DNA from: an uncultured Gammaproteobacteria bacterium
GTDB taxonomy: Bacteria > Patescibacteriota > Microgenomatia > Levybacterales > UBA12049
Reading direction: 5' to 3'
DNA: 64,000 bases
Assembly (NCBI GenBank): GCA_964372855.1
Contig: CAYJRY010000001.1
Span: 18,794-82,793 of the forward strand
Within the stretch, counting starts at the first letter, position 1, and each line of letters begins with the position of its first letter. This document shows positions 1-64,000 of this stretch, one piece after another. The translations under genes were made by a program, and so were the position numbers. The notes beneath the pieces were generated by a model, which did not search any database, was not told the DNA's origin, and saw only the letters and a program-made list of their open reading frames with translations.

Positions 1-149
1 TCTCAATGCTTCCAATGTACAAAACAAAAACAAATAATAAAATAGCCTACCGAGTTGGTCTTAATGGCATAAATCTTCCCAGTGGCGTTACACTTACTGA
101 AAAACAGGTGGATTATGTCTGTCAAATGATAAATAAGATTCTTAAATAG
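1..149 (+). CDS. Partial CDS (C-terminus only, runs off the window start): DegT/DnrJ/EryC1-family sugar aminotransferase-like tail
   Basis: The frame that is open from the window edge to a TAG at 147-149 translates ...GLNGINLPSGVTLTEKQVDYVCQMINKILK*. This resembles the typical C-terminal LP..P.LT.....YV...I motif of sugar aminotransferases. There is no upstream context. Confidence 0.4.
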   Translation, partial: SMLPMYKTKTNNKIAYRVGLNGINLPSGVTLTEKQVDYVCQMINKILK

Positions 150-179
150 TAATTACACTTAATTCTTTTAACAAATTAA

Positions 180-944
180 ATGAAAATTTTTCTCTTAGCA
201 AATAACTGGGTAGGTTTAGAAGTTGCAAAATATCTTACGAAAAGAAAAGAAAATATTGTCGCTTTAGGTATTGCACCTTTGGAAAAACAAAAATTTACTG
301 ATGAAATAACTAAAATTGTAAACCTTCCTAAAAGATTAATTTTTGACGGATCAACCTTACGAAATCCAACTGTTATTAGAAAGATAAAAAAACTTGCACC
401 AGATATTATTATTGGTGCATTTTGGGTTACAATTCTCAAACCCGAAATTATTAACATTCCACCAAAAGGTTGCATAAACCTTCACCCGGGTTACTTACCA
501 TACAATCGCGGAGTCAACCCAAATGTCTGGCCAATAATTGAAGGAACACCTGCAGGCGTTACTCTTCATTACATGGATTCCAACATTGATACCGGAGATA
601 TCATTGCAAGGAAAATTGTTCAGATAGAAGTTTATGATACAGCTGAAACATTATATAATAAAACGCTTGTTGAGATTGTAAAACTTTTTAAAGAACAATG
701 GCCGCTTATAAAGAAGGGCAAAAATGCCATTACTCCTCAATCTACCTTACGTGATAAACCAACATTTCATTTTGCAAAAGATTTAGAAAAATTAGATAAA
801 ATCGATCTAGATAAAAACTATACAGGACGTGATTTAATTAATACTATCAGATCTCGTTCATATAAAAATCGTTTTTTTGCATATTATCTGGATCATGGGA
901 AAAAAGTTTATATCCGTGTGGAATTGTCAGATAAAGATAAATGA
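180..944 (+). CDS. Formyltransferase-domain protein, likely a sugar N-formyltransferase
   Basis: 254 aa. It has an Fmt/PurN-like core with INLHPGYLPYNRGVNPNVWPII (the HxSLLPxxRG formyltransferase signature) and a DTGDII motif. The stop overlaps the next start (ATGA). Confidence 0.65.
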   Translation: MKIFLLANNWVGLEVAKYLTKRKENIVALGIAPLEKQKFTDEITKIVNLPKRLIFDGSTLRNPTVIRKIKKLAPDIIIGAFWVTILKPEIINIPPKGCINLHPGYLPYNRGVNPNVWPIIEGTPAGVTLHYMDSNIDTGDIIARKIVQIEVYDTAETLYNKTLVEIVKLFKEQWPLIKKGKNAITPQSTLRDKPTFHFAKDLEKLDKIDLDKNYTGRDLINTIRSRSYKNRFFAYYLDHGKKVYIRVELSDKDK

Positions 945-1762
945 AAGGTAATTCACGATTCACTAAAATTGCAAAGGAAATAAGAAAAAATATTTTGTTA
1001 ATGGCAAATCGCGCCAAAAGCGCTCATACTGGAGGCGCATTATCGTGTGTTGAAATTATGGTGGCCCTCTACTTTGAGATCATGCATGTATTTCCCAAAG
1101 ACTCTCAAAATCAAAAAAGAGACCGTCTCATTTTTAGCAAAGCCCACGATGCCAAGGTATTGTATGCAGTACTCTCTAAGCGTGGGTTTTTTGATAAAAG
1201 TATTTTACAAGGGTACGAAATGGATGGAGGTCTTTTACCTGGACACGCGACTCGTCATTGCGTTCCTGGCGTTGAGGCTTCTGCCGGTGCTTTAGGACAT
1301 GGATTGTCTATGGCAGCAGGGATCGCATATGCCGGAAAACTTGATAATAAAAAATTTCGAGTTTTTGCAGTTTTGTCTGATGGAGAATGCGATGAAGGAT
1401 CAACATGGGAAGCAGCGCTTTTTGCATCACACCATAAGTTAGATAACCTTGTTACTATTGTCGATTATAACAAACTACAAGGCTTCGGGTTTACAAAAGA
1501 CGTGCTAGAACTTGAGCCTTTTACAGACAAATGGAAAAGTTTTGGCTGGGATGTTAAAGAAATTAATGGTCACAGTTTTGATGAGATTATAACAACTTTT
1601 AAAACTATCCCTTTTACTCACAAAAAGCCCTCTGTAATTATTGCCCATACCATTAAAGGCTTAGGAGGTGTACCCGCTCATGTAAATCAAGTTTCCTCTC
1701 AATACAAATCACCAACAGATGAGGAAGCAAATGAAGCAATAAAAAACCTAGACAATATATGA
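941..1762 (+). CDS. tkt: Transketolase, N-terminal (TPP-binding) subunit of a split transketolase
   Basis: 273 aa. It carries HTGGALSCVEIMVALYF, GHATRHCVPGVEASAGALGHGLSMAAGIA and SDGECDEGSTWEAALFASHHKLDNL, the classic transketolase N-terminal motifs. There is a 4-bp overlap with the downstream partner. Confidence 0.85.
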   Translation: MKGNSRFTKIAKEIRKNILLMANRAKSAHTGGALSCVEIMVALYFEIMHVFPKDSQNQKRDRLIFSKAHDAKVLYAVLSKRGFFDKSILQGYEMDGGLLPGHATRHCVPGVEASAGALGHGLSMAAGIAYAGKLDNKKFRVFAVLSDGECDEGSTWEAALFASHHKLDNLVTIVDYNKLQGFGFTKDVLELEPFTDKWKSFGWDVKEINGHSFDEIITTFKTIPFTHKKPSVIIAHTIKGLGGVPAHVNQVSSQYKSPTDEEANEAIKNLDNI

Positions 1763-2676
1763 GAATTGCTTTTGTCAACACATTAATAGAACATGCAAAG
1801 CTTGATAAAAGGATTATGCTCTTAACAGGCGATCTTGGTTTTTCTGTATTTGAAAAATATATCGAAGAATTACCCATGCAATTCCTCAATATGGGTGTCG
1901 CAGAGCAGAATATGGCGGGTGTTGCTGCTGGATTAGCAATGGAAGGAAAGATTCCAATTATTTATTCTATTGTTCCTTTTACGACAATGAGGAATTTTGA
2001 GCAAATAAGAAACGATATCTGTTATCAAAACCTTAATGTTAAAGTTGTTGGTGTTGGCGCTGGATTTTCTTATGGGCCTTATGGGCACACACATCATGCC
2101 TTGGAAGATATAGGAATATTGCGGACATTACCAAACATGGTAATTCTGTGTCCTGGTGATCCTCAAGAAGTGATTGCAGCAACAAAGGAAACATTGCGCT
2201 ACGAAGGGCCTGTCTATCTAAGATTGGGAAAAGCAGGAGAGATGGTAATTCATAAAAACACACCATCTTTTTCTATTGGAAAGGGAATTGTTATTGAGAA
2301 AGGGTCAGATATTGCAATCATTGCAACTTCAACAATGGTTTATAGGGCGTGGGAAGTTGCCCAAAAATTAAAGGACAAAAATATATCAACACATCTTGTT
2401 AGCATGATTTCCATAAAGCCACTAGACACAAATGTTATTTTTGAATCTGTAAATAAGACAAAGGCAATTTTTACTATTGAGGAACATAGTGTTGTTGGCG
2501 GATTAGGCAGTGCTGTTGCGGAGGTTCTTTCCGAAAATAGAGCAAATGCGATTTTTAAAAGAATAGGTGTTCCAGATCGTTTTACCAAAGTAATAGGAAG
2601 TCAGGAATATATGAGGACAGCAAATGGACTTACTGTCGAACATATAGTTAATACTATTTTGGAAAGGCTCAAGTGA
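1759..2676 (+). CDS. tkt: Transketolase, C-terminal (pyrimidine-binding/C-terminal domain) subunit
   Basis: 305 aa. It carries MGVAEQNMAGVAAGLAMEGKIP and FSYGPYGHTHHALEDIGILRTLPNMVILCPGD. It is translationally coupled to the N-terminal subunit. Confidence 0.85.
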   Translation: MRIAFVNTLIEHAKLDKRIMLLTGDLGFSVFEKYIEELPMQFLNMGVAEQNMAGVAAGLAMEGKIPIIYSIVPFTTMRNFEQIRNDICYQNLNVKVVGVGAGFSYGPYGHTHHALEDIGILRTLPNMVILCPGDPQEVIAATKETLRYEGPVYLRLGKAGEMVIHKNTPSFSIGKGIVIEKGSDIAIIATSTMVYRAWEVAQKLKDKNISTHLVSMISIKPLDTNVIFESVNKTKAIFTIEEHSVVGGLGSAVAEVLSENRANAIFKRIGVPDRFTKVIGSQEYMRTANGLTVEHIVNTILERLK

Positions 2677-2742
2677 AAAATTATTCATTGATACTGTATA
2701 AATGCCAATCGGATAATATACCAACGTCAAAAAAGTGGTTTG

Positions 2743-3942
2743 TTAAGAAGAGGCTTTCTTAAGAAAAGATGTAAATACATCTTTCAGTCTGTCAAGGTTT
2801 TTCTTTTCAAGACCATGGTGACAACCGATTACAAAACCTCTTTCCATAATATCATCTGTGATTGGATATCCTGGGTTATTTGTCCTATGAGGAATCTTGT
2901 TAAAACCTGGTTGTCTTAAAATATTCCCAGTAAATATCGGACGTGTTTGTATATTGTTTTTTTCAAGAAAGGTCATTATTTCTAATCTTGAAAAAGGAGA
3001 GGATTTTCTAATCGTTAATGGAAAAGCGAGCCATTGAGTCCTACTATACTTATTTTGTTCGGGAAGAATAAAAAACTTTTCATACTTTTTAAAGAATTTT
3101 TTGAGTTCTGTGAAGTTTTTTTCTCTGATTTTTCTGAATTCCGGAAGTTTTTTAAGTTGGATATTTCCAAACGCAGAGCACATTTCATTTGGAAGAAAGT
3201 TATAGCCGATTTCGTTAAATATATATTTAGCATCATAAGGTATATTTCCGACTTTTATTTTAAATCGCTTATTAATATCTTCAGATTCATCAAAAATAGA
3301 CGAACTTCTTCCCCATCCTCTTAAAACTTTTGCTCTATCTCTCCATTCTTTTCTATTAATCAAGATCATTCCTCCATTTCCTCCGGCGGTTATTATATGT
3401 GAACCAAAAAAACTTGTTGTTGAGATGTCGGAATATGTTCCTGTCGGTTTTCCATTAACCTGTGCCCCAAGTGTATCGCAAGAGTCTTCGATAAAAATGA
3501 GATTATGTTTTTGAGCAATTTTTTTTAATTTTTCCATGTCGGGAATATTTCCAAGAAGTAGTGGAATCATAAGAACTTTTGTTTTTTTCGTAATGAGTTC
3601 TTCCACTTTATTGACATTTATAACATAGGTTCCGGCCTCTACATCCGCAAAGACAGGAATAAGTCCATGCTGAACAAGCGGCGCAACTGTTGTTGAAAAA
3701 GTCAAAAGAGGAGTAATTACTTCAGAACCCCTGGGAAGATTTAAAAGTTCAATTGCAAGGAAGTTTGCTGATGATCCGGAATTAACCATAACCCCATATT
3801 TTTTGCCAAAAAGTTTAGCGATACCTTTTTCAAAGATTTGAGTTTCAATTCCCATATTGGTTCTATGCTCTTTAAGAACCGCAACCACAGCTTGAATTTC
3901 TTCATCATCATAAACAGAAAGTGCGTATGGGACTCTTTGCAT
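2743..3942 (-). CDS. DegT-fold PMP-dependent sugar 3-dehydratase (ColD / E1-like), not a true aminotransferase
   Basis: 399 aa with a DegT/DnrJ fold (VMVNSGSSANFLAIELL, FIEDSCDTLGA). The position of the PLP lysine reads SFFGSHIITAGGNGG, with His in place of Lys. This is the hallmark of GDP-4-keto-6-deoxymannose 3-dehydratase (ColD) and the CDP-hexulose 3-dehydrase E1. The C-terminal RPIFTGNILRQ is also ColD-like. Confidence 0.65.
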   Translation of the reverse strand: MQRVPYALSVYDDEEIQAVVAVLKEHRTNMGIETQIFEKGIAKLFGKKYGVMVNSGSSANFLAIELLNLPRGSEVITPLLTFSTTVAPLVQHGLIPVFADVEAGTYVINVNKVEELITKKTKVLMIPLLLGNIPDMEKLKKIAQKHNLIFIEDSCDTLGAQVNGKPTGTYSDISTTSFFGSHIITAGGNGGMILINRKEWRDRAKVLRGWGRSSSIFDESEDINKRFKIKVGNIPYDAKYIFNEIGYNFLPNEMCSAFGNIQLKKLPEFRKIREKNFTELKKFFKKYEKFFILPEQNKYSRTQWLAFPLTIRKSSPFSRLEIMTFLEKNNIQTRPIFTGNILRQPGFNKIPHRTNNPGYPITDDIMERGFVIGCHHGLEKKNLDRLKDVFTSFLKKASS

Positions 3943-4157
3943 AGTAATGAGTATATCATGGAAGAGCTGTAATTACCAATTATCCGTAGCTTCATAGAAG
4001 TATGCGTCGATTTCGCGACTGGTTACTAGATTACTGGTTTGTATCCTGTAATTTCTGATACAATGCTTAATGTGTTGCATTGTCTTTTTATGAATTTTTC
4101 CAACATTTATAAAGGTTTCTTAGTCATCATTATTCTATTTAGTCATCTAGCGCAGCC
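3943..4157. promoter_or_regulatory. Divergent intergenic region, which probably holds promoters for the 3-dehydratase (-) and a GT2 gene (+)
   Basis: This 215-bp gap is the largest non-coding stretch in the window. It lies between divergently oriented start codons and contains AT-rich TATAAA-like hexamers. No specific operator was recognised. Confidence 0.3.
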
Positions 4158-5204
4158 ATGAAGAATTTACCAACAATTTCAATTGTCACTTGTCTATTTA
4201 ATAGCGAGTTAACTTTTTTTCGTGAGGGGCTTAAGTCCATTGCGAACCAACATTACCCCAAAAAATTAATTGAGCATATCGTTATGGATGGAGGTTCAAC
4301 AAATGGCTCAATGGAACTGGCAAAAAAATATGGTTGTAAGGTTTTTGTGCGAAAAGATCTTCTTCAGCAAGCAGAAATGCGTATTGCAATTGGAATAATG
4401 AAAGCGAAAAACGAACTTGTTCTCATACTTGAGGCAGACAATATTCTCACCTCTCGTGATTGGTTGATTCGAATGGTAGAACCTTTTTTGTCTGACAAAA
4501 GAGTATTTTGCACATATAGCGCTTACTATGGTTACAAGAAAAGTCTCCCGGCCACAACAAGATACTCTGCACTCTTTGGGGCTCCTGAACCGACAGTCTA
4601 CTATTTAAATAAAAATGAGAAGATCTCAATAGTCGATAAACTGTATGACAAAGGAGAAATATTAGAAGAAAGAGGAAATTATTTTATTGTTCGTTTCAAA
4701 AGAGATAATTTGCCTGTCTTGGGAGATAATGGAACTTTATTTTTAAGAAGTGCAATGAATAAAGTAAATATTAATCCTCAAGAGTATATTCATCCTGACG
4801 CGTTTGTAAAACTGCTAAACCTTGGATATGATACAGTTGGAGTTGTAAAAAATGATCTCATTCATATAGCTAATCCCAATATTTTCGGTATGGTAAAAGG
4901 GAAGTTATGGCTAAAGAAAGTTTATGATAATAAGCGTTACAAGAGAATATATTATGTTTTTACCTGGAGATCAAAAAAGGATCTTTTTAATCTTATGAAA
5001 TTTATTTTCTTTTCAATAACCATTATAATTCCAACCCTTGAAGCTATGCGAGGCTTTATAAAAATAAGAGATTGGGCATGGTTTTTGCATCCTGTTATTT
5101 GTCTAGCAATGTTTTTTGGTTATGGCTGGTCGGAAATTTTATGGATTGTAAGAGGAAAGATAGTTCGATTGGATAAAAATACTTTCACATCTTTACCTTT
5201 ATAA
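4158..5204 (+). CDS. GT2-family (GT-A fold) glycosyltransferase with a C-terminal membrane region
   Basis: 348 aa. It has an N-terminal ISIVTCLFNSE...IVMDGGSTNGS GT2 core with an acidic motif (LEADN). Hydrophobic C-terminal segments are present. Confidence 0.6.
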   Translation: MKNLPTISIVTCLFNSELTFFREGLKSIANQHYPKKLIEHIVMDGGSTNGSMELAKKYGCKVFVRKDLLQQAEMRIAIGIMKAKNELVLILEADNILTSRDWLIRMVEPFLSDKRVFCTYSAYYGYKKSLPATTRYSALFGAPEPTVYYLNKNEKISIVDKLYDKGEILEERGNYFIVRFKRDNLPVLGDNGTLFLRSAMNKVNINPQEYIHPDAFVKLLNLGYDTVGVVKNDLIHIANPNIFGMVKGKLWLKKVYDNKRYKRIYYVFTWRSKKDLFNLMKFIFFSITIIIPTLEAMRGFIKIRDWAWFLHPVICLAMFFGYGWSEILWIVRGKIVRLDKNTFTSLPL

Positions 5205-6009
5205 TTATATTTACGAAAGAGTTGCCTTTTTTTATAGTTTTTGTGTTGTTATATTTATCAAACAAATAGAATATTTTTAAAACAAATTTAAAGAGAAATG
5301 AATCTTTGCTGGAATTGTCGAATCTATCAAAAGAAGTGAAAAACCCTTTATCCACAATATTCTTTCCAAGTCCTAGAACAAAATGTGCAAAAGGGAAACA
5401 AAAATGTGTTGTCCTTGTAATGTTGTTTATTTTAAATCCCGTTTTCTTAACTTTTTCTATTAGTTCATCTTCGTCGTACAATCTTACATGATAAGCCCAG
5501 ATACCAGCAAGCCACAAAATATGAGAAGGAATATGGGTATGAAAAAACCGCTCAAGAACCCAATTGATTGGATCCCAAAGAAATGGGTAGTTTTTATTGG
5601 GAACAGTAATTACTGCTATTCCCTGGGGTTTCAATACTCGGTATAACTCAGAAAGTACTTTTCTGTCATTTTTGATATGCTCAAGAACCTCGGAGCAAAT
5701 AATTTTATCAAAAACTTTATCAGCAAATGAAAGTTTTATTGCGTTAGCTTTTTGAAAATGTACGTTTGGTGCTTGAGCAAAAACTTTTGCTACCTGTAAA
5801 TGCTTTTCATTTATATCAATACCGGTATAAGAAGTCTTAGGGAAATACATCCCGATTATGTTTGCGTAAAATCCTCTCCCACAACCGACTTCTAGAATTT
5901 TATCGCCATTTTTAATATCAAGATTTTTAATCACCTCCTTTGCTCGTCTTCTAAATGCAGGATCAATTTCTTTTTGCAGGATTTTATTAATTGGTAAAGA
6001 GATCTTCAT
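5185..6009 (-). CDS. Class I SAM-dependent methyltransferase (paralog group A)
   Basis: 274 aa. Motif I is ILEVGCGRGFY. The shared signature ICSEVLEHI...VLKPQGIAVITVPNKNYPFLWDPINWV is also found in the genes at 17987-18871 and 51830-52507. Confidence 0.7.
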   Translation of the reverse strand: MKISLPINKILQKEIDPAFRRRAKEVIKNLDIKNGDKILEVGCGRGFYANIIGMYFPKTSYTGIDINEKHLQVAKVFAQAPNVHFQKANAIKLSFADKVFDKIICSEVLEHIKNDRKVLSELYRVLKPQGIAVITVPNKNYPFLWDPINWVLERFFHTHIPSHILWLAGIWAYHVRLYDEDELIEKVKKTGFKINNITRTTHFCFPFAHFVLGLGKNIVDKGFFTSFDRFDNSSKDSFLFKFVLKIFYLFDKYNNTKTIKKGNSFVNIIIKVKM

Positions 6010-6012
6010 AAA

Positions 6013-7110
6013 TTACGTAATTTTAAAAATACTACCTTGCATCCTATTTAACTGAATATATTCTTTTTCCAACATAAGTAAGTTATTAATAACTTCCCGT
6101 TCGTTTTTTACTTTTGAGGTTCTTATATAAACGCTTAAAAATAAATCTCTGAAAATTTTTAAAAACATTCTTGGAAAAATTAATGCAATACTTAAGTATA
6201 TCCAATATGTAATACTTTTTACCATTGTTTCATCAAGAATACGAACTCTAGCAGCAATATCTAATAATATTTTATTACCAACATTCATTTTTATCGCTGG
6301 GAAAAGAAGCACATAAATATTCATAAGCTCATTATGTAAAAAGGAATTATACTCCATAATGTTTAATTTTTTCTTGACCGCTTTAAAATAATTCTCCGAC
6401 TTCAATTTTCCATTTTTAATGTTAAATAAATGGTGTTCTTCATTTTTTTTAATAATTCTTCGCGACCAATATGCAACTAGATAGGGTTTCGAAATAAAAC
6501 AAGCGCCATATTTTTTGGCAGCATAAAATATATAATTAATAAATGGCGATGGATCTGTATTAACCACTTGTATATGTCTTGGAATAGAGTTTTTAATAAC
6601 TATACCTGTAATAAAATGGTGATGTGTGTTAAGGATAAACGATAGTACTTTACTATTATCCAAATTAGGCTCTAAATGTGAATTTTGTGTAAAAGTTTTT
6701 TTTATTTTAAATGCAAATATGTGTTTTCTGTCTAATGCGAGACAAACATAATTAATACGATAATATCCTAATTTACTTTTTATTATTTTTTGGTAAATTT
6801 CCATGAGGGCATTACTGTAAAGAAGAAAATCGTCATCTGCATGGATGAGGATATACTCTCCTTTTGAATGAATTACGGCATTCTTTTGGTTTTGGTCTAT
6901 TTCGATATTTCTTCTGGTTTTGTAATAACGTATTTTTTTGTTGTGCAATTTATCAATAACAGTTTTTGTGTGATCTGTGGAACAATTATCTGAAATAACT
7001 ATTTCATAATCTAAAAAAGTCTGCCTTAGAATACAAAATAAGGCAAATTGCAAATCATTTGCTCTATTATAGGTAGGAATAGCAATTGAAAAGAAAGGTT
7101 TTTTTATCAT
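6013..7110 (-). CDS. GT2-family glycosyltransferase
   Basis: 365 aa. It has FSIAIPTYNRANDL...YEIVISDNCSTDHT and an IHADDD (DxD-like) motif. Confidence 0.6.
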   Translation of the reverse strand: MIKKPFFSIAIPTYNRANDLQFALFCILRQTFLDYEIVISDNCSTDHTKTVIDKLHNKKIRYYKTRRNIEIDQNQKNAVIHSKGEYILIHADDDFLLYSNALMEIYQKIIKSKLGYYRINYVCLALDRKHIFAFKIKKTFTQNSHLEPNLDNSKVLSFILNTHHHFITGIVIKNSIPRHIQVVNTDPSPFINYIFYAAKKYGACFISKPYLVAYWSRRIIKKNEEHHLFNIKNGKLKSENYFKAVKKKLNIMEYNSFLHNELMNIYVLLFPAIKMNVGNKILLDIAARVRILDETMVKSITYWIYLSIALIFPRMFLKIFRDLFLSVYIRTSKVKNEREVINNLLMLEKEYIQLNRMQGSIFKIT

Positions 7111-7119
7111 AAGAAGAGA

Positions 7120-8055
7120 TCATGCCTTAGGGGTCGCTGTCTTTCGTGCTTCTTGAAAGTACGCATAAGTCAGCTTAATCCCTTCCTTTAAAGAGGTTTT
7201 AGGTGACCAACCTGTTACTTTTTTAATTTTTGTTATATCAGCATAAGATTTTAATGGGTCACCTTTTCGTTCACCTAGATCGATAAGTTCAAACTTCTTT
7301 CCTGCTATTTTTTGAAGTATGTATAAAATATCCTTCATTTGCACTTTCTTACCCGAACCAATATTAAAACTATGGATTCCTTCAAGATTTAGAACAGCCT
7401 GATGAGCCTTAGCTACATCCGCAACATATACATAATCTCTTATTTGTTTCCCTTGCCAATACCAGGAAACAGGCTTATTATCCAAAATGGCCTCAATCCA
7501 CATTGGAATTGCTCTAGTACGTGGCTTTTGTTCGTCCCGTGGACCATACACATTAAAAGGACGAAATGTAATGGTTTGAATACCGTATGAATGGTAATAT
7601 GCAGTTAAAACCTGTTCAAAGGCTAATTTTGATGCTGCATAGGCATTTAAAGGAACAGTTGGGTCATCTTCTTTAATAGGTGTCTTTTTTGGCTGCCCAT
7701 AAACAGATGATGTTGAGGAATAGATTATTTTTTTTACTCCTTTTTTTCTCATCACTTCAAGGAGTCTCATTCCATTAAGAACATTATTTTCAAAATATTT
7801 AATTGGCTCTTGGTAGGAAAATTCAATTATACTTGAGGCGGCAAGATGAATAACAACGGAAACATCTTCAAATTCTTTCTCAATAGTATGCACTTTTTCA
7901 AGCGGAATTTTTAAAAGTTTAGCTCGTTTATCAACAAAGCTTTCATATCCAAACCTCAAATCATCTATAACAGTAACAGCATGACTATTGTTACACAAAT
8001 GTTCTACGACATGCGAACCAATAAAACCTGCTCCTCCTGTAACTATTATTTTCAT
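7120..8055 (-). CDS. NAD-dependent sugar epimerase/dehydratase (extended SDR)
   Basis: 311 aa. It has a GGAGFIGSH Rossmann motif and the catalytic region SSTSSVYG...YAASK. Confidence 0.7.
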   Translation of the reverse strand: MKIIVTGGAGFIGSHVVEHLCNNSHAVTVIDDLRFGYESFVDKRAKLLKIPLEKVHTIEKEFEDVSVVIHLAASSIIEFSYQEPIKYFENNVLNGMRLLEVMRKKGVKKIIYSSTSSVYGQPKKTPIKEDDPTVPLNAYAASKLAFEQVLTAYYHSYGIQTITFRPFNVYGPRDEQKPRTRAIPMWIEAILDNKPVSWYWQGKQIRDYVYVADVAKAHQAVLNLEGIHSFNIGSGKKVQMKDILYILQKIAGKKFELIDLGERKGDPLKSYADITKIKKVTGWSPKTSLKEGIKLTYAYFQEARKTATPKA

Positions 8056-8651
8056 TGTTTTTTAACATTTTTAGTATTACGTAAGCCTACAATAAAGTCG
8101 TAATTAATTTTGGAAAATTGAGTTACAACTTGAAAAGTTTTTTTGTTTTTTTCATCTGATTTTTTTTCAAGATCCACAAAAATTTTTTGATGCATAACGG
8201 CCGATTGTGTTATTTTTTTATCCAGCCAGTCTGGAATTTTATTTTGTCTTATTAATGCGTTATTGTAGGCTTGAACAAGCATACTATAATAGTTTTCCCC
8301 TTTTAAGGCAGTTTCTGCAGCTAAATCATTCTTTCCTTTTTCCATTAGTAGTCTACTCGCAATTATCGTCTTATCAGCCATTAGCAAATTAAACTCAATC
8401 TTTTTAACTTGGTCAATGATAATCTTCTCAGCTATTTTGTTTCTTAAGACTTTAAGCTTATAAAGCCTATTATCTGGAAGCAATCCTACTGAAGATTGAA
8501 TATAGTCAACCGTATTCATTTTTAGGATTGCATTTTTCGCAGTACTTATAACACTAAACATAACAAATAATAAGAAACACATAATCCACAGTACCCAAGC
8601 TATTCTTAAAATTCCACTTCCATTAAAATAATTGGTAAAAAGATTATTCAT
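8052..8651 (-). CDS. Hypothetical membrane-anchored protein; possibly a distant relative of the secreted proteins at 32127 and 38610
   Basis: 199 aa. There is an N-terminal hydrophobic segment and then a hydrophilic region with no recognisable catalytic motif. It shows weak pattern similarity (LP..LY..K...EKI ... YY) to the two secreted paralogs. Confidence 0.3.
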   Translation of the reverse strand: MNNLFTNYFNGSGILRIAWVLWIMCFLLFVMFSVISTAKNAILKMNTVDYIQSSVGLLPDNRLYKLKVLRNKIAEKIIIDQVKKIEFNLLMADKTIIASRLLMEKGKNDLAAETALKGENYYSMLVQAYNNALIRQNKIPDWLDKKITQSAVMHQKIFVDLEKKSDEKNKKTFQVVTQFSKINYDFIVGLRNTKNVKKQ

Positions 8652-9027
8652 CGATCAATATTGCTTTTGCTATTTTTTTTATTTCTCTTTTTGCTTTCAA
8701 GTCTAAATATATTGCCAGTTTGTTAATTTTATTGATGTATGGCTTTGAAAGTCTATTAATATTACTGATATATAATTTGGATAATTTGTTAACCTTGTCA
8801 CTAATAACAAATCCTATGGCATAAGGAGCATTAAAGGTAAATGTTTTTATAGATAAAAGATTTAACTTAACCTTTGAAAATTTTTTCCTACTTTTTTTAA
8901 TTGGTAATTGACTAATTGTTGCAACAAAAAAAATAAATAAAAATGTAATTAGAAAAAAAAGGCTAGAAAAAAAATAATTGGGATGATAGATAAGAAAATT
9001 ATCGTATAAGGAGATGATTTCTTTCAT
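8644..9027 (-). CDS. Small membrane protein with an internal tandem peptide repeat
   Basis: 127 aa. It has a TM segment and then repeated NKLSKLYISNINRLSKPYINKINKLAIY units. Confidence 0.25.
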   Translation of the reverse strand: MKEIISLYDNFLIYHPNYFFSSLFFLITFLFIFFVATISQLPIKKSRKKFSKVKLNLLSIKTFTFNAPYAIGFVISDKVNKLSKLYISNINRLSKPYINKINKLAIYLDLKAKREIKKIAKAILIDE

Positions 9028-9041
9028 TCTGTTTTTTTACG

Positions 9042-9710
9042 CTACCGTATGGTGAAAGGTACAGCTTTATTTTCGTTAACACTATGAGGACTTTCATCGT
9101 AAATGTTTTTAATTTTTGCGATCCAAGCAGCAATCATGTGATTAAGCACCAATTGTATATCCTCGATAGGACCATAATGATTGCTGTTGATAATAATTGA
9201 ATGGTTAACTAAACCCCCTAATTTTCCTCCAGTTTTAAAACCTAAAATCCCAATAGTTATTGCACCACATTCTTTCGCATATTCTATCGCTTTTACTACA
9301 TTTGGGCTATTGCCGCTTCCAGATAGAGCAATAACAATATCATCTGTTTCAACTAAATTACGAAGCTGTTGTACAAAAATGTCATCAAAACTTAGGTCGT
9401 TTGCAAAAGCAGTCATAATAGCAACATTATCGGTTAGGGAAATAACACGAAATCGTCTTTCTGTATTATCGTAAATTCGCTGCAATGTACCTTTTCCTAA
9501 GTCGCAGGCCATATGTGAAGCTGTGGATGCTGATCCACCATTTCCAATAATAAAAACTTTCCTGTCTTTTTTATATGCTGCGACTAATAAATCTATAATT
9601 ATTTCAATTTTGGTCGTATCGAGCGAGTCCAAGCATTTTTTAAGCTCCATAAGATACTCATTGATAAAATTTTTAGGATCTGGCATTTTGTGTATTATCT
9701 TTGTTTTCAC
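9042..9710 (-). CDS. gmhA: Sedoheptulose-7-phosphate isomerase (SIS domain), GmhA
   Basis: 222 aa. It carries VFIIGNGGSASTASHMACDL and ALSGSGNSPNV SIS motifs and has the typical GmhA length. Confidence 0.75.
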   Translation of the reverse strand: MKTKIIHKMPDPKNFINEYLMELKKCLDSLDTTKIEIIIDLLVAAYKKDRKVFIIGNGGSASTASHMACDLGKGTLQRIYDNTERRFRVISLTDNVAIMTAFANDLSFDDIFVQQLRNLVETDDIVIALSGSGNSPNVVKAIEYAKECGAITIGILGFKTGGKLGGLVNHSIIINSNHYGPIEDIQLVLNHMIAAWIAKIKNIYDESPHSVNENKAVPFTIR

Positions 9711-9711
9711 C

Positions 9712-10692
9712 TTAATCTATAAAAATAATTTTACTCCCTTGTTGTTCAAATAAAAGTTCTTGATAAACAAGTTCTGGAAGAGAATTAATAATTTTTGCAT
9801 GCTTTTCCTCAGGCGCATAAAAGAGCAAAAATCCTCCACCTCCTGCGCCTAAAAGTTTTCCTCCAATTGCTCCATTTTTTCGAGCAATTGTATACCATTT
9901 ATCTATTGTTGAATTAGATATTCCTTCCGCCATTTGCATTTTCAATAACCAATTTTCATGCAGCATCTCACCAAACGAATCAAGGTTGTTTTTATTAAGT
10001 GCTTTTTGCATTTCCTTAGTGATTCCTACCATTCTACTCATTAATTTACGTTTCTTTTTCTGGGAAGCCAAATTTCTTGTCTGTTTTGCCAAAATCGGAT
10101 TTGCAGATCTTGTAATACCAGTATAAAAGAGGAGTAATCTCTTCTCTAAAATTCTTTTTGTTTCTATTTTACATATAATAGGGTCCACATATACAGTCTC
10201 ATTTGGATTAAATTGCATATACTGAAAACCCCCATAAGCAGCTGCATACTGATCTTGTTTGCCAATAGGCTTATTTAATATATCTATTTCAATTTTACAT
10301 GCTTCTTTTGCCAACTTCTCAGCATTTACATGTTTACCTTGAAATGCATAAAGTGCATTCAAAAGACCCACAACATAAGAACTTGAAGATCCCATTCCCG
10401 TACCTTCGGATGGAATATCCGCAATTGAAGTAATGTGAATTCCTCCTTTTATCCCGGTTAGCTTTAGTGCTTCTCTTACAAGATTATTTTCAATATCTGA
10501 TACTCTACGAACAATTTCTGTTTTTGAATAATTAATGATAATTCTGCCATCAAATTGATTATTAACTGCTATGTAGACATATTTATTAATCGCTGTCGCA
10601 ACAACAGCACCAATATGCTTTTTATAAAAACTCGCAATATCACTCCCACCTCCCACAAAACTAATTCGAAGCGGTGTTCGCGAAATTATCAT
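9712..10692 (-). CDS. hddA: D-glycero-alpha-D-manno-heptose 7-phosphate kinase (GHMP kinase), HddA
   Basis: 326 aa. It has RTPLRISFVGGGSD at the N-terminus, GMGSSSS, and GKQDQYAAAYGGFQYMQF, which is near-identical to the HddA-type GHMP heptose kinase motif. GAGGGGF is also present. Confidence 0.8.
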   Translation of the reverse strand: MIISRTPLRISFVGGGSDIASFYKKHIGAVVATAINKYVYIAVNNQFDGRIIINYSKTEIVRRVSDIENNLVREALKLTGIKGGIHITSIADIPSEGTGMGSSSSYVVGLLNALYAFQGKHVNAEKLAKEACKIEIDILNKPIGKQDQYAAAYGGFQYMQFNPNETVYVDPIICKIETKRILEKRLLLFYTGITRSANPILAKQTRNLASQKKKRKLMSRMVGITKEMQKALNKNNLDSFGEMLHENWLLKMQMAEGISNSTIDKWYTIARKNGAIGGKLLGAGGGGFLLFYAPEEKHAKIINSLPELVYQELLFEQQGSKIIFID

Positions 10693-11867
10693 AAATACCT
10701 ACACGCTATATCATAAAGGCTTTTATTTATTGTGACCAAAAATGTCTTACAACCAGCACTTTTACCTGCTATCATATCACGCTCGTCATCTCCAATGCAA
10801 TAACTATTAAATAAATTTATATGATGCTTTGCTGCGGCTAAAAAAAATAAACCAGGATTTGGCTTTCGGCAAAAACAGCCTTCATCCCATCCGTGTCTAC
10901 AGATAAAAATATCTGCTATTTCACCACCATTTTTTTTAATTTCATTAAGCATATTAGTATGAATATTTCTCAACTCATCTTCCTGTAGCATTTTTCTTGC
11001 TATACCTGGTTGATTTGTAATAATAAAAACCATATATCCTTTTACCTTTAAGAGTTTTAATGCTTCTTTTGCTTTTGGTAAAAAATGAAATTCTTCCCAT
11101 TTTCTAACATATTGTGCTTTTGGTGGTTTTTCATTGATTGTTCCATCGCGGTCAAGAAAGATAATTTTTTTCTTTTTAAAAAATTCTTCAATGACTGGTA
11201 TCCTTTCTAAATTACTCAAGCTATAATACTTGTGATATGTTAAAAATCCAGCTAGTTGTTTTTGGGAAATAAGCTTAGGCAATACAGTAGTTTCAAACGA
11301 GCAATTCTCTTGGAGCAAAAAATCTATGACACTTTTTTTCAAAATAAAAAATCCTATATCCACACCATTGAGATTTTTTGCTTCTCTTTTTTTATCGTAT
11401 ACTTCAACAAGCCCTTCTGAATTTACGTATATATTATTTTTCGTGTAATTATCTAAATTACGATAAACGGTTATAAGACCAAGCGTACGTTTTTCTTTAT
11501 AAAATGATTCTAGATCGTTAAGCCTAAGCGGCCAATAATTATCTCCATATAAGAGAAGAAAATGCTTAGCAAAAAGTCGTGATGCATTTCTCAGGCGAGT
11601 TCCGGTATCTGCCTCTACCGGGTCATACGAATATGTAATTTTTAAACCAAACTTTTCCCCTTTACCGAAATATTCTTCAATCTGTTCATGCAGATATCCA
11701 ACTAAAATAATGACTTCCTCAATTCCATTTTTTTTCAAAAGCTCGAGAAGATATGCTAGAAAAGGCTTGCCATGAATTGGAATCATAGGCTTAGGCATAG
11801 TATTTGTTAGAGGCCTCATTCGAGTACCCAGACCGCCAGCTAAAATAACTGCTTGCTTAATTGTCAT
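10689..11867 (-). CDS. Bifunctional fusion of heptose-1-phosphate nucleotidyltransferase (HddC-like) and D,D-heptose 1,7-bisphosphate phosphatase (GmhB-like, HAD)
   Basis: 392 aa. The N-terminus AVILAGGLGTRMRPLTNTMPKPMIPI is an NTP-transferase. The C-terminal ~170 aa IIFLDRDGTIN...ITNQPGIARK...GDDERDMIAGKSAG is a GmhB-type HAD phosphatase. Confidence 0.75.
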   Translation of the reverse strand: MTIKQAVILAGGLGTRMRPLTNTMPKPMIPIHGKPFLAYLLELLKKNGIEEVIILVGYLHEQIEEYFGKGEKFGLKITYSYDPVEADTGTRLRNASRLFAKHFLLLYGDNYWPLRLNDLESFYKEKRTLGLITVYRNLDNYTKNNIYVNSEGLVEVYDKKREAKNLNGVDIGFFILKKSVIDFLLQENCSFETTVLPKLISQKQLAGFLTYHKYYSLSNLERIPVIEEFFKKKKIIFLDRDGTINEKPPKAQYVRKWEEFHFLPKAKEALKLLKVKGYMVFIITNQPGIARKMLQEDELRNIHTNMLNEIKKNGGEIADIFICRHGWDEGCFCRKPNPGLFFLAAAKHHINLFNSYCIGDDERDMIAGKSAGCKTFLVTINKSLYDIACRYL

Positions 11868-11873
11868 GTGAAA

Positions 11874-13103
11874 TTAAAGAACCTTAGGATTATTTGGTAA
11901 AGGCAAAATGAACGTACCTTTGTATTTATATTTATCATTAAGAGTTTTCATAATCTCATTTTTAAAATTCCACGCCAAGATTACAACAAGATGTGGATTT
12001 CTTTTCATTACTTTATCTGGGCTTTCGATTGGAATATGAGTACCAGCTGTAAATAATCCTTGCTTTAAAGGATTCTGGTCAGCAATTACTCTAATATATT
12101 TTGTATTTATACCACAATAATTAAGAAGCGTTGAACTTCTGGCTGAGGCGCCATAACCAACAATAACTTTATTTTTATTTTCATACAAAATTGCAAGTAA
12201 CTTTTCTTTGTGCATTTTAACTCTTTTTGTAAAATTCTCCCAAGCATTGAAAGTATTTAACATAATCTTTTTTTCAGCTTTTCTGTATTCTTCAACTATT
12301 GATGTTTCTTTAAGCTTTGTTTTTCTAATATAAATTACTAAGGATCCTCCACTTATCGGGCTTGTTGTAATATCTTCGATAAAAAGACCGTATCTATGTA
12401 ATAACTCTTCTAAACTCTTAATAGTAAAGTAACATAAATGTTCATGATAGATAGAGTCGTAATGAAGCTCTTGGTATATCTTTTTTGCGTAATGTATCTC
12501 AATTACCAACATGCCATCATTTGCAAGTACCATATGCATTCCTTTAATAAAACTATGAGTATCTTCCACATGAGGAAGCACGTTTCTTGCAAATATTACT
12601 CTTGCAGGTCCCATATCCTTTAGTATTCTTCTTGCAGATGATACGCCAAAAAATTCGCACCTTGTTGGTACACCAGCAGCGATTGCTTTTTCTACAATAT
12701 TTTTTGCTGGGTCAACTCCTAACACTGTATAACCGTTTTTTATAAAGGGAAGAAGAAATGTTCCATCGTTACTTGCTACCTCCAAAATATAACCTTTTTT
12801 ATTGTTTTTTAATCGATATATTATCTCTTTATAAAATACTTTGGCATGAATTCTTGCCGTGCTTGAGGTGCCTGTAACCCAGACATAATTTGAAAATAGA
12901 TCCTTGGGATTTGGAGTATGGTTTAGTTGTACCAAACTACAATTTTCACAATAGCTTAATGACAAAGGATAAAAATTCTCTTTATCGTTTGGACTTTTTA
13001 AGAGGGAATTTGCGTATGGCTGATGACCTAAGTCCAAAAACTCCTTAATCTTTCTAGTTTTACAAATACGGCATGAGTCAATTCTTTTCATTAACAAAAT
13101 CAA
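11874..13103 (-). CDS. NDP-sugar C-methyltransferase-family protein (Zn-ribbon + SAM MTase + C-methyltransferase C-domain architecture)
   Basis: 409 aa. The N-terminal CRIC...(36 aa)...CENC four-Cys putative zinc-binding domain is followed by an LGHQPYANSLL motif. It has a central MTase (ILEVASNDGTFLLPF) and a long C-terminal domain. This is the architecture of the TylC3/NovU-type sugar C-methyltransferases. Confidence 0.6.
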   Translation of the reverse strand: MILLMKRIDSCRICKTRKIKEFLDLGHQPYANSLLKSPNDKENFYPLSLSYCENCSLVQLNHTPNPKDLFSNYVWVTGTSSTARIHAKVFYKEIIYRLKNNKKGYILEVASNDGTFLLPFIKNGYTVLGVDPAKNIVEKAIAAGVPTRCEFFGVSSARRILKDMGPARVIFARNVLPHVEDTHSFIKGMHMVLANDGMLVIEIHYAKKIYQELHYDSIYHEHLCYFTIKSLEELLHRYGLFIEDITTSPISGGSLVIYIRKTKLKETSIVEEYRKAEKKIMLNTFNAWENFTKRVKMHKEKLLAILYENKNKVIVGYGASARSSTLLNYCGINTKYIRVIADQNPLKQGLFTAGTHIPIESPDKVMKRNPHLVVILAWNFKNEIMKTLNDKYKYKGTFILPLPNNPKVL

Positions 13104-13111
13104 AGTATATC

Positions 13112-14083
13112 CTAAGCTTGTTGATTAGCATTTTGAGTAGTAACTTGGTATAAATTTTTATTTTTTTTAAACCAATCTATTGTTTTTGTAAGACCTTCCT
13201 CTATTGTATTTCTTTGTTTCCATTTAAGAACCATTTTCATTTTTGAAACATCTGCTTCCCAACGTGAAGGCTCAATATATCTGGCTTGCTTTGCCACAGT
13301 TCCCCATTGTACATTAGATTTACTTTTTGTAATTTTTTGTATCATTTGTACTATTTCCCCCACTGAGTGTTGCTTACCACTTCCAATGTTGTATATCTCT
13401 CCATATTCATGTTTTAACTCTACAGCATGCAGATATGCATCTATAACGTCATCTATAAAGATAAAATCGCGAACAAAAACTGGGTTAGAAACTCTAATTG
13501 GATTTCCTTCTAAAGCACTTAAAACCACAGATGGAATAAGGCGATTTTTTCCTTCAAAATATCCATAGGGAGTAAATAAGCGGAAATTGATTATGGGTAA
13601 TTTATTTCTTATAGCCTCTTTCTGACAATAGAGAGTAATTACTGATTTTATAACACCATTATTATTTACAGGTTTTAGTAGATCCGTCTCTCGCATAGGC
13701 GTTTCTTTAACTCCATATTCATCTCCGCTACTTGTGTTAATAAATAACTTAAATGGATTTTCCTTAACAGCATCAAGTAGATTTATTGTCCCTTTTAGAT
13801 TAATATCTATCATTTTATATATGTCATCTTCTTCCGGTAAGTTTCCGTATCTGGCTAAATGAAAGATATAGTCTGGTGATATTTTTTTAACTATTGTATG
13901 CAATTTTTTATCTTGAATATCACATTCGTAAATATGTATTTTGTCATAGACATCATGCAATCTCCAATTTAATTTTTTGTCTCTAACAATTACATGTGTC
14001 TTTTGGCCCTGTTTTATTAACTCTCTAATCAAATTAGCTCCAATGAATCCAGTTGCACCAGTAACAAGAAAAGTATTTTTCAT
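13112..14083 (-). CDS. NAD(P)-dependent sugar epimerase/reductase (extended SDR), candidate 4-keto reductase/epimerase
   Basis: 323 aa. It has a GATGFIGANL Rossmann motif. It sits next to the Gmd-like dehydratase. Confidence 0.6.
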   Translation of the reverse strand: MKNTFLVTGATGFIGANLIRELIKQGQKTHVIVRDKKLNWRLHDVYDKIHIYECDIQDKKLHTIVKKISPDYIFHLARYGNLPEEDDIYKMIDINLKGTINLLDAVKENPFKLFINTSSGDEYGVKETPMRETDLLKPVNNNGVIKSVITLYCQKEAIRNKLPIINFRLFTPYGYFEGKNRLIPSVVLSALEGNPIRVSNPVFVRDFIFIDDVIDAYLHAVELKHEYGEIYNIGSGKQHSVGEIVQMIQKITKSKSNVQWGTVAKQARYIEPSRWEADVSKMKMVLKWKQRNTIEEGLTKTIDWFKKNKNLYQVTTQNANQQA

Positions 14084-14085
14084 TT

Positions 14086-15069
14086 TTAATAAAGGCCTTT
14101 TTCAACAAAATTTCGCCAATATACCAAAACATCGTCAATAATATTTTCAAAAGATAGCTTTTGTGTCCAACCAGTTGCTTCGTAAAATTTGCTTGAATCT
14201 CCTATAACAACAGCTTCATTTGTAGCGCGAATAAATTTCTCCATTATCTTATGTTTTATTTTCCCTTTAAATACAGATTTCTTAATCAGACTTTTTATTG
14301 CATCATCAAATGTACCAATGTTTTCCCTTTTATCAGAACCGACCAAGTAAGCTTCTGGCTTGCAGTGTTCTAAAGCCAACCAATACGCCTCAACTATATC
14401 TTTTACATGGATGAAATTACGTTTTGCCGATACATACCCACTTTGTAAAATTGGTTTTTGTAATCCTTTTTCGATTCGAGCAATCTGGTAAGCATACCAT
14501 GGAAGACCGAATATGTAATCTCGTCTTGGTCCTTCTATATTAAAAGCCCGCGTACGAACAACATGAAGACCATATGTTTTGTGATAGACATAACCAATAT
14601 AATCTTGTGCTATTTTTGACACTGCATACGGATTTAAAGGATTAAGTGGGGTCTCTTCTTTCATGGGTAAATATTCTTTGGGAATATCACCATACATTGC
14701 TACACTACTTGCAATAAGTATTTTTGCAGTTTTATTTGCAATTCTTACTGCTTCCAAAAGGTTGAGAGTTCCTTTATAATTTACATCCATATAGTGACTT
14801 GGGTGAGTCCATGATGGACCAAGTCCACTTTCTGCAGCAAAGTGAAAAATTTTTGTCGGTTTTATTTTTTCAATAATACTTCCTATTCCTATTGGATCTG
14901 TTAAATCGCAATCAAGGAATTCTATCTTAGAAAGTATATGTGCAACATTTCGAAGCCTGGATAAATTCCATCGTTTTAATCCATACACCTTAACACCTTT
15001 ACTCAAAACATAATCGGCCATGTGAGAGCCAACAAAACCGGTAATACCTGTGATGAGAACTTTTTCCAT
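14086..15069 (-). CDS. GDP-mannose 4,6-dehydratase family (Gmd/DmhA-like) NDP-sugar 4,6-dehydratase
   Basis: 327 aa. It has VLITGITGFVGSH and RAFNIEGPRRDYIFGLPWYAYQIARIEKGLQ...SAKRNFIHVKDIVEAYWLALEH. This closely follows the Gmd signature FNHESPRRG...[25 protein letters not shown]. Confidence 0.7.
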   Translation of the reverse strand: MEKVLITGITGFVGSHMADYVLSKGVKVYGLKRWNLSRLRNVAHILSKIEFLDCDLTDPIGIGSIIEKIKPTKIFHFAAESGLGPSWTHPSHYMDVNYKGTLNLLEAVRIANKTAKILIASSVAMYGDIPKEYLPMKEETPLNPLNPYAVSKIAQDYIGYVYHKTYGLHVVRTRAFNIEGPRRDYIFGLPWYAYQIARIEKGLQKPILQSGYVSAKRNFIHVKDIVEAYWLALEHCKPEAYLVGSDKRENIGTFDDAIKSLIKKSVFKGKIKHKIMEKFIRATNEAVVIGDSSKFYEATGWTQKLSFENIIDDVLVYWRNFVEKGLY

Positions 15070-15179
15070 ACTTTCTATTCTACATTTTATGAGAAATGTT
15101 AATTCTCTATACGTGAATAATAATTCATATCAAGTAATTCAATTTAAAACAGACTATTGGTATTTACGGATCGATCAGT

Positions 15180-15881
15180 TTATACCTTTATGATAAGGCA
15201 CTGTGATCCTGATAGTTCAACAATCGTTTCTGGTTTGTCTTTAAAAAATTCATCAAATGCCTTGCTTACACCTCCTATTGTCATATAATCATGAGAGAGA
15301 ATTATTCCTCCTTTACTCATTCGGGGATAAAAGAACTTAAGAGAGTCAAGTGTACTTTTGTATAAATCAACATCCAGATGTACAAATGAGAATCGTTTAT
15401 TTTCAATAGGGGCAGCTGTTTGAGGAAATATTCCTTTATAGAAATAGACCCTTTTTTCGCTCTTCAAATATACTTTTACTTCTTCAAATAAGAGATTAAA
15501 TCTACCTTTGTAGAATTCGGGATCATCATACTCTGTTGTATCTGGTAATCCATCAAAGGTGTCAAATAAATAGAGATTTTTCTTCCCTTTAAATTGGGAT
15601 ATAATTTTTGCGGTTCCTCCTTTAAATACGCCCACTTCTGCAACATCCCCAGGAATTTTTTGAGTATTTTTAACAAGCATTGCTATTGAATACGCTTCAT
15701 TATACGTAACCCAAGTTTCCCGTTCTTTTTTAATTCTTGTAATCAGATCAAACGTTGATATACTTTTTTTGTTATTATATCTTATGAGTACAAAACGTTT
15801 TGAAACAAGAGTGTTCGCGACGCTTTCAAAAAAAATGTCTCGAAAAAAACTAAGAATGTGAGATAGTCCTTTTTCTTCCAT
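15180..15881 (-). CDS. TylF/MycF-family (macrocin O-methyltransferase-like) SAM-dependent sugar O-methyltransferase
   Basis: 233 aa. It has VAEVGVFKGGTA, LFDTFDGLP and VHLDVDLYKST...GGIILSHDY, the characteristic TylF-family motifs. Confidence 0.65.
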   Translation of the reverse strand: MEEKGLSHILSFFRDIFFESVANTLVSKRFVLIRYNNKKSISTFDLITRIKKERETWVTYNEAYSIAMLVKNTQKIPGDVAEVGVFKGGTAKIISQFKGKKNLYLFDTFDGLPDTTEYDDPEFYKGRFNLLFEEVKVYLKSEKRVYFYKGIFPQTAAPIENKRFSFVHLDVDLYKSTLDSLKFFYPRMSKGGIILSHDYMTIGGVSKAFDEFFKDKPETIVELSGSQCLIIKV

Positions 15882-15888
15882 TGCTTTG

Positions 15889-16869
15889 TTATTCTATCTT
15901 ATTCTTTCCAAATAAGAAAGATTCTATAGTCCAAAAAGTTTCGTAATAAAGAAGAAAAACATTTAAAAAGGGTAAAATAATTATTCTAGGATCTTGTAGT
16001 GAAGATTTAGTAATAAACATTTTTCTTGTATACAAAAATGAATACATAATAAGCAATAGTAAACCAACAGTATGCAAGTACGGTATAAAAGGAAAAATTG
16101 ATATAACAGGTCTTACCAATAAAAAAAGGCCATCTTTAAGGAGTGACACACCTCTCATCCGAATGCATCTTCCATTAGTCCTCGAATCCATTCTTTGTTT
16201 ATCAAGTAATTTACGTAATGAAAAACCTTTTCCCAAATAATGCAGATGTGTAATTACTGCTTCACTTTTCATTACTTTTCCTATTTTACCAAGGCTTTGG
16301 TGTAAGTCTGCATCGAAGCCTCCAAAACCAAAATTTTTTACATCAATGCCTCCTATCTGTTGATATTTCTTTTTTCTTATGCAATCAAATTTTGTAGTAA
16401 GACCAGCAACTGCACTTCCTACCTGACGAGCGAAATAACATTTTTCCCAGAAACTGTATGTTAGCCAGACACTTTCTAGTAAAACAATTGTTGGATATGC
16501 TGCAATAATATCGTTATTTTCTATAATTGGCCTTGTTAACTTATATAATTCATCTGCCGTTGGCAAAGTACAATCTGAATGCATTAAAACTACAAGCGAT
16601 GATTTTGCAGTTTCCACTCCTAAATTAAAACTTGCGCCAAGACCAAAGTTTTTATTGCGTGAAATAATACGGATGGGTATTTTTGATTTTTTTTCAAAAT
16701 TTCTAACAATTTCTATAGAGTTATCAGAAGATGCATTATCAATAACGATAACTTCTTTTATGGGATAAGTTTGCATATGTATGCTATGCAACGAAAACAA
16801 AACAGTTGTTGCGGCGTTTCTCATTGGGAGTATTATTGTTACTGGTACTTCCCTATTAATTTTAATCAT
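15889..16869 (-). CDS. GT2-family glycosyltransferase with C-terminal transmembrane segments
   Basis: 326 aa. It has VTIILPMRNAATT...VIVIDNASSDNS, with an acidic motif within VLMHSDC. Confidence 0.6.
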   Translation of the reverse strand: MIKINREVPVTIILPMRNAATTVLFSLHSIHMQTYPIKEVIVIDNASSDNSIEIVRNFEKKSKIPIRIISRNKNFGLGASFNLGVETAKSSLVVLMHSDCTLPTADELYKLTRPIIENNDIIAAYPTIVLLESVWLTYSFWEKCYFARQVGSAVAGLTTKFDCIRKKKYQQIGGIDVKNFGFGGFDADLHQSLGKIGKVMKSEAVITHLHYLGKGFSLRKLLDKQRMDSRTNGRCIRMRGVSLLKDGLFLLVRPVISIFPFIPYLHTVGLLLLIMYSFLYTRKMFITKSSLQDPRIIILPFLNVFLLYYETFWTIESFLFGKNKIE

Positions 16870-16870
16870 T

Positions 16871-17977
16871 TTATTCTAGAATACGGAATATCTCCCGATA
16901 GTGAGTTTCGTAATAAAAATAGTCGTTAAATTTTTTTAATCCCGCAAGATACTTTGTATAGTTTTTTTTCATATCTAAAAGTGCTTTCTCAAACTCAATT
17001 TCATCGTTATTTACAAGTATGCCGCAATTAAATCGTTTTAGATATGGGGCTATTGCGGACATATTAGACATAATAATTGGTAAACCTAGCGAAGCATAGG
17101 TTTTAACTTTGCCTGGATCGGTATAATAGGTACCATTTGTTGGCGTAATATCATATAGAGCAACACCTACTTGACATGTTTTAGATTCTTCCTCAAGCTC
17201 TTTGTCAGAAAAAAATCGGTTTGGGAAATAAACTTGATTCTCTATCTTATATTCTTCTATCTTCTTACTATACTTTTTATATGCATCTCCAACACATACT
17301 CCAATTAGTTTAAGTTTGTAATTCTTATGTTTCTTTAAGAAATTAAATAAAAACTCTACGCCTTGAGAGCCTTTCATGACACCTACAAATAAAATCGTAA
17401 GATTTTTAGTATCAAATTTTCTTTTAATATTTCTTGGCTTAACTCCCCACAGTATAGTTTTTCTATAAGGAGTATTTAAGATCTTACCGTTCATTTTTTC
17501 ATTTATTAAATCTCCCGAATAGAAGGCGTATTTTACTTTTTTGTTATAATGTCTCTTAAGAGCTTCAAATAATATAAGTGAAATATTCACGGGGGGGAAA
17601 AAATCTCCATCAAGAAAAAGAAAATCTATATTTCTAATCTTTTTTTGTAAAGACATTCCAAAAAAAGAAATTGGATGCCAAGAAATAACAATTACTTTTT
17701 CGTTTTTAGAGAAATACTTGAGAAGTGAACGTAAATAATTAACATACCACAAAAAATAATGAAGAAAAATGTTTTTTGAAAGTATTATTTTTTCTACTTT
17801 TACTAGTCTTCCATTCTTATAAAGACGTATTGCATTCTTATCATAGTTCTGCCTGTAATCCAAAATGAAAACAACAAGCTTTTCGGTATGCTTTATAAAA
17901 TATTCTTCTGCATCTGTCGTAGCCGTCGACTGGTTACTAGAATACATAAAAATATTTTTATAATACATTTTGTTCAT
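16871..17977 (-). CDS. Probable GT-B fold glycosyltransferase (divergent GT1/GT4-like)
   Basis: 368 aa. The C-terminal half LTILFVGVMKGSQGVEFL...YASLGLPIIMSN resembles a GT-B donor-binding domain. The canonical E...E motif is degenerate. Confidence 0.4.
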   Translation of the reverse strand: MNKMYYKNIFMYSSNQSTATTDAEEYFIKHTEKLVVFILDYRQNYDKNAIRLYKNGRLVKVEKIILSKNIFLHYFLWYVNYLRSLLKYFSKNEKVIVISWHPISFFGMSLQKKIRNIDFLFLDGDFFPPVNISLILFEALKRHYNKKVKYAFYSGDLINEKMNGKILNTPYRKTILWGVKPRNIKRKFDTKNLTILFVGVMKGSQGVEFLFNFLKKHKNYKLKLIGVCVGDAYKKYSKKIEEYKIENQVYFPNRFFSDKELEEESKTCQVGVALYDITPTNGTYYTDPGKVKTYASLGLPIIMSNMSAIAPYLKRFNCGILVNNDEIEFEKALLDMKKNYTKYLAGLKKFNDYFYYETHYREIFRILE

Positions 17978-17986
17978 GTGCTTGAA

Positions 17987-18871
17987 TTACACTTTTCTTG
18001 CTTTCAAAAAGATTCCAACTGTTGATTCTTTTTCTGAGAATTTTCTATTGTTTCGTTTATCTAGCCAGTTGATAATATGCAAGAGAAGCGAAAACAATGT
18101 TTTCTTATCGCCTTTAAATTTGCTTAATGTGGCGCGGATTTTTTGCGGAACATTCTTTGATGTACGAAGACGAAAACCAATATTGGCAATATGATGATTA
18201 AAAGGTAAAGCGAAGTGCGATAGACACTCAAGGCGATCTATAGAAAAGCCGGAATCTTTTATTAATTTACGAAGTTCCGGCACACCGTATAACCTTTCAT
18301 GAAAATTCCATATACCAGCCCAGAAACCAGATTTAACATGCGTTTTAAACAAACGTTGCATAATGTAATTAACAGGATCCCAAAAGAAAGGGTAGTTCCA
18401 ATGGGGAACAGTAACATACATTGTGCCATTCTTGGCAAGTACTCTTTTGATCTCCATCATACCTTTTCTTTCATCCGGTAAATGTTCGAGCACTTCACTA
18501 CAAATTACTTTATTGAATTGACCATTCTTAAAAGGCATTTTATATATATCACCTACTATATAGCGAACACTTTTAGAACCGACTTGCTTTTTGGCATTCG
18601 TAATTGCTTTTTCATCACTATCAATACCAGTTAGATGAAAATCTCCTAATCGTGAAAGAAGGTACAAATAAAATCCATCGCCGCAACCTGCGTCCAAAAT
18701 TTTATCATTTTTTTCAGGATCTAGTTCTCTTATAAGGAGTTTAGCTCGTCTCTTAAGACACATGTCGCCTGTATTTGCAAGAAGTAACTCAAGTTTTTCT
18801 TCATTTACCATATCTGATTCCTTTAATTGAATAATTGTAGCAGAAATCTTAATTTGTGTGTAGCATTGCAT
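17987..18871 (-). CDS. Class I SAM-dependent methyltransferase (paralog group A, second copy)
   Basis: 294 aa. It has ILDAGCGDGFY and VICSEVLEHLPDERKGMMEIKRVLAKNGTMYVTVPHWNYPFFWDPVNYIMQRLF, the same signature as 5185-6009. The true start is probably an internal Met (MVNEEK...). Confidence 0.7.
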   Translation of the reverse strand: MQCYTQIKISATIIQLKESDMVNEEKLELLLANTGDMCLKRRAKLLIRELDPEKNDKILDAGCGDGFYLYLLSRLGDFHLTGIDSDEKAITNAKKQVGSKSVRYIVGDIYKMPFKNGQFNKVICSEVLEHLPDERKGMMEIKRVLAKNGTMYVTVPHWNYPFFWDPVNYIMQRLFKTHVKSGFWAGIWNFHERLYGVPELRKLIKDSGFSIDRLECLSHFALPFNHHIANIGFRLRTSKNVPQKIRATLSKFKGDKKTLFSLLLHIINWLDKRNNRKFSEKESTVGIFLKARKV

Positions 18872-18889
18872 GTGAGTAACCTTTTTTTG

Positions 18890-20020
18890 TTACATATAAC
18901 TATTAATAATAGGTTCTGCGTTTTTTTCGCTAAATTTATTTACGGCGTATTTTCTAGCATTTCGAGAAAATGTTTTTAAAACATTACGATTATGAAAAAA
19001 GAAATTAACAGCTTTTGCAATATCTCGATCTGTAGGCTCTATAATCTTTCCAACAGAATCAGTCACAATCATCGGTAAGGCTCCTCTATTTGAGGCAATC
19101 ACTGGTGTTTTGCAAAATAATGCTCCCGCAGCAACTCTTCCAAAACCCTCCTCATTTAAGGTAGGCACAATCACTATATCAGCAGCGCTATAATGAAGAG
19201 GTAAAAGATTAGGGATAATTGTTCCTTTATAAATAACATTTGGATATTCTTGGACGGCTTTTTTTACGTAATCAACTAGAGGACCCTCTCCATATATAAG
19301 AAAGGTGATTTTTCTATCTAGTAATTTAATGGCACTAATAAACACTTTTATACCTTTTTCTTCAATCAGTCTACCAAAAAAAGAGACAATAAATGTATTG
19401 CTAAGTCCTATTTCTTTTTTTGCTTTTTTTTTATCAACAGGTTTGAAAAAAGTGCTATCTTCCCAATTAGTATAAAGCTGAATTTTATTGGAATTTATTC
19501 CCAGACTCTCTATATCTTGTTTGGACTGATAAGAAATAGCAATAATTTTACTAGCTGATTCAAAAATCCATCTACAAACTTGTCTATATAACCCCCTTTT
19601 TGGAAAATGATACACAGACTGAGCGGAAACTACGTAACGTTTTCTAAAAATTTTTGTCCAGAAACTTGCTGAAAATCCTGCAATTAGACCTTGAGCGTTT
19701 ATCACATTAATTTTCGGATAAACTAGTAACACTAGCGGAGTTACAAAAAAAAGTAAAGGTTCTAAGAATAAAAATTCAAGCATTGGTTTTTTGTATAATT
19801 TATAAAATATTCCTCTTAGAACAGGTAACCGAAAAACAACTACATTTTTACTTTTTTCTATCCACCTACCTAAAACTGGAGTATTAAGGGGCTGATATGT
19901 AAGAACTTTAACTCTCCAATCTTTTTTAATTAACTCATCAATTAAATCTTTCAAGTGGGTTTCTAAACCTCCTATATTTGGCAAAAAGCCTATTGCTATT
20001 ATGAGGATGTGTTTGCTCAT
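18890..20020 (-). CDS. GT4-family (GT-B) glycosyltransferase
   Basis: 376 aa. It has an N-terminal GGLETH and the C-terminal PTLNEEGFGRVAAGALFCKTPVIASNRGALP EX7E-type motif. Confidence 0.7.
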   Translation of the reverse strand: MSKHILIIAIGFLPNIGGLETHLKDLIDELIKKDWRVKVLTYQPLNTPVLGRWIEKSKNVVVFRLPVLRGIFYKLYKKPMLEFLFLEPLLFFVTPLVLLVYPKINVINAQGLIAGFSASFWTKIFRKRYVVSAQSVYHFPKRGLYRQVCRWIFESASKIIAISYQSKQDIESLGINSNKIQLYTNWEDSTFFKPVDKKKAKKEIGLSNTFIVSFFGRLIEEKGIKVFISAIKLLDRKITFLIYGEGPLVDYVKKAVQEYPNVIYKGTIIPNLLPLHYSAADIVIVPTLNEEGFGRVAAGALFCKTPVIASNRGALPMIVTDSVGKIIEPTDRDIAKAVNFFFHNRNVLKTFSRNARKYAVNKFSEKNAEPIINSYM

Positions 20021-20970
20021 ATAAAAAGATGGGAATTTGCTTGATACCAGGCAATAGTTTTTGAAAGGCCACTATCTAAAGTTACTTTTGGATACCATCC
20101 TAATTCTCTTTTTGCTTTTGCAATTGACACATATTGTTTTTTTACTTCATTCAATCTTTCTTCAGGCAACTGCTCCATTTTAACTGTTATTTCTTTTCCC
20201 ATTATTTGAATTATTTTCTGCACTAAATCATAAATTTTAATCTGCTTTCCAGTACCAATATTAAAAATCCTAAGTCTTTTTTTATTTTCTAACTTTTTTT
20301 GGGCAATTATAAGATACGCATTAATAGCATCATCAATATAAAGAAAGTCACGTATTGTACCTATATCCCATATTTCTGGCTTCTTGTCCTGTAAGATACT
20401 CTTGACAATTCTTGGGATTAAACGTGAAAAATTTAGGTCTCCCGGTCCATAAATATTAACAAATCTGGGAATTGCAACTGATAAATTATAGCTATCGGCG
20501 AAAGATTGTGCTAGTAAATCTGCGCAAGCCTTTGAAGTTTCGTATGGTCTTGATGGTTGAGGAAAATATTTTTCTTTGAACGGAACTTTTGGATTATCCC
20601 CATACACATGAGCAGAAGACGCAATAATAACTTTTTGTATTTTATTCTCTCTTGCAGACTCTAATACATTCCATGTACCTTTAATATTTACCTCGAAGGT
20701 TTTAATAGGATTATCTTGACCGACTTCAACTATTGGCTGAGCAGCTAAGTGAAAAACAGTATTGACTTTATATCTTTTCATAATAGCATGCAATCTATCA
20801 AAATCCTCAACCACCCCACTCTCATTTATTACATTAGTTGAAGATTTTAGTTTCTTTTTAGATAAAGTTACTACCCTTGAGTGTTTTGAAATCAATTGAT
20901 TAACAAGATGTGATCCAACAAAACCACTAGCACCTGTTACGAATACTACTCTTTGTTCCCAAAATGACAT
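20017..20970 (-). CDS. NAD-dependent sugar epimerase/dehydratase (extended SDR)
   Basis: 317 aa. It has VVFVTGASGFVGSH and SSAHVYG...YETSKA. Confidence 0.65.
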   Translation of the reverse strand: MSFWEQRVVFVTGASGFVGSHLVNQLISKHSRVVTLSKKKLKSSTNVINESGVVEDFDRLHAIMKRYKVNTVFHLAAQPIVEVGQDNPIKTFEVNIKGTWNVLESARENKIQKVIIASSAHVYGDNPKVPFKEKYFPQPSRPYETSKACADLLAQSFADSYNLSVAIPRFVNIYGPGDLNFSRLIPRIVKSILQDKKPEIWDIGTIRDFLYIDDAINAYLIIAQKKLENKKRLRIFNIGTGKQIKIYDLVQKIIQIMGKEITVKMEQLPEERLNEVKKQYVSIAKAKRELGWYPKVTLDSGLSKTIAWYQANSHLFI

Positions 20971-21096
20971 TTATTTCTCCTTTATTATTTTAGCAGTTTA
21001 TCATTTTTGATATAGCTATTTTTCTTTTACTACGCTCAGAAAACCCAGTATTCTTACCATCATATATTGTCCCACCCAAAAGAAGTTTTTACCTTT

Positions 21097-21945
21097 TTAA
21101 ATAGGCTTTTTGTTTGTATTAATTATCATACCAAGAAATCCACCAAAAACTTCTCCAGATCGTAGTAATATAAGTCCTGCTGTTAAAAGCGGATGTCTCA
21201 ACAATAAATCAAAATGTTTTATATAAGCCGTTTTAATAGGAAAAAACTGGGCAACGGCTATATCTGGATATCGCTTAAGATATTTCTTGAATGCTTGGCT
21301 ATAGTAATACTTTTTTTCAATTCTTCCAAAAAAACTAGTTTTACCCTCATCATGATAAAGATGTTCTTTTATTTTTCTTATCTTGCCAATCTTATTCATT
21401 CTATAATGAAAATCAGAATCCTCAACTCCAACAATTGTTCTATCAAATCCACCAATACGCAAAGCATCTTTTTTTCTAAAAAACCTGCAACATTCGTTCA
21501 TACCATCTTCAAGATATATGCTAACATAGCGCTCAAGTGCTACACATTTAGTCCAAAACCCTGTACCAATAGAAATTTCTGGAATTACCAATGCAATGTT
21601 GTTATGTATTTCTCTATAGCATTCTTCGACAACTTTTGGGGTCAAATACATATCCTGATCTAGAATCAATATGTATTCACCCTTTGCTTCACTAATACCT
21701 CTATTGCGTTGCCTACTTCTTTCAGGTCCATCTACAAAATATCTCGCATACTTTTTGATTATTTTCTCATATTTTTCTTTTTCTGAAAAAATATAGTTAA
21801 TACTATTAACTACTATAATTTCTATGTTTGGGTATGATTGTTTGCATATGGACTGTAAGCATTTCTCGATTGTTCGTTCACAACGATATGTAGCAATAAC
21901 GATAGATATAAGTGGTAAATTACTTGATTTTTTTTTCTGGGTCAT
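21097..21945 (-). CDS. GT2-family glycosyltransferase
   Basis: 282 aa. It has ISIVIATYRCERT...IEIIVVNS and a DQD motif. Confidence 0.6.
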   Translation of the reverse strand: MTQKKKSSNLPLISIVIATYRCERTIEKCLQSICKQSYPNIEIIVVNSINYIFSEKEKYEKIIKKYARYFVDGPERSRQRNRGISEAKGEYILILDQDMYLTPKVVEECYREIHNNIALVIPEISIGTGFWTKCVALERYVSIYLEDGMNECCRFFRKKDALRIGGFDRTIVGVEDSDFHYRMNKIGKIRKIKEHLYHDEGKTSFFGRIEKKYYYSQAFKKYLKRYPDIAVAQFFPIKTAYIKHFDLLLRHPLLTAGLILLRSGEVFGGFLGMIINTNKKPI

Positions 21946-21957
21946 AAAAGTTATCTA

Positions 21958-23064
21958 TTATAACAATTTTTTGAATGCCTCGTATGAACTTTCCCAGGAA
22001 AATTTTTTACTCCATGCAATTGCACCTTTTCCTAATTTTTCTCTTAAGCCTCTTTCCTCAATAATTCTCAACATTGCCTTACTTAATTCTTGACAAGTTG
22101 GATCTTTTGATAAAATTATGCCTGTTTTATTATGTAAAACAGAATCCCGTAGTCCAGTAACGTTTGAAACTATTGCAGGCGTGCCACAAGCAGCAGCTTC
22201 TGTTACAACCATTCCCCATCCTTCTTTTACAGATGGCAATAACAATGCCCAGGCTTTCTGCATATAATACACCTTTATATCATGTATATTTTTGTCTATA
22301 AAAAAATTATTTTTATCTACAAACTCTATATAATTTTCTAGTTTCTTTTGCCTTACTAACATTTTAAGTTTAATTTCCTCAGGTCCGTTACCAATAATCG
22401 CAAGCTTAACTTTTGGAAATTCTTTTCTAAGTTGGCTAATTGCTTCTATGCAAAGATCTGCTCGTTTCATTTTTACCAACCTTGCAACAAAGATAAATAA
22501 AGGATCCTTAGTCTTTTTCCCTTCCTTCTTATATCGATTGTGATCTAATCCCAATGGAAAGACACGTATGAGATGAGAAGATATCCCAAATGAAATCAAA
22601 TCCTCTTTTGTGCTTTTTGAGTAGCAGAGAAATTTTGTTCTAAGATAAGGAAGATATTCAAATCTTTCTAAAAAATAAGCAATTGTGGATAACGGCCAGG
22701 GGAATTCATAAAAAAATACTTCTTTGGCAAGCTGGTTAACATATACAACCCTTCTTCCATAATCAACATACAAGGGAGTTTGCCAGATAATAGTATTTAC
22801 CATATCTATAACCCTATCTGGCTTCTTTTTTAATTGTAAATAATAAAAAAACGCGTGGAGGTAGACAGTGAACTTATTACCCCGACGAATAATTTTTACA
22901 CCGTCAATTTCTTCCTCAGGAAGACAGCCTTGAAATGTCCTACAAAAAAAAACGACATTATGACCGTCTTTTACTAAACGTCTAGCGAATTCAAACGCTA
23001 TGATTTCTGCTCCACCTACTTCTGGATTTTTTACGTCCTTCCAATTTAGAATTAGAATATCCAT
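21958..23064 (-). CDS. GT4-family (GT-B) glycosyltransferase
   Basis: 368 aa. It has GGAEI at the N-terminus and the C-terminal PSVKEGWGMVVTEAAACGTPAIVSNVTG motif. Confidence 0.7.
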   Translation of the reverse strand: MDILILNWKDVKNPEVGGAEIIAFEFARRLVKDGHNVVFFCRTFQGCLPEEEIDGVKIIRRGNKFTVYLHAFFYYLQLKKKPDRVIDMVNTIIWQTPLYVDYGRRVVYVNQLAKEVFFYEFPWPLSTIAYFLERFEYLPYLRTKFLCYSKSTKEDLISFGISSHLIRVFPLGLDHNRYKKEGKKTKDPLFIFVARLVKMKRADLCIEAISQLRKEFPKVKLAIIGNGPEEIKLKMLVRQKKLENYIEFVDKNNFFIDKNIHDIKVYYMQKAWALLLPSVKEGWGMVVTEAAACGTPAIVSNVTGLRDSVLHNKTGIILSKDPTCQELSKAMLRIIEERGLREKLGKGAIAWSKKFSWESSYEAFKKLL

Positions 23065-24087
23065 TTAAACAAACAGGCCTTCATTTTCCCTGACCCATCT
23101 AAACAAACGTTCTACTCCCTCTTGTACTCCAATCGTAGGCCTCCAATTAAGCTCTCTGCTCACCTTTTCAAGGTTTGCTATGAATACTGGCTGATCACCA
23201 GAACGAATTGGAGCGAAGGATGCATGAATCTTTCTGTTATATAATTTTTCTAATATTGGTTTAAGCTCATACCAAACAGACAATGAATTGTTTGGGCCTC
23301 CGCCAATATTATAAATTTTTCCCTTTGCAGTATCGATGTTTTCTATTGCCAGCTCGTAGGCACGAATTAGATCATCGACATATAATAAATCTCTCACTTG
23401 CTTACCATTCCCATAAATAGTGATCTCTTTTTTAAGAAGCACAGCTATAATAAACCACGCAACCCAGCCTTGATCTTCAACTCCAAACTGCCTTGGTCCA
23501 TAAATACACGACTGTCTAAAAACAACAGTTGGTAAATTATAAATTCTGTAATAATCTCTTGTGTACTGATCACCCGCTCCCTTACTACATCCATAGGGAG
23601 AATGAAAATCGAGGTTTTCAGATTCGTCAATTCCATTCGGATGATTTTTAAAAGAATATCGTGTTTCTTCCTCTATTATTCCTATATGGTCAAGATCGCC
23701 ATAGACTTTATTAGTTGAACTATAGATAACGATTGGATTCTTTTTAGATAAGCGTGCCGCTTCAAGAACATTAAATGTACCTAGCGCGTTGTTCTCAAAA
23801 TCACCCCAAGGATCTACTACGGATGATGTAACCGCTACTTGACCAGCCAAATTTATAACAACATCTATATCCTCAATGTATGATTTCAGCGCTGTGATAT
23901 CGCGAATATCACCCTCAATTACCTTTACTGCATTTCCCCACTTTAGACTTCTTAACCACTCAACATTTGACTTTGATCCTTTTCTTGAGAAATTATCCAG
24001 TATAACTACATCATACCCTTTCTTTAGAAAATAAGAACTTGAATTTATTCCAATGAACCCTGCTCCTCCAGTAATTAAAATTTTCAT
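23065..24087 (-). CDS. Extended-SDR nucleotide-sugar epimerase of the CDP-paratose/tyvelose 2-epimerase-like subfamily
   Basis: 340 aa. It has MKILITGGAGFIGINSSSYFLKKGYDVVILDNFSRKGSKSNVEWL. This closely follows the CDP-tyvelose 2-epimerase N-terminus (...ITGGCGFLGSNLA...DNLSRKGATDNLHWL). Confidence 0.55.
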   Translation of the reverse strand: MKILITGGAGFIGINSSSYFLKKGYDVVILDNFSRKGSKSNVEWLRSLKWGNAVKVIEGDIRDITALKSYIEDIDVVINLAGQVAVTSSVVDPWGDFENNALGTFNVLEAARLSKKNPIVIYSSTNKVYGDLDHIGIIEEETRYSFKNHPNGIDESENLDFHSPYGCSKGAGDQYTRDYYRIYNLPTVVFRQSCIYGPRQFGVEDQGWVAWFIIAVLLKKEITIYGNGKQVRDLLYVDDLIRAYELAIENIDTAKGKIYNIGGGPNNSLSVWYELKPILEKLYNRKIHASFAPIRSGDQPVFIANLEKVSRELNWRPTIGVQEGVERLFRWVRENEGLFV

Positions 24088-24089
24088 AA

Positions 24090-24896
24090 CTACACAATGT
24101 TATTTTTAAAATCAAGCTTTGGATCAAACCGCTGTTTTCTTTTACCTTTATTATAATAATGAAGAATTTTTAATCTATAAAATATTTTTACGGTGTCCCA
24201 AAGCATAAGTAATATAATTTTCCAAAAACTTCTAGACGTGATGCTGCTATTGTCTTTAAATGTAAGTTTTATAGGTGCCTCATAGATTTTTGTATATCCA
24301 TAAGCATACGAAACAGCCAAAACCTCTACGTCAAACGCAAACTGTTTTACTAAAATATTAGGAAAAACATGTCTCACAACTTCTCTTTTAAATAATTTAA
24401 GTCCAACCTGTGTGTCTTTAATATTAAAACCAAACAATAAGTGAGTAAAAGTTCTATATCCCCATGAAAGAATTTTTCGCATCAGCGGATAACTCACTAT
24501 AGAATCTGGATGGAGTTTGCTTCCTACAACAATATCTGCATTGTATAGCTTCATAAAGTCAAAAAGCATAAAAATTGCCGATGGGTGAATATCCATACCT
24601 GCATCAATAAATCCTATTACATCTCCTTTTGCCTTCAACATTCCATATGTAACAGCATAACCTTTACCATGATTATGTTCATATCCAAAAACCTTAATTT
24701 TGGAAGATCTAAGCTTTTTTGCGTTTTCGAAAGTTTTATCTACCATACCATCTACAACGACTATAATTTCATATTTATAATTAGTTCTATCCATAGTTTT
24801 TCTTAAACGATCGATGCTTTCTTCAATCACACTTTCATTTTTAAAAGACGGGACTATAATAGAAACTAGCGTATTTCTTTTAGCCAACGACTTCAT
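24090..24896 (-). CDS. GT2-family glycosyltransferase, DPM1/GtrB-like (candidate polyprenol-phosphate sugar synthase)
   Basis: 268 aa. It has VSIIVPSFKNE...EIIVVVDGMVDKT...HNHGKGYAV...IGFIDAGMD. It sits immediately upstream of a flippase-like gene. Confidence 0.5.
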   Translation of the reverse strand: MKSLAKRNTLVSIIVPSFKNESVIEESIDRLRKTMDRTNYKYEIIVVVDGMVDKTFENAKKLRSSKIKVFGYEHNHGKGYAVTYGMLKAKGDVIGFIDAGMDIHPSAIFMLFDFMKLYNADIVVGSKLHPDSIVSYPLMRKILSWGYRTFTHLLFGFNIKDTQVGLKLFKREVVRHVFPNILVKQFAFDVEVLAVSYAYGYTKIYEAPIKLTFKDNSSITSRSFWKIILLMLWDTVKIFYRLKILHYYNKGKRKQRFDPKLDFKNNIV

Positions 24897-26142
24897 GATG
24901 TACCCTCCAATAATATACTAAAAGACATAGCAATGGAATAGCCGTAGTTACAATAGAAATAATAACCACCAACTGAAAAGTACTATGATAAAAATAAACT
25001 AATACCCCTTGAGAAATTGCTCCAACTAATACTGGGATAAAAACTTTTGTTTTTTTAATTGATAAATAATAATTCGTTACAAGCGATAAAAGCGAATATA
25101 AAATCATAAAAATGCCAAATATCCAAAGAGTAGATTTAATAACTAAATATTCTTCCTGTTTTAAGAGGACCTTTATACTAAATTCTGGGAAAAAATAATA
25201 AAAAATAGTAATTGCGACTGAAGATGTTAATACTAAAAAAAGTGATAAATAAAAAAAATGACTATGACGCTGTCGACGCGTGTGTAGCTGAGCTACCAAT
25301 GGGAACAAAACTGTAACTATCGGAGCTGAAAAAAAATAAATAATTCGCCCAAGAAGAGACATGCCCGCATATATCCCAGCTTCAGTTTCTGTAAAAAAAT
25401 GCTTTACAAGTATTATATCTGTAGTTATGAAAAATGTCAGTCCTAACATTGCAATTCCTGATGGCGCAGCATACTTTAGAATCTCTTTGATGCCCACTAC
25501 TTTTTCTTTCTCACTTCGAAGAATAGATCTTAAAGGAAAAAAAGTGAATAGATAAGAAGATAAATAACCTATAAGAAATGCCAATATTCCACCTGTTACT
25601 CCCAAGCCTAGAAATATTAAAATCATACCAACCAAAAATTTTAAAAATGAAGAAAAAAATTGAAAAAAAGAAATGTAACCAAAGGATAGTTTACCAGCAA
25701 GAATTCCTCTATTTAAGGAGCTAAGGGAAATTACAAATATTATTAAACCAACAAGAAATATCAAAAAATTATTCTCTATTTTAAAAAAATGACTTATGTT
25801 GACTCCGAAAATTATAAAAATTCCTATAATTACGAAACCAAAAAAAATAATCAATTTATTTAGTTTCCAAAAAAAAGCAGCTACTTTTTTTATCTCACTT
25901 CGAGCAAAATATTGGCTTGAAAAATGTATAATGGTCGGAATAATAGATTCAAATGCGAGAGTAAAAAGAAGAACAATAGAAACAAGACTTGCCAAAATTC
26001 CATAATCAGAAACTGAAAGATTCCTTGTCATAAAAAAATTAAATAAAAAATTAAAAATATTTCCTATAAAAGTACCGATAAAAACTACCAAACTTCCTGA
26101 GACGAAATGGTTTTTAATTAACGTGTGAATCAAATTGCTCAT
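24880..26142 (-). CDS. Wzx-like polysaccharide/oligosaccharide flippase (MOP superfamily)
   Basis: 420 aa with about 12 predicted TM helices. The N-terminus is FIGTFIGNIFNFLFNFFMTRNLSVSDYGI. It is a paralog of 26776-28101. Confidence 0.6.
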   Translation of the reverse strand: MSNLIHTLIKNHFVSGSLVVFIGTFIGNIFNFLFNFFMTRNLSVSDYGILASLVSIVLLFTLAFESIIPTIIHFSSQYFARSEIKKVAAFFWKLNKLIIFFGFVIIGIFIIFGVNISHFFKIENNFLIFLVGLIIFVISLSSLNRGILAGKLSFGYISFFQFFSSFLKFLVGMILIFLGLGVTGGILAFLIGYLSSYLFTFFPLRSILRSEKEKVVGIKEILKYAAPSGIAMLGLTFFITTDIILVKHFFTETEAGIYAGMSLLGRIIYFFSAPIVTVLFPLVAQLHTRRQRHSHFFYLSLFLVLTSSVAITIFYYFFPEFSIKVLLKQEEYLVIKSTLWIFGIFMILYSLLSLVTNYYLSIKKTKVFIPVLVGAISQGVLVYFYHSTFQLVVIISIVTTAIPLLCLLVYYWRVHHEVVG

Positions 26143-26175
26143 AATTATAAGAGAAAGACTTATTAAAAATATAGT

Positions 26176-26730
26176 TTAGAGGTTATAAATCTGAAAAACT
26201 TTTCTTACTTTATCCCAAGAGAATAATTGTCCATCTTCTAACTTTACTTGAATTTTGCTGTGAGGAATACGGCCCTCTTCTTTTGGGCTGTATAGAGAAG
26301 TTGGAAAGTTCAAAAGTATTGCGGGTATTTTAGAAACAACTAAAAACCCATGTAAGGTTTTTTTTGGAACCAATAAGACATAGGGGTCTTTAGTTGCTTC
26401 CATGTGGAAAAGATTCAATTTTCCAAAAGTATTGGAATCTGCTCGATTATCGGCTATTGCAACAACTATTGCGCCTTGAACAACTAAAAACCTATCCTCT
26501 TGACCATGTGGATGATAATGCCAAACATTTTCATCTCTTGCAATTCCACTATTTGTAACAGAATAATACTGCATAGCAAACCCGCGTTTATGGCCATAGA
26601 TATCTTTCCAATCTTTTCTTAATGTTTCAACCAAAACTCCTGTTTTATCTATATTAATTTTAAGAGGATGTAACAATACACCTCTAACTAACTCCACATC
26701 ATCTTTATTTGCAAGAGTAATATATTTCAT
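26176..26730 (-). CDS. RmlC-like cupin, putative NDP-4-keto-sugar 3,5-epimerase
   Basis: 184 aa. It has WHYHPHGQEDRFLVVQG, LHGFLVVSK and LYSPKEEGRIPHS...FSW. These parallel the RmlC segments GLHFQ, HGFVTLSE and YYSPSSEGSILWND...IEWP. Confidence 0.55.
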   Translation of the reverse strand: MKYITLANKDDVELVRGVLLHPLKINIDKTGVLVETLRKDWKDIYGHKRGFAMQYYSVTNSGIARDENVWHYHPHGQEDRFLVVQGAIVVAIADNRADSNTFGKLNLFHMEATKDPYVLLVPKKTLHGFLVVSKIPAILLNFPTSLYSPKEEGRIPHSKIQVKLEDGQLFSWDKVRKVFQIYNL

Positions 26731-26775
26731 AAATAAATCAATATTAACAAATATTAAATCGTAATACCATATATG

Positions 26776-28101
26776 TTAACATCCAATTTCTCCAGGCTTC
26801 CCTATTATAACCATCTGCTTATTAATTCTCTTATAGTTTACATATTCTCTTAAATAATAAAATAATAGGAAAGTAAGAAGAATCAAAGAGACTATTACAC
26901 AAATAGACACTACTATAAAAAGTGAATCATGGTATAAGATTATAAGAAAAACCTGAGCAATAGCTGCCAATAAAACAGAAATATAGATATTGGTTTTTTT
27001 TATTGACAAAAAATAATACACAAAAAGCGAAATTAAAGAGTATATTGCTATGAATACTCCAAATAATCCTAGCAAACTAGAGGCGGATAAATATGCCTCG
27101 TTCTTTATGAAAAAAATTATGGCAAATCTTGGATACAAAAAATAAAATATAGAAATAAAAACAGAAGGAACAAATACCATAACAATCGCCATTTTGAAAG
27201 TATTGTTATAATTTTCTTTTTTTGCATGCTTTTTAATAATAAGAGGAAACATTACACTTCCTATAGGAGCTGTAAAGAAGAAGATAACCTTTCCGACTAA
27301 AGAAAGTCCAGAATAAATACCCGCTTGTACTGGGTCAAAATAATGCTTTACTAGCAAAATATCTGTTGAAATCAGAGATGTAATGCCTAAGAGAGTAATG
27401 GCTGAGGGAACTCCATAAGGAAGAATACTATTAAAACTAAACTTATACAAATTTATAGATTTTGTTAGAAAAACAAATCTCAGATAAAAAAACCCAAAGA
27501 TAATTGGCAATATAACTGAAATAAAAACTGCCCAAATTGCTCCTTTTACACCAAAACCCAAAAAAAACAAAATAACACCAACTAATAGTTTGGAAAATAA
27601 AGAAATAACATTTACAAAAGATATAAATTTGAATGCTAATTTTGCTTGTAAAAGTCCTCCACTTACAACTCCAATATAGGCAAAGCCAATAGTTATTCCT
27701 ATTATTACAATTATATTTCTATCAATCTTTAAAAAACGTCCTATCTGGTCTGCAAAAAACATAAAATAAAATAATGTAATAATGCTTACAATTAGAAGTG
27801 CTTTAATAATTTTTAAAGAGAATGTTTTAACAGAACTATAATCCTTTTTGGCGAAATGGGCTCCGGCAAAATTAACTATCATTGGAGTTAATGCTCCAAC
27901 GGGAATTCCAACAAGAGTAATTAATGAAATTGCGCTAATTAAGACTCCGTAATCTTCTGGAAGTAAATTTCTGCTCATAAATAAGTTGAAAAGCAAATTA
28001 AATATATTGGAGATAACAGAACCTATAAAAATATAGATACTTCCTGTCAACAATTCCTGCTTAAAAATCCTCTTGCTAAATAATAATATTCTTTCCTGCA
28101 T
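26776..28101 (-). CDS. Wzx-like flippase (second paralog)
   Basis: 441 aa, polytopic. The N-terminus IFIGSVISNIFNLLFNLFMSRNLLPEDYGV is homologous to 24880-26142. Confidence 0.6.
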   Translation of the reverse strand: MQERILLFSKRIFKQELLTGSIYIFIGSVISNIFNLLFNLFMSRNLLPEDYGVLISAISLITLVGIPVGALTPMIVNFAGAHFAKKDYSSVKTFSLKIIKALLIVSIITLFYFMFFADQIGRFLKIDRNIIVIIGITIGFAYIGVVSGGLLQAKLAFKFISFVNVISLFSKLLVGVILFFLGFGVKGAIWAVFISVILPIIFGFFYLRFVFLTKSINLYKFSFNSILPYGVPSAITLLGITSLISTDILLVKHYFDPVQAGIYSGLSLVGKVIFFFTAPIGSVMFPLIIKKHAKKENYNNTFKMAIVMVFVPSVFISIFYFLYPRFAIIFFIKNEAYLSASSLLGLFGVFIAIYSLISLFVYYFLSIKKTNIYISVLLAAIAQVFLIILYHDSLFIVVSICVIVSLILLTFLLFYYLREYVNYKRINKQMVIIGKPGEIGC

Positions 28102-29165
28102 TATTTCCCTGCAACTTTTCTATACACTAGTATAGTATCATCTATTGTTTTTTTCCAATTGAACTTTCTTGCCCTAATTAAACCTTTCTTATAAAGAGAC
28201 CCTTGAACAGACTCGCCTAAGAATACTTTCTTAATTCCACTGGCAATACTGTCAACATCATATGCATCAACAAAATATGCCGCGTCTCCCGCAACCTCAG
28301 CTAGCGATCCTTTTTTTGTAGTAACAACTGGGCACCCACAACTCATTGCTTCTAAAATTGGCAAACCAAAACCTTCATATAGGCTTGGCATTGTAAAAAC
28401 CGTTGCTATGTTATATAAAGTTACCAAATCTTCTTGAGGGATAAAGCCTAATATAAAAATATTTTTGTCATTTGCTGTTAACGTCCTCACTTTTGCGAGA
28501 TCCTGATTCCAGGGATTTTTTATTTCTATATCTTTTTCATCTAAAGCATGTCCCACCATTACCAATGGAATATCAATCTTTTTTATTGCCTCAATTAATC
28601 TTGGTAAGTTTTTATTCCATGTTACATCTCCAACATATAATGCAAACTTATTCGGTAAATTGTATTTTTTTCTAAAAATTTGATCTTTGACATTTGAAAT
28701 TTTATTTTTTTTAAATTCTTCTGAAGCGGCAAGGTAAACAACATGTGTCTTTTCATCCTTAATATCTGTAAAATTAATAATATCTTTTTTTGAGGACTGC
28801 GAATCTGTTATAATTGCTTTTGCTGAATTTAATGACATTTTCTGTAAATTCCATTTAATTTTTCCCCTGATTCCCGATGGAAAATATTTTTTAAAAACTA
28901 AAGGAGTTAAGTCATGAACTGTTACAATTGTTTTATGTTTTTTTAAGAAAGGTAGAGTTAAAAAAAACGGTTCAAAATAAGGATAATGAACTATGTCGGT
29001 ATTTTCGGGTATTTTTTGTTCTCGAGTAAAAAAAGTATACTTATTTTCGGGATAATATTGCAAAAGGAACTTTTTTAAATTTTTAATATAAAAACCTGTA
29101 CCCCTAACTCTGTGAGCAAGAAGGTTTTCACTTTGAATAGGAGAAACATCAATCGCGATATTCAC
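28101..29165 (-). CDS. GT4-family (GT-B) glycosyltransferase
   Basis: 354 aa. It has MPSLYEGFGLPILEAMSCGCPVVTTKKGSLAEV. An N-terminally similar remnant lies at 33666-33965. Confidence 0.7.
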   Translation of the reverse strand: MNIAIDVSPIQSENLLAHRVRGTGFYIKNLKKFLLQYYPENKYTFFTREQKIPENTDIVHYPYFEPFFLTLPFLKKHKTIVTVHDLTPLVFKKYFPSGIRGKIKWNLQKMSLNSAKAIITDSQSSKKDIINFTDIKDEKTHVVYLAASEEFKKNKISNVKDQIFRKKYNLPNKFALYVGDVTWNKNLPRLIEAIKKIDIPLVMVGHALDEKDIEIKNPWNQDLAKVRTLTANDKNIFILGFIPQEDLVTLYNIATVFTMPSLYEGFGLPILEAMSCGCPVVTTKKGSLAEVAGDAAYFVDAYDVDSIASGIKKVFLGESVQGSLYKKGLIRARKFNWKKTIDDTILVYRKVAGK

Positions 29166-29240
29166 AAATTTTATTCTATCAAAAAACTAAGCTTTGTGTC
29201 TTGTTATTATAAGTATCGTTGAATAGACGAGAATTTATCC

Positions 29241-29352
29241 TGCACCTTTTAAAACCCCGCAACTTGATGCGTGGGTTAGCATCGTTATTTTTTCGCGTGA
29301 GTCAATCCCGCACCTATTCGGTGCGGGATCAATATTCCACGAAAAAAAGGTG
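29241..29352. repeat. GC-rich palindromic element: a perfect 10-bp stem hairpin (ATCCCGCACC-tattc-GGTGCGGGAT, 29305-29329) nested inside outer inverted repeats (TGCACCTTTT / AAAAGGTGC)
   Basis: This is read directly from the sequence. It is the most GC-rich stretch in an AT-rich window. It overlaps the last 15 codons of the 29285-31018 CDS and lies about 75 nt upstream of the 28101-29165 start. It is a candidate terminator or structured RNA. Confidence 0.4.
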
Positions 29353-31018
29353 CTGGATTTATTTTGTATAAGAAGACGATAAGGATGCCTAAGGAAAATA
29401 AAGTGATATAAGTACTTACCTTCCTTACAAATGTGTCATTGAATTTAATCTCAACTAAATTTAGTCCTTTTTGTATTTTGAAGGTAAAAAGTCCATTTTT
29501 GGTTGCTTGAGCTTTTGTTTCTTTGTTATTCACATATACTACCCAATTAGGAAAATAGGCTGTGTTTACTTGCATCAATGATTGCTCAGCTGCTTCTACT
29601 TCAAACCTATAATAAGTACTCTTGATTGTATGGCTTTTTATTTTGCCCTCTCCTTTTAAAAACTCAATTTTTGAGTTTTGACTTTTAAGTTTGGTATCAA
29701 AAATAACAGTGTTAAAAACATTTCCAGGACTATTGGTTCCGTGAATAAAGTTAGATCGGCTAATGTAATAATTATCATCTCTATAATGATAATAAGCTGG
29801 GTTTGTATATCCTATCCCAAAAAAGAAAGAAGTCAAAATCAATACTATCCCCAACAACTTACTTTTCCAAAAATAAATAACTCCTCCGCTTAAAAACGAA
29901 GAAATAAGTATCTCAAGACTTAAAAATCTCCAAGGAAATTGAAAATAGTTCATAAAAATAACTGACTGCCAGATTGGTGCAGAACTCTTAAGCATCAGAA
30001 ATAAAATAAAGAAAAACCAAGCCAAAAAAAAGATAAGTATGCCCATCTGTTTCATCCCAAGCGACCCCAAGAATATATGCAGCCTCAAGTCAGCGAGATT
30101 GGTTCTCCCGATTTTCACAATGACTAACATTAAACACATAATTACCACTAATAAATTTGCTATCCCTATCTGGAATGACATTTGATTTGAAATATTTTCT
30201 CCAGAAAACCCAGAACCCCAAGAAGGAATAATAAGTTGATAAAAATCTGGAAAATGCCTTGAAACATCAAATATTTCAAGACCTCTTACGTAATCTCTCT
30301 CCAGTATCGCAGGCAACCAAAAAACAGTTGACAAACCAAGACCTAAAAGTATTAAGTATAAAGCATTAAGTATTAGGTATTTTTTATTTTGTTCTTTACT
30401 AATCAGGTATACAACATATGATAGGGCAAAAATGAAAAACATGAGAGCTAATATGTTGTGGGAGAATATAATTAAGGCCAAAAATATAGATGATAATATA
30501 AAAAAAGAATATTTTCTTTCTCTTATAAAATTAGCTATTGACCATAAAAACGCTGGAAAAAGTGCTAATGACCAAGCTTCCCCTACTGAACCTCTAATAT
30601 AAATATCTAAAAAATGATACGGCGAATATGTATAAAATACTGAAGAAACAATTCCTCCATTTACACCCCAAAAGTTTTTTGTCCACAAATAACAAAATAC
30701 TGCTCCTATAATTAATGATAAAAACATTTCTAATTTAAATATATCTATAAAACTTAAATTAAAAAATCTAAAAAAAGTAGCTATATAATTGGGTAATGGA
30801 TAAACATAATTAAAAAGAGGAACTCCAAATCCATTATTCAAATCGGGTGCCCAACGAGGATATAAATTACCATCCAAAAAAGTTTTGTTGAATTGATAAA
30901 ATCTTACTATATGATATTCTCCATCATGAGTCGGAGGCAAACCTTTGTGAAGTAGTGGTAATCCAGAAACGATAGCGAAAATAATAACAATAATTATCGG
31001 GTAAATATTTTTAACCAT
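29285..31018 (-). CDS. Large polytopic membrane protein, YfhO-like GT-C candidate (paralog group Y)
   Basis: 577 aa. It has more than 10 TM helices plus a C-terminal extracytoplasmic domain. Its first loop THDGEYHIVRF...NLYPRWAPDLNNGFGVPLFNYVYPLPNY is shared with 42550-44205 and, more loosely, with 54407-56923. Confidence 0.45.
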   Translation of the reverse strand: MVKNIYPIIIVIIFAIVSGLPLLHKGLPPTHDGEYHIVRFYQFNKTFLDGNLYPRWAPDLNNGFGVPLFNYVYPLPNYIATFFRFFNLSFIDIFKLEMFLSLIIGAVFCYLWTKNFWGVNGGIVSSVFYTYSPYHFLDIYIRGSVGEAWSLALFPAFLWSIANFIRERKYSFFILSSIFLALIIFSHNILALMFFIFALSYVVYLISKEQNKKYLILNALYLILLGLGLSTVFWLPAILERDYVRGLEIFDVSRHFPDFYQLIIPSWGSGFSGENISNQMSFQIGIANLLVVIMCLMLVIVKIGRTNLADLRLHIFLGSLGMKQMGILIFFLAWFFFILFLMLKSSAPIWQSVIFMNYFQFPWRFLSLEILISSFLSGGVIYFWKSKLLGIVLILTSFFFGIGYTNPAYYHYRDDNYYISRSNFIHGTNSPGNVFNTVIFDTKLKSQNSKIEFLKGEGKIKSHTIKSTYYRFEVEAAEQSLMQVNTAYFPNWVVYVNNKETKAQATKNGLFTFKIQKGLNLVEIKFNDTFVRKVSTYITLFSLGILIVFLYKINPAPFFRGILIPHRIGAGLTHAKK

Positions 31019-32130
31019 AACTTTTCTTTGAAAAGATAGAAAAATACTACTCCAAGTGGAAAAATAAATGTTAATATTGTTTTTATAATAGAAGTCTTAT
31101 CGTCATATATCCCCGTTAGCATGAAAGGTATATATCTAAGAAGTAGTCCAAGACTAAGCGATATGGATATAGCTAATAAAAACTTTCTTTGTGGGATAAG
31201 AAATGAAAATGACAAAAACCATATTGCATACCAAGGATATATTTCCTCTCTAAGTGGAGACATTAGAAATCCAAAAAACATTGCTAATGCCGAATAAAAA
31301 TATACTTTTCCCCAATTAATAGATTCATTCTTCAATTTTTTAAAAAATACATAAACAAAAATAGGCAAAAGAACAATAGTTGCATATTTTATAAAAACTG
31401 ACAATAAAAAAAATAAAACTGATAATTTAATTTTATTTTTCATTAGTAAAATGAAAGATAATAGTGCAAAAAAAATCATTACTATGTCATTATGGCCACT
31501 AACTAAAGTTTCTAAGACTACAAGAGGATTAAATGCAAATAGTCCAATGGATACTAATCTATTTGTCATTTTCCAAATAAGAAAAATGGTGCCAATATAA
31601 AATAAGGAAATAAGTAATTTAAAATTGAAAAGAATAAGTATAAAATTACTAAAACCAAACAAAAATGGAATCCCAGACATTAAAATCCAACTTGGTCCGT
31701 ACAACGCGATTTTATTTGCTGCATGAGTAAAAGAAAGTAAAGGATCTCCAACAAATTCAATCGGCATAATAATATATGGATTTTCCTGATAAAAAAATAA
31801 AACCTTTGAGGTAGCTATATAATTAAAAATATCATATGAAAGCATTGCAGGATATGAAAATAATAATATTAAAGCGGTTATTAAGATAATTAATCCGAAT
31901 TTTTTAGAGCTAAAGTAATTGTTCTTAATATATTTAAGAAATAAAAAATAAAATAAAAAACTTAAAAAAACAGTTAAAATGTAAATTATTGTTGTCTCCA
32001 ATCTATGCTTATATGAGAAACCAGAATAAATATTTTGTAGGTAACTAAAATTAGGATCTATAAATAAATAAGAACAAATAGCCACAAAAATTAGAAAAAC
32101 AAAATAAAAAACAATTAAAAATTTTTTCAC
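30994..32130 (-). CDS. Polytopic membrane protein, DUF2029/GT87-like GT-C candidate
   Basis: 378 aa, all-helical membrane protein. It has an SYDIFNYIATSKVLFFYQENPY loop motif. The C-terminal LGLLLRYIPFMLTG is echoed in the remnant at 38346-38564. Confidence 0.35.
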   Translation of the reverse strand: MKKFLIVFYFVFLIFVAICSYLFIDPNFSYLQNIYSGFSYKHRLETTIIYILTVFLSFLFYFLFLKYIKNNYFSSKKFGLIILITALILLFSYPAMLSYDIFNYIATSKVLFFYQENPYIIMPIEFVGDPLLSFTHAANKIALYGPSWILMSGIPFLFGFSNFILILFNFKLLISLFYIGTIFLIWKMTNRLVSIGLFAFNPLVVLETLVSGHNDIVMIFFALLSFILLMKNKIKLSVLFFLLSVFIKYATIVLLPIFVYVFFKKLKNESINWGKVYFYSALAMFFGFLMSPLREEIYPWYAIWFLSFSFLIPQRKFLLAISISLSLGLLLRYIPFMLTGIYDDKTSIIKTILTFIFPLGVVFFYLFKEKLWLKIFTR

Positions 32131-32645
32131 AATACTCTTTTTCTAATATTAATAGCACTATCAATTGATTTAGCTAAATCAAGAAATATGGATGAGCTTT
32201 TCTCGGGTTCCCAATTAAATGTTTTTGGAATTTCTTCTAAACTTCTAAGAACTTCTCTGTGTTTTATCTCCGCTTCTTTAAGAAATAATTTATTATGGGA
32301 AATATCTTTTTTTTGATCGGCCTTTATATAATGTATAGTTTTAAGAAAATAAGAATCTGATTTTTTAAGAGCACTGATTCCAAGCAAATACTGTCTGTAT
32401 TCAAAGAGAGTTTTTGCCTCAACTAAATATTTATCTGAGTACTTCAGATTATATTTAAACTGCCCTAAATCACCAAAATACCAAAACTTGGATATTTTTT
32501 CCCAAATAAGTTTTATTGTATATAACTTACTTCCTGGCATACCTGATGGATACGGAAGCACGTAGTTTGATTCTGCAAGGCTGATGTTACTGAAAAATAT
32601 TAAGAGGAACAATGTGGGCATCAGTACCCAAAAACATCTTATCAT
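32127..32645 (-). CDS. Secreted/signal-peptide protein of unknown function (paralog S1)
   Basis: The likely true start is the internal Met (MIRCFWVLMPTLFLLIFFSNISLA), which makes an ATGA overlap with the upstream stop. The mature region YVLPYPSGMPGSKLY...FGDLGQFKYNL...YLVEAKTLFEYRQYLLG...HREVL is about 55% identical to 38610-39125. Confidence 0.45.
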   Translation of the reverse strand: MIRCFWVLMPTLFLLIFFSNISLAESNYVLPYPSGMPGSKLYTIKLIWEKISKFWYFGDLGQFKYNLKYSDKYLVEAKTLFEYRQYLLGISALKKSDSYFLKTIHYIKADQKKDISHNKLFLKEAEIKHREVLRSLEEIPKTFNWEPEKSSSIFLDLAKSIDSAINIRKRVL

Positions 32646-33640
32646 TTTGAATTTTGAATTTTGAATTTTGAATTTTTTGTGTGCCATTCAAATGCAGTTG
32701 CAACAATAGTTTCAAGATCAGAATATCGAGGTTCAAATCCAATCTCCTTCTGAATCTTTTTTGCGTCAGCTATTAGAGCTTCTGCGTCACCACTTCTCCT
32801 ACTTTTTACTTTAACCTTTAGCGTTTTTCCTGAAACTTTTTCGACCATTTCTATTACTTCTTTATTCGAATAACCTATTCCTGTCCCAATATTATAATAA
32901 AATCCCCCCTTATCTCGATTAATTTTATCAAGAGCCAAAATATGGCCCTCAATAAGATCTATGACATGTATATAATCTCTTATGCAAGACCCATCGTAAG
33001 TATTATAATTAGATCCATATAAATTAAATTCAGTGTCATTTATAGCTGCATCTATTGCCAATGGAATAATATGTGTTTCAGGATTATGCAATTCTCCTAA
33101 TTTACCATCGAAAGAAGCCCCTCCCGCATTAAAATATCTTAGACTTACGAAACTTAGCCCTACATTATTTTGAAAATAACTTAACATTTTCTCAACTTCA
33201 AGCTTGTTTTCTCCATAAGGACTAGTTGGATTTTTCGGGTGATCCTCAGGAATTGGTATTTTAATAGGATTACCGTAAACCGCGGCTGATGATGAAAAAA
33301 TTAGTTTATCTATATTTCCTTTTCCAATCATTGTTTCGACAAGATTTTTTGTTCCTGTTACGTTATTCTCATAATATTTCTGCGGATCTTTTGTTGATTC
33401 TTCAACGGAAATGTAACCAGCAAAATGCATTACAGCATCAATTATTTCATCTTGAAATAAATTCTCAAGAGTTGCTTCATCTTTAATATCGCCACTTACA
33501 AATTTTGCCCTGTCGTCAATAGCTTTTTTATATCCTCTCTCCAAACTGTCAAAAACAACAACCTTATTATCTAGATCAAGAAGTCGCTTAGTCATAAAAC
33601 TTCCAATATATCCTGCTCCTCCTGTAACAAGTATTTTCAT
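32642..33640 (-). CDS. UDP-glucose 4-epimerase-like (GalE-family) extended SDR
   Basis: The true start is probably MKILVTGGAGYIGSF. The ORF-track start at 33715 adds 25 atypical residues. It has SSSAAVYG...YGENK catalytic motifs. The C-terminal tail is encoded by the 7-bp repeat. Confidence 0.7.
   Translation of the reverse strand: MKILVTGGAGYIGSFMTKRLLDLDNKVVVFDSLERGYKKAIDDRAKFVSGDIKDEATLENLFQDEIIDAVMHFAGYISVEESTKDPQKYYENNVTGTKNLVETMIGKGNIDKLIFSSSAAVYGNPIKIPIPEDHPKNPTSPYGENKLEVEKMLSYFQNNVGLSFVSLRYFNAGGASFDGKLGELHNPETHIIPLAIDAAINDTEFNLYGSNYNTYDGSCIRDYIHVIDLIEGHILALDKINRDKGGFYYNIGTGIGYSNKEVIEMVEKVSGKTLKVKVKSRRSGDAEALIADAKKIQKEIGFEPRYSDLETIVATAFEWHTKNSKFKIQNSK
32645..32672. repeat. Perfect heptanucleotide tandem repeat (TTTTGAA)x4, followed by a T6 tract
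   Basis: Read directly: ttttgaa ttttgaa ttttgaa ttttgaa tttttt. It lies in the last codons of the GalE-like gene (encoding ...KNSKFKIQNSK*) and immediately abuts the coupled start of the secreted-protein gene. Confidence 0.8.
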
Positions 33641-33665
33641 ATAAAAAATTCCCACATAATCGTAT

Positions 33666-33965
33666 CTATACCGATCCCGAATCGTTATAACTATGACACA
33701 ATCCAAAATCTTCATATAAAGATGGCATTATAGATAGTGTTAGAAAAAGTGGTTCAAGATATGGATAATATACTATATCAATATTTTTGGGTAATTTTAC
33801 TCCTCGAGTAATAAAAATGTTCTTATTATTTGGAAAATAATTTAATAGAGAGCTTTTTAAGTTTTCTATGTAAAACCCTGTTCCCCTTACCCTTTGCTGG
33901 ATGTCTGTTGTATTATTTATAGGAGAAATATCCATTGCAATATTCATTTCCTTATTATACAACAA
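33666..33965 (-). pseudogene. Remnant of a GT4 glycosyltransferase with an internal deletion
   Basis: The 99-aa ORF joins an N-terminal segment homologous to 28101-29165 (MNIAMDISP...VRGTGFYIENLK...DIVYYPYLEPLFLTL) directly to the C-terminal MPSLYEDFGL motif. About 250 aa of GT4 core are missing. Confidence 0.55.
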
Positions 33966-34113
33966 CTCTTGTATTGTTGCTTTATTCTATAAACAACTGC
34001 CCCCAAAGGAATTTAGATCTAAAATTCAAAACACTTCAGAAAGTAATTTCTGAGCATACAATAAAACCGAAGAGATGGAGATTATTTCTAGAAGACAGGT
34101 TTTAATTAAAGAT

Positions 34114-35244
34114 TCACTTATGCTTTAAGTTAAATGCACTTAGACCAAGAAGAGGAATAAGAAAGGTAAAATACGCGTGAGTTGTCCATTGGCTTAGTAC
34201 TAGATAAATAAACATAATTACTCCTGAGGCTACAAAAACTTTATTAAATGAATCAAATCTAAAATATCGAAATAAAAAAAATACTGTAGCAAGACTACCT
34301 ATGGTTCTAACTCCCCACATTTGCTCTGTTGAAAAAGTAATATGTAACGTGTCTTTTAGAAAAACCCATATATTCCATCCCCATATTGTATGCCAGTTTG
34401 TCAATTCTATAAAAGAAATACTACGAAAAAATCCTTGAGGCGCAAATAAAATAAAAGGTCCTGAAACAATAATAATGGTCAATAAAAAATGAAAAATGTA
34501 GCGCTTGTTTGAAATTGGCAAAAGGTTTTTATTCTGGTAAATGTATGGAATAAAAAATAGCAGGTAAAAAAATACGTGGTGCTTGAAAGATGCTGCAAAC
34601 CCTAAGATTATTGCGCTTAGAATAGCATAAAAACGGCTTTTATTATTAACCGAGTAAATAAATAGTATTATTGATAAAAGTAAAATAAATATTGTACTAT
34701 TATCATTACTTCCATCAGCTGATAAATCGATTAAAAATGGCGTTAAAGACACAACAGCAAACAAAGGTAATATTTTCATAGTTTTTAAAATCCTTCCGTA
34801 GATAAGTATCAAAACTGGCACAAAAGATGAAACAAGCATCTCAAAAAAACGCAAATCAATATTTAAAATATATGCGGGTAAATACCAAAAGAGGCTAAAT
34901 GGCAAATAGGTAAAAGGGGTTAATCCACTTTGTGCCATAATCATTTCCTTATAGACATTTTTTCCATTAACGAAATAACCAATATAATCACGAACTGCCA
35001 TCAGAGCATCGGATCCATATGTGGAGGTATGATATTGAATTATTCTACCTAAAGTGCCAAAAATTAATAGATATAATATGAGAGGGTAAAAAGATTTCTT
35101 AAAATGGAACAGTAGAATAAAAAGCGGCATTAAGGCAAGAGCTACAATAAAAAGCCAGTCAGCGCTATTGTGCACAATTAAAACAAAGCTGACAATAATT
35201 GTTGTCCAAAAAATCCACTCTTTATCGTTTTGATTTCTTCCCAT
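34114..35244 (-). CDS. Polytopic membrane protein, DUF2029/GT87-like GT-C candidate
   Basis: 376 aa, about 10 TM. The GSDALMAVRDYIGYFVNGKNVY loop resembles that of 30994-32130. Confidence 0.35.
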   Translation of the reverse strand: MGRNQNDKEWIFWTTIIVSFVLIVHNSADWLFIVALALMPLFILLFHFKKSFYPLILYLLIFGTLGRIIQYHTSTYGSDALMAVRDYIGYFVNGKNVYKEMIMAQSGLTPFTYLPFSLFWYLPAYILNIDLRFFEMLVSSFVPVLILIYGRILKTMKILPLFAVVSLTPFLIDLSADGSNDNSTIFILLLSIILFIYSVNNKSRFYAILSAIILGFAASFKHHVFFYLLFFIPYIYQNKNLLPISNKRYIFHFLLTIIIVSGPFILFAPQGFFRSISFIELTNWHTIWGWNIWVFLKDTLHITFSTEQMWGVRTIGSLATVFFLFRYFRFDSFNKVFVASGVIMFIYLVLSQWTTHAYFTFLIPLLGLSAFNLKHK

Positions 35245-35512
35245 ATTTTTTGATCAACAGACTATATTATAACATCGTATACTGTAAAACACTATGAAAT
35301 AAAGTGTTGCTTGAGATACAAATTTGGCCTTTGTTGTTATCGAAGTATCTTTAAACTTTACCTCGATTTGATGTTTGTCTGGAGTCTCGTTAAATTAAAT
35401 TATCTTATCAGAATCTGATCCTGCTGTTAATTTTTTTGATCAATAAATACGTTCCATCCAGGAATATAAGCGATATTAACTATTATATTTGATTTCGAAA
35501 AAAACAGAAACT

Positions 35513-36760
35513 TTACATAAGTGCTTGTATTCCAAGTATGTGTAAAAATATTGCCATTGCTATACCTAGAAGGTAAAAAGGGTTGATTTTTCCTTTTATC
35601 CCAAGAATAGAAAGCAATAGAAGTAATACTGTAATATCAAGGGAATACCTGTAACCAAACTGCATCCAACCAGTGCTGTAAATCATAAGAGATGGCAACA
35701 TTACAATAATTGCCGTTAACCAAAGTGAAAAAAGATAAGGATTGACAGTAAATTTTTTCTTAATTTTTGTAATGGGTATTGCTAAATATGCCGTAAGAAA
35801 TGGGAGTGTTAAAATAAAAATAGAATTACCATTTAAGTTGAAATCAAGTGAAAATTTTCCATTAATAAAACGAAGCTGTGGAGATTCAAAAAGCATATAC
35901 CAAAGGTTATTAGGGATATGAAAAATAGATACAGCCCCTTTTGCTTGCCTTATTTCCGCAAGATACGGTGACTCTTGAATGTAAGTATAACCGTATTCAA
36001 AGACGGTTCCAAATCGAAAGTAGTTATAAAGGAAAAAAAGTATGCTAAAAAATCCAAGGGGTAGACCAAAAATAACAATTGCCTTTAAAAATGCATATGC
36101 CTTTTTTTTAACTGATCCTTTCGATACAATAAAATGTTCCCACAGATATAAGAATCCAGGAAGGAGAACGAAAAAAACAATTGTTGGCCTACCAATTAGA
36201 GCAACACTAAAAACAAGCGTGCTGAAGAAATAATCCCATATTGATCTATGCTTTTTAAAAACGATATATGTTCCAAACACGCCCAAAAATGTTGTTACCA
36301 TTTGATCAACATGCCAAGAACTTCCCAGCGTCCCTACATAAAAGTGTGTTGTCCCAAAAGTAAAAAGTATTATGAATAAGAAAATGTTTCTCTGAGTAAG
36401 AAGAGGAAGAAATTCTTTTTTAACTCGCTGTAACAACAGATAGACAATAACTACATTGAGACTTGCAAAAAATATGGTAAGGTATATTGTAGGAACAAAC
36501 CTTTGTTTTATAAGCTGCAAGGGAATTAAAAAAATTGCCGAAAGCACTCCCCACGGGGCATACCACTTATCTTTATACTCAATAAGATCATAGGTATCTA
36601 TAGGATTTTGTATATCAAGACGAAGTTGCAAAATGGATTTTGCCAGTGGATTAAAATGATCATGGGCCCATTTTGGCTTAAATGAATACTGCGTTGAAAC
36701 TGCAAAATAAACAATAAATGTAACAAAAAAAATACCCAAACAATAGAAAAACTTTTTCAT
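35513..36760 (-). CDS. Polytopic membrane protein, uncharacterised GT-C-like/polymerase-like
   Basis: 415 aa. It has more than 10 hydrophobic helices. No catalytic motif was recognised. Confidence 0.3.
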   Translation of the reverse strand: MKKFFYCLGIFFVTFIVYFAVSTQYSFKPKWAHDHFNPLAKSILQLRLDIQNPIDTYDLIEYKDKWYAPWGVLSAIFLIPLQLIKQRFVPTIYLTIFFASLNVVIVYLLLQRVKKEFLPLLTQRNIFLFIILFTFGTTHFYVGTLGSSWHVDQMVTTFLGVFGTYIVFKKHRSIWDYFFSTLVFSVALIGRPTIVFFVLLPGFLYLWEHFIVSKGSVKKKAYAFLKAIVIFGLPLGFFSILFFLYNYFRFGTVFEYGYTYIQESPYLAEIRQAKGAVSIFHIPNNLWYMLFESPQLRFINGKFSLDFNLNGNSIFILTLPFLTAYLAIPITKIKKKFTVNPYLFSLWLTAIIVMLPSLMIYSTGWMQFGYRYSLDITVLLLLLSILGIKGKINPFYLLGIAMAIFLHILGIQALM

Positions 36761-36763
36761 ATC

Positions 36764-38380
36764 TTAGAGCTTATAGACTATAACATCATCGTCCCAATAG
36801 ACTCTCTGTAAACTTTTATCTAAATAATCTTTTTTAATATTGTAATGAAAATCTACAACTGATTTCTTTGGTACCACAATATAGGAAATTGATTCTTTTC
36901 TTATCTGCGCCAACGTTTCTTCGGAATCAGCCTCAAAGTACAGTTTTGCTTGGCTTAATCTTTCTGTATAATTATAACCCATTACTGACAAGTAATAATT
37001 GTGACCGAGATAATTTTTTCTTCCAGACAATGTTACTGGATCAAGAATCTCTTGTCTTGAAAGAAATATATCTTTCTTTTGAGTATTTATTTTAATCCAA
37101 TGCATGAACTCATTTTTTGGTGCATCATGTAGATAAAATTGAAAATCATTTTTAATAGCCATTATATTTATAACACCTGAAATTGTTAATAAAAAAAATA
37201 ATATTCCGCATAGAAGTTTTCTAAAATAATTTCCTGCAAATATTTTTACTAAAAAATAACCAATATAAAAATTTGTAAAAATAAAAAAGAAATTAAATAA
37301 TGAATGATTATGATCAATTCGAAAACTTAACTGAAAAATATTTCCAATAATAAAAAGTGGTAATACGCTTAGAAAAACAAGTTTTTGTTTTCTGTCAGCA
37401 ATGAAGTATCCTAAAGGTATAAGAAAAAAAGCAATTCCTAAATTTACAAACCAAAATTCAACAAAATGTTCGATCGTGAATGGTTTTTCAGAAAGGAATC
37501 CTGGATTAAAAACTGAATGATTTACATCTTGATGTAAGATATCTTTTGCATGAAAACTAAATATCAGTAATGTAGGTATAAAGAAGGGCAGTATAAAACG
37601 AAATCGTTTGAAGAAAATAAAAAGAAGAAATATAGCAAGTGCAGTAGAAAAAAATGTTAATGTGTGAAAACGAGAAAGCACTCCTAAAACAATTCCAAGT
37701 AACATAAGAATTTTGTAAGTTATTTCTTTTCCATTCATAATTTTTGGTAAGAGAATAAATAAAAGGGTTAGGCTTATTGCAAGAGCTGCAATAAAATGTC
37801 TTTGATTAAGATAGATATTCAAAGTAAAAAAGATTGATATTAAAGATCCATCAAAAGGCCCCTTATGGATATAATCAGGCAGATACCAAAAATCTTTAAT
37901 TAAAGATAAAGAAAATCCTTTTTCTTTAAAAAAGTCAACAAACGTTAGACTGTTATTGAACAAAAAAAGAAGAACAGATACAATGCCAAGAATTATGTTT
38001 TTTGAGAATATGACCTGTGGAAGTTTATAGATCAAAAATAACAATGCCGTAAAAAATATTACACTTAATCCATTAAAAGCAAAATCAATTCTCAATCCAA
38101 TTTTTTCCAATATTCCTACAAGAAAATCGAAATAATAATGATAAGGAAATGGTTTTCCTGGAAAAAATGGTGATTCAGGCGGTATATTGTTGCCCAAAGA
38201 AATTGACCTTATTAACGATAAATGTAATCCAAAATCTCCTATTTGATGTCTGGCAATTCTAATACTACTTTGTTGACTGTCATAACCAAATGATTTAAAC
38301 ATAAACCACATGGAAAAAATAAAAAAAGTAATAAGAAGAAAAATATCAAATTTTCTTTTTAATATAATTGTATAGTCCAT
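36764..38380 (-). CDS. Polytopic membrane protein, YfhO-like GT-C candidate (paralog group Y, divergent)
   Basis: 538 aa. The first loop HQIGDFGLHLSLIRSISLGNNIPPESPFFPGKPFPYHYY parallels the H..G..H...GN.YP...P...G.P...Y pattern of group Y. It has a C-terminal soluble domain. Confidence 0.35.
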   Translation of the reverse strand: MDYTIILKRKFDIFLLITFFIFSMWFMFKSFGYDSQQSSIRIARHQIGDFGLHLSLIRSISLGNNIPPESPFFPGKPFPYHYYFDFLVGILEKIGLRIDFAFNGLSVIFFTALLFLIYKLPQVIFSKNIILGIVSVLLFLFNNSLTFVDFFKEKGFSLSLIKDFWYLPDYIHKGPFDGSLISIFFTLNIYLNQRHFIAALAISLTLLFILLPKIMNGKEITYKILMLLGIVLGVLSRFHTLTFFSTALAIFLLFIFFKRFRFILPFFIPTLLIFSFHAKDILHQDVNHSVFNPGFLSEKPFTIEHFVEFWFVNLGIAFFLIPLGYFIADRKQKLVFLSVLPLFIIGNIFQLSFRIDHNHSLFNFFFIFTNFYIGYFLVKIFAGNYFRKLLCGILFFLLTISGVINIMAIKNDFQFYLHDAPKNEFMHWIKINTQKKDIFLSRQEILDPVTLSGRKNYLGHNYYLSVMGYNYTERLSQAKLYFEADSEETLAQIRKESISYIVVPKKSVVDFHYNIKKDYLDKSLQRVYWDDDVIVYKL

Positions 38381-38564
38381 AGAAATCTGGCGGAGAAAAA
38401 GAAAAAAGCTCTTTTAATTTTTGAACTGGCAAATGATAATTACCAGCTAGTATGTGCGGTATATATTGAAGAAGTAATCCAAATGAAAAAGTAAAACCTA
38501 TCTTTAATAGATATTTTTTTGCGTCACAAGTACAATAAAGCTTAGAAACCATATTGCATGCCAA
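38346..38564 (-). pseudogene. C-terminal remnant of a paralog of the 30994-32130 membrane protein
   Basis: The 72-aa ORF ...KYLLKIGFTFSFGLLLQYIPHILAGNYHLP aligns with the tail of 30994-32130 (RKFLLAISISLSLGLLLRYIPFMLTGIYDDK). It occupies the same position relative to a secreted-protein paralog. Confidence 0.45.
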
Positions 38565-38609
38565 AAATATATTTCTTCTCTTATTGAAGCAAGAAGAAAA
38601 TAGATTTTT

Positions 38610-39125
38610 TCATATATTATCCCTTATTGAAATCGCTTCCTCAATAGACTTATGCAGATAAAGTACTGTTGGCAGATCTTTCTCCGGTTCCCATTTAAAG
38701 GTATTTGGCACTTTTGATCGAATATTATTTAACACTTCCCGATGTTTTTGTACTGCACTTTTAAGTATTTTCTCTTTTTCAGTGATATCTCTTCCTTCAT
38801 TTTTTGACATCAGTAAATGCGGTTGGATATTCCCAAAGTAGAAATCAGATTTTTTTAATGCATTGTATCCTAATAAATATTGTTTGTATTCAAATAGTGT
38901 TTTTGCTTCAACCAAGTAATTGTCTGATTGATCTAGATTGTATTTAAACTGACCAAAATTTCCAAAAAACCAGTATTTTTTGAATTCATCCCATATCATT
39001 TTAACTTCATAGAACCTATTTCCTGGCATGACAGATGGATAAGGCAAAACATAACTTGATTCGGCGTAAACAGATGATGACATGGCTAAAATTAAAAATA
39101 AAAACAATACTAGAATCTTTTTCAT
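38610..39125 (-). CDS. Secreted/signal-peptide protein of unknown function (paralog S2)
   Basis: 171 aa. It has the signal peptide MKKILVLFLFLILAMSSSVYA. The mature region is about 55% identical to 32127-32645. Confidence 0.45.
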   Translation of the reverse strand: MKKILVLFLFLILAMSSSVYAESSYVLPYPSVMPGNRFYEVKMIWDEFKKYWFFGNFGQFKYNLDQSDNYLVEAKTLFEYKQYLLGYNALKKSDFYFGNIQPHLLMSKNEGRDITEKEKILKSAVQKHREVLNNIRSKVPNTFKWEPEKDLPTVLYLHKSIEEAISIRDNI

Positions 39126-39146
39126 TTTGAGTTAGGAATTATTTTT

Positions 39147-40310
39147 CTACAATCTTCTCAATCTTACTCTACTCCTGTAAACTAAATAGTAAACCTCATT
39201 GACTGTGTAAACTCCAACAATAAATTGAACAGGAAGAAGAATAAGAAGAAATCGTGACGATACAACACCCAGTGAAAGAAATATTTCATATATAAATATC
39301 CATATTAGAAGAAATAATATTTTTGATGAAAGTTTTATGATATTTAATCCCGCCAACAAAATAAGAAAAAATGGCAATAATGTAAAGATTGGCCAGGTTA
39401 TTTGCCAGTCATCAGCAGTTAATATCTTCATCTCACCCCACCAAGATTGCCATTGATTAAAAAGAACTAACTTCCAGTATGAAAATGGGAAAATGAGTTT
39501 ACTTTGTTGATAAAGAAAAATCCATTTTTGGAATCCTATAAAATCTAAAAACGTATAACCATTTAAAAAAGTTTTTATATAAGAAAATATCAAAATCATT
39601 GCCGTTATTGGAAGAGTCATTAAAAAAAATATTAAATTTTTGTGAAGTTTATTTAATGCTAAAAATATGGAGCAACAAGCAATAAGCAGTATTCCTGGAA
39701 CAACAGTTTTTGTTGCCATTACAAGCCCTATGGAAATTGATGTAAGAAAAAAACTTCCCTTTTTATACCCTCTTAGAAAAAAATAAAGAGCAAAGAGAAC
39801 AAATGGTAACTGAATAATATCTAAAAGAGGAGTAAAAATAAGCTGGTTAATAAAAATCTTTTCAAATGACAGAAGGACTAATGGAATAATAGCAATTATT
39901 TTACTACCTAAAACGACATATCCTAATAGCCATAAACTATAAAGTGTAATTATTCCAAATGGAATTACAATAAAGCTATCATTCTTAAAAAGATATATTG
40001 ATAATGCTATAAAATATTTACCAAGTGGCGTATGTTCGGAGTTTACTAGAATCGGATCAACGCCCCTTAAGTACGCTCCTGCAGCATAACTAAATACAGT
40101 TTCATCTGGGATTATTCCTGGTTTTTCTTTTTGTCGGTATTGAGAATGGTTAAATGCATTTTCTAGGTTTTTATAATAAGCTTCTGTATACCATCCCCCA
40201 AAATATTTGCTATTATTCTGAACAAAAACAGATCCAATCCTATATATGATTACCAAAAGTAAAGTAAATACAATAATTTTCTTCATTATTGAAATCAGAT
40301 TACAAGTCAA
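39147..40310 (-). CDS. PMT/GT39-like polytopic glycosyltransferase candidate (protein O-mannosyltransferase family), short form
   Basis: 387 aa. The first loop IIPDETVFSYAAGAYLRG...EHTPLGKYFIALSIYLF matches the PMT signatures (FDEVHFG...Y and HPPLGK..IAL). It is a paralog of 56938-59079. Confidence 0.5.
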   Translation of the reverse strand: MTCNLISIMKKIIVFTLLLVIIYRIGSVFVQNNSKYFGGWYTEAYYKNLENAFNHSQYRQKEKPGIIPDETVFSYAAGAYLRGVDPILVNSEHTPLGKYFIALSIYLFKNDSFIVIPFGIITLYSLWLLGYVVLGSKIIAIIPLVLLSFEKIFINQLIFTPLLDIIQLPFVLFALYFFLRGYKKGSFFLTSISIGLVMATKTVVPGILLIACCSIFLALNKLHKNLIFFLMTLPITAMILIFSYIKTFLNGYTFLDFIGFQKWIFLYQQSKLIFPFSYWKLVLFNQWQSWWGEMKILTADDWQITWPIFTLLPFFLILLAGLNIIKLSSKILFLLIWIFIYEIFLSLGVVSSRFLLILLPVQFIVGVYTVNEVYYLVYRSRVRLRRL

Positions 40311-40316
40311 ACTAGC

Positions 40317-41804
40317 CTATGGCTGAAGCTCAAACCACCATCGCGCATATTGGTCATACATGTTAGAAAAAGTAATAGGTTTCCATCCTGCCTTAAGTAT
40401 TGCAGACTCTGATGCGCTTGAAAAATCTACTATGCCAATATTGCTTAATATCGGATACTCACTTTTAAAATTAGTTTTTCTTGGTAATAAGCATTTTTCT
40501 CGCAATCCAATCTTCACACCCCTTTTATTATATTTATGTTTCGCTTCTAGGGCTAAAACAATAGAAAAAGCAGAGCCATTATAGAATGAATGATACTTTT
40601 TCGAACAAGTATATAGTAAGAAACTACTTTTTGGATATTTTTTTTCCAAATCATTTACTCCATTATATATCAACATACTAAATCCATCTTTTTTAAGCTC
40701 AGATGCTGTTCTGGGATATGAAAAAAAAATAATTAAAGGTATTAATATTAAACCAATATAAATTTTTCTATAGTTTAAATTAATAATTGCAAAAGTAGTA
40801 AAAATAAATACAAATGGCCGCAGAAAGTTAAGATATCCGAAAAATCTGGGTCCCCAATAATATCTAAGTAAAATAAAGTTAACTAAAAATGCAACAATAA
40901 GCAAAATTAAATTTATCGATAATTTCTTTTTATAAGCAAACCACAGAAAGAGGATAAAAAACAAGATCATTATTAAACTAGAAAACCAAGACGGAACTCC
41001 TAAGGCATCTGCCCAAAATGCAGGCCAAAAATCTCTCACATAGAATAACCATCTGTTGGGAACATATATAGCATTTTTTCCTTCAGTAATATAATAGAAA
41101 ATATTTCTAGTTGTAAACCAATGGTTATTCATTTCAAATATTAACATTGGGATAAAACTTATGACTACGCCTAAAGCGCTAAATACAAAATTTATGAATT
41201 TTCTTTTATATAAAAAAAGGACAAGCGGAAGGATTAATAATCCACCCATCTGAAAATGTAGATTCATCCCCACTCCTATAACAAAACCAAACAATAAGCT
41301 GAGCCACTGTGATTTCTCTTTAGATATGAGTATTAAAAAAAGCCAGATTGCCAAAGCGGCAAATAAGTTGGTATTATTATGACTAGTTAAATGTGTTGCT
41401 GATATTACTTGTGCAGGAGAAATGGCGGCTATAAAAGAGACGATTAAACCAAAGTTGTCTCCGCCTAAAATTTTACCGATTTTGAACATTACAAAAATGT
41501 ATATCACTGAAATAATACTTAAGTATATCCAAGGAGAATATACAGATGGAAAAATAAGATAAAATAAAATTAATTGATATGCGTACCATGGTCCAAATGT
41601 AAATGGACCAAGAGACGAAAAAGATCCTGTCAGAGGAAACTGTAATTGTCTTGCGCCTTCAATTCCTATTACAGCATCTCTAACTGTTTCCTCACCTAAA
41701 GAATATCTATAAGGGTAATTATAAAATCTTAAAAATGTGCCAAGAATCAATATTCCCAAAAAAATATAGAAATGCAATTTTTGCTTTCTAAGAAAAGTTA
41801 TCAT
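40317..41804 (-). CDS. GT-C-like polytopic membrane protein, member of the D-x-x-R-D first-loop family
   Basis: 495 aa. It has LGEETVRDAVIGIEGA...LTGSFSSLGPFTFGPWYAY, the same loop architecture as 44206, 45718, 47233, 52892 and 61051. Confidence 0.45.
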   Translation of the reverse strand: MITFLRKQKLHFYIFLGILILGTFLRFYNYPYRYSLGEETVRDAVIGIEGARQLQFPLTGSFSSLGPFTFGPWYAYQLILFYLIFPSVYSPWIYLSIISVIYIFVMFKIGKILGGDNFGLIVSFIAAISPAQVISATHLTSHNNTNLFAALAIWLFLILISKEKSQWLSLLFGFVIGVGMNLHFQMGGLLILPLVLFLYKRKFINFVFSALGVVISFIPMLIFEMNNHWFTTRNIFYYITEGKNAIYVPNRWLFYVRDFWPAFWADALGVPSWFSSLIMILFFILFLWFAYKKKLSINLILLIVAFLVNFILLRYYWGPRFFGYLNFLRPFVFIFTTFAIINLNYRKIYIGLILIPLIIFFSYPRTASELKKDGFSMLIYNGVNDLEKKYPKSSFLLYTCSKKYHSFYNGSAFSIVLALEAKHKYNKRGVKIGLREKCLLPRKTNFKSEYPILSNIGIVDFSSASESAILKAGWKPITFSNMYDQYARWWFELQP

Positions 41805-42568
41805 AAAATCCTAAGATACTTAAGGTAAGAAACCGGAAATCTTAATGCTGAAAAAAACGAAAAAACAAATCCAGGGAATACATCCATAAATCCCTTATGT
41901 CTAATATATGTAGTTAAAAACCAATGAACAGGCTTAATCAACAAATAAACTAATCCATAATAGAAAATGTAGATAATGTTTTTATTTTTTAATTTATTTT
42001 TAAGCTGCGAAGAAAGAAGATCGCAATACCTAGTCCATTTATGTATATAATCGCCAAATCCTTTGTAAGGATAGTGAAGGAGAGGGTGGATCAAATATCC
42101 TACTTTTCCATCTATTATTGCCTGTTCATGAACATCTCTTTGAGGTAAATATCCCTTTCCTTTACGATACAACCTTAGGGTATAATCTGGATATTGTCCT
42201 CCTTTAGTTAAAAATCTTCCCAAAAACCAATTTTTTCTTGGAATCCAATATCCGCTTACGCGGGAATTTCCAATTTTTTCTTTTATCTCTCTAGCAAGAT
42301 CTGATGTTACCCTTTCGTCTGCATCCAGCTGAAGAATCCAATCTTTTGTTGCCATATCTATTGCTATTTGCTTATTAATATGAAATATTGGTTTGTTGTT
42401 TGTAATTTTTACGCGAGCATTGAATTTTTTTGCAATTTCAACTGTATTATCGGTAGATAAACCATCTACAACAACAATTTCATCTGCTAAATCTTTTACT
42501 AATTCAAGACAATCTTCTATGTTTTTCTCCTCGTTATAGGTTGCCAAAACTATCGAAAGCGATGCCAT
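41801..42568 (-). CDS. GT2-family glycosyltransferase
   Basis: 255 aa. It has SIVLATYNEEKNIEDCLE...IVVVDGLSTDNTVEIAK and LDADER motifs. Confidence 0.6.
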   Translation of the reverse strand: MASLSIVLATYNEEKNIEDCLELVKDLADEIVVVDGLSTDNTVEIAKKFNARVKITNNKPIFHINKQIAIDMATKDWILQLDADERVTSDLAREIKEKIGNSRVSGYWIPRKNWFLGRFLTKGGQYPDYTLRLYRKGKGYLPQRDVHEQAIIDGKVGYLIHPLLHYPYKGFGDYIHKWTRYCDLLSSQLKNKLKNKNIIYIFYYGLVYLLIKPVHWFLTTYIRHKGFMDVFPGFVFSFFSALRFPVSYLKYLRIL

Positions 42569-44205
42569 ATGTTTATTCTATTAAGTATAACTAAACTCAA
42601 TATGAATAACAAACTAAGTCCACTTATAATATTAGCTACCATTCTAAACTTTGTTTCTGAAAACTTTACTAAAATGTCATGTTTTCCTTTTTCTAAATAA
42701 AAAGTCATAAGACCTCTATTTGCAGGGTCTTGGAATTCAAGATCATTAATATCAACTTTTTTATTGTCTATAAAAACATTCCATCCAGGGAAATATAACG
42801 TGTTTACTCTTATTCTTGATTTTTCCTCAGAAAATATTTTATATCTATGAATGGTTGAGTTTCTCATTGATTCGATTATTTTAGCCCTACCAGAAATTAC
42901 TTCCATATTGGATTTAGCTGGCTTCTCCATAAACCTTACCGACCAAATTGGCGCACTTTCACCCGTATCGGTTGTTCCATAATAAATGCCCGTATAGAAA
43001 GTCTCTGGTTTTTGAAGATAACCGTTTGCATGCCAATAATTTCGGTTAAAAAACAAAATTGCAAAAATAATACAGACGGTAAAGAGTCTAATTTTTTTAG
43101 CAATTGTATAAATTGCTACTGCTCCGATCACTGATGATGCAAAAACAATTACTGACAGAAATCTCCATGGAAACTGGAATTTCTGAATTAGAGTGATACT
43201 CTCCCATAAAAATTTTGAATTTGGTGTCATAATAAAAAGTGCAAAAATAAAAATAAACAAAAATCCTATTGATAAAAACCAAAGATTATTTTTAGTTTTA
43301 TATAAAATATAAGTTGCAGGTAAGGAAATGATTATTAAAAACCAGTGAATGATTCCAACCTGAACACTAAATACTCCGGTTCCTCCATAGCTCCATTGCC
43401 CATAAAGAAAATCCCAAAAGTTATTCACAAATCTGGATGTGAAATCTCGACTTATTACGATGTCTCTTAGAGTATATTTTCCTTCAAAAAATGCAGGAAG
43501 AAGAAAAAAAGAAGACAAACCTACACCAAAAGATATGAAATAAGAAGTATAAAGTATGAATTTTTTTTTATATTTGGTTTGCCAAAGAAGATATAAAAAG
43601 TAAAGTAATATTAATGGCATGAACATAATTGTTATGGCATTGTGAGAAAGAATAAGCCCAGCGAGCGAAAAAGAACCCCCGACAAAATATAAAAACTTTG
43701 GTTTTTTAGCTAGCTTTAAGAGAAAATATAAAATAAGTGGTGGAAAAATAAATGCCGTATGCTCTCCTATTGCACCCCTTACATAAAGATCTACAAACCT
43801 ATACGGTGCAAACATGTACAATATTGCCCCCAAAAACGCACTTTTTATCCCCAAAAATTCTTTTAACCATAAATACATTGTTAGACCACTTGCAATAAAA
43901 CTTAATCCAAACACAATCTTTAAACTATCTACCAAAGAAAACCCAATAAAATGAAAAATAGAAGCCATATAGGAGGGCAACGGATACAAAAACATTAATA
44001 TTGGATGACCATAGCCCCAATTCAGGTTTGCTGCCCATCTTGGAATAATATTTCCCTCGGAAAGATTCTTGTAAAAGTTTGCAATTCTAGCCACATGATC
44101 CTGGCCATCATGAGTTATTGGCAAACCAAAATGGAAAAGATCAAACAAAGGAATAACTCCAATTATGATAATTAACAAAAATCCTAAATTTTTAAATCTC
44201 CTCAT
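42550..44205 (-). CDS. Large polytopic membrane protein, YfhO-like GT-C candidate (paralog group Y)
   Basis: 551 aa. It has ITHDGQDHVARIANFYKNLSEGNIIPRWAANLNWGYGHPILMFLYPLPSY, homologous to 29285-31018. It also has a C-terminal soluble domain. Confidence 0.45.
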   Translation of the reverse strand: MRRFKNLGFLLIIIIGVIPLFDLFHFGLPITHDGQDHVARIANFYKNLSEGNIIPRWAANLNWGYGHPILMFLYPLPSYMASIFHFIGFSLVDSLKIVFGLSFIASGLTMYLWLKEFLGIKSAFLGAILYMFAPYRFVDLYVRGAIGEHTAFIFPPLILYFLLKLAKKPKFLYFVGGSFSLAGLILSHNAITIMFMPLILLYFLYLLWQTKYKKKFILYTSYFISFGVGLSSFFLLPAFFEGKYTLRDIVISRDFTSRFVNNFWDFLYGQWSYGGTGVFSVQVGIIHWFLIIISLPATYILYKTKNNLWFLSIGFLFIFIFALFIMTPNSKFLWESITLIQKFQFPWRFLSVIVFASSVIGAVAIYTIAKKIRLFTVCIIFAILFFNRNYWHANGYLQKPETFYTGIYYGTTDTGESAPIWSVRFMEKPAKSNMEVISGRAKIIESMRNSTIHRYKIFSEEKSRIRVNTLYFPGWNVFIDNKKVDINDLEFQDPANRGLMTFYLEKGKHDILVKFSETKFRMVANIISGLSLLFILSLVILNRINIWHRFR

Positions 44206-45714
44206 TTATCTATTATCTATCCTTCTCTGAACTATTACTCCTCCCTTTACGATTTCTTCTTTTTCTACAATTCCATCACCTTCCCTATCTTTTAGCCAAT
44301 CCCTTAATCTAAACGGTAAATCATAATCAGGCTCAATTATTAAATAAAATAATCCTGTGTTTTGTCTTGAAGGTATATACCCATATTTTTTCTCTCCATA
44401 CCACGGAAACAAGTATCTATAGGTGTAATCGTGTACTGCTGGAGTATAAACAATATATTTAAAATCCTTCCCTTTTGCATCGTTATAAACGTAATCGATT
44501 ACAGCAAGCTGATTACGATATACTGCTGCGTTTCCTTCCCACAATGGCTTCCTAATATTTTCTAAAACCTGTATGGGATCAAGGTTGATCCAAAATAAAA
44601 CAAAAAGTATAAAGAAAATAAACCAAAATTTTTTTAAGGCAATTCTCACTATATTAATAGCTATACTTATAAAAAAAATGTACAAAATTGGAATACCAAC
44701 AAGATAATGAGACCAAACAGCCTGATTGAAAAAAGTTAGACCAATTAAAAAAACTCCAATTGATATCAAAATAATTTTTACAAATTGCTTACTTGGATTC
44801 TCCATTTTCTTATAAAAAAATATTATAGCCAAAGAGGCAAATGTAATTAAAAGAAAACCAACTATAATATTTTGTCCTGCCAATGTAGCATTCCATGTGT
44901 TAAATAATGAAATCATCCTGCTAATAAGTGCATCGAAAAGAGAAAATTGCTTAGCAGGCAAAAAACCATTACTTAATGCATTAATAAATGTCTTAGTCAT
45001 TAAAAAATCGTTTCTAATTTCAAAAATAATACGTGGCGAAAAAATCAGCAAAAATCCTAAGATAAAAAAGAATATTCCTTTTATTGCCAGTCTTTTTCTA
45101 AAAAGAATAATTAAAGAGAGACAAATGCTTAAAAAGAATAGCGTCCCAAATACTATTGCCAGATCTATTATGATTCCCAAAAATAAACCAAGTAAAAATA
45201 GCTCTTTTTCTTTAGGCGCTCTAGATTGATCTTCAAGGGAAAATTTTCTAAGTATCAAAAAAACAAGCAGTACAAAAAATGCTGCTAAATTTGGACTCCA
45301 TATTTGTAAGGAAAATGAAACCATTAAGGAAGAGAAACTAATAAAAGCTGCAACAAGTATTCCTAAAAAAACTCCTCCTATCTTCTCACCAATAACATAA
45401 CCTAATATAATAGTAGCAATTCCGATGAAACCCATAAAGAAAGTAATTCCTTGTGGGTTGCCGGAAAAGATAAAAAATGGAATGCTTAATATAAAATACC
45501 ACCATGGACCATAGAAAATGCCCTCTATTCCTGTTGTTGGGCCGATAAGAGTAATATTATTATTAATTACTATATCCTCAACAGCAATTAAATCTCTGCC
45601 CACATCATAGGTAAAAGCAAATGAATTAGTAAAAATTCCGCTTAATCTAAGCCATGACCCGATTGCTATAATTATCATTAGCAAACCTAAAATAACAATT
45701 TTTTTCTTATGCAT
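44206..45714 (-). CDS. GT-C-like polytopic membrane protein, D-x-x-R-D family with a C-terminal WYGEKKYGY domain
   Basis: 502 aa. The N-terminal loop is FTYDVGRDLIAVEDIV...TLIGP...GIFYGPWWYF. The C-terminus is YLFPWYGEKKYGYIPSRQNTGLFYLIIEPD. Confidence 0.45.
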   Translation of the reverse strand: MHKKKIVILGLLMIIIAIGSWLRLSGIFTNSFAFTYDVGRDLIAVEDIVINNNITLIGPTTGIEGIFYGPWWYFILSIPFFIFSGNPQGITFFMGFIGIATIILGYVIGEKIGGVFLGILVAAFISFSSLMVSFSLQIWSPNLAAFFVLLVFLILRKFSLEDQSRAPKEKELFLLGLFLGIIIDLAIVFGTLFFLSICLSLIILFRKRLAIKGIFFFILGFLLIFSPRIIFEIRNDFLMTKTFINALSNGFLPAKQFSLFDALISRMISLFNTWNATLAGQNIIVGFLLITFASLAIIFFYKKMENPSKQFVKIILISIGVFLIGLTFFNQAVWSHYLVGIPILYIFFISIAINIVRIALKKFWFIFFILFVLFWINLDPIQVLENIRKPLWEGNAAVYRNQLAVIDYVYNDAKGKDFKYIVYTPAVHDYTYRYLFPWYGEKKYGYIPSRQNTGLFYLIIEPDYDLPFRLRDWLKDREGDGIVEKEEIVKGGVIVQRRIDNR

Positions 45715-45717
45715 AAT

Positions 45718-47229
45718 TTACTTAAATAAACGTTTCTGGATAATTAACCCGCTGGCAAGTTCTTTTGTTGCTATAATTTCTCCCTCTTTTATTACTGTCT
45801 CAAGCCATCCCTTATAGCTCCAAGGTTTTGAGCTATCCTTTTCGATAAGAAGATATATAAGTCCTTTTTTTTCTCTATGTGGAACATATCCATACTTTTT
45901 CTTTCCATACCAAGAAATAAGATAATCATAAGGATATGTATATATAGGAGGACTAAATATCAGTATCCCAAATTGTTTTCTGTGAGCGTTTTTATAAATA
46001 TAGTCTATTGCATCCAGCTTTCCTTTAATTTTATGTGTACCGCCATAATCGCCAATATCATAATAAAATGTTTTAACGTTAGAAAAAATACCAGAGAGGA
46101 GCATTATTGCCAAATATCCTACAATAAAAGCTTTTACAATTCTATATTGTATTCTTAAGAAAGATATAATAACAAAAACAACTAAAAATATATAAGCCAG
46201 ATTAAGATGAATAAGATAGTAATTATAAACAAAATTTCTCAAAAATCCTAAGACAATAAACGTAACTGGTATAAGGATTAAAAGATATAGGATAAATTGT
46301 CTTCTTTCTCTATCGTATTCTCTAATGAGCAAATAAAAAATAGCGGGAATAATAATAAATATTGCCAAAGGAATAATTTCTTGTCGGGGGAATGTAGACA
46401 AAAAATTCTGAAAAAATACCAAAAGATGATCGCGTAAAAGGTATATCCAAAATGTTTGTGTTGTTGCTGTTTCTGGATGATCAAATAAGTAAGTTAACAA
46501 TCCCTTTGCTGCTTGGAACCCATGTCGGATTTCAAACAGAAACATAGGAAAGAAAGACGTGACAAACCCTAAAAACAAAACAATATATTCTTTAACTTCT
46601 TTACGCCTAAGTACTAATACACAGTACACGATAAGACTTATAGAGAGAGGAATAGCTATGGCCAATTGAAAATTATATACAAAACCCGAGAAAAAGGAAG
46701 CCCAAAAAAGATATTTTGTTTTATGTTTTTTTGTAAAAAGAAATACGAAATAATATGCCAATAAGATAAATACTGGCGAAGGATTAGAATTCCATACAAA
46801 TCTTGAGTAGGTAATAAAAGGCGGAGAAATAGCAATCAAGGCAGCAACTATTAGTCCAACTTTTGCTCCAAATAGCCTTCTTCCAATAGCATAACCAACA
46901 AGAATTGTTGCGATTCCCAATAAAAACATTAATATTATTCCCCCATAAGGATCTCCTTTAAAAAATATAAAAGGTGCTGCTAGTAGATAATAATAAAAAG
47001 GTCCATGGAAAATTCCGCGAAATCCAGCAACACCCGCGCCTATTTCAGATCCAATAAGAGTCAGCTTGTGATCAACGACAATATTTTTTACCGCAAGATA
47101 ATCTCTACCTTGATCAAATCCAAAAAGAAAGTTTCTATTTAAAACCTCTACAGATCTTAGAATTACTCCACTCAATATTGCTGAAAAAAGTATTATATAA
47201 ACAATAATCCTCAAAAATCTTTTGGCCAT
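45718..47229 (-). CDS. GT-C-like polytopic membrane protein, D-x-x-R-D family with a C-terminal WYGKKKYGY domain
   Basis: 503 aa. It has FGFDQGRDYLAVKNIVVDHKLTLIGS...GIFHGPFYYY and YLISWYGKKKYGYVPHREKKGLIYLLIEKD. Confidence 0.45.
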   Translation of the reverse strand: MAKRFLRIIVYIILFSAILSGVILRSVEVLNRNFLFGFDQGRDYLAVKNIVVDHKLTLIGSEIGAGVAGFRGIFHGPFYYYLLAAPFIFFKGDPYGGIILMFLLGIATILVGYAIGRRLFGAKVGLIVAALIAISPPFITYSRFVWNSNPSPVFILLAYYFVFLFTKKHKTKYLFWASFFSGFVYNFQLAIAIPLSISLIVYCVLVLRRKEVKEYIVLFLGFVTSFFPMFLFEIRHGFQAAKGLLTYLFDHPETATTQTFWIYLLRDHLLVFFQNFLSTFPRQEIIPLAIFIIIPAIFYLLIREYDRERRQFILYLLILIPVTFIVLGFLRNFVYNYYLIHLNLAYIFLVVFVIISFLRIQYRIVKAFIVGYLAIMLLSGIFSNVKTFYYDIGDYGGTHKIKGKLDAIDYIYKNAHRKQFGILIFSPPIYTYPYDYLISWYGKKKYGYVPHREKKGLIYLLIEKDSSKPWSYKGWLETVIKEGEIIATKELASGLIIQKRLFK

Positions 47230-47232
47230 ACC

Positions 47233-48510
47233 TCAATATACTTCTTTTCCTTTTTTCCTCATATAATAATAGTATAAATACGATTCTGGAACTCCTTCAT
47301 GAAACCCAATATCCCTCCCTTCCTCAATTGCTTTTAAGACTTTTTGGCTTCGCTCATGAATTCCCCCTTCTTTATAAGTAAAATATTTGCTTATATTAAA
47401 TATTGCATAGTATATTAAAAAACAAGATAAAATAAATTTAGGAATCCAATTTCTAAATAAAAATATTCTAGATAACAAATAGGAGATAATAATAAGTGCG
47501 ATAAATCTGTTTGTGGAAAAATAGTAGTCGCTTATTTCTCCGCTATAAGTTGAGAGCACAAACCAAGGAACCACAAACCAAAGAATTATAAGATAACACA
47601 GAACTATTTTTTCTTTTGAAACTGATTTAAAAAACAACAGAAACATAAATAAAGGAACAAGAACAAACTTTAAAGGTTTAAGAAAGGAAAAAGTAAAAAA
47701 CGGCTCAAATTGAATAAGGGCATCATTTGTCAACTGCAGAACTCGTCTTACATGAAACCCATGATAGTAGCTAGTACCGTATTGTAAAAGATTTGATGTA
47801 TGTTGTTGATTTTCTAGAGTAGCTATAATAGTGGGAATAAGCCAAACTGTAAATACCGGTAAAGCAAAAAACATATATTTAAGCGTCTCCTTAGTCTTTG
47901 GAAAAAAAATAACTGACAGAAAAATCATAAAAGGAAAATAAATAGAAGTAAAATGTATGTGAAAGGAAAAACCCAACGCGAGACCCAAAAGAAGCATGAA
48001 TTTTGGATTTCCTGTTATTATTTTGTAGATACTATAAAATATAATAAGTGAAATGGCAGGGATAAAATTTACCGGCCATTGTACTCGGTCAAAAATAATA
48101 CCATAATATGCAACAGTATTTATAAAAATAGCTATAAAAGCGGTTTCCACTGAAAAAATTTTTTTAGTTATGTAAAAAAGGGTCAAAAATGTAAAAATGC
48201 TTGTAACTCCTGCAAAAACTCCGGATGCTATTGGATCAAGATTAAAGATCCAGTAGAAAAAAGCTATCATATAGTAATATATAGGACCAATAAAAATACC
48301 GCTGTTCTGCTTAGCAACCATTCCAACGAGAGGTAATTCGTGATTAACTATTATATTTTTGGAAGCCCACGCATTATCGACTTGATCCCATCCGAATGGG
48401 CTTCTTGTATCAATTTCATAGAACCTCAAAAATATCAATAAAATAAATATGATCAAAAATAATACCAAAGCTTTACTACTCCAAAAGCGCAAAATAAATT
48501 CTTTTATCAT
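47233..48510 (-). CDS. GT-C-like polytopic membrane protein, divergent D-x-x-(R/D)-(D/N) family member
   Basis: The likely start is MIKEFILRFW (1 nt after the upstream stop). The ORF-track start at 48609 would overlap the upstream gene by 98 nt. The loop is FGWDQVDNAWASKNIIVNHELPLVG...GIFIGPIYYY. Confidence 0.4.
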   Translation of the reverse strand: MIKEFILRFWSSKALVLFLIIFILLIFLRFYEIDTRSPFGWDQVDNAWASKNIIVNHELPLVGMVAKQNSGIFIGPIYYYMIAFFYWIFNLDPIASGVFAGVTSIFTFLTLFYITKKIFSVETAFIAIFINTVAYYGIIFDRVQWPVNFIPAISLIIFYSIYKIITGNPKFMLLLGLALGFSFHIHFTSIYFPFMIFLSVIFFPKTKETLKYMFFALPVFTVWLIPTIIATLENQQHTSNLLQYGTSYYHGFHVRRVLQLTNDALIQFEPFFTFSFLKPLKFVLVPLFMFLLFFKSVSKEKIVLCYLIILWFVVPWFVLSTYSGEISDYYFSTNRFIALIIISYLLSRIFLFRNWIPKFILSCFLIYYAIFNISKYFTYKEGGIHERSQKVLKAIEEGRDIGFHEGVPESYLYYYYMRKKGKEVY

Positions 48511-48511
48511 A

Positions 48512-50164
48512 TCAATCTTTATGAATAACTCTAATTGCAACTTCTCCATCTGGATAATCGATTCTATGAATAGTTTTATATATTTCGCTAAACTCTGAAT
48601 TGCTTCCAACTAATAGAATATTGTTTTCCTTCTCTTCATAGTAATTAAACGGTCTAAATTCAAAATTTAAAAATTTATTTTGAGCATCCTGAACGCCCGA
48701 CCTAGTTCCTCCTTCTTGTAAATATTTTTCAGGATTATATTTTGAATAAAAAAGAAAAAATATATAGGACTGATCCATAGGCATCCTATTCGAAACAATT
48801 ATCTTATTGTAGTTTTCTCTGACAGACATAAGGTAACTAACTAAATCTCTATATCCATATTGCCAGTATTTTGCGTGAAAATAATTTTGCTGAACAAAAT
48901 ACTGATTGATATAATAAACAAAATTAAAAATGAAAAATGAAAAATATAATCCAAATATTAGATATTTAATCTGTATTTTTGATATTTTATTTTTGATATT
49001 TGATATTGCACTTACGGTTGTAATAATCCCAATTGCTATAAATACTTGAAAAGTGGGCAAAAAGTTTAATGTGCGTACCGCATGAGGAACATCGCTTGTC
49101 ACAGAAGCTGGAATAGGGGCTATTAAAAACCAGCTAAATATAAACGCTTTTGTCTTATTTGGGAAATTACCAAATAATAGCATATATATCCCAATCATCA
49201 AAAATGGTAGCTCCCAAATATATAAAAGTCCCATGTTTGGTGCATGATGACGTGCTATATCGCCTTTTACGAACAACCAATTTAGATCAAAATGGGAAAG
49301 ATAACCAGCAATAATGTTTTTAAAATATGTAAATCGTCTATTGTCTAAAATAAGACCAATATAATCATGATTTTCCCTATTTCGCATAAGTCTTTGTACA
49401 TTTTCCTCAAGAATTGGTGTTCTATTCGCAAGTATGCTTACATCTTGAGCTCTAGACAGTGCTTCTCTATTGGTAAACGTGTAATAAATTATCGGTAATG
49501 AAACAAAAAGACCCAGTATTCCAGCTATTATTATGTATTTTTTTGAAATTAAGAAAAGGTCTTTTCTAAATATAAGAATTAAAGCAGTAAAAAGTAAGGG
49601 GGTGAAAACTTTCTCGCTTTGATATGTATATAAATTTACGCCACCCGCTAATGCAGATAATACTAAAAACCATGGTCTTTTTAATCCCAACAGAAAAAAT
49701 AATGCCGCAAAAACATTGAAAGCAAGCCCAACATTTGATTCAAAAGCAATTCTAGAAAATTGTATATGCCAAGGAGAAACAGCTAAAATAAATGCTGAAA
49801 GTAAGGCAATATTTTTTCTCCCAAAAAGTGTTCTAACCAAAAAGAAAACACCCAAAATAGTAAGTACTCCAAATACAGCAGATGGAATTCTAACTGCAAA
49901 TTCATTTAAACCAAAGATGACTATTGATGGTGCTGATAAGTATACATATAAAGCGGGTTTGTAATCATCAAACGAACGTAAAATAATAGGTAAAAACTCT
50001 CCATATTCATCTCTTCCTGTTTTTAAAATAGAATATGCATTGTATCCAAGAGCAACTTCATCCCAATCAGGAGAAATTGGTACATTTCCTAGTTGCCAAA
50101 ATCGCAAAAAAGATCCTATAAGAATTATAAAGAATAAAATAAAAAACTGAATATGTTTCTTCAT
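48512..50164 (-). CDS. ArnT/GT83-family (PMT_2-type) undecaprenyl-phosphate-sugar dependent glycosyltransferase
   Basis: 550 aa. It has FLRFWQLGNVPISPDWDEVALGYNAYSI...YKPALYVYL...IFGLNEFAVRIPSAVFGVLTILGVFFLVR. This matches the ArnT pattern (WDEARYAEIA...KPPL.YWL...FGxNEFAARLPSAL). Confidence 0.6.
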   Translation of the reverse strand: MKKHIQFFILFFIILIGSFLRFWQLGNVPISPDWDEVALGYNAYSILKTGRDEYGEFLPIILRSFDDYKPALYVYLSAPSIVIFGLNEFAVRIPSAVFGVLTILGVFFLVRTLFGRKNIALLSAFILAVSPWHIQFSRIAFESNVGLAFNVFAALFFLLGLKRPWFLVLSALAGGVNLYTYQSEKVFTPLLFTALILIFRKDLFLISKKYIIIAGILGLFVSLPIIYYTFTNREALSRAQDVSILANRTPILEENVQRLMRNRENHDYIGLILDNRRFTYFKNIIAGYLSHFDLNWLFVKGDIARHHAPNMGLLYIWELPFLMIGIYMLLFGNFPNKTKAFIFSWFLIAPIPASVTSDVPHAVRTLNFLPTFQVFIAIGIITTVSAISNIKNKISKIQIKYLIFGLYFSFFIFNFVYYINQYFVQQNYFHAKYWQYGYRDLVSYLMSVRENYNKIIVSNRMPMDQSYIFFLFYSKYNPEKYLQEGGTRSGVQDAQNKFLNFEFRPFNYYEEKENNILLVGSNSEFSEIYKTIHRIDYPDGEVAIRVIHKD

Positions 50165-50181
50165 ATGAAGTTTAAACTTGT

Positions 50182-51768
50182 TTATAACCTGTAAGCAACA
50201 AGAATTTCATTTTTATTTAATAGGTAAAATCTTTTTAAAATATCTCCTTTCGGATGAACTTTGCCAGGAGAATCTAAATACAATACCTTTCTTGATCTTG
50301 ATTTTATAGAACTTAGATTATTTGCGAAGCGATATTTTAGGAAACCCGATACCGTAACAAATCCGAATGAATCTCTCTCATAAATCTTACTTTCTCTTAA
50401 GATCTTCGGATCTGCTTTTGTATAAAATGCGTAGTATATATAAGGCCTACCCATATCCGAAGTTATATGAATTTGGTCATAATGATCTTCAACACTTTTA
50501 ACGTATTTTATCGATTCTTTGTAGCCAAATTGCCATTCTCCGGAATACTCATACGGATAATGAATGTAATAACCATGAAGATAATATAAAATATTAAATA
50601 TAAAAAATAAAAAACACAAAGAAAATATTAAATATTTAATTTGTATTTTTAATATTTGATGTTTTATGTTTGATATTGCATTTATAAAAACAATAACTCC
50701 ATATGCAGTGAATATCTGAAAGGTAGGTAAAGTTGCCTCTATTCTTAAAGCATGCGGAGTTTCTCTCGCGGTAGCAGCTGGAATTATACCTGCTAACAAC
50801 CAGACAGGAACTATCCACCAATTTCCCTCACGCTTCCTAAAAAGAAATAAGATACCAGCAACGAAAAAAGGCAATTCAATAATATACAACTGACCAACAT
50901 CTTGAGTAGAAAACTTAGGATTCCCATCCCCCCTTATAAATAGGAAACTTGGATTCAAATTGTCAAAATAATGCTTGATATACTCAACCGCATAAGCAAT
51001 ACGTCTGTTATGTATAATTGGCCATTTGGCATTTTTATCATTCTCTATCTCCTGATTAACTCTTTGTATAACGGCAACATTTGAAAAAATATTTACTTCT
51101 CGGAAACGTAACCGCGCTTGAGGACTTAATAAAAATCCAATTGTTGGAACTAACATCAACAATCCGATTAATGCCGAGATCAATGCTTGTTTTTTTCTCT
51201 CAAAAAGTAATTTTCGAAAGCTAAAAATTAAAACTAAAACTAAAATTGGTGAAACTATTCTTGCTGTATTAAAGGTATACATTGACAAGACAAAGCTTAT
51301 ACTTGATAAAATCAATAACCATCTTCTATTTGCTATCCCTTCCAAAAATAACCAAATGCCCAAAACTATAAAAAAAGTTGCTACGTTTGCCTCAAATGCG
51401 GCTCGAGACAGCATAATATGCCATGGAGAAATCGCAAGCAATAGAGATGCAAAAGACGCATATTTTTCTTTTAGATCAGAATTCCAAAAAATTCTTTTAG
51501 TTAAAAAATAGGTAATTAATACTGTTAAAACGCCAAAAAATGCTGAAGGAAATCTAACTGCAAATTCATTGAGCCCAAATAGCTTGATCGGTAATATATC
51601 CAAGTATGCATAGACAGGGGGTTTAAAATCCCCAAAAGACTCAAGGTAGTTAAGCGGTAAAAATCTTCCGAATTCATCCTTACCATCAATACCCAAAGAG
51701 TAAGAATTGTATCCCCATGCCACTTCATCCCATGTTAGAGAAGGTGGATTATTACCAAGTCTGTACAA
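50182..51768 (-). CDS. ArnT/GT83-family glycosyltransferase (paralog); the N-terminal TM helix is encoded upstream of the annotated ATG with no canonical start
   Basis: It has TWDEVAWGYNSYSL...FKPPVYAYL...LFGLNEFAVRFPSAFFGVLTVL. The reading frame stays open upstream (…[29 protein letters not shown]…) back to an ATT at 51832-51834, which is preceded by an AAGGGAG Shine-Dalgarno. Confidence 0.55.
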   Translation of the reverse strand: MYRLGNNPPSLTWDEVAWGYNSYSLGIDGKDEFGRFLPLNYLESFGDFKPPVYAYLDILPIKLFGLNEFAVRFPSAFFGVLTVLITYFLTKRIFWNSDLKEKYASFASLLLAISPWHIMLSRAAFEANVATFFIVLGIWLFLEGIANRRWLLILSSISFVLSMYTFNTARIVSPILVLVLIFSFRKLLFERKKQALISALIGLLMLVPTIGFLLSPQARLRFREVNIFSNVAVIQRVNQEIENDKNAKWPIIHNRRIAYAVEYIKHYFDNLNPSFLFIRGDGNPKFSTQDVGQLYIIELPFFVAGILFLFRKREGNWWIVPVWLLAGIIPAATARETPHALRIEATLPTFQIFTAYGVIVFINAISNIKHQILKIQIKYLIFSLCFLFFIFNILYYLHGYYIHYPYEYSGEWQFGYKESIKYVKSVEDHYDQIHITSDMGRPYIYYAFYTKADPKILRESKIYERDSFGFVTVSGFLKYRFANNLSSIKSRSRKVLYLDSPGKVHPKGDILKRFYLLNKNEILVAYRL

Positions 51769-51829
51769 TCGAAAAAATGTAGCTAAAAAAACTATTACTG
51801 CTAAAATTAAAATAATATGTTTGTTAAGT

Positions 51830-52507
51830 TTAATATTTTTCTCCCTTTCTTTTTAATAGGAATGAAACAGCCATTGTAAAATTAAATATTTTCTTATGAA
51901 CTATAGAAAAACCGTTTGTACGAATTACTTTTTCTAGATTCTCAGTATTAAATGTATGGATATGAGAATCTCTCCATACTCCGTGTCTCATATTAGTCCA
52001 CCAATGCCAAATTGTCTTAAATAGAAAATTTCCACTATCCATTTCTACAACTGCTATACCATTTGGGTTAAGCACTCTTCCTATTTCTTGTAGAACTTTT
52101 TCTGGAAATTCAACATGTTCTAAAACCTCTGTACAAATAACTAAATCAAATGACTTATCAGCAAAAGGTAGGTTGTGGCCATCGGAATGGATCAATTTTA
52201 GAGATTTATAACGCTTCTTGCCATAATCTATAGCTTTTTTGTAAATATCAACACCTATACATTTAGATTTTGGGTATTGCAACTTAACTTTGGAAAGAAA
52301 CCAACCGCTCGCACATCCAACGTCAAGAATATTTTTAGGATAAATATGAGTTCCCTCGATAAGGCTTAAAACAGTTTTCAATTTTTTAGTGTGCCAAATT
52401 CTCTGAAGTAGATTCTTTGATATCCCGTTTTGATAGTAGTCGGGTGGCACTTGGTGCCAAATTTCCTCTAACTCTTTCTTTGAATTGGTTCCTAACTTAC
52501 TATTCAT
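51830..52507 (-). CDS. Class I SAM-dependent methyltransferase (paralog group A, third copy)
   Basis: 225 aa. It has [11 protein letters not shown] and [49 protein letters not shown]. Confidence 0.65.
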
Positions 52508-52565
52508 ATTTTATTTTCCAAATACCCTGTTGTAAAAATTACGCTACCTATCGAAAATGATTGGC

Positions 52566-52844
52566 TTATTCTACTCTGTCTTTTCTGCCAAACTTTTTGC
52601 ACATCAACGGAACAGATAAGTATATTGGCAAGGGTAGAAACGGCCATCCTTGCATATTCATCCAGGTAAGAAATGGAAATGACTCACTAAAAACATTTTT
52701 ACCAGTTTGAGAAATAGAATAGGCATTATAGATATATCCCATTTCATCATGAGTCACACCGTAAGGAACATCACCAAGCTGCCAAAAGCGGAGAACTATT
52801 GCTAAAAGAAGAATCAGAAAAAGCACTAAATGTCTTTTAAGCAT
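52566..52844 (-). pseudogene. N-terminal fragment of an ArnT/GT83-family glycosyltransferase (truncated after about 90 aa)
   Basis: MLKRHLVLFLILLLAIVLRFWQLGDVPYGVTHDEMGYIYNAYSISQTGKNVFSESFPFL aligns with the N-termini of 48512-50164 and 50182-51768, then stops. No continuation is present. Confidence 0.5.
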
Positions 52845-52891
52845 AAGCAGAAAAAAGCTTCTAATATAATATCATAAGTAACTACATGAGG

Positions 52892-54385
52892 CTACCGAAA
52901 GTGAATCCCTAACTCTATAGATTTTTCATGCTCTATGGCTTGTTCCGCATCAGTTAAAATAAATTTTTCTATTATAAATCCATTTGGGAATTTTTTAGTT
53001 TCACTAGGTTCTTTTAGAATCTTTACCTGAACTTTACGCCACCAGTCATGAGTCATATAAGGATCATCTGCTGGAGGAGGAGCTGCAATTATGTATGTAG
53101 TAGGTTTTTTTGAATATTCAAAAGCTTTTGCTTTTGCTTTATTAAAATTATAGATCATTGCGTATCTTGGTTGATAAGCCAGAGCATCAGGCGCAAAAAC
53201 AAAATAACCAAACTCTCCTCCTTTCTGCCAGTCTACAACAGTATTTGCTACCTCGCTAAGAGCAAGCCACGAATTATAATGTTTACCAATACTTCTTTCA
53301 TCATAATGCATAGTAGAAATAAAATCCGAATAAAAAATTAAAAAGATAAATGGAATAAATAAGAATCTATACTTACTTTTAAGAAATGAGGTAAGCCATA
53401 AGGCAGTTAACGGTATAATCAAATAGACATAATGAAATAGTAAAACTCCTTTGTTAAAAAAGCTAAGGCACATATATCCAAAATAATAGAAGGGGAATAA
53501 AAAATATAATTTTCTTTGCCTGATATTTTTCAATTGCAGGATAGTGGCTATAATAACCACCGCAAAAACAATATAAACAAATAAATCATTTACTTTGTTA
53601 TTAAAAAGCTGTAAAGAAACCGTATTATTAATTCTGTTCTCCACCCACGATCTTATCGTTATAAAAAAATGCAACGATTCTCCAGTTGAAAGTATTGCTT
53701 TTGACATTCTCAAATCATTGCGAAGATCAAAGATAATTAAATTCGAAAGAAACAGGGGAACTAAAATAAAAGCAATTAAATGTCTCCAAAGATTATTTCT
53801 ATAGATTATCCAGATAATTAATAAAGAGGAGAGTATTAAAAATTGAAGTCCTATGCCGATCTCCAGTTGAATAATTAATGCCAGAATTATCAAATGTAAA
53901 GTTAGATATAGCGCTTTTTTGTTTTCTACATATTTATATATAGTAAATAAGAAAACAGGGACAAAAAAGAAAGTTGCTTCCGAATGAAACACTCCGTTCA
54001 GATAGGGAACCATTTTTGTAGAAACGAATAATACATAAACAAATGCAGGGAACATTCTAAGCATTTTCCAAACCATCCAAAAACTACTAATTAAAAAAAC
54101 TGCCGCAAGCATAATCCAAAACCACGCAATTATTACCGGATCCCCATGCCCAATAAGATATGCCGGGTAATTCATATATGTCCAGAGAGGGCCGTGGAAA
54201 AGCCCATTGGTGCTGGATCTGGGGCCAATAAGGACTATCTTCTTTTCATCCAATTCCGAAAGCAAAAGAAAATCTCTAGCAACGTCATTAAAAAAATTTA
54301 CCTCACCATGACGGACGGGATAAGAAGACATATACAAATTAAACAACGTTAGAAGAAACAATGGTAGATAAAATAACTTCCCCAT
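52892..54385 (-). CDS. GT-C-like polytopic membrane protein, D-x-x-R-D family member
   Basis: 497 aa. It has FFNDVARDFLLLSELDEKKIVLIGPRSSTNGLFHGPLWTY and a C-terminal soluble domain with a degenerate Y..KAK...Y...YIIAAPP motif. Confidence 0.4.
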   Translation of the reverse strand: MGKLFYLPLFLLTLFNLYMSSYPVRHGEVNFFNDVARDFLLLSELDEKKIVLIGPRSSTNGLFHGPLWTYMNYPAYLIGHGDPVIIAWFWIMLAAVFLISSFWMVWKMLRMFPAFVYVLFVSTKMVPYLNGVFHSEATFFFVPVFLFTIYKYVENKKALYLTLHLIILALIIQLEIGIGLQFLILSSLLIIWIIYRNNLWRHLIAFILVPLFLSNLIIFDLRNDLRMSKAILSTGESLHFFITIRSWVENRINNTVSLQLFNNKVNDLFVYIVFAVVIIATILQLKNIRQRKLYFLFPFYYFGYMCLSFFNKGVLLFHYVYLIIPLTALWLTSFLKSKYRFLFIPFIFLIFYSDFISTMHYDERSIGKHYNSWLALSEVANTVVDWQKGGEFGYFVFAPDALAYQPRYAMIYNFNKAKAKAFEYSKKPTTYIIAAPPPADDPYMTHDWWRKVQVKILKEPSETKKFPNGFIIEKFILTDAEQAIEHEKSIELGIHFR

Positions 54386-54406
54386 TTTGCAAAGAGAATA
54401 TTTATC

Positions 54407-56923
54407 ATGATACCATATTTCAAAATATATTCTGAGTTAGTTAGAATGAAAAAGTTGTTTAAATCTTTAGATTTTATAGTAATTATTTTCATCTCAATTG
54501 GACTCCTTTATATCTATAGCGATGTTTTACTAAACGGCAAGATTATTTTCCCGTCAAACTTTCTTGCACAATTTTATTCTCCCTGGAGAACAGAAAAATT
54601 CCCAAGCTGGGAAGCAGGAATTCCTCATAAGCCAATCGGGGACGACCAGATTAGACTATTTTATCCCGAACGCACATTTACCAACCTGTTGTTATCTAAA
54701 AATATTCTTCCGCTTTGGAATCCGCATACCTTTTCAGGAACACCATTTCTGGCCGACCTTCAATCTGCAATTTTTTATCCTCCAAATATTCTTTACTTCT
54801 TCTTGCCGCAATTGACAGCATGGCAAATTCTTCTACTCATCCAACCTATCATGGCAACAGCTTTTATGTATATATTTTTAAAAATTTTGGATCTTAAAAA
54901 ACCCGCTGCTTGGCTTGGAGCTATAGCTTTTGGATTCTGTGGTTTTATTTTGGCGTGGAGCCAGGAACATGTAACATCCGGACAAGCTATCTTGTGGCTA
55001 CCGCTAGTAATGTTCGGAATTGAGGGCTATCTTAGACATAGAAAATTAAAATACTACCTAATAGCTATTATTGCGCTGGCGTGTTCTATAGTTGGCGGTT
55101 TTATTCAACAGACTTTTTACGTTTATCTTTTTTCTTTTATATATGTCCTATATAGAATAAATACTTTGCGCCTTAATTTAAGCTACTTATTGAAAGTTAT
55201 GTTTATTTATATTTTCTCTGTATCTCTAACTGCAATACAATTATTTCCATCAATAGAAGCTTTTTTAGAATCCCCCAGAAGCACGTCATCAGCTTGGTAT
55301 TTATTCGAAGGATATCTTCTACCTGTTACTCATATACTCAATGCGTTAGTGCCGGATATTTTTGGAAATCCGGGGACATATAATTTTTTTGGGAGGGGTT
55401 TTTATAGAGAAACTATACTATATATTGGAGTTATTCCTCTATTCCTCGCTACTTATGCTATTTTTAAATCTAAAAAAAATACCATAATTATGTTTTTTAT
55501 TTTTGGCGCAATTTTATCCTTTTTCCTCACAATAGATTCACCTTTCACAAGATGGTTTTTCCGGCTCCCCATCCAATTTCTGAGACCGTTTTTGCCAAGC
55601 CGGATACTTACAATCACCGCTTTTTCTCTTAGCGTACTTTCCGCTTTTGGTTTATCCAAATTAATTAAAGAAAGGAAGAATGACAAGAAAATTCCGTTAT
55701 CTATTATTTTAATATTTTATTTTGCCTTTTTTCTAATAGGAATTTACGCAATTTTATTATTAAAGTTTGGCGATGAATCTTTTTTCAGAGGATTAAATGA
55801 TTACATAATTAGACATAGTTTTTCGCCTACTAGAGACAATGTATTTGTTCTTTTGAAAAATTTAATACTGCCGTTTGCATTTTTTTCCATCTTCGTTCTT
55901 CTTCTAATCTTCAAAAATAAGACTAAATTATTTTTATACGGAGTTGTTTTTCTAACACTATTGAGTCAATTTTATTTTTTGAAAAAATATTCTGTTATTG
56001 GCGAGGCTGAATTTCTTTATCCGAAAAATCCGGTTACTTCTTTTCTCCAATCGAGAAGTTCTTTTGATAGATTTCTGACCTTTCGTGAGTCATTTGAAGA
56101 AAACATATCAACATACTTTGGCATATATTCAGCAGAAGGAGCAAACCCTGTTTTTCCAAGAAGATATGGAGAACTACTTTTTGCTATAAAAAACAATGGG
56201 AAACTGATTAAAGATATCCCTCGTATCGAAGCAAGACTTTCGGAGCTAGGAGATAAAGAAAATCCATTCGAAGATAATAGAAGGCTTCGTTTATTTTCAC
56301 TTCTTGGGATAAAATATATACTCTATTTTGATGATCAAAATCCAAAAAATAGTGGTGCAAATAAATTCTCTGGAAATCTTTTTAAACCTATTTGGCGTCA
56401 TGGTAATTGGTATGGGCTTGAGTATCTTAACAGTTTCCCTAGAGCTTTTTTAGCAAGTAGTATCCATATTGAAAATAATCCTCAAAAAATTTTAGATTTA
56501 ATTTTTGATCCAAAAATAGACCTTTCAACAAGTGTCATTTTGGAAGATAAGCCTCTTGGCATAAAGAGTTCTGGCAAACTTATTAACTTAGAAAAACTTT
56601 CAAAAAATTCATTAGTAAATATTAAATCTTATCAACCTCAAGAAATAATTATCGAGACAAAAACCGATACTCCCCGGATGCTTTTTATTTCGGATAATTT
56701 CTATCCGGGATGGCAAGCTTTTGTTAATGGTAAAGAAACTAAAATTTATCGTACAAACTATACTTTTAGAAGCATTTACCTTTCAGCGGGAAACCACACA
56801 ATAATATTTAAATATAACCCGCAATCATTTAGAATTGGCTCTACAATCTCAATATTTACTGGTTTCATATTAATACTAATTATTTTAATGAACGTTCGCT
56901 CTTCAGCAGCAAGAAAGAGATAG
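54407..56923 (+). CDS. Very large YfhO-like polytopic membrane protein (GT-C candidate); the only plus-strand gene in the 3-prime 35 kb
   Basis: 838 aa (the start is probably the internal MKKLFKSL). It has IGDDQIRLFYPER...LPLWNPHTFSGTPFLADLQSAIFYPPNILYF and about 14 TM helices across the protein. A C-terminal extracytoplasmic domain ends in a TM anchor. Its size and topology match the YfhO family. Confidence 0.45.
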   Translation: MIPYFKIYSELVRMKKLFKSLDFIVIIFISIGLLYIYSDVLLNGKIIFPSNFLAQFYSPWRTEKFPSWEAGIPHKPIGDDQIRLFYPERTFTNLLLSKNILPLWNPHTFSGTPFLADLQSAIFYPPNILYFFLPQLTAWQILLLIQPIMATAFMYIFLKILDLKKPAAWLGAIAFGFCGFILAWSQEHVTSGQAILWLPLVMFGIEGYLRHRKLKYYLIAIIALACSIVGGFIQQTFYVYLFSFIYVLYRINTLRLNLSYLLKVMFIYIFSVSLTAIQLFPSIEAFLESPRSTSSAWYLFEGYLLPVTHILNALVPDIFGNPGTYNFFGRGFYRETILYIGVIPLFLATYAIFKSKKNTIIMFFIFGAILSFFLTIDSPFTRWFFRLPIQFLRPFLPSRILTITAFSLSVLSAFGLSKLIKERKNDKKIPLSIILIFYFAFFLIGIYAILLLKFGDESFFRGLNDYIIRHSFSPTRDNVFVLLKNLILPFAFFSIFVLLLIFKNKTKLFLYGVVFLTLLSQFYFLKKYSVIGEAEFLYPKNPVTSFLQSRSSFDRFLTFRESFEENISTYFGIYSAEGANPVFPRRYGELLFAIKNNGKLIKDIPRIEARLSELGDKENPFEDNRRLRLFSLLGIKYILYFDDQNPKNSGANKFSGNLFKPIWRHGNWYGLEYLNSFPRAFLASSIHIENNPQKILDLIFDPKIDLSTSVILEDKPLGIKSSGKLINLEKLSKNSLVNIKSYQPQEIIIETKTDTPRMLFISDNFYPGWQAFVNGKETKIYRTNYTFRSIYLSAGNHTIIFKYNPQSFRIGSTISIFTGFILILIILMNVRSSAARKR

Positions 56924-56937
56924 GGAGTTTGAGATAA

Positions 56938-59079
56938 TTAGTTACCATCGTATATAGTTATATCTTGACCATCTCTTTTGGATTTTTCAATTACAGTTCT
57001 TATTGTTCTTCCATTCTTGTCTTTAATTTTAATTATTCCCCCATCGTATGCTGATAATATTTTGTCGTATTGCTTTTCCTCCCCTTTAACGCCGTGATAA
57101 TTATAGCTACTGTAAATTCTAGTACAGCATTCTTCGTAGAATAGATTCTGAATGCCCAAAGGCTCGATAAGTGGTGAGTAATAAATCCTAGCTATATGAT
57201 GAATAATTTTTACACCTTTATATGAAAGTATTTTTTCTTTAAGATTATTTGTAAGATTTGTAAATAAGGTAAATAAAGGAGCATCGGAACCTGGAATCAT
57301 ATTTTCAAGGTATGCGTTTTGCAAATGAACATTTTTTACGTATCCTATTTTGCTTAGGAAATCTAGCATCTCATTCTCTTTTTTCAAATCAATTTCTTGA
57401 GGATTAACTGTTATCAAGTAGCCATTAATATCTTCTACTAAAACATTTCCCCCTGAGTCAAGAATTCTTCCTCTCTTTCCTTGAGATATAATAGTCTCCA
57501 CATTATGTTCGGGCAAAAATCCATTCAAAACCAAATCCCAATCCCAAATAATTTTCCATTGGCCGTCTTCTTTAATCAATTCGATACTTTTATTTTCAAA
57601 GAAAGCACCCAGACCTCTTGTTTTATATTTAACTAAAATTTCAACTAAACCTCTATTCGCAAATACTGAAATATCGCGCTTTAATTCTTTTATTTCAATC
57701 GCTGCTACTGTAGCTTTATCCAAAATTCCCTGCGTATGCAAACGAAATTCACCGCGGGACATTTTAGGAAAGGCTAATTTCGCAATATTTTCATGATATA
57801 TATCTTGGAAGTATTGATTAGATAGATTGTAATAAAAATTATTCAAAACCAACTCTGATTTGGGCTGTAGAAAAAACGTGGAATGAACAATACCATAGAA
57901 AATTATTACTACAAAAATCAAGATCTCTTTTCTATTATTAACATAATTAACAACTACCTTAACAAAAAGAAGATAAAGAAAAGGTAAAACAATCATTAAA
58001 TATCTGGGATATGCAGGAATAAAGGTATATACAATAAGAGTCAATAAAGTGAAAATAGAAATACCTTTCCAAAATAGATTAACTCCTTTCTTAAGAAGAA
58101 ATATTATAGAAGTAATTATTCCAATTATGCTAATTGTAGGCCATATAATCCACCATTCAGTAACAGAAGTAAGAGAACCGTCTGAAATATTGGGAAATTT
58201 TCCTAAGAATAATGTTTGCCAAATAGCTTCCTTATGAACAACAACTTGAGACCTTAGGTAAAAATCTACAATATATTTTTGCAAGCTTAAAAAATCTATC
58301 AAGGAATTACCATCAAAAAAGAATTTACCATACGGAATAAGTATTCCAATAAATATTCCGAAAGTAAAAATAATATATTCTTTAATCTTCTTTATATAAA
58401 TAAAAAATCCGCTCTCAAGAAAAAAAATTATAGGCAAAAGAATCGGTGGTTTAGTCTGTGTAAATAACCCTAATGACAAACCAATTAATAAAGAAAGGAT
58501 AAGCGTTTTATTGTTTTTTTTATTTACAAATATAATGAATAAAAATAAATTTACTAGAAGAAAAAACAATTGAGAGATGTCAACCCATGCTTTCCAAAAC
58601 TGATTTATGAAAAGAGGGTCAACAAAAAAAAGCGCTGTGGCAAATAAGGCAAATATACTGCTTCCTAGTAACTTCTTCGAAATAAGAAAAAAAAGAAATA
58701 GAGATCCTATTCCCAAAAAAAGGGCATAATAGGCGGGATTTCTAAAAATTAAAATTGATAAACCAATTAGATATTTTCCTACAGGAGGTGTTTCCGCATT
58801 GAATCCGTCAAGAGAAATTGTATTATTAATAAGACCATATCCAATATAGGAAAATAGCCCATCATCTCCTATAATTCGCTTCGACAAAGGAAGAACCCAT
58901 TGCGAATGCTCAAAACGATCTTTCCAGTAAGGAACATTATAGGCCTCTCTAAAGAAAGCCCTTTTAAAATAAATAATCTGAACAGTTTGTATTAAAATAA
59001 TAAGACAACAAAAAATAACAAGAAGGTACTTACTTCTAGACAATGTTTCAGTAATAAATTTATAAATTTTATTTTGCAT
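56938..59079 (-). CDS. PMT/GT39-like polytopic glycosyltransferase candidate, long form
   Basis: 713 aa. It has IIGDDGLFSYIGYGLINN...AETPPVGKYLIGLSILIF, homologous to 39147-40310 and PMT-like. It has a large C-terminal soluble domain. Confidence 0.5.
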   Translation of the reverse strand: MQNKIYKFITETLSRSKYLLVIFCCLIILIQTVQIIYFKRAFFREAYNVPYWKDRFEHSQWVLPLSKRIIGDDGLFSYIGYGLINNTISLDGFNAETPPVGKYLIGLSILIFRNPAYYALFLGIGSLFLFFLISKKLLGSSIFALFATALFFVDPLFINQFWKAWVDISQLFFLLVNLFLFIIFVNKKNNKTLILSLLIGLSLGLFTQTKPPILLPIIFFLESGFFIYIKKIKEYIIFTFGIFIGILIPYGKFFFDGNSLIDFLSLQKYIVDFYLRSQVVVHKEAIWQTLFLGKFPNISDGSLTSVTEWWIIWPTISIIGIITSIIFLLKKGVNLFWKGISIFTLLTLIVYTFIPAYPRYLMIVLPFLYLLFVKVVVNYVNNRKEILIFVVIIFYGIVHSTFFLQPKSELVLNNFYYNLSNQYFQDIYHENIAKLAFPKMSRGEFRLHTQGILDKATVAAIEIKELKRDISVFANRGLVEILVKYKTRGLGAFFENKSIELIKEDGQWKIIWDWDLVLNGFLPEHNVETIISQGKRGRILDSGGNVLVEDINGYLITVNPQEIDLKKENEMLDFLSKIGYVKNVHLQNAYLENMIPGSDAPLFTLFTNLTNNLKEKILSYKGVKIIHHIARIYYSPLIEPLGIQNLFYEECCTRIYSSYNYHGVKGEEKQYDKILSAYDGGIIKIKDKNGRTIRTVIEKSKRDGQDITIYDGN

Positions 59080-61054
59080 TAATCTTATAAATCACTGTAG
59101 ATTGGTCCTCGTATACCTTATGTATATAAGCTTTCTTTGCAACAAAAGCTAACGGGTAAGGACTATAAATATATGATATTTTATTTTTTTCAAATCCCTG
59201 CCTTACCTCTTCTTGGAGATGGGTATACTCGGAAGAATCGTTTGGAGGTATGTTATCTAAGAAAATCACTTTATGAATAAAGTCAATTCTAGGCCTAATA
59301 TCCACTCCAAAAAAATCAATATATTCGTTACTAAGATAACTTCTTTTGTTGCCAAAAGCAACAATTGCGGGTGAGGATGAACCATACCAATGCCCTACAT
59401 CTTTTAACGTTGGCTTAATATCTTTGGATGGAATTTCTATAACAGTATCTCTATATTTTCCCTGCGATTTCAAAAAATTCATTGCTTGAAAATAAGGTCC
59501 TGATAATGAAAAACTATTTGAATTCCTAGTGCCAAAGTAAACCTTATAGCTCTCATATGCAGATGGCAATGTTAGAACGACAATTACTGTAAATAGCAAA
59601 GTTTTTATCAGCCGACTTGAGATAAGATTCAAGAATGCAGAAACTCCAAATGCGGCAAATAAAGAAATAAAAAATAAAAAATACCATCCCATTTGTATTA
59701 TTTCAAATACTTTCCCTGACTGGATAAAAAATAAGGGAATCAAAATAGAAATTAGAGTTATTAGCAAAACTGTAAAAGCAAAAAATGAAGGTGGTTTGCG
59801 TTGTTTCAAAAAAATCACTGGCAAGAAAAATAATCCTATCAATCTTGTACCCAAATTTCCAAACAAAAATACGTACAGTGCGTATAATTCTGTCTCTACT
59901 ATTCCCTTTATCACAGTAAACTTTGTATAAGTATACATTTTCTCTGCGTATCCATACCAAGGCATATTATCTGTTAAAACGCTATGAGGTGCCCAAAGAG
60001 GCGCGAAAATAAGAATAGATGTTGGATCTCTAAAAATACCGTATGTAAAAATAAAAATTAATCCTGTAATAAATAAAGGAATAAGTATAAAATAGTTTTT
60101 TTTGCGAACTATCTCAATTAAACTAAATAAGATAAAACCTCCAATAAGAATAATTCCTGCATATACTTTGAACATGGTAGACATACCAACGAACAAAGCG
60201 GCAATAATTAGCCAATTATTTTTTCTCGATTCAAGATATTGATAGGTCGCAAAAAGTGTTGAAATTACAATAATGATTGAAATGGCAAAAGGAGGATTAA
60301 TTAATGATGTTGCTGGCTGCTGTATTCCAAAAGCGCTATCCAGACTTAAATTAGTATGACCTCTTAAATAAAGGATGAAAGCGAAACTGCCGCCAAACAT
60401 AGTTAAAAAAACAGCCCAGAGAGCAACTGATGTTTTTTTACTCCATGCAAAACTTAAACAATAAACTCCCAGTCCCCACAAAATAGCCATAAATAACGGA
60501 AAGAAATGGAAATGTAACGAAAGAGGAGAAATAAAAATAATGTTACTAAACATTGCTATTAAAAAATTATAAAAAAAATGATAGCCCTTTAAAGGCACTT
60601 GTGCAAATCCTGGATTATCAGGCGGAAAATTTTCTTTTAATTCATTTATCAAAGCCAAATGCCACAAATCATCTCTTCCATATCTAATGGTATCTCCATA
60701 AACGCCAGACATTAACATGCTAAGGCTAAAAATAAATGATAAAACAAATATAATAAAAAAAGGCTTTATATGGAATTTATCAAGATTACAAGGCAACCAT
60801 TTCTTGCTTTTAATGACAAGAAAGTCAAGTATTAGTAGTATTGGCAAAATTATTATCTCCAATTTCAACCAAGTAAATATATAAGAAATTAGTGTAAATA
60901 GCATTATTCCTAAAGCAAATGGGAAAAAAAGATCCTCTGGCGAATCAAGTGTAAGTTTCAGTCTTGCTAATAAAAATTTTCCAGGCAAATAAAAACAAAT
61001 AAAAATAGCAAAAAGAAAAAGCACAATTTCTAGGAAAGATTGTAGAATATTCAT
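59069..61054 (-). CDS. Large polytopic membrane protein, possibly a YfhO-like GT-C candidate
   Basis: 661 aa. It has GDTIRYGRDDLWHLALINEL...FPPDNPGFAQVPLKGYHFFY and a C-terminal soluble domain. Confidence 0.3.
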   Translation of the reverse strand: MNILQSFLEIVLFLFAIFICFYLPGKFLLARLKLTLDSPEDLFFPFALGIMLFTLISYIFTWLKLEIIILPILLILDFLVIKSKKWLPCNLDKFHIKPFFIIFVLSFIFSLSMLMSGVYGDTIRYGRDDLWHLALINELKENFPPDNPGFAQVPLKGYHFFYNFLIAMFSNIIFISPLSLHFHFFPLFMAILWGLGVYCLSFAWSKKTSVALWAVFLTMFGGSFAFILYLRGHTNLSLDSAFGIQQPATSLINPPFAISIIIVISTLFATYQYLESRKNNWLIIAALFVGMSTMFKVYAGIILIGGFILFSLIEIVRKKNYFILIPLFITGLIFIFTYGIFRDPTSILIFAPLWAPHSVLTDNMPWYGYAEKMYTYTKFTVIKGIVETELYALYVFLFGNLGTRLIGLFFLPVIFLKQRKPPSFFAFTVLLITLISILIPLFFIQSGKVFEIIQMGWYFLFFISLFAAFGVSAFLNLISSRLIKTLLFTVIVVLTLPSAYESYKVYFGTRNSNSFSLSGPYFQAMNFLKSQGKYRDTVIEIPSKDIKPTLKDVGHWYGSSSPAIVAFGNKRSYLSNEYIDFFGVDIRPRIDFIHKVIFLDNIPPNDSSEYTHLQEEVRQGFEKNKISYIYSPYPLAFVAKKAYIHKVYEDQSTVIYKINAK

Positions 61055-62613
61055 TCTAAATTATGTTTATTTTCTCTAAATATTCGCTTTTGCACTAAAA
61101 ATTGACCAAACTTTTTTTCTTCTAAAATATCTGATGTTTTATTTTCTTCAAATATAATTTGCTGTATAAAATAATCCGGGATTCCAGTTGTTGGCTCAAT
61201 AATAACGTACCTATATTTCGTGCCAAAGGGTTTATCTAAAAGATTTCCTAAGTAACCTACTTGACTTTTTCCGCCATGATAAGGAAGATACCCATATTTT
61301 TTTTCGCCATACAGTTCATAAAGATACGACCATAAAGTATTTATATGCAAAGGGTTGGTTATCGGTATTATTGTAAACTGCTTGCCTCTGGATTCTTTAT
61401 AGGTATAATTAACAATTTCTTTTTCAAGACTTAGACTTATACCATATTGTACTGACAATGGACTATATTCTGTTTTGAGCCATGAATACACAGTATAAAA
61501 TTGCCCCGAAAAAATACAGATCAAAATAAAAGCAAGAAGTTTAAAATTTTTGACTGTATTTATTAATAAATATGCCCCTATTGCTATAATAGGAATAATA
61601 AAAGGTCCAAACATAAATCCACTATGCAGTATTCCTGATTTAAATAGATAAAAAATAACAAGTACTCCTAACCATATAGACAAAAGTATCAACGCGTATA
61701 TATCTTGCTTTTTTTTATATCGCTTTAAATAAAATATAACTAAAAATATGAAGAAAACTAATGCCCAATAAAAGGGTATAAAAGTTATTGATAAAAGAAA
61801 ATTAAACTTTTCAATAATTAAAAAAATCGTTTCCGTAAAAGGCCTTGAGGAAGACAGACTAGAGTTTAGAAAATCTGCAATTGCCAAAATAGCTTTGCCT
61901 TTAAATCGAATTTCGGAAATTACATATGTACTTGTCCCCAACAAAAAACCTAGTCCCAAAAGTAAAAAGCTTTGAAGTGTAAGTTTTATTTTATAAATTA
62001 ACCAGTATATAGGTAATACAATCAAAAACAAACCAAATGCGAAATCTGCTTGTATCAGAAACCCAAAAAAAAGACCTGTCAATATTAAATCTTTTTTTTG
62101 CTGTTGTTTTATGAACCTCCATAAAAAAAACAATAAAAGAGGCGTTATGTAAAGTGCAATAAGAGGATTTGCTAGCCACCTAGTAAATGTTTGAAAGAGC
62201 GGAGACGATGCATATAAAACAGAGGCCAAAAGGGCTATATGAAAATTTCGGAAAAGTTTGTATATAAAATAAATGCATAGAGGTATTGTAAGTAATGAAA
62301 AAAGAAAGAAGAAAACAGCAACAAATTCAGGGTTTCCAGAACTTATTGCATAAGGTAATGAAAGCAAATAATACCACAAAACACCATGATGCACTCCTGG
62401 AAGATCTGAGGACGGGCCAAGTATCTTAAAATCTTGATTATGCCAAATCGCGTATGCTTCGTAGGCATCTCTTGCTTGATCAAATCCGAAAACAAGCTGT
62501 TTTGATAGCCCAAAAAACGCAAATATAATAGAGATAATGAACGTAAAGACATACAATAAAAGTAGATAAAGAGGAATTTCTTTGAAATACTTTATTAATC
62601 TATGAATCGACAT
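61051..62613 (-). CDS. GT-C-like polytopic membrane protein, D-x-x-R-D family with a C-terminal LYGEKKYGY domain
   Basis: 520 aa. It has FGFDQARDAYEAYAIWHNQDFKILGP...GVHHGVLWYY and LYGEKKYGYLPYHGGKSQVGYL...RYVIIEPTTG. Confidence 0.45.
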   Translation of the reverse strand: MSIHRLIKYFKEIPLYLLLLYVFTFIISIIFAFFGLSKQLVFGFDQARDAYEAYAIWHNQDFKILGPSSDLPGVHHGVLWYYLLSLPYAISSGNPEFVAVFFFLFSLLTIPLCIYFIYKLFRNFHIALLASVLYASSPLFQTFTRWLANPLIALYITPLLLFFLWRFIKQQQKKDLILTGLFFGFLIQADFAFGLFLIVLPIYWLIYKIKLTLQSFLLLGLGFLLGTSTYVISEIRFKGKAILAIADFLNSSLSSSRPFTETIFLIIEKFNFLLSITFIPFYWALVFFIFLVIFYLKRYKKKQDIYALILLSIWLGVLVIFYLFKSGILHSGFMFGPFIIPIIAIGAYLLINTVKNFKLLAFILICIFSGQFYTVYSWLKTEYSPLSVQYGISLSLEKEIVNYTYKESRGKQFTIIPITNPLHINTLWSYLYELYGEKKYGYLPYHGGKSQVGYLGNLLDKPFGTKYRYVIIEPTTGIPDYFIQQIIFEENKTSDILEEKKFGQFLVQKRIFRENKHNLE

Positions 62614-63311
62614 TTTAGTAACGTTAAAAGAGCTATTGACCCATCTTTAAATGTATTTAATTTCTTACCTTCATTATAGCCTCTAGGATTTGTCGTAATA
62701 GGCACCTCAAATATCTTATAACCTTTTTTTAACAATTTAGCAGTAATCTCAGGCTCAAAATCAAAACTTTTTGCTTTTAGCGTCATCCCTTCAAGTGCTT
62801 TTTTTGGAAATAACTTATAACAAGTTTCCATATCTGTGATCCACTGTCCATAAAGTATACTTGTCAAGAAACTTAAAAATTTATTGCCTAGATAGTGCAA
62901 TAAAAATCGAGGAGTTCTTTCTTCTTTCGAAAAACTAGGTAAACGTTTAAGACGAGTTCCATAGACAACTTCACTTTCATTGTTTAGAACTGGTTCTACA
63001 AGCTTTACAATGTCTTTTGGATTATATTCCAAATCAGCATCCTGAATAACAATATAATCTCCAGTTGCATTTTTTATCCCAGTCTTAACCGCCATTCCCT
63101 TACCAAGATTTTTCGTATGTCGAATAATTTTGAGATTTGAAATTTGAGGTTTGAGAATTGAAATTTCCGATGAAGTAGAATCGGATGATCCATCATCAAC
63201 AACAATAATTTGTTTAGAAATACTTGGAACCTTCAACTCAGATACTTTCTTGATTACCTCAAGAATTGTCTCTTCTTCATTAAAAACGGGTATAATAATA
63301 GATAATTTCAT
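62595..63311 (-). CDS. GT2-family DPM1/polyprenol-phosphate mannose (or glucose) synthase-like glycosyltransferase
   Basis: 238 aa. It has LSIIIPVFNEEETI...IIVVDDGSSDSTSSEI...KNLGKGMAVKTGIKNATGDYIVIQDADLEYNPKD. Confidence 0.6.
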   Translation of the reverse strand: MKLSIIIPVFNEEETILEVIKKVSELKVPSISKQIIVVDDGSSDSTSSEISILKPQISNLKIIRHTKNLGKGMAVKTGIKNATGDYIVIQDADLEYNPKDIVKLVEPVLNNESEVVYGTRLKRLPSFSKEERTPRFLLHYLGNKFLSFLTSILYGQWITDMETCYKLFPKKALEGMTLKAKSFDFEPEITAKLLKKGYKIFEVPITTNPRGYNEGKKLNTFKDGSIALLTLLKCRFID

Positions 63312-63331
63312 TAAGTGAATTAATAAGATTT

Positions 63332-64000
63332 CTAGTTTTTTAATTTTTTAAAAATATATTGTTCTTGAGTCTTAAATATAATTTGGTAATTTTTATCTCT
63401 TTTTAATTTTTCAATTATATCAAAAATATCAGATGGGCTCGTAAAAAAATTGTTTGGATTCTGTCCACTACGAACATCTATTAATATGTAGTCAGGATTA
63501 TAATCATTATAATTATTCCTAAGTAGCCAAACTTTCTGATGAGTGAAATGGGAAGCTAAATTATTTTGCGTCATTACCGAACTATCACGCGGGATCTGTT
63601 TAATTACATTATCTAAAAAAGTAAAATTACCTGTATGGCTATAAAATGCCTTATTATAGGCTAACCCAAAAGGACCATGTAATACAAATTGAAACAAATA
63701 AAGAGAGTTTAGAATTAAGAACAATCCAAAAAGATTTAAATATTTTTTTAGAATATAAATTCTATTTTTTAAAAAATGAAAACTGTAAATACTTGCTATA
63801 GCCATAATCACAGCTAACTGCGCATTGTAATGTAGACCAAGTCCCCATCTGGTTGGGGTCATAGGTATAAAACGAATAAATAAATCTTGAAAAATTAATG
63901 CCCAAAAAGACGGCGATATAAGTGGTAAAAAACCAAAACTGTAAAAACTATAAAAAAGAGTGTTTCTTTTTATAGAATCGTCGAGAAATGCAGTAACGTA
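63332..64000 (-). CDS. Partial CDS (N-terminus beyond the window): another polytopic membrane protein with a C-terminal soluble domain
   Basis: The frame is open from 63862 to the window edge with no stop (…YSFYSFGFLPLISPSFWALIFQDLF…) and is hydrophobic. The listed ATG at 63862 is probably internal. Confidence 0.35.
   Translation of the reverse strand, partial: YVTAFLDDSIKRNTLFYSFYSFGFLPLISPSFWALIFQDLFIRFIPMTPTRWGLGLHYNAQLAVIMAIASIYSFHFLKNRIYILKKYLNLFGLFLILNSLYLFQFVLHGPFGLAYNKAFYSHTGNFTFLDNVIKQIPRDSSVMTQNNLASHFTHQKVWLLRNNYNDYNPDYILIDVRSGQNPNNFFTSPSDIFDIIEKLKRDKNYQIIFKTQEQYIFKKLKN

Follow-up and report, generated by a model that had tools for sequence, protein, structure and literature searches.

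A split transketolase-fold gene pair in a Patescibacteria glycan locus as a candidate enzyme for two-carbon branching of nucleotide-activated keto-sugars

The window considered here is a stretch of 64,000 nucleotides from contig CAYJRY010000001.1 (assembly GCA_964372855.1, positions 18,794 to 82,793 of the forward strand) of an uncultured bacterium assigned in GTDB to the Patescibacteriota. Close to its left edge, a sugar N-formyltransferase gene is followed by two genes coding for the N- and C-terminal halves of a transketolase-like protein, hereafter the pair (Table 1). These three genes are joined by the tetranucleotide ATGA, which comprises the formyltransferase stop and the N-half start at 941-944 as well as the N-half stop and the C-half start at 1759-1762. 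No terminator-like site was found between the formyltransferase, the N-half and the C-half; the promoter/terminator scan of positions 1-4300 returned fewer matches than shuffled sequence and hence is uninformative, and the window contains no tRNA or Rfam matches. An earlier note on this DNA, made from the letters alone, had described the pair as two coupled ORFs encoding the transketolase halves and co-oriented with the formyltransferase, a description that holds to the exact coordinates in view of the domain matches and the overlaps. The same start/stop overlaps support the co-transcription of the pair with glycan genes, to which the earlier note had tied its reading of the locus.

Table 1. 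Genes of the window discussed in the text, with their positions and the matches behind their assignment.
Feature	Position	Strand	Matches and remarks
DegT-family sugar aminotransferase, C-terminal 48 residues	3-146	+	gene continues beyond the left window edge
Sugar N-formyltransferase	180-944	+	PF00551, 6.5e-25; PF18216 (N-formyltransferase C-terminal domain), 4e-12
Transketolase-like N-half (ThDP diphosphate-binding PP domain)	941-1762	+	273 aa; PF00456, 2e-34; 6YAK chain N, 1e-61
Transketolase-like C-half (Pyr and TK C-terminal domains)	1759-2676	+	305 aa; PF02779, 1.9e-30; PF02780, 1.1e-28; 6YAJ, 7e-66
Putative E1/RfbH-like (ColD-like) PMP-dependent NDP-4-keto-6-deoxyhexose 3-dehydrase	2743-3942	-	NCBIfam RfbH, 1.6e-107; Yersinia E1 (3BCX), 2.5e-73
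Family-2 glycosyltransferase (GT2)	4158-5204	+	PF00535, 6.8e-13
Heptose module: GmhA, GHMP kinase, NTP-transferase/HAD fusion	9042-11867	opposite to the pair	~6.4 kb from the pair

The fragment at the left edge shares 79% identity with residues 323-369 of a 371-aa DegT aminotransferase from the related locus L001, which precedes the formyltransferase there and best matches the LegC/PseC-type 4-aminotransferases; the “aminotransferase tail” proposed earlier is borne out by this identity. The formyltransferase scores best in NCBIfam with the model of dTDP-4-amino-4,6-dideoxyglucose formyltransferase (2.8e-36). On the other side of the pair, L001, L003/L011 and L008 each have an orthologue of the GT2 gene (79-82% identical) after their E1-like gene, so this enzyme travels with the module and is a candidate transferase of the product sugar.

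The DegT-family gene at 2743-3942, convergent to the C-half gene and 66 bp away from it, is predicted to encode a 3-dehydrase of the RfbH/E1 type and not an aminotransferase, a point absent from the earlier note. The best PDB match of its product is E1 from Yersinia (3BCX), and the alignment places His where a PLP-binding Lys would be expected (SFFGSH against SFYPAH of E1, with His220; the entry 3BB8 represents the H220K mutant of E1). At the same time, the [2Fe-2S] cysteine motif (C-x-C-x7-C region) is missing: opposite the E1 segment DCYCAPGCDNTC the window protein reads SSSIFDESED-I, all cysteines of that segment being substituted, and there are just three Cys in the whole protein. Such a cysteine-free variant is found in the same position in L001, L008, L009, L025 and L029; the cysteine-containing type is encoded directly 3′ of the C-half in 13 other species-level loci, and the 433-aa E1 paralogue of other loci keeps DCWCDTGKDNTC. 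The slot beside the C-half is taken, depending on the locus, by either of two E1 paralogues, with or without the Fe-S cysteines. We considered the idea that the pair stands in for the missing E3 reductase as the electron donor of E1 and rejected it, since the E1-like protein of the window has no Fe-S site and the halves carry no redox cofactor motif.

The nearest PDB structures of the two halves come from ChTK, the split transketolase found in Carboxydothermus hydrogenoformans, and represent its N chain (6YAK) and its C chain (6YAJ). The N-half matches the NCBIfam transketolase model PRK05899.2-5 at 7e-71 (profile positions 17-281 of 627) and is recognized by Transketolase_N much better than by E1_dh (1.6e-4, below the cutoff). 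The C-half scores about equally with the DXS model TIGR00204 (1.9e-58), to which it aligns end to end, and with PRK05899.2-5 (1.2e-57); no isoprenoid genes were found near the pair. The most attractive reading of these matches, to which we return below, is that the two products are the subunits, alpha and beta, of an alpha2beta2 ThDP enzyme with a transketolase fold, possibly recruited into nucleotide-sugar biosynthesis.

In canonical transketolases, Arg91, His261, His461 and Asp469 (E. coli numbering, used throughout) hold the sugar-phosphate donor/acceptor, and His100, which is not known to have a counterpart in DXS, helps to hold the hydroxymethyl group of the donor. The numbering of the E. 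coli, yeast and human enzymes was cross-checked against L382, L466, D469 and R520 of PMC5073344 and PMC7661550, and the residue equivalences were taken from sequence alignment. [quoted passage not shown] The motifs SAHxGG, SKAHD, GHxxR, LGHGL, SDGECDEG and DxNKLQ are common to the N-halves of the family; the donor-side His26, His66, His100 and His473 (in SAH, SKAH, PGH and THH) are shared by no fewer than 90% of the 31 family members compared, and His473 is found in all 150 nearest cluster representatives.

By contrast, the canonical substrate-channel set Arg91/His261/His461/Asp469 is absent from the pair and replaced by Glu/Gln/Gly/Tyr. Arg91 gives way to Glu in 32/32 family members (“YE” for the canonical “FR”) and His261 to Gln in 30 of the 32 (“SSQYK” for “EWHG”), and the C-half motif GVGAGFSYGPYGHTHH features Gly for His461 and Tyr for Asp469, two residues that are kept in ChTK, in the sampled canonical CPR sequences and in 109/120 canonical matches. 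Asp469 of the E. coli enzyme forms a pair with Arg91, and its replacement makes the site accessible to non-natural acceptors (PMC5073344). Elsewhere in the C-half, the aligned counterparts of Arg358 and Ser385 are Arg2 (MRIAF) and Ser29 (GDLGFS), respectively, and the Lys of RLGK (Arg or Lys in the family) falls on Arg520 in an ungapped register from the GP motif, which is a register of sequence only; three residues before this position the family has an invariant Arg, as do ChTK and DXS. Judging by these alignments, the cofactor and donor side of the enzyme appears to be kept across the family, whereas its substrate pocket appears to be non-canonical.

The phylogenetic position of the pair is in line with this picture. 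When the nearest 150 cluster representatives (50% identity) were scored for residues 461, 469 and 473, Gly461 was encountered in 131 of them and Asp469 in just seven. When 144 C-halves were placed in a neighbour-joining tree, the His461/Asp469 sequences (42/42) made up one exclusive clade, to which the canonical CPR copies described below also belong. The Gly461 sequences, 95 in number, were all inside a separate clade of 99 leaves, with the family of the window as its Gly/Tyr subclade; the tree sets the pair apart from the canonical clade. Overall, about 2,400 representatives of 50%-identity clusters match the C-half of the window at E<=1e-30, a count that includes canonical transketolases.

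Canonical split transketolases are present in Patescibacteria as well, e.g., in a MAG labelled Woesebacteria. They belong to a conserved housekeeping block (GatB-DnaE-TK-Fpg-SecA), keep His461, Asp469, Arg91 and His261, and match the C-half of the window at about 1e-73 to 1e-80, being just 40-42% identical to it. The existence of these copies speaks against the view of the pair as the sole housekeeping transketolase of the organism, serving the pentose-phosphate shunt and located in a glycan locus by chance. The loss of the four substrate residues and the preservation of the same type of sugar-nucleotide neighbourhood in Dehalococcoidales argue in the same direction, and we consider this explanation very improbable.

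The genomic surroundings of the pair were compared in a synteny set of 27 GTDB species-level loci (56-76% identity); the contig scan for loci used patterns from the window sequence (e.g., HTHHALED), which would hardly pick up canonical copies. A 4-nt overlap between the genes of the two halves is seen in 21/27 loci, and all the loci examined have glycan genes as neighbours of the pair. The gene of an E1/RfbH-type dehydrase is no more than 10 kb away from the pair in 19 loci and no more than 1 kb away in 13, overlapping that of the C-half in many cases; 14 loci have a nearby transferase gene with glucose-1-P cytidylyltransferase as its best match, and 15 have a 4,6-dehydratase gene. At least one of these three CDP-deoxyhexose-type genes is present within 10 kb in 22/27. 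The attribution to CDP-sugars is a putative one, taken from the best-scoring models below curated cutoffs for genes of the related loci, outside the window: TIGR02623 is the top model for the transferase (1e-70 to 1e-75, under the model cutoff), and the dehydratase matches TIGR02622 with a slight margin over the dTDP-glucose dehydratase model. A similar neighbourhood recurs in further members of the clade, i.e., in other Patescibacteria and a Dehalococcoidales genome, the Dehalococcoidales one with a 442-aa E1 possessing the cysteine motif, and the deoxyhexose genes accompany the pair in L038 and L039 too; the context of L036 (Planctomycetota) was unreadable because ORF calling was noisy at high GC. 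Thus, the pair is encoded together with genes for an NDP-4-keto-(3,)6-deoxyhexose, as are the ThDP enzymes carrying out C-branching of keto-sugars.

The neighbourhood is also variable in several respects. In about 10 of the 27 loci (L011, L015, L022, L027, L030, L031, L034 and others), the gene of an extended short-chain reductase overlaps the N-half start; in the window itself, no reductase gene adjoins the pair. About six loci have no E1 gene nearby (L013, L014, L022, L027 and L034, with several kb of flank, and the short L010), suggesting that 3-deoxygenation is not obligatory or that the gene resides elsewhere; two of them, L022 and L034, have, besides the transketolase genes, just those of the transferase, the dehydratase and the reductase. 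Five loci (L020, L023, L026, L029 and L030) also harbour a YerE-like ThDP enzyme of the acetolactate synthase type. In L026, there is an overlap between its gene and the C-half stop, and the YerE-like proteins of L020 and L026 are encoded by separate genes (PF02776, PF00205 and PF02775). The presence of both enzyme types in these loci suggests that a plain replacement of YerE by the pair is too simple a view, and that the pair may carry out a different C-C step.

The heptose module is situated roughly where the earlier note had put it, some 6 kb away from the pair, and its main suggestion was that a locus-resident transketolase may make sedoheptulose 7-phosphate (S7P) for GmhA. A working transketolase supplying S7P or another ketose phosphate (e.g., octulose phosphate) to the GmhA/GHMP-kinase/phosphatase/nucleotidyltransferase module would be compatible with the retention of Arg358 and Ser385, with Lys at the position of Arg520. 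The transaldolase found inside the heptose module of the closest relatives (L001, L003/L011 and L008) implies that central-carbon enzymes can be locus-resident, and one protein (P0256) even joins a transketolase C-half to a GmhA-like SIS domain. However, P0256 keeps the canonical His461 and Asp469, unlike the pair, in which all four canonical residues are lost and which belongs outside the canonical clade. In addition, the pair is translationally coupled to the formyltransferase, with the heptose genes on the opposite strand, and just 2/27 loci have heptose genes within 10 kb, as compared to 19/27 for the E1 dehydrase. A role of the pair in heptose supply looks improbable on these grounds; of the two uses entertained in the earlier note, the dedicated supply of S7P is not upheld, and the transfer of a two-carbon branch to a keto-sugar is favoured by the context and the active site.

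The observed fold, cofactor residues, four losses of substrate residues, separate clade, operon structure and conserved neighbourhood lead us to propose that the pair adds a two-carbon branch to a nucleotide-activated keto-sugar destined for a surface glycan. Glucose 1-phosphate would be converted into CDP-glucose, which would undergo 4,6-dehydration; the genes for these first two steps probably lie just off the left edge of the window, judging from the synteny with L001, L002 and L008. The adjacent E1/ColD-like dehydrase would then strip the 3-hydroxyl, yielding CDP-4-keto-3,6-dideoxyhexose. The pair would load a two-carbon ketol unit, perhaps from a ketose phosphate or hydroxypyruvate, on ThDP and add it to the C4 ketone; the resulting sugar would be a tertiary alcohol with a hydroxyacetyl group branching off at C4. 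The carbonyl of the branch might be reduced by the short-chain reductase, whose gene overlaps the N-half in many related loci, and the GT2 enzyme might eventually move the sugar into the surface glycan. Such a scheme would follow the logic of yersiniose biosynthesis, which runs through DdhA, DdhB and DdhC to YerE and YerF, except that the place of YerE would be taken by an enzyme of the transketolase fold; a non-canonical C-half fused to a zinc alcohol dehydrogenase (P0129) resembles the YerE/YerF pairing. The recruitment of the pair as an alpha2beta2 enzyme, the branching reaction and the yersiniose-like order of steps make up our preferred reading, the chances of which we rate as even. A point against the scheme is that the aminotransferase and the formyltransferase of the window would compete for the same 4-keto intermediate.

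The same enzyme family and pathway could also involve another chemistry. In one version, the pair would decarboxylate pyruvate in the manner of DXS or pyruvate dehydrogenase E1 and add an acetyl (hydroxyethylidene) unit, as YerE does; in another, a hydroxyacetyl unit would be added and its 2′-hydroxyl removed by the E1-type dehydrase to leave an acetyl branch; in the third, the pair would act on a 4-keto-6-deoxy sugar before or without 3-deoxygenation. The equal scores of the C-half with DXS and transketolase models, the E1-less L022 and L034, and the overlap of the C-half and E1 genes in many loci, as might be expected of enzymes acting on the branch in succession, fit one or another of these versions. 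Still, the equivalent of His100 is conserved, the N-half sides with Transketolase_N rather than E1_dh, and ChTK does not use pyruvate (PMC7661550). Even taken jointly, the three versions seem unlikely to us.

Should the transfer of a ketol unit to a keto-sugar by the pair be confirmed, its significance would go beyond a single locus. The clade is marked by GHG for GQG, Gly461, no Asp469 and the loss of Arg91; as far as sequences can tell, it may represent a large, previously unrecognised split transketolase-fold clade of Patescibacteria, Chloroflexota and other phyla, whose normal job is the C-C branching of nucleotide-activated keto-sugars, although we give this generalization slightly less than an even chance. 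If it holds, branched-chain sugars would have a third, widespread enzymatic route, and the surface glycans of uncultured bacteria would be expected to contain deoxysugars with hydroxyacetyl or dihydroxyethyl branches, including unusual branched deoxysugars on the surfaces of CPR bacteria, the envelope chemistry of which is almost unknown. [quoted passage not shown] ThDP enzymes with ketone acceptors are sought after since they afford chiral tertiary alcohols, and those of the transketolase type have so far been proposed only from Streptomyces clusters. Krug et al. reportedly listed, in 2024, 13 further split-gene transketolase candidates from Streptomyces antibiotic clusters. The clade described here would supply numerous and varied natural candidates, recognisable by their active-site signature.

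The literature on transketolase in O-antigen or sugar-nucleotide pathways yielded nothing beyond a 2025 review. Among the known systems, ChTK (6YAK/6YAJ; PMC7661550) resembles the pair in its organization as a PP chain plus a Pyr/TK-C chain in an alpha2beta2 assembly, with about 50% identity by eye in both halves and with common cofactor and donor-side histidines; at the same time, it is a working transketolase with Arg91/His261/His461/Asp469, whereas the pair has Glu/Gln/Gly/Tyr, belongs to another clade and is encoded in a nucleotide-sugar operon. DXS has the same fold but is a single chain with Asp at the position of the Tyr of the window, according to the alignments. The E1 alpha/beta pairs of the alpha-keto acid dehydrogenase type, known from aldgarose, kibdelomycin (KbDH-alpha/beta) and avilamycin-type pathways, C-branch keto sugars to tertiary alcohols (PMC12247030) and share the two-chain PP plus Pyr/TKC layout; they are, however, pyruvate users of the E1_dh family, and the N-half of the window is of the Transketolase_N family.

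The split-gene transketolases of Streptomyces (miharamycin, amipurimycin), for which hydroxyacetyl transfer onto a keto sugar was proposed, are known only from secondary-metabolite clusters of Streptomycetes, deal with nucleoside-type sugars and were never assayed in vitro (PMC12247030). Compared by description only, they are alike to the pair in the proposed role but differ in that the window family is found in surface-glycan loci of Patescibacteria and Chloroflexota beside CDP-deoxyhexose-type genes. The same proposed job is done by YerE from Yersinia pseudotuberculosis, which, like ErwE and JanthE, is a ThDP-dependent branching enzyme of yersiniose-type sugars: after DdhA, DdhB and DdhC (E1), a ThDP-carbanion attacks the C4 ketone of CDP-4-keto-3,6-dideoxyglucose, and a reductase follows (PMC12247030). 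YerE is a single chain of ~590 aa from the decarboxylase/acetolactate-synthase superfamily (TPP_enzyme_N/M/C) acting on 2-keto acids, whereas the pair comprises two chains with a transketolase fold.

Across the window (G+C ~31%), nearly all of the content is glycan- or envelope-related (GT2, GT4 and GT-C/PMT_2 enzymes, flippases, methyltransferases and sugar dehydratases, plus a heptose module), and no pentose-phosphate genes were found over its whole length. Its left edge is occupied by a plus-strand operon consisting of an aminotransferase tail, a formyltransferase and the N- and C-terminal halves (TK-N and TK-C) of a transketolase-like protein. Stop and start codons overlap as ATGA at 941-944 (formyltransferase/TK-N) and 1759-1762 (TK-N/TK-C), and both halves find their nearest solved structure in ChTK, the reconstituted split transketolase from Carboxydothermus hydrogenoformans (1e-61 for the N-half, 7e-66 for the C-half). 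The split pair is real, as the earlier note described it. From ~5.2 kb on, all long ORFs except one (54407-56923) are on the minus strand, and the cumulative GC skew falls steadily from ~6 kb to the window end; several long ORFs have no Pfam match (e.g., 34114-40310, 44206-45714, 59069-61054).

Features of the window and of the related loci (L001-L038), each in its own coordinates
Locus	Feature	Position	Strand	Match
Window	DegT aminotransferase tail	3-146	+	
Window	Sugar N-formyltransferase	180-944	+	
Window	Transketolase_N protein (TK-N), 273 aa	941-1762	+	
Window	Transket_pyr + Transketolase_C protein (TK-C), 305 aa	1759-2676	+	
Window	RfbH/E1-type 3-dehydrase, DegT family, cysteine-less, convergent to C-half	2743-3942	-	NCBIfam RfbH 1.6e-107; Yersinia E1 3BCX 2.5e-73
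L001	Cysteine-less E1 form	5348-6562		
L008	Cysteine-less E1 form	3386-4582		
L009	Cysteine-less E1 form	3326-4540		
L025	Cysteine-less E1 form	10902-12110		
L029	Cysteine-less E1 form	10907-12133		
L038	Cysteine-less E1 form	11099-12319		
L001	Transaldolase-bearing 'heptose' module	11517-14250		
L003	Transaldolase-bearing 'heptose' module	17784-20689		
L008	Transaldolase-bearing 'heptose' module	9525-12460		
L020	YerE-like gene	6118-7905		
L023	YerE-like gene	4389-6374	-	
L026	YerE-like gene	10918-12699		
L029	YerE-like gene	4488-6281	-	
L030	YerE-like gene	2981-4762		

To judge from its residues, the active site of the pair is not that of a transketolase. The alignment of the pair took in 31 relatives from the collected loci along with ChTK, the human transketolase and DXS of E. 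coli; the E. coli numbering was cross-checked against L382, L466, D469 and R520 named in two papers. The pair keeps its cofactor site and the histidines on the donor side (equivalents of His26, His66, His100, Asp155, Asn185, Glu411 and His473), together with the equivalents of Arg358 and Ser385, and the residue at the Arg520 position is either Lys or Arg, inside a conserved RLG(K/R) motif. At the same time, four canonical substrate-channel residues are substituted throughout the family: Arg91 by Glu (32/32 sequences), His261 by Gln (30/32) and, family-wide, His461 by Gly and Asp469 by Tyr. In the window's proteins, the replacing residues are Glu93 and the Gln of SSQYK (N-half) and Gly100 and Tyr108 (C-half). 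Asp469 and Arg91 are joined by a salt bridge in the E. coli enzyme, which admits non-natural acceptors once Asp469 is replaced (PMC5073344); both partners are changed together in the family of the pair.

By sequence, the pair belongs to a separate, large clade. A full scan of 1.84 billion cluster representatives with the C-half yielded 2,398 matches at E≤1e-30, a total that also takes in canonical transketolases. Among the 150 nearest representatives, Gly occupies position 461 in 131 and Asp position 469 in only 7, with His473 kept in all 150. In a DXS-rooted neighbour-joining tree of 144 C-halves, computed without support values, the 42 sequences with canonical His461 and Asp469 (ChTK, one from Lutibacter and 40 canonical hits) all form one exclusive clade; the 95 Gly461 sequences all fall inside a different clade of 99 leaves, where the window's family makes up a 35-leaf Gly/Tyr subclade. 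Patescibacteria, one of them a MAG labelled Woesebacteria, also have canonical split transketolases that retain Arg91, His261, His461 and Asp469; with 40-42% identity to the C-half of the window, they lie in a conserved GatB–DnaE–TK-N–TK-C–Fpg–SecA–SerRS block (L041 5127-6972; JGI 3300042731 contig). In a published complete Microgenomates genome, a class I aldolase gene belongs to the same operon as the transketolase genes (PMC7143001). That the pair itself is a housekeeping transketolase is very unlikely.

Levy-, Gottesman- and Woesebacteria have many close homologues of the N-half (66-82% identity), and complete or near-complete genomes with the pair include CP066685.1 (762 kb) and CAWBPL010000002.1 (1.22 Mb). 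Contexts were examined in four Pfam-annotated cases and 27 loci of GTDB species representatives. In the latter, the halves overlap by 4 nt in 21 loci; an E1-type dehydrase (NDP-4-keto-6-deoxyhexose 3-dehydrase, RfbH) lies within 10 kb in 19 and within 1 kb in 13, a nucleotidyltransferase is nearby in 14, a 4,6-dehydratase in 15, and at least one of the three in 22. GmhA or GHMP-kinase heptose genes occur within 10 kb in 2/27; where at least 5 kb was available on both sides (n=14), E1 was found in 11 loci and heptose genes in 1. The best model for the nucleotidyltransferase is glucose-1-P cytidylyltransferase (TIGR02623, 1e-70 to 1e-75, under the curated cutoff), and the CDP-glucose 4,6-dehydratase model is best for the dehydratase, only marginally above the dTDP-glucose model; these CDP-glucose-type genes are absent from the window, their presence being deduced from loci with 74-82% identical TK N-halves. 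Some related loci have no E1 gene nearby; even there, the pair is coupled with a GT2 gene and one for a large membrane protein. More distant Gly461-clade members, in a groundwater Patescibacterium and a Dehalococcoidales genome, repeat the order transferase–dehydratase–(reductase)–TK-N–TK-C, again with an E1-type gene and glycosyltransferases; a Harrisonbacteria locus has the halves separated among sugar dehydratase/epimerase-type genes, with no E1-type gene seen.

The TK N-half of L034 is split into two ORFs (9186-9533 and 9537-10004), which points either to a pseudogene, through a frameshift or stop, or to a faulty assembly. Twelve loci (L008, L010, L012, L018, L021, L024, L026, L027, L030-L032, L034) come from GTDB records of binchicken co-assemblies (TPA) that bear the title 'uncultured Gammaproteobacteria bacterium'; they are 56-76% identical and syntenic to Levy-/Gottesmanbacteria loci, and their organism titles look wrong.

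The slot adjoining the C-half is held by two E1 paralogues in different loci. The 433-aa form carries the Fe-S cysteine motif DCWCDTGKDNTC and is co-directional, often overlapping the C-half stop. The ~400-aa form, that of the window, keeps the catalytic His (SF[FY]GSH) and has lost every [2Fe-2S] cysteine of Yersinia E1, which suggests, from sequence, a ColD-like, reductase-independent mechanism. It is always convergent to the C-half in Microgenomates-type loci (window, L001, L008, L009, L025, L029); in L038 it is co-directional, ~2 kb away. Annotation of the window's copy, a gene that the earlier note does not single out, as an aminotransferase was ruled out by its RfbH and Yersinia E1 matches.

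The earlier note proposed that the pair supplies sedoheptulose-7-phosphate for heptose synthesis. P0256, a C-half match of 509 aa on a 28-kb contig, is fused to a SIS/GmhA-like phosphoheptose-isomerase domain, a physical link between a true transketolase and heptose synthesis in another organism; it has canonical His461/Asp469, and therefore a heptose-dedicated transketolase with a canonical pocket probably exists in nature. The pair of the window does not keep this pocket, and such a supply role is very unlikely for it. The HAD/SIS/GHMP-kinase 'heptose' module of the closest relatives includes a transaldolase of 221 aa (TAL_FSA). The gene set is similar to that of the lincomycin octose (LmbR/N/P/K/O), and its product may therefore be an octose. 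The corresponding module of the window (9042-11867) lacks a transaldolase, and in it the nucleotidyltransferase and the HAD phosphatase form one fusion (10689-11867). Adjoining these GDP-heptose genes, a sugar C-methyltransferase, two SDRs (one GDP-mannose-dehydratase-like) and a TylF-type O-methyltransferase (11874-15881) suggest a methylated 6-deoxyheptose unrelated to the TK operon.

A general role of the pair in nucleotide-sugar C–C bond formation is likely. Whether it specifically transfers a ketol unit to the sugar C4, taking the role of YerE, the ThDP enzyme of Yersinia yersiniose synthesis, is evenly balanced. Three features would fit: the kept histidines, which bind the hydroxymethyl group of the donor, speak for a ketol intermediate (dihydroxyethyl-ThDP) and thus for a branch of the hydroxyacetyl type; the kept Arg358 and Ser385, along with a basic Arg520 equivalent, could hold the sugar-1-diphosphate; and, as Asp469 and Arg91 of canonical transketolase read the acceptor's alpha-hydroxyl, their loss would suit an acceptor deoxygenated at the neighbouring carbon. 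A pyruvate or acetyl variant of the reaction is improbable. P0129 (658 aa), a non-canonical C-half (Gly461/Leu469) fused to a zinc alcohol dehydrogenase, is the ligase and reductase pairing expected for branch formation. Another C-half match, P0223 (654 aa), is fused to a methyltransferase domain.

Several points weaken the YerE-role model. In five related loci, a YerE-like ThDP enzyme of the acetolactate-synthase type (593-595 aa) is encoded as well, its gene overlapping the stop of the TK C-half in L026, giving two ThDP C–C enzymes in one sugar operon; therefore, the two are not redundant there. The E1-less loci and the position of the CDP-glucose-type genes outside the window also count against it. 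Furthermore, the window operon's aminotransferase and formyltransferase would draw on the pair's 4-keto intermediate, so one precursor may give rise to two sugars at this locus. In the Levyibacteriota genome CP066685.1 (L003), a pyruvate-dehydrogenase E1-alpha-like gene (PF00676; 1-178) adjoins a second SDR/GHMP-kinase/SIS module (175-2774) and may represent a third type of sugar-branching ThDP enzyme.

ThDP-dependent sugar branching is a known enzyme class, its transketolase-fold version being only hypothesised. In the literature searched, no description was found of a TK-fold branching enzyme in surface-glycan loci or outside Streptomyces; split TKs have been proposed to pass a hydroxyacetyl group to a keto sugar in miharamycin and amipurimycin synthesis, and the 13 further candidates from genome mining are all from Streptomycetes, none characterised in vitro (PMC12247030). 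The gene set of the pair's loci matches the yersiniose pathway of Yersinia, where DdhA, DdhB and DdhC (E1) act before YerE puts a two-carbon unit on the C4 ketone of CDP-4-keto-3,6-dideoxyglucose and YerF acts as the reductase (PMC12247030).

Follow-up and report, generated by a model that had tools for sequence, protein, structure and literature searches.

A cluster of three genes in the window (the whole stretch of DNA that was analysed, 64,000 nucleotides) probably specifies an alpha-type nucleotide-heptose pathway, a reading to which we attach a probability of about 0.7. The cluster is best regarded as an NDP-heptose pathway of the ordinary alpha type, whose fused form is widespread and uncharacterised, with a sugar-1-phosphate nucleotidyltransferase (NTase) and a HAD phosphatase joined in one polypeptide. 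In the proposed scheme, a GmhA-like isomerase would convert sedoheptulose-7-P to D-glycero-D-manno-heptose-7-P, an HddA-like kinase would phosphorylate C1 to give the alpha-1,7-bisphosphate, and the C-terminal GmhB-type HAD domain of the fusion would remove the 7-phosphate. The fusion belongs to a large and conserved family of bifunctional enzymes, and its translation is coupled to that of the kinase. Further enzymes of the same operon, namely a GMD/RMD-family SDR, an atypical SDR and a 3-C-methyltransferase, probably tailor the product, which the many glycosyltransferases of the island would then place in surface or protein glycans. What the data show directly are the identities of the domains, their intact catalytic motifs, the conserved gene order and a confident two-domain fold; which substrates, anomer and nucleotide are used, in what order the steps run and how the product is tailored are predictions made from these, and so is any channelling.

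A sequence-only reading of this DNA had placed three consecutive, overlapping genes here. All three minus-strand open reading frames are confirmed (Table 1), with the peptides that it quoted, GKQDQYAAAYGGFQYMQF and DRDGTIN. They are consecutive, but they overlap only at the fusion/kinase junction (ATGA, 10689-10692); the kinase stop codon and the GTG start of the isomerase gene are 1 nt apart. The genes belong to a longer operon and form no self-contained unit: the genes on this strand between 15069 and 5185, at the least, are tightly packed, neighbours being separated by -8 to +14 nt, and the 3-C-methyltransferase gene lies 6 nt upstream of the fusion gene. A scan of 6000-16500 detected no terminators at gene boundaries and no excess of promoter-like sites (49 versus 53 expected). 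The setting described earlier, a large glycosyltransferase island in a small-genome organism, is borne out, and the genome is CPR-like; the assignment to the CPR is based on the named homologues at 59-65% identity. The fusion is the sole NTP_transferase open reading frame found in the 64-kb island, which also encodes an RfbH-like enzyme.

Table 1. Heptose genes, domains of the fusion protein and upstream tailoring genes, with positions counted in the window.
Feature	Position	Strand	Remarks
GmhA-like SIS isomerase	9042..9710	-	222 aa, GTG start
HddA-like GHMP kinase	9712..10692	-	326 aa
NTase-HAD fusion protein	10689..11867	-	392 aa
Fusion N-half, short MurU/HddC-class sugar-1-phosphate nucleotidyltransferase with derived base-binding loop	11172..11867	-	aa 1-232
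Fusion C-half, GmhB-type HAD-IIIA heptose-1,7-bisphosphate 7-phosphatase (predicted)	10689..11171	-	aa 233-392 and stop codon
NDP-sugar 3-C-methyltransferase, TylC3/TcaB9 type	11874..13103	-	409 aa; Pfam, PDB matches
Atypical extended SDR	13112..14083	-	323 aa; Asn for catalytic Tyr of YxxxK
GMD/RMD-family SDR	14086..15069	-	327 aa; PF16363, PDB matches

Four pathway activities are encoded by the three genes, as the best matches to Pfam, NCBIfam and the PDB indicate for each, and the Pfam E-values of the three open reading frames rule out chance matches. None of the NCBIfam equivalog cutoffs for GmhA, HddA, HddC or GmhB is reached. The fusion protein has the domain composition claimed for it: Pfam places NTP_transferase at residues 6-208 (PF00483, 5e-24) and HAD families at residues 213-379. 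Its AlphaFold model is a confident two-domain fold (pLDDT 96.8, pTM 0.92), which indicates that the two domains are held in a fixed arrangement, at least as modelled. The suggestion that the fusion channels heptose-1-P is a conjecture.

The HAD half has an intact GmhB-type active site. Its best PDB matches are the GmhB structures 3l8h, 4pnh and 2gmw. The NCBIfam GmhB model PRK08942 matches at 7.5e-45 (152.7 bits, short of its cutoff of 178), the alpha-specific NF050049 (110.6 versus 250) and TIGR00213 (102.7 versus 149.6) also fall below cutoff, and two broader domain models are passed (TIGR01656, 129.3 versus 84; TIGR01662, 98.3 versus 44.6). Comparison with GmhB was proposed earlier as a check on the catalytic Asp pair, and here all the GmhB motifs are kept, with the nucleophile and acid/base Asp pair of DxD intact. 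Motif 1 (D239-R-D241-G-T243) aligns with the DRDG of 3l8h and 4pnh, motifs 2-4 are present (T284-N-Q; K335 in C333-R-K335-P; G359-D-D-E-R-D364), and so is the Zn-binding loop C-x-H...C-x-C of GmhB/HisB-N type (C323/H325...C331/C333). In an alignment of 33 diverse homologues (29-65% identity), D239 is invariant, D241 and G242 are at least 90% conserved, and there is little or no variation at N285, Q286, K335, G359, D360, D364 or any of the four Zn-loop residues. The preference of this half for the alpha anomer is inferred from its GHMP-type kinase partner only.

The naming of the kinase as HddA, the alpha-anomer type, is supported by its GHMP domains (PF00288 and PF08544, GHMP_kinases_N/C; 3e-15 and 3e-12) and by its closest PDB relatives. 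The top four of these, 4n3o (C. jejuni), 3k85 (B. thetaiotaomicron), 4usm (WcbL) and 4usk, score 135-144 bits (E about 1e-40), whereas fucokinase reaches only 63 bits, and the motif GKQDQYAA(A/T)(Y/F)GGF is common to the kinase and the HddA-type structures. HddA is also the best NCBIfam match (NF049969, 5e-51), at 174.1 bits against a cutoff of 600. The enzyme is thus predicted to be a D-glycero-D-manno-heptose-7-P 1-kinase forming the alpha-1,7-bisphosphate. The pairing of a GHMP/HddA-type kinase with an NTase of the RmlA/HddC fold class would favour the alpha anomer.

The isomerase matches Pfam SIS_2 (3e-20) and the NCBIfam gmhA model TIGR00441 (102 bits, below the cutoff of 209), and the 12 PDB entries that it matches best are without exception phosphoheptose isomerases, with C. 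jejuni 1tk9 first (2.9e-23). It keeps the Ser/Thr-rich phosphate loop S-G-S-G-N-S and the catalytic His (H191; E. coli H180), a position held by His in 58 of 60 aligned sequences. Its quartet H66/D70/E183/H191 reads H-D-E-H in place of the canonical H-E-Q-H: the catalytic/metal-site Glu (E. coli E65) is Asp, and the Gln (Q172) is Glu. Since the two changes co-vary and are common to 38 of the 60 sequences, they mark a variant GmhA subfamily and not decay, although the loss of the catalytic Glu is counted against the proposed pathway. A split transketolase, which could supply sedoheptulose-7-P, is encoded close to the cluster both in this DNA and in two CPR relatives.

The NTase half is a short single-domain NTP_transferase fold with conserved G11-G-L-G-T-R16 (G-x-G-x-R), P25-K26 and G-D109-N. 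The earlier claim that its product is a GDP sugar is not established by these data. Its HddC score (NF049965, 115.2 bits) lies far below the cutoff of 300 and is in effect tied with those of the Man-1-P guanylyltransferase (113.6), Arch_glmU (112.7) and MurU (100.5) models. The domain thus shows no specific grouping with HddC, a result that leans against the earlier assignment. Across the family, the HddC model matches 30 of 33 members, fewer than several other NTase models, and does no better than the Man-1-P guanylyltransferase, archaeal GlmU, MurU or RmlA-long models. Yersinia HddC is among the top PDB matches by sequence, the best being the UTP-glucose-1-P uridylyltransferase 8x7s; Foldseek gives MurU as the best structural match (4y7t, TMt 0.90), with HddC (6jq8/5xhw) at 0.85-0.88. 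In HddC, guanine is bound by Glu80 in an ExEPLGTGGA loop (PMC6981941). The NTase half has Y-D82-P-V-E-A-D-T-G-T-R in place of this loop, with D82 aligned to Glu80 and variable in the clade (S/G/D/T/A/Q). Neither Glu80 nor ExEPLGTGGA is present in the clade, where the loop motif is DT(G/A)xR and where YDxxR and YYSxSxxxR take the place of canonical EKP and WxDxGTP. The canonical E-x-x-PLGT(A/G)G loop survives in the majority of more distantly related NTase-HAD fusions (Firmicutes, Bacteroidota), so its loss is specific to the CPR-containing clade.

The fusion had been presented as a special feature, yet it belongs to a very large and phylogenetically broad family. A search for homologues returned 5,897 matches, the best 120 of which are all about 390-450 aa long with both domains, and the family falls into 940 clusters (50% identity) at E<1e-30. 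Full-length homologues number in the thousands, in CPR and more than 10 other phyla, with Holdemanella, Lawsonia and Azospirillum among the cultured carriers. Among 52 loci from many phyla with an NTase-then-HAD arrangement, an HddA-like kinase lies within about 6 kb in 46, a GmhA-like isomerase in 38, and both in 37. The fusion-kinase pair is found in all five CPR relatives, with an SDR directly upstream in four and a SIS gene following in three. The upstream SDR is an orthologue of the GMD/RMD-family SDR in two of them (L001 and L002) and is recognised by Pfam only in the other two (L085 and the P0042 contig); a 3-C-methyltransferase homologue adjoins the heptose genes in L002, L004 and L006. 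SIS and SDR domains have also become fused to the NTase-HAD core (P0251, P0124, P0165, P0225), P0251 being a true SIS-NTase-HAD fusion. Loci with the order NTase-SIS-HAD, such as L054, were considered as triple fusions and rejected, their NTase open reading frames (231-264 aa) being separate genes.

The earlier description of the pathway as complete holds for the four activities encoded but stops too early, for a 3-C-methyltransferase and two SDRs lie immediately upstream in the same operon. The methyltransferase carries Pfam Methyltransf_13, _23 and _14 and matches the D-mycarose 3-C-methyltransferase 4rv9 (1e-66) and TcaB9 (4e-57). The SDR next to it (Epimerase, 2e-43) has NNNGVIK opposite SPYGIAK in PDB alignments. 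The farther SDR (PF16363, 8e-80), which is of the kind usually found upstream of the fusion in CPR relatives, best matches Rmd (2pk3, 1.5e-48), followed by the C. jejuni GDP-heptose 4,6-dehydratase 7us5 (2e-38) and GMDs. Its FN-x-E-x-PRR motif, of GMD type, and its YxxxK are intact, but Ala (ASSVAMYG) stands in place of the dehydratase Glu, as does Ser in the L001 orthologue, so that the enzyme probably acts on C4 of a GDP-sugar, as an oxidoreductase or epimerase, and not as a 4,6-dehydratase. Its family membership lends indirect support to GDP as the nucleotide. A role for this enzyme as a GDP-heptose 4,6-dehydratase, leading to a 6-deoxy-3-C-methyl-heptose, is weakened by the same substitution and by the lack of a canonical 4,6-dehydratase site in any SDR of the window. 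Given the 3-C-methyltransferase and the two SDRs, whose active sites are non-canonical, the operon probably leads to a tailored heptose. The C-methyltransferase would need a keto-sugar, yet both of the adjacent SDRs lack a canonical 4,6-dehydratase site, and this too is counted against the proposed pathway.

The most serious alternative, possible though clearly less likely than the pathway as proposed, is that the same four heptose steps are carried out but the derived NTase of the clade uses CTP, UTP, dTTP or ATP instead of GTP. The missing guanine determinant and the variable residue aligned to it point this way, as do the restriction of the loop loss to the clade and the fact that the closest matches by sequence (8x7s) and structure (MurU) are both uridylyltransferases. 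The conserved T88-G-x-R91 loop, moreover, resembles the TGGR loop of the cytidylyltransferase RfbF, and the RfbH-like enzyme of the island comes from a family whose classic examples act on CDP sugars. However, the partner SDR is of the GDP-sugar GMD/RMD clade and retains the PRR motif, and the HddC and Man-1-P guanylyltransferase models are still marginally the best NTase matches. All characterised pathways with an HddA-type kinase yield GDP-heptose, and the RfbH-like 3-dehydrase of C. jejuni acts on a GDP-heptose (PMC10680097). A bolder proposal, which we consider rather unlikely, is that the fusion clade (CPR with a few Nitrospirota, Gemmatimonadota, Acidobacteriota and Alphaproteobacteria) is a distinct heptose-activating enzyme, whose remodelled loops for base and sugar phosphate could confer specificity for a nucleotide other than GTP or an altered order of steps; with the 3-C-methyltransferase and the two SDRs, it could make an undescribed branched (C-methyl) heptose for CPR surface glycans.

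It is improbable that the genes form a six-carbon module, in which the SIS protein, kinase, HAD domain and NTase would convert fructose-6-P by way of mannose-6-P, mannose-1,6-bisphosphate and mannose-1-P to GDP-mannose, replacing PMI, PMM and ManC in a reduced genome and feeding the Rmd-like reductase and the C-methyltransferase, as in the proposed GDP-virenose route. Such a module would be consistent with the unreached equivalog cutoffs and with the best PDB match of the neighbouring SDR, the GDP-6-deoxy-hexulose reductase Rmd; the sole known route to a GDP-linked 3-C-methyl sugar (Coxiella virenose, itself proposed) begins with GDP-mannose, and HddC takes alpha-mannose-1-P in a published assay (PMC6981941). 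Against it, the best matches of isomerase, kinase and phosphatase are all heptose-specific, none being a hexose enzyme, this set of genes recurs across many phyla as the canonical heptose module, and the split transketolase is a possible source of sedoheptulose-7-P. Least probable of all is a different order of steps, in which the 1,7-bisphosphate would go straight to the NTase and become NDP-heptose-7-P, a nucleotide sugar that the HAD domain would only afterwards strip of its 7-phosphate; both the fusion and the remodelling of the sugar-phosphate-binding motifs would be a reflection of this order. The domains do follow one another as NTase and then phosphatase, and the change of the sugar-phosphate/metal-binding EKP and WxDxGTP to Arg-containing motifs may have made room for an extra phosphate. 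Fusions of the reversed order HAD-NTase exist, however (P0201, P0234), and the architecture seen here is shared by most fusions whose NTase motifs are canonical. We know of no precedent for such an order, and GmhB enzymes act on the free bisphosphate.

The alpha-type heptose pathway proposed here uses the same four activities, from the same protein families, as known alpha heptose pathways, and the solved enzymes of known heptose pathways are the best PDB matches of its isomerase, kinase and phosphatase. In C. jejuni, as here, SDR tailoring enzymes adjoin the pathway within a locus for surface glycans (PMC10680097). It differs from the known alpha pathways in joining GmhB and HddC in one polypeptide, in an NTase without the ExEPLGTGGA/Glu80 guanine loop, in the H-D-E-H quartet of its GmhA (H-E-Q-H there), in identities of only about 25-40% and in its CPR-type host. 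Fusions of heptose enzymes are not new. HldE is a kinase-adenylyltransferase fusion of a nucleotide-heptose pathway. Fusion enzymes of isomerase, kinase and NTase occur in the beta pathway (Tang et al. 2024, as summarised in PMC11461863), and M. tuberculosis CDC1551 has a GmhA-GmhB fusion (PMC7705670). Like the present fusion, each of these unites at least two heptose-pathway steps, which here are consecutive, but they join other steps, and the beta-pathway fusions use a different NTase fold (HldC-type cytidylyltransferase). In the limited set of literature searched, no description of an HddC-GmhB fusion was found. The route proposed in Coxiella burnetii for GDP-beta-D-virenose (6-deoxy-3-C-methyl-gulose) likewise combines GDP-sugar SDRs with a TylC3-like 3-C-methyltransferase in a surface-glycan locus. 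It starts from GDP-mannose with a canonical Gmd dehydratase, whereas here the island's only NTase is part of the heptose module and every SDR lacks a canonical dehydratase site.

Neither the fusion nor the heptose operon overturns current understanding. CPR bacteria have no LPS, and the cluster suggests that they devote a conserved module to surface or protein glycans that contain heptose, probably in tailored form, and that could matter for attachment to host cells. The fusion clade offers a natural experiment in base choice by nucleotidyltransferases, and the fusion itself a compact two-in-one catalyst for the chemo-enzymatic synthesis of NDP-heptoses. The fusion is common across bacteria and simply under-annotated, RefSeq/PGAP labelling its homologues only as "HAD-IIIA family hydrolase". 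If it is labelled by its phosphatase half, pathway-completeness tools will judge many of the genomes with the fusion, CPR included, to have an incomplete route to alpha-heptose. A study of Muribaculaceae found gmhB, gmhA and hddA by KEGG but no hddC, as would fit a fusion labelled in this way.

The isomerase, kinase and fusion ORFs lie on the minus strand of the window, where both peptides quoted in the sequence-only reading were also located. That reading had the genes consecutive and overlapping; the fusion stop and the kinase start do overlap (ATGA), but a 1-nt gap separates the kinase stop from the isomerase start. The methyltransferase gene upstream ends 6 nt ahead of the fusion ATG, and with its neighbours the module forms a tightly packed, same-strand operon that covers at least the stretch between 15069 and 5185. 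The pathway is complete as claimed in that four activities are encoded, but the operon extends to three further genes upstream of the fusion. A promoter and terminator consensus scan around the operon gave nothing informative, and no tRNA or Rfam elements were found in the window (GC ~31%). Next after the heptose genes, at 8052-9027 (minus), come genes for a small protein predicted to be membrane-bound and for a DUF5667 protein; L085, a CPR relative, has a comparable pair close to its module (11636-12570), of 133 aa and then 175 aa, the second again with DUF5667.

Features of the heptose operon and related sugar genes (window positions)
Feature	Position	Strand	Remarks
Sugar N-formyltransferase	180-944	plus	
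RfbH/E1-like PLP enzyme	2743-3942	minus	NF011936, 360 bits vs cutoff 423
GmhA-like SIS isomerase	9042-9710	minus	222 aa, GTG start
HddA-like GHMP kinase	9712-10692	minus	326 aa
NTase-HAD fusion	10689-11867	minus	392 aa, ATG start
Extended SDR with Asn for catalytic Tyr of YxxxK	13112-14083	minus	NNNGVIK opposite SPYGIAK
GMD/RMD-family SDR, partner of the fusion	14086-15069	minus	strong GDP_Man_Dehyd Pfam match
RmlC-like 3,5-epimerase	26176-26730	minus	

Pfam places an NTP_transferase domain at aa 6-208 of the fusion and a HAD-IIIA domain at aa about 232-383. The HAD half, whose structural matches 3l8h, 4pnh and 2gmw are GmhB enzymes, carries the motifs D239-x-D241-G-T, T284-N-Q, K335 and G359-D-D-x-x-D364 and the Zn loop C323-x-H325...C331-x-C333, nearly all of whose residues are invariant or nearly so in an alignment with 33 diverse homologues (29-65% identity). 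Loss of the catalytic DxD pair, the test set by the sequence-only reading for the phosphatase, is therefore not seen; D239 and D241 are intact. The AlphaFold model, which is of very high confidence (pLDDT 96.8, pTM 0.92), argues for two domains held in a fixed arrangement, and channelling between them, as earlier proposed, may be entertained as a hypothesis. A Foldseek search found no solved structure spanning both domains (best TM-score over the query ~0.54).

In the best-supported route, the isomerase would convert sedoheptulose-7-P to heptose-7-P and the kinase would form the alpha-1,7-bisphosphate; the HAD half of the fusion would then release alpha-1-P, from which the NTase half would make an NDP-heptose to be tailored and transferred. 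All 12 of the best PDB matches of the SIS protein are phosphoheptose isomerases (top C. jejuni GmhA 1tk9, 2.9e-23), and the four best matches of the kinase are HddA-type heptose-7-P kinases (4n3o, 3k85, 4usm, 4usk; ~140 bits), scoring far above fucokinase or galactokinase. A hexose version of the module, yielding GDP-mannose, is improbable beside these matches. Reversal of the last two steps is more improbable still; the order of the domains, NTase first, speaks for it. All four activities score below their NCBIfam equivalog cutoffs (score/cutoff: GmhA 102/209, HddA 174/600, HddC 115/300, GmhB 153/178), and only broad HAD-IIIA domain models are passed; the proteins are divergent members rather than textbook orthologues.

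Gene neighbourhoods tie the fusion family to a heptose-type pathway with about as much certainty as genomic data allow. Across 52 loci in which the NTase precedes the HAD domain (49 of them single ORFs), an HddA-like kinase lies within ~6 kb in 46, a GmhA-like isomerase in 38 and both in 37; loci lacking partner genes are mostly truncated contigs. The fusion-kinase pair is present in all five CPR relatives, four of them with an SDR immediately upstream and three with a SIS gene after the pair. A split transketolase (N- and C-terminal subunit genes) lies a few kb from the module in the window (941-2676, plus) and in two CPR relatives (L001, 15199-16928; L002, 15368-17100; 52-69% identity), and is absent from the non-CPR loci. 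Its possible roles are supply of sedoheptulose-7-P or construction of a two-carbon branch.

GDP is probably the nucleotide (at roughly 0.6), with indirect support from the conserved neighbour at 14086-15069. The best PDB matches of this SDR are all GDP-sugar users (Rmd 2pk3, GMDs and the C. jejuni GDP-heptose 4,6-dehydratase 7us5), and it retains the GMD-type FN-x-E-x-PRR motif. The choice of nucleotide is where the sequence-only reading, with its GDP-heptose, is weakest, and use of a nucleotide other than GTP is a lesser but appreciable possibility. In Y. pseudotuberculosis HddC, Glu80 of the family motif ExEPLGTGGA binds guanine (PMC6981941). This motif is absent here: in a HMMER alignment Glu80 falls opposite D82, a position that varies within the fusion's clade, whose loop has the form (E/D)-x-D-T-(G/A)-x-R, T88 and R91 being nearly invariant. 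The canonical EKP likewise gives way to YDxxR, and WxDxGTP to YYSxSxxxR. By structure the NTase half belongs to the short MurU/HddC class, and model scores do not discriminate, here or family-wide (HddC 115, Man-1-P GTase 114, archaeal GlmU 113, MurU 100). Most of the more distant Firmicutes and Bacteroidota fusions (~30% identity) retain E-x-x-PLGT(A/G)G and DxGTPE and resemble true guanylyltransferase-GmhB fusions. The motif DGPxLLGTGGA marks a third NTase type, which stands as a separate gene.

The methyltransferase directly upstream of the fusion is a TylC3/TcaB9-type sugar 3-C-methyltransferase (PDB 4rv9, 1e-66), with homologues beside the heptose genes of three compared loci (L002, L004, L006). 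Between it and the GMD/RMD-like SDR sits the second SDR, which retains the Lys and a TSSGDEYG segment. The GMD-type dehydratase Glu is replaced by Ala in the GMD/RMD-like SDR (ASSVAMYG) and by Ser in its L001 orthologue (AGSVSMYG; about 7013-7996), and is kept in that of L002 (AGSAEEYG; about 7012-7998); a 4,6-dehydratase role for the window protein is therefore unlikely, despite its Pfam match. None of six aligned SDRs combines the canonical dehydratase acid pair with YxxxK, so that a 6-deoxy-3-C-methyl-heptose product is unsupported as stated. Because a 3-C-methyltransferase requires a keto-sugar, a C4-oxidised intermediate is plausible.

The fusion is the sole NTP_transferase ORF of the 64-kb island, which also encodes GT2 and GT4 enzymes and two flippase-like proteins. 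The island's gene set resembles the enzymes with which C. jejuni diversifies GDP-heptose (PMC10680097); in that species, homologues of the RfbH-like and RmlC-like enzymes turn GDP-heptose into 3,6-dideoxy-heptoses. At least ten GT-C-type membrane proteins (PMT_2, PTPS_related/YfhO, DUF2079) lie within 29285-31018, 40317-51768, 54407-56923 and 61051-63862, five of them between 42550 and 51768, four consecutive. Eight large ORFs have no Pfam match (30994-32130, 34114-35244, 35513-36760, 36764-38380, 39147-40310, 44206-45714, 52892-54385 and 59069-61054).

The fusion family is big, old and widespread. Against 5.8 billion proteins the fusion has 5,897 matches, the best 120 of which are all ~390-450 aa with both domains (56-71% identity); those named are from Patescibacteria, Levybacteria and Parcubacteria and are labelled "HAD-IIIA family hydrolase" or "histidinol-phosphate phosphatase family protein". 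Exhaustive searching of representatives clustered at 50% identity yielded 940 clusters with E<1e-30, well over 100 covering both halves. In a scan of species-representative genomes, matches over the full length came from Nitrospirota, Gemmatimonadota, Acidobacteriota, Alphaproteobacteria, Bacteroidota, Firmicutes (including cultured Holdemanella biformis DSM 3989), Spirochaetota, Verrucomicrobiota, Actinomycetota and Melainabacteria. Matches over >=80% of the query occur in 68 plasmid or chromid records; among those listed are Lawsonia intracellularis, Azospirillum, Methylosinus, Rhizobium and Ensifer, with only the PGAP name "HAD-IIIA family hydrolase", the kinase partner in NC_008012.1 (Lawsonia plasmid) and NZ_CP039644.1 (Azospirillum) being called no more than "GHMP kinase". 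The KEGG assignments in a study of Muribaculaceae include gmhB, gmhA and hddA, and not hddC (PMC8636109); a fusion labelled after its phosphatase half would fit this.

A literature search of a limited library found no paper on an NTase-GmhB fusion; published heptose-pathway fusions join other steps (HldE, isomerase/kinase/NTase, GmhA-GmhB). The pathway itself belongs to a known type, and the fused enzyme is an uncharacterised, very common architectural variant of which the window copy is an ordinary member. Worth noting are the annotation gap, the clade's derived nucleotide-binding loop, the odd SDRs and C-methyltransferase sharing the heptose operon, and the H-D-E-H GmhA variant. Sixty GmhA sequences (9042-9710, related-locus proteins and two PDB references) split into a canonical H-E-Q-H-H class (22, including both references) and an H-D-E-(H/Q)-H class (38, including 9042-9710), the Glu-to-Asp and Gln-to-Glu changes co-varying perfectly.

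Some proteins add PRK/uridine-kinase-type, SDR epimerase/dehydratase (N- or C-terminal), methyltransferase or SIS domains to the NTase-HAD core, or reverse its order to HAD-NTase (representatives P0122, P0124, P0129, P0165, P0225, P0242, P0251, P0201, P0234). Full-length fusion homologues (94-97% coverage, ~30% identity) also occur in MT835828.1, MT836753.1 and MT839678.1, human faecal contigs deposited as "Bacteriophage sp."

Follow-up and report, generated by a model that had tools for sequence, protein, structure and literature searches.

What does a sugar C-methyltransferase act on when its gene lies among genes for heptose activation? To our knowledge, every characterised C-methylated sugar is derived from a hexose, and no C-methyl heptose was found in the literature that we searched. 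We analysed the whole 64-kb stretch of DNA around this gene (hereafter the window; features in Table 1), together with related loci from metagenome assemblies. The best explanation, to which we give a probability of about 0.6, is that the enzyme C-methylates a GDP-4-keto-heptose, with C3 as the probable site, for use in a surface glycan. A heptose would be a new substrate for this known enzyme family.

Table 1. Features of the window considered here, in order of position
Feature	Coordinates	Strand	Domains and motifs
Split transketolase, N and C subunits	941..2676	+	Pfam Transketolase_N, Transket_pyr, Transketolase_C
Two small predicted membrane proteins after GmhA	8052..9027	-	199 aa, weak DUF5667 match; 127 aa, no match
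GmhA-like SIS-domain sedoheptulose-7-phosphate isomerase	9042..9710	-	Pfam SIS_2
HddA-like GHMP kinase (D-glycero-D-manno-heptose-7-phosphate 1-kinase type)	9712..10692	-	Pfam GHMP_kinases_N, GHMP_kinases_C
Fusion of HddC-like sugar-1-phosphate nucleotidyltransferase (N-half) and GmhB-like heptose-1,7-bisphosphate phosphatase (C-half)	10689..11867	-	Pfam NTP_transferase, HAD
C-MT, NDP-ketosugar C-methyltransferase	11874..13103	-	4-Cys zinc domain, class-I SAM methyltransferase, C-terminal C-MT domain
SDR2, extended-SDR-fold protein	13112..14083	-	Pfam Epimerase; NNNGVIK
SDR1 "type B", Gmd/Rmd-family SDR	14086..15069	-	PYAVSK triad kept; SSVAMYG
TylF-family methyltransferase	15180..15881	-	Pfam PF05711 TylF, 3.8e-23
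Glycan-assembly genes: GT2, GT4, MTase, GT4, SDR, GT2, GT4, SDR, GT2	15889..24896	-	Pfam and PDB searches
Divergent RmlC-like cupin, candidate 3- and/or 5-epimerase	26176..26730	-	Pfam PF00908, 8.2e-15

The open reading frame of the C-methyltransferase (C-MT) coincides exactly with its span in Table 1 and encodes 409 amino acids if translation begins at TTG; starting instead at the in-frame ATG at 13091 would yield a 405-aa protein (MKRIDSCRIC...), and it is this start that matches the orthologs and an independent gene caller. A first-pass annotation of the same DNA had described a three-part enzyme of the TylC3/NovU type, and Pfam domains, catalytic residues, PDB matches and predicted fold all agree with that description. 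The CRIC...CENC and LGHQPYANSLL motifs were verified in the translation, and three domains exceeded their Pfam gathering scores, agreement far greater than chance would give: Methyltransf_13 (PF08421) at residues 11-70 (E 7.2e-20; 71.4 bits, cut-off 31.3), a class-I methyltransferase (PF13489) at residues 90-240 (E 1.9e-18), and Methyltransf_14 (PF08484) at residues 249-403 (E 7.5e-48), the last covering profile positions 1-160 of 160. Full-length PDB matches were MtmC (9.9e-67), TcaB9 (4.2e-57) and KijD1 (1.3e-54), and in Foldseek an AF2 model (pLDDT 88.5, pTM 0.87) aligned with these structures over approximately 405-410 columns at TM scores of 0.95, 0.94 and 0.93, respectively, whereas the next-best fold, that of generic methyltransferases, reached 0.33. 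NCBIfam returned no equivalog for C-MT and weak UbiG-type matches only.

Alignment with characterised C-methyltransferases extends this agreement to individual residues. C11, C14, C52 and C55 are conserved and pair with the cysteines of TcaB9 and MtmC, and Y73, H178, Y219, E221 and H222, likewise conserved, align with Y76, H181, Y222, E224 and H225 of TcaB9, a numbering backed by the titles of its PDB mutants (Y76F, H181N, Y222F, E224Q and H225N). The glycine-rich loop S111-N112-D113-G114 is kept in at least 95% of 82 C-MT homologs, and the SAM-domain and catalytic residues of C-MT are invariant. Sequence and predicted fold, like the catalytic residues, mark the product as a full-length NDP-ketosugar C-methyltransferase of the TylC3/TcaB9/MtmC type, which homology predicts to methylate an NDP-4-ketosugar, with SAM as the donor, at a carbon alpha to the keto group.

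TcaB9 of Micromonospora chalcea, KijD1 of Actinomadura kijaniata and the TylC3-type enzymes have the same architecture, 4-Cys zinc site and Tyr/His/Tyr-x-Glu-His constellation, with about 29% identity between the window enzyme and TcaB9 or KijD1. In the antibiotic pathways of actinomycetes they work on dTDP-2,6-dideoxy or 3-amino-4-keto hexoses, whereas the window C-MT sits in a GDP-heptose-type module within a surface-glycan locus and falls in a separate clade. The closest relative of known structure by both sequence (31% identity) and fold is MtmC of the Streptomyces argillaceus mithramycin pathway, which acts on TDP-4-keto-2,6-dideoxy-D-glucose as a 4-ketoreductase with NADPH and as a 3-C-methyltransferase with SAM (PMC10269268).

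Focusing on the adjoining genes, we found the HddC/GmhB fusion directly downstream of C-MT and SDR2 and SDR1 upstream. The first-pass annotation had placed C-MT between a heptose enzyme and an SDR pair; the neighbours are real, but the reading of the pair as a dehydratase set is not supported. The fusion had as its best NCBIfam matches GmhB (NF006506; 7.5e-45, 153 bits against a cut-off of 178) and HddC (NF049965; 3.4e-33, 115 bits against 300), the HddA-like kinase matched HddA (NF049969) at 5e-51 and 174 bits (cut-off 600), and the GmhA-like protein matched gmhA (TIGR00441) at 2.8e-29 and 102 bits (cut-off 209). These heptose-pathway proteins are named here by their best-scoring models, all below the curated cut-offs, and the domain types and co-occurrence of the four are as expected. 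The fusion, which is also found beside C-MT in related loci, was the sole nucleotidyltransferase detected among the scanned open reading frames of the window.

Gene context conserved over dozens of loci strongly reinforces the heptose connection made in the first-pass annotation. Where related loci offer 8 kb or more of flanking sequence, HddA/GmhA/HddC-GmhB homologs lie beside C-MT in 30 of the 36 with at least 42% C-MT identity; by identity class, heptose genes occur in 5/5 loci at 60% or more, 7/9 at 50-60%, 18/22 at 42-50% and 0/7 below 42%. The nearest heptose gene is within 1.6 kb of C-MT in 52 loci, with 220 of 224 matches on the same strand. The order SDR1-SDR2-CMT-HddC/GmhB-HddA-GmhA is common to the window and loci L007 and L009, loci L010 to L014 carry the same genes in another order, and more than 30 loci show C-MT and heptose genes interleaved, in several arrangements. 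This linkage is strong but not absolute: two loci with full flanks (L025 and L026, C-MT identity 56-57%) lack heptose genes. In a neighbour-joining tree the heptose-linked enzymes form one clade, and MtmC and TcaB9 group with non-heptose homologs. The clade has its own residues at W75, R173, P177, H204, S251, W288 and R322-S323, of which W75, P177, S251 and R322-S323 flank the catalytic residues. The window enzyme thus belongs to a large clade that is almost always inside a GDP-heptose synthesis module. Its closest named relatives come from Levyibacteriota and Parcubacteria assemblies, and the lineage of the window appears to be CPR/Patescibacteria, but the module is not lineage-specific, being present in metagenome-assembled genomes (MAGs) of many phyla. 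A scan of GTDB genomes with the C-MT protein returned distant relatives only (35-39% identity), without heptose genes; these served as the outgroup.

The two SDRs had been taken in the first-pass annotation for an SDR/Gmd-like pair making the 4-keto intermediate, a proposal that fails on the active sites of both. SDR1 has its best PDB match in the reductase Rmd (2pk3, 1.5e-48), ahead of GDP-heptose 4,6-dehydratase (7us5, 2e-38). Its Ser/Tyr/Lys triad is intact, with YxxxK kept, and Ala occupies the position of the catalytic Glu of Gmd and GDP-heptose dehydratase (SSVAMYG against S-T-S-E-x-Y-G). Of the 21 homologs nearest to SDR1, 20 likewise have a Glu-less motif, whereas EE(Y/F)G is retained in 94 that are more distantly related. 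SDR2 has Asn at the catalytic Tyr position and retains the Lys and GxxGxxG; its PDB matches are weak and generic (best 6pmh, 5.5e-27). The SDR2 family accompanies heptose-linked C-MTs, with members in 30 of the 36 loci at 42% C-MT identity or above. Its consensus is G-S/T-C-W-E-Y-G plus F-x-x-x-K; 35 of the 46 sequences have Phe in place of the catalytic Tyr. The window protein is a divergent member without the family's Cys and Phe. In L014, the SDR1 ortholog fills the slot that a 6vo6-like SDR occupies in other modules, and the type-A SDR1 of L010 has 6vo6 as its best PDB match (E 1e-36). We take 6vo6 and 6vo8 to be Campylobacter jejuni Cj1427, a link for which text searches found nothing. 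Searches of NCBIfam assigned the type-A SDR1, SDR2 and SDR3 proteins to no specific model. We regard SDR1, from its sequence, as a candidate C4 oxidoreductase of GDP-heptose.

Six SDR-fold proteins were found in the window, and a canonical 4,6-dehydratase motif is absent from all of them. Three others were considered as the missing dehydratase and rejected: 32642-33715 is a plain GalE (8wxk, E 1.6e-88), 23065-24087 is CDP-tyvelose-2-epimerase-like (E 2.5e-99), and 20017-20970, which carries the motif ASSAHVYG, is a GalE/RmlB-like SDR of generic type. A C-methylated deoxy sugar, as the first-pass annotation had it, is accordingly half retained: a C-methyl product is plausible, but a 6-deoxy product is doubtful because the window SDRs lack the canonical motif. 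With SDR1 Rmd-like and Glu-less and SDR2 Tyr-less, the source of the 4-keto group is, to judge by these motifs, not secured.

From homology and gene context we infer the following route, including its nucleotide, substrate, regiochemistry and redox chemistry; GDP is named by analogy only. The GmhA-like protein would isomerise sedoheptulose-7-phosphate, the HddA-like kinase would phosphorylate the product at C1, and the GmhB-HddC fusion would remove the C7 phosphate and then nucleotidylate the sugar to GDP-heptose. SDR1 would oxidise C4, probably without 6-deoxygenation because the dehydration Glu is missing. In C-MT, His222, with Tyr73, His178, Tyr219 and Glu221, would remove a proton alpha to the 4-keto group, and the enolate would attack the methyl group of SAM, with C3 the likeliest site since all structurally characterised relatives are C3-methyltransferases. 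Re-reduction of the 4-keto group could fall to SDR1, to another SDR of the cluster or possibly to C-MT itself, after which the surrounding glycosyltransferases would build the GDP-C-methyl-heptose into a surface glycan. Precedent for the keto step comes from C. jejuni, where the C4-dehydrogenase Cj1427 and the dehydratase DdahA supply GDP-4-keto-heptoses to downstream epimerases and reductases (PMC10680097; PMC7949155). The related C-MT modules follow the same gene logic as the Campylobacter and Yersinia GDP-heptose pathways (Cj1427/Cj1430/Cj1428; DdahA/B/C; DmhA/DmhB), in which an SDR makes the 4-keto sugar and cupin epimerases and reductases follow (PMC10680097; PMC7949155). The window differs from these in having a C-MT placed after the 4-keto step, fused HddC and GmhB, and the Tyr-less SDR2 family, and the C. 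jejuni enzyme inventory drawn from PMC10680097 includes no methyltransferase, a word that the paper's text nowhere uses.

The site of methylation bears on the alternative that survives best, namely that the same GDP-4-keto-heptose is methylated at C5, as by NovU. Sequence cannot distinguish C3 from C5: both are alpha to the 4-keto group, and NovU, CloU and CouU, which share the Pfam architecture, are C5-methyltransferases. Two of the clade-specific substitutions beside the catalytic residues, W75 for Tyr and S251 for His, could also shift the sugar. Even so, C5 appears unlikely, as the three closest solved relatives all methylate C3 and the catalytic constellation is unchanged. An RmlC-like epimerase gene also directly follows C-MT in 30 of the 36 loci at 42% C-MT identity or above, mirroring the order of the L-mycarose pathway, which runs from C3-methylation through 5-epimerisation to 4-reduction.

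Less likely still is that C-MT acts on a hexose such as GDP-4-keto-6-deoxy-D-mannose, giving a sugar like evalose or the virenose of Coxiella (6-deoxy-3-C-methyl-gulose), with the heptose genes serving another residue of the glycan. The characterised members of the family do all use hexose-derived 4-ketosugars, and the Coxiella literature describes virenose as a 3-C-methyl sugar derived from GDP-mannose. Heptose and hexose enzymes can also cross over, as DdahA converts GDP-mannose too, in low yield (PMC7949155). The proposed Coxiella burnetii pathway, with GDP-linked C3-methylation, resembles the window locus in its GDP-activated, manno-configured precursor and its C-methylated cell-surface glycan, but it reaches a 6-deoxy hexose from GDP-mannose through a true Gmd, whereas the window has heptose-type precursor genes and no functional-looking 4,6-dehydratase. 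Neither a Gmd with its catalytic Glu nor a second nucleotidyltransferase was detected among the scanned open reading frames of the 64-kb window. The single nucleotidyltransferase detected is fused to a heptose-bisphosphate-phosphatase-type domain, and the interleaving of C-MT with heptose genes recurs in several orders. A very improbable third possibility is that this lineage has a module that was rewired or has decayed in part. C-MT might then serve mainly as a 4-ketoreductase like the bifunctional MtmC (PMC10269268), or use a keto-sugar supplied by genes elsewhere in the genome, and the lineage would make no C-methyl heptose. This would fit the departure of both window SDRs from family consensus (the Glu of SDR1; the Cys and Phe of SDR2), but every gene is intact, the Glu-less change persists in homologs 70-100% identical, the C-MT residues are invariant and gene order is kept in L007 and L009, which together argue for purifying selection on a working pathway.

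Returning to the methylation of a GDP-4-keto-heptose, the linkage of C-MT to GDP-heptose synthesis, seen across several phyla in dozens of metagenomic loci, predicts a new class of monosaccharide, and would extend an enzymology of GDP-heptose tailoring so far known mainly from Campylobacter and Yersinia. Two unusual SDR variants also emerge from the locus: the Gmd/Rmd-like enzyme without the Glu, and the family without the Tyr. Sugars with a branched chain are rare as well as strongly antigenic, examples being virenose in Coxiella and mycarose or noviose in antibiotics; CPR bacteria live attached to hosts, and their surface glycans likely matter for that interaction. A broader scheme, which we offer as speculative and consider doubtful, is that GDP-C-methyl-heptoses (not 6-deoxy) form a widespread undescribed class on many uncultured bacteria (CPR/Patescibacteria, Chloroflexota, Gemmatimonadota, Acidobacteriota and Proteobacteria MAGs). 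They would arise in a redox-neutral cycle, in which an SDR that keeps NAD(H) tightly bound oxidises C4 like Cj1427, C-MT methylates the released keto-sugar (a cupin epimerase acting where present) and the same SDR returns the hydride; the Tyr-less SDR2 (Phe-x-x-x-Lys, G-S-C-W-E-Y-G) would have a new non-redox role.

The remaining genes add smaller observations. The split transketolase is a possible source of sedoheptulose-7-phosphate, although its homologs adjoin the module only in L013, L014 and L072, a weak co-occurrence. The window's own cupin lies between two Wzx-like flippase genes, and the related loci contain no close homolog of it. Searching the entire window with Rfam and for tRNAs gave no match and so no lineage marker, and between 7 and 22 kb neither promoter-like sites (62 against 70.7±9.6 expected) nor terminator-like sites (11 against 7.7±2.5) exceeded chance, so that the case for an operon comes only from tight co-directional packing. 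The TylF-family protein is possibly a sugar O-methylase, and a homolog of 50% identity adjoins the module in L011/L012. The 199-aa membrane protein keeps its position in L007 and L009 only; the co-directional glycan-assembly genes also recur in the same order in these two loci.

The open reading frame of the sugar C-methyltransferase (C-MT) is exactly 11874..13103 on the minus strand and encodes 409 aa from a TTG start with AGGA 5 nt upstream; an in-frame ATG at 13091, which gives 405 aa with the N-terminus MKRIDSCRIC, is the start in all C-MT orthologs and was also chosen by a separate gene caller for an identical protein encoded on a metagenome contig, and the domain set is identical from either start. 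Pfam placed three domains above the gathering score: the Methyltransf_13 zinc domain at residues 11-70 (E 7.2e-20), a class-I methyltransferase at residues 90-240 (E 1.9e-18), and the full profile of the Methyltransf_14 C-methyltransferase C-terminal domain at residues 249-403 (E 7.5e-48). The three-part architecture proposed in the first-pass annotation therefore stands. The full-length PDB matches by sequence search were MtmC (4rv9, E 9.9e-67), TcaB9 (3ndi, E 4.2e-57) and KijD1 (5t64, E 1.3e-54), and an AlphaFold2 model from a 21-homolog input (pLDDT 88.5, pTM 0.87) matched the same three at TM 0.93-0.95 over ~405-410 columns, the next fold being a generic methyltransferase at a TM of only 0.33. 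The TcaB9 catalytic residues named by PDB mutant titles (Y76F, H181N, Y222F, E224Q, H225N) align with Y73, H178, Y219, E221 and H222 of C-MT, which are conserved across 82 homologs together with the Cys pairs C11/C14 and C52/C55. With all testable defining features found in its sequence and model, C-MT is a member of the well-known NDP-ketosugar C-methyltransferase family, and the corresponding activity is predicted.

The gene lies in a minus-strand run from ~24.9 kb down to 5.2 kb in which every gene is co-directional and separated by gaps of a few bases (see table). Downstream of C-MT, the top NCBIfam matches of the enzymes were HddC and GmhB (the fusion), HddA, and GmhA, all scoring below the curated cut-offs, so the assignment of the heptose pathway goes no further than family level. 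Among the scanned ORFs of the 64-kb window, no nucleotidyltransferase other than the fusion was detected. The joining of HddC-like and GmhB-like parts in one polypeptide is kept in the related loci with called genes that were read (L007-L014; several phyla). The 199-aa membrane protein after GmhA keeps its position in L007 and L009 only, and an ORF at 32127-32687 resembles these small membrane proteins in style.

Core genes around C-MT in transcription order, and SDR2 family members in related loci
Feature	Position	Strand	Remarks
TylF-like methyltransferase	15180-15881	-	first of core
SDR1, Gmd/Rmd-like SDR	14086-15069	-	second of core
SDR2, second SDR	13112-14083	-	third of core
C-MT	11874-13103	-	fourth of core
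NTP-transferase/HAD-phosphatase fusion	10689-11867	-	fifth of core; HddC-like + GmhB-like
GHMP kinase	9712-10692	-	sixth of core; HddA-like
SIS isomerase	9042-9710	-	seventh of core; GmhA-like
Two small predicted membrane proteins	8052-9027	-	after GmhA; 199 aa (weak DUF5667 match), 127 aa (no match)
SDR2 family member	L011:11585-12475
SDR2 family member	L013:9800-10708
SDR2 family member	L014:9795-10691

The closest C-MT homologs, those of L009 and of the Candidatus Parcubacteria MAG locus L007 (71-78% identity), share this gene order, and in L010-L014 (60-67% identity) the same genes are reordered as kinase, isomerase, SDR1, HddC/GmhB, C-MT, RmlC-like (in some), and SDR2. A metagenome scan with the clade alignment yielded 80 further loci at 39-64% identity. 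Among loci flanked by 8 kb or more, those holding two or more of the four heptose genes numbered 5/5 at ≥60% C-MT identity, 7/9 at 50-60% and 18/22 at 42-50%, versus 0/7 below 42%, which bears out the heptose association suggested at first reading. The exceptions include L025 and L026 (56-57% identity, full flanks), which carry a clade-type C-MT and no heptose genes. C-MT is within 1.6 kb of the nearest heptose gene in 52 loci, and 220 of 224 matches are on the same strand. A quick neighbour-joining tree, calculated without support values, groups the heptose-linked C-MTs in one clade with MtmC, TcaB9 and the non-heptose homologs outside. Clade-specific residues lie next to catalytic ones, namely W75 (Tyr in 17/17 outgroup sequences), P177, S251, W288 and R322-S323. 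The named carriers, all MAGs, belong to Parcubacteria, WS2, Chloroflexota/Dehalococcoidia, Gemmatimonadota, Acidobacteriota, and Alpha- and Deltaproteobacteria, and none among them bears a functional name. Two C-MT paralogs occur in L011 (14561-15841), L024, L025, L026, L029 and L031, the second paralogs falling outside the heptose-linked clade in the tree. The Parcubacteria relative also carries a second GHMP kinase, SIS isomerase and HAD phosphatase with a transaldolase (TAL_FSA) at L007:18178-21105, a set without counterpart in the window that we take to resemble the lincomycin GDP-octose genes LmbP/N/K/R.

For enzymes of this family, no substrate other than a 4-keto sugar makes chemical sense, and the first-pass annotation had looked for the source of such a sugar in a Gmd-like dehydratase next to C-MT, a role that neither neighboring SDR fits. 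The PDB entry closest to SDR1 is the reductase Rmd (2pk3, E 1.5e-48), ahead of the GDP-heptose 4,6-dehydratase 7us5 (E 2e-38) and of any Gmd. With its Tyr-x-x-x-Lys motif intact, SDR1 reads S-S-V-A-M-Y-G versus S-(S/T)-S-E-x-Y-G in Gmd, the DdahA-type dehydratase and Rmd, and thus lacks the dehydration Glu. The loss does not reflect decay: the V-(A/S/T)-(M/V) form recurs in 20 of the 21 homologs nearest in sequence (70-100% identity), of which the nearest with a name is from Candidatus Levyibacteriota at 87%; EE(Y/F)G is kept in 94 more distant ones. SDR2 lacks the catalytic Tyr: the divergent window copy reads SSGDEYG and NNNGVIK, with Asn at that position, and its extended-SDR family, found beside 30/36 C-MTs in loci at ≥42% C-MT identity, has the consensus G-S/T-C-W-E-Y-G plus Phe-x-x-x-Lys, Phe taking the place of the Tyr in 35/46 sequences. 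The L007 copy lacks the Lys too.

Other SDRs in the window were rejected as dehydratases: 32642-33715 is GalE, the acid pair is missing from 20017-20970 and 7120-8055, both generic GalE/RmlB-like proteins, and 23065-24087 (-) resembles CDP-tyvelose 2-epimerase (9rl0, E 2.5e-99; 1orr, E 4.3e-95). The last sits inside a glycosyltransferase block, and no cytidylyltransferase was detected in the window. Most related modules have, in the SDR1 slot, an unrelated SDR of 344-347 aa with the motifs SSQSMYG and YA(K/R)TK, whose top PDB match (6vo6, E 1e-36) we take to be Cj1427, the GDP-heptose C4-dehydrogenase; in L014 and six other loci the slot is filled by a homolog of the window SDR1 that still has the Glu. 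Judged indirectly, from sequence, plain C4 oxidation with the 6-OH kept is a more likely 4-keto source in this lineage than 4,6-dehydration.

From the family, fold, residues and linkage of C-MT we infer the following chemistry. The GmhA-like protein would convert sedoheptulose-7-P to heptose-7-P, the HddA-like kinase would form heptose 1,7-bisphosphate, and the fusion would remove the 7-phosphate with its GmhB-like half, giving heptose 1-phosphate, and make GDP-heptose with its HddC-like half. SDR1 would then oxidize GDP-heptose at C4, and His222 of C-MT, with the Tyr73/His178/Tyr219/Glu221 network, would deprotonate C3 so that the enolate attacks SAM in a TcaB9-type mechanism. C3 is favoured over C5 as the putative methylation site only by analogy: all solved relatives are C3-methyltransferases, and an RmlC-like epimerase directly follows C-MT in most related modules, just as methylation precedes 5-epimerisation and then reduction on the way to L-mycarose. 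After C-methylation the keto group would be reduced again, possibly by SDR1 giving back its own hydride in a redox-neutral cycle, by another SDR of the cluster, or by C-MT itself through an MtmC-like dual activity (PMC10269268). The TylF-like enzyme may O-methylate the product before transfer by the glycosyltransferases of the cluster. In C. jejuni, Cj1427 holds NADH tightly, re-oxidised by alpha-ketoglutarate (PMC10680097), and Cj1427 and DdahA supply separate epimerases and reductases, a precedent for free GDP-4-keto-heptose (PMC10680097; PMC7949155).

The enzyme inventory of that C. jejuni pathway, as abstracted from PMC10680097, has no methyltransferase, the word being absent from the text; the nearest GDP-linked precedent is Coxiella virenose, there a 6-deoxy hexose, and the literature searched gave no relevant report of C-methyl heptoses. 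The predicted novelty is the heptose context of a known C-MT family, a substrate-class extension widespread in uncultured bacteria; a new principle would follow only if the redox-neutral cycle holds or the Tyr-less SDR2 has a new role.

The remainder of the 64-kb window (GC content 31%; no tRNA or Rfam families found) is one large glycan locus, with many GT2 and GT4 genes, two Wzx-like flippases, an RmlC-like cupin and GalE. The cupin (26176-26730, -) is divergent (PF00908, E 8e-15), lies between the two flippase genes, and is without a close match among the related loci. More than 12 large membrane proteins follow in a row at 29285-63862, some matching the GT-C-like families PMT_2, YfhO, PTPS_related and DUF2079, and several of 376-661 aa giving no Pfam match (e.g. 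34114-38380, 44206-45714, 52892-54385, 59069-61054). At 180-3942, a sugar N-formyltransferase that carries the C-terminal dimerisation domain, both subunits (N and C) of a split transketolase, and a DegT-type aminotransferase suggest that the same locus makes an N-formylated amino sugar. A split transketolase adjoins the module in L013, L014 and L072 as well.
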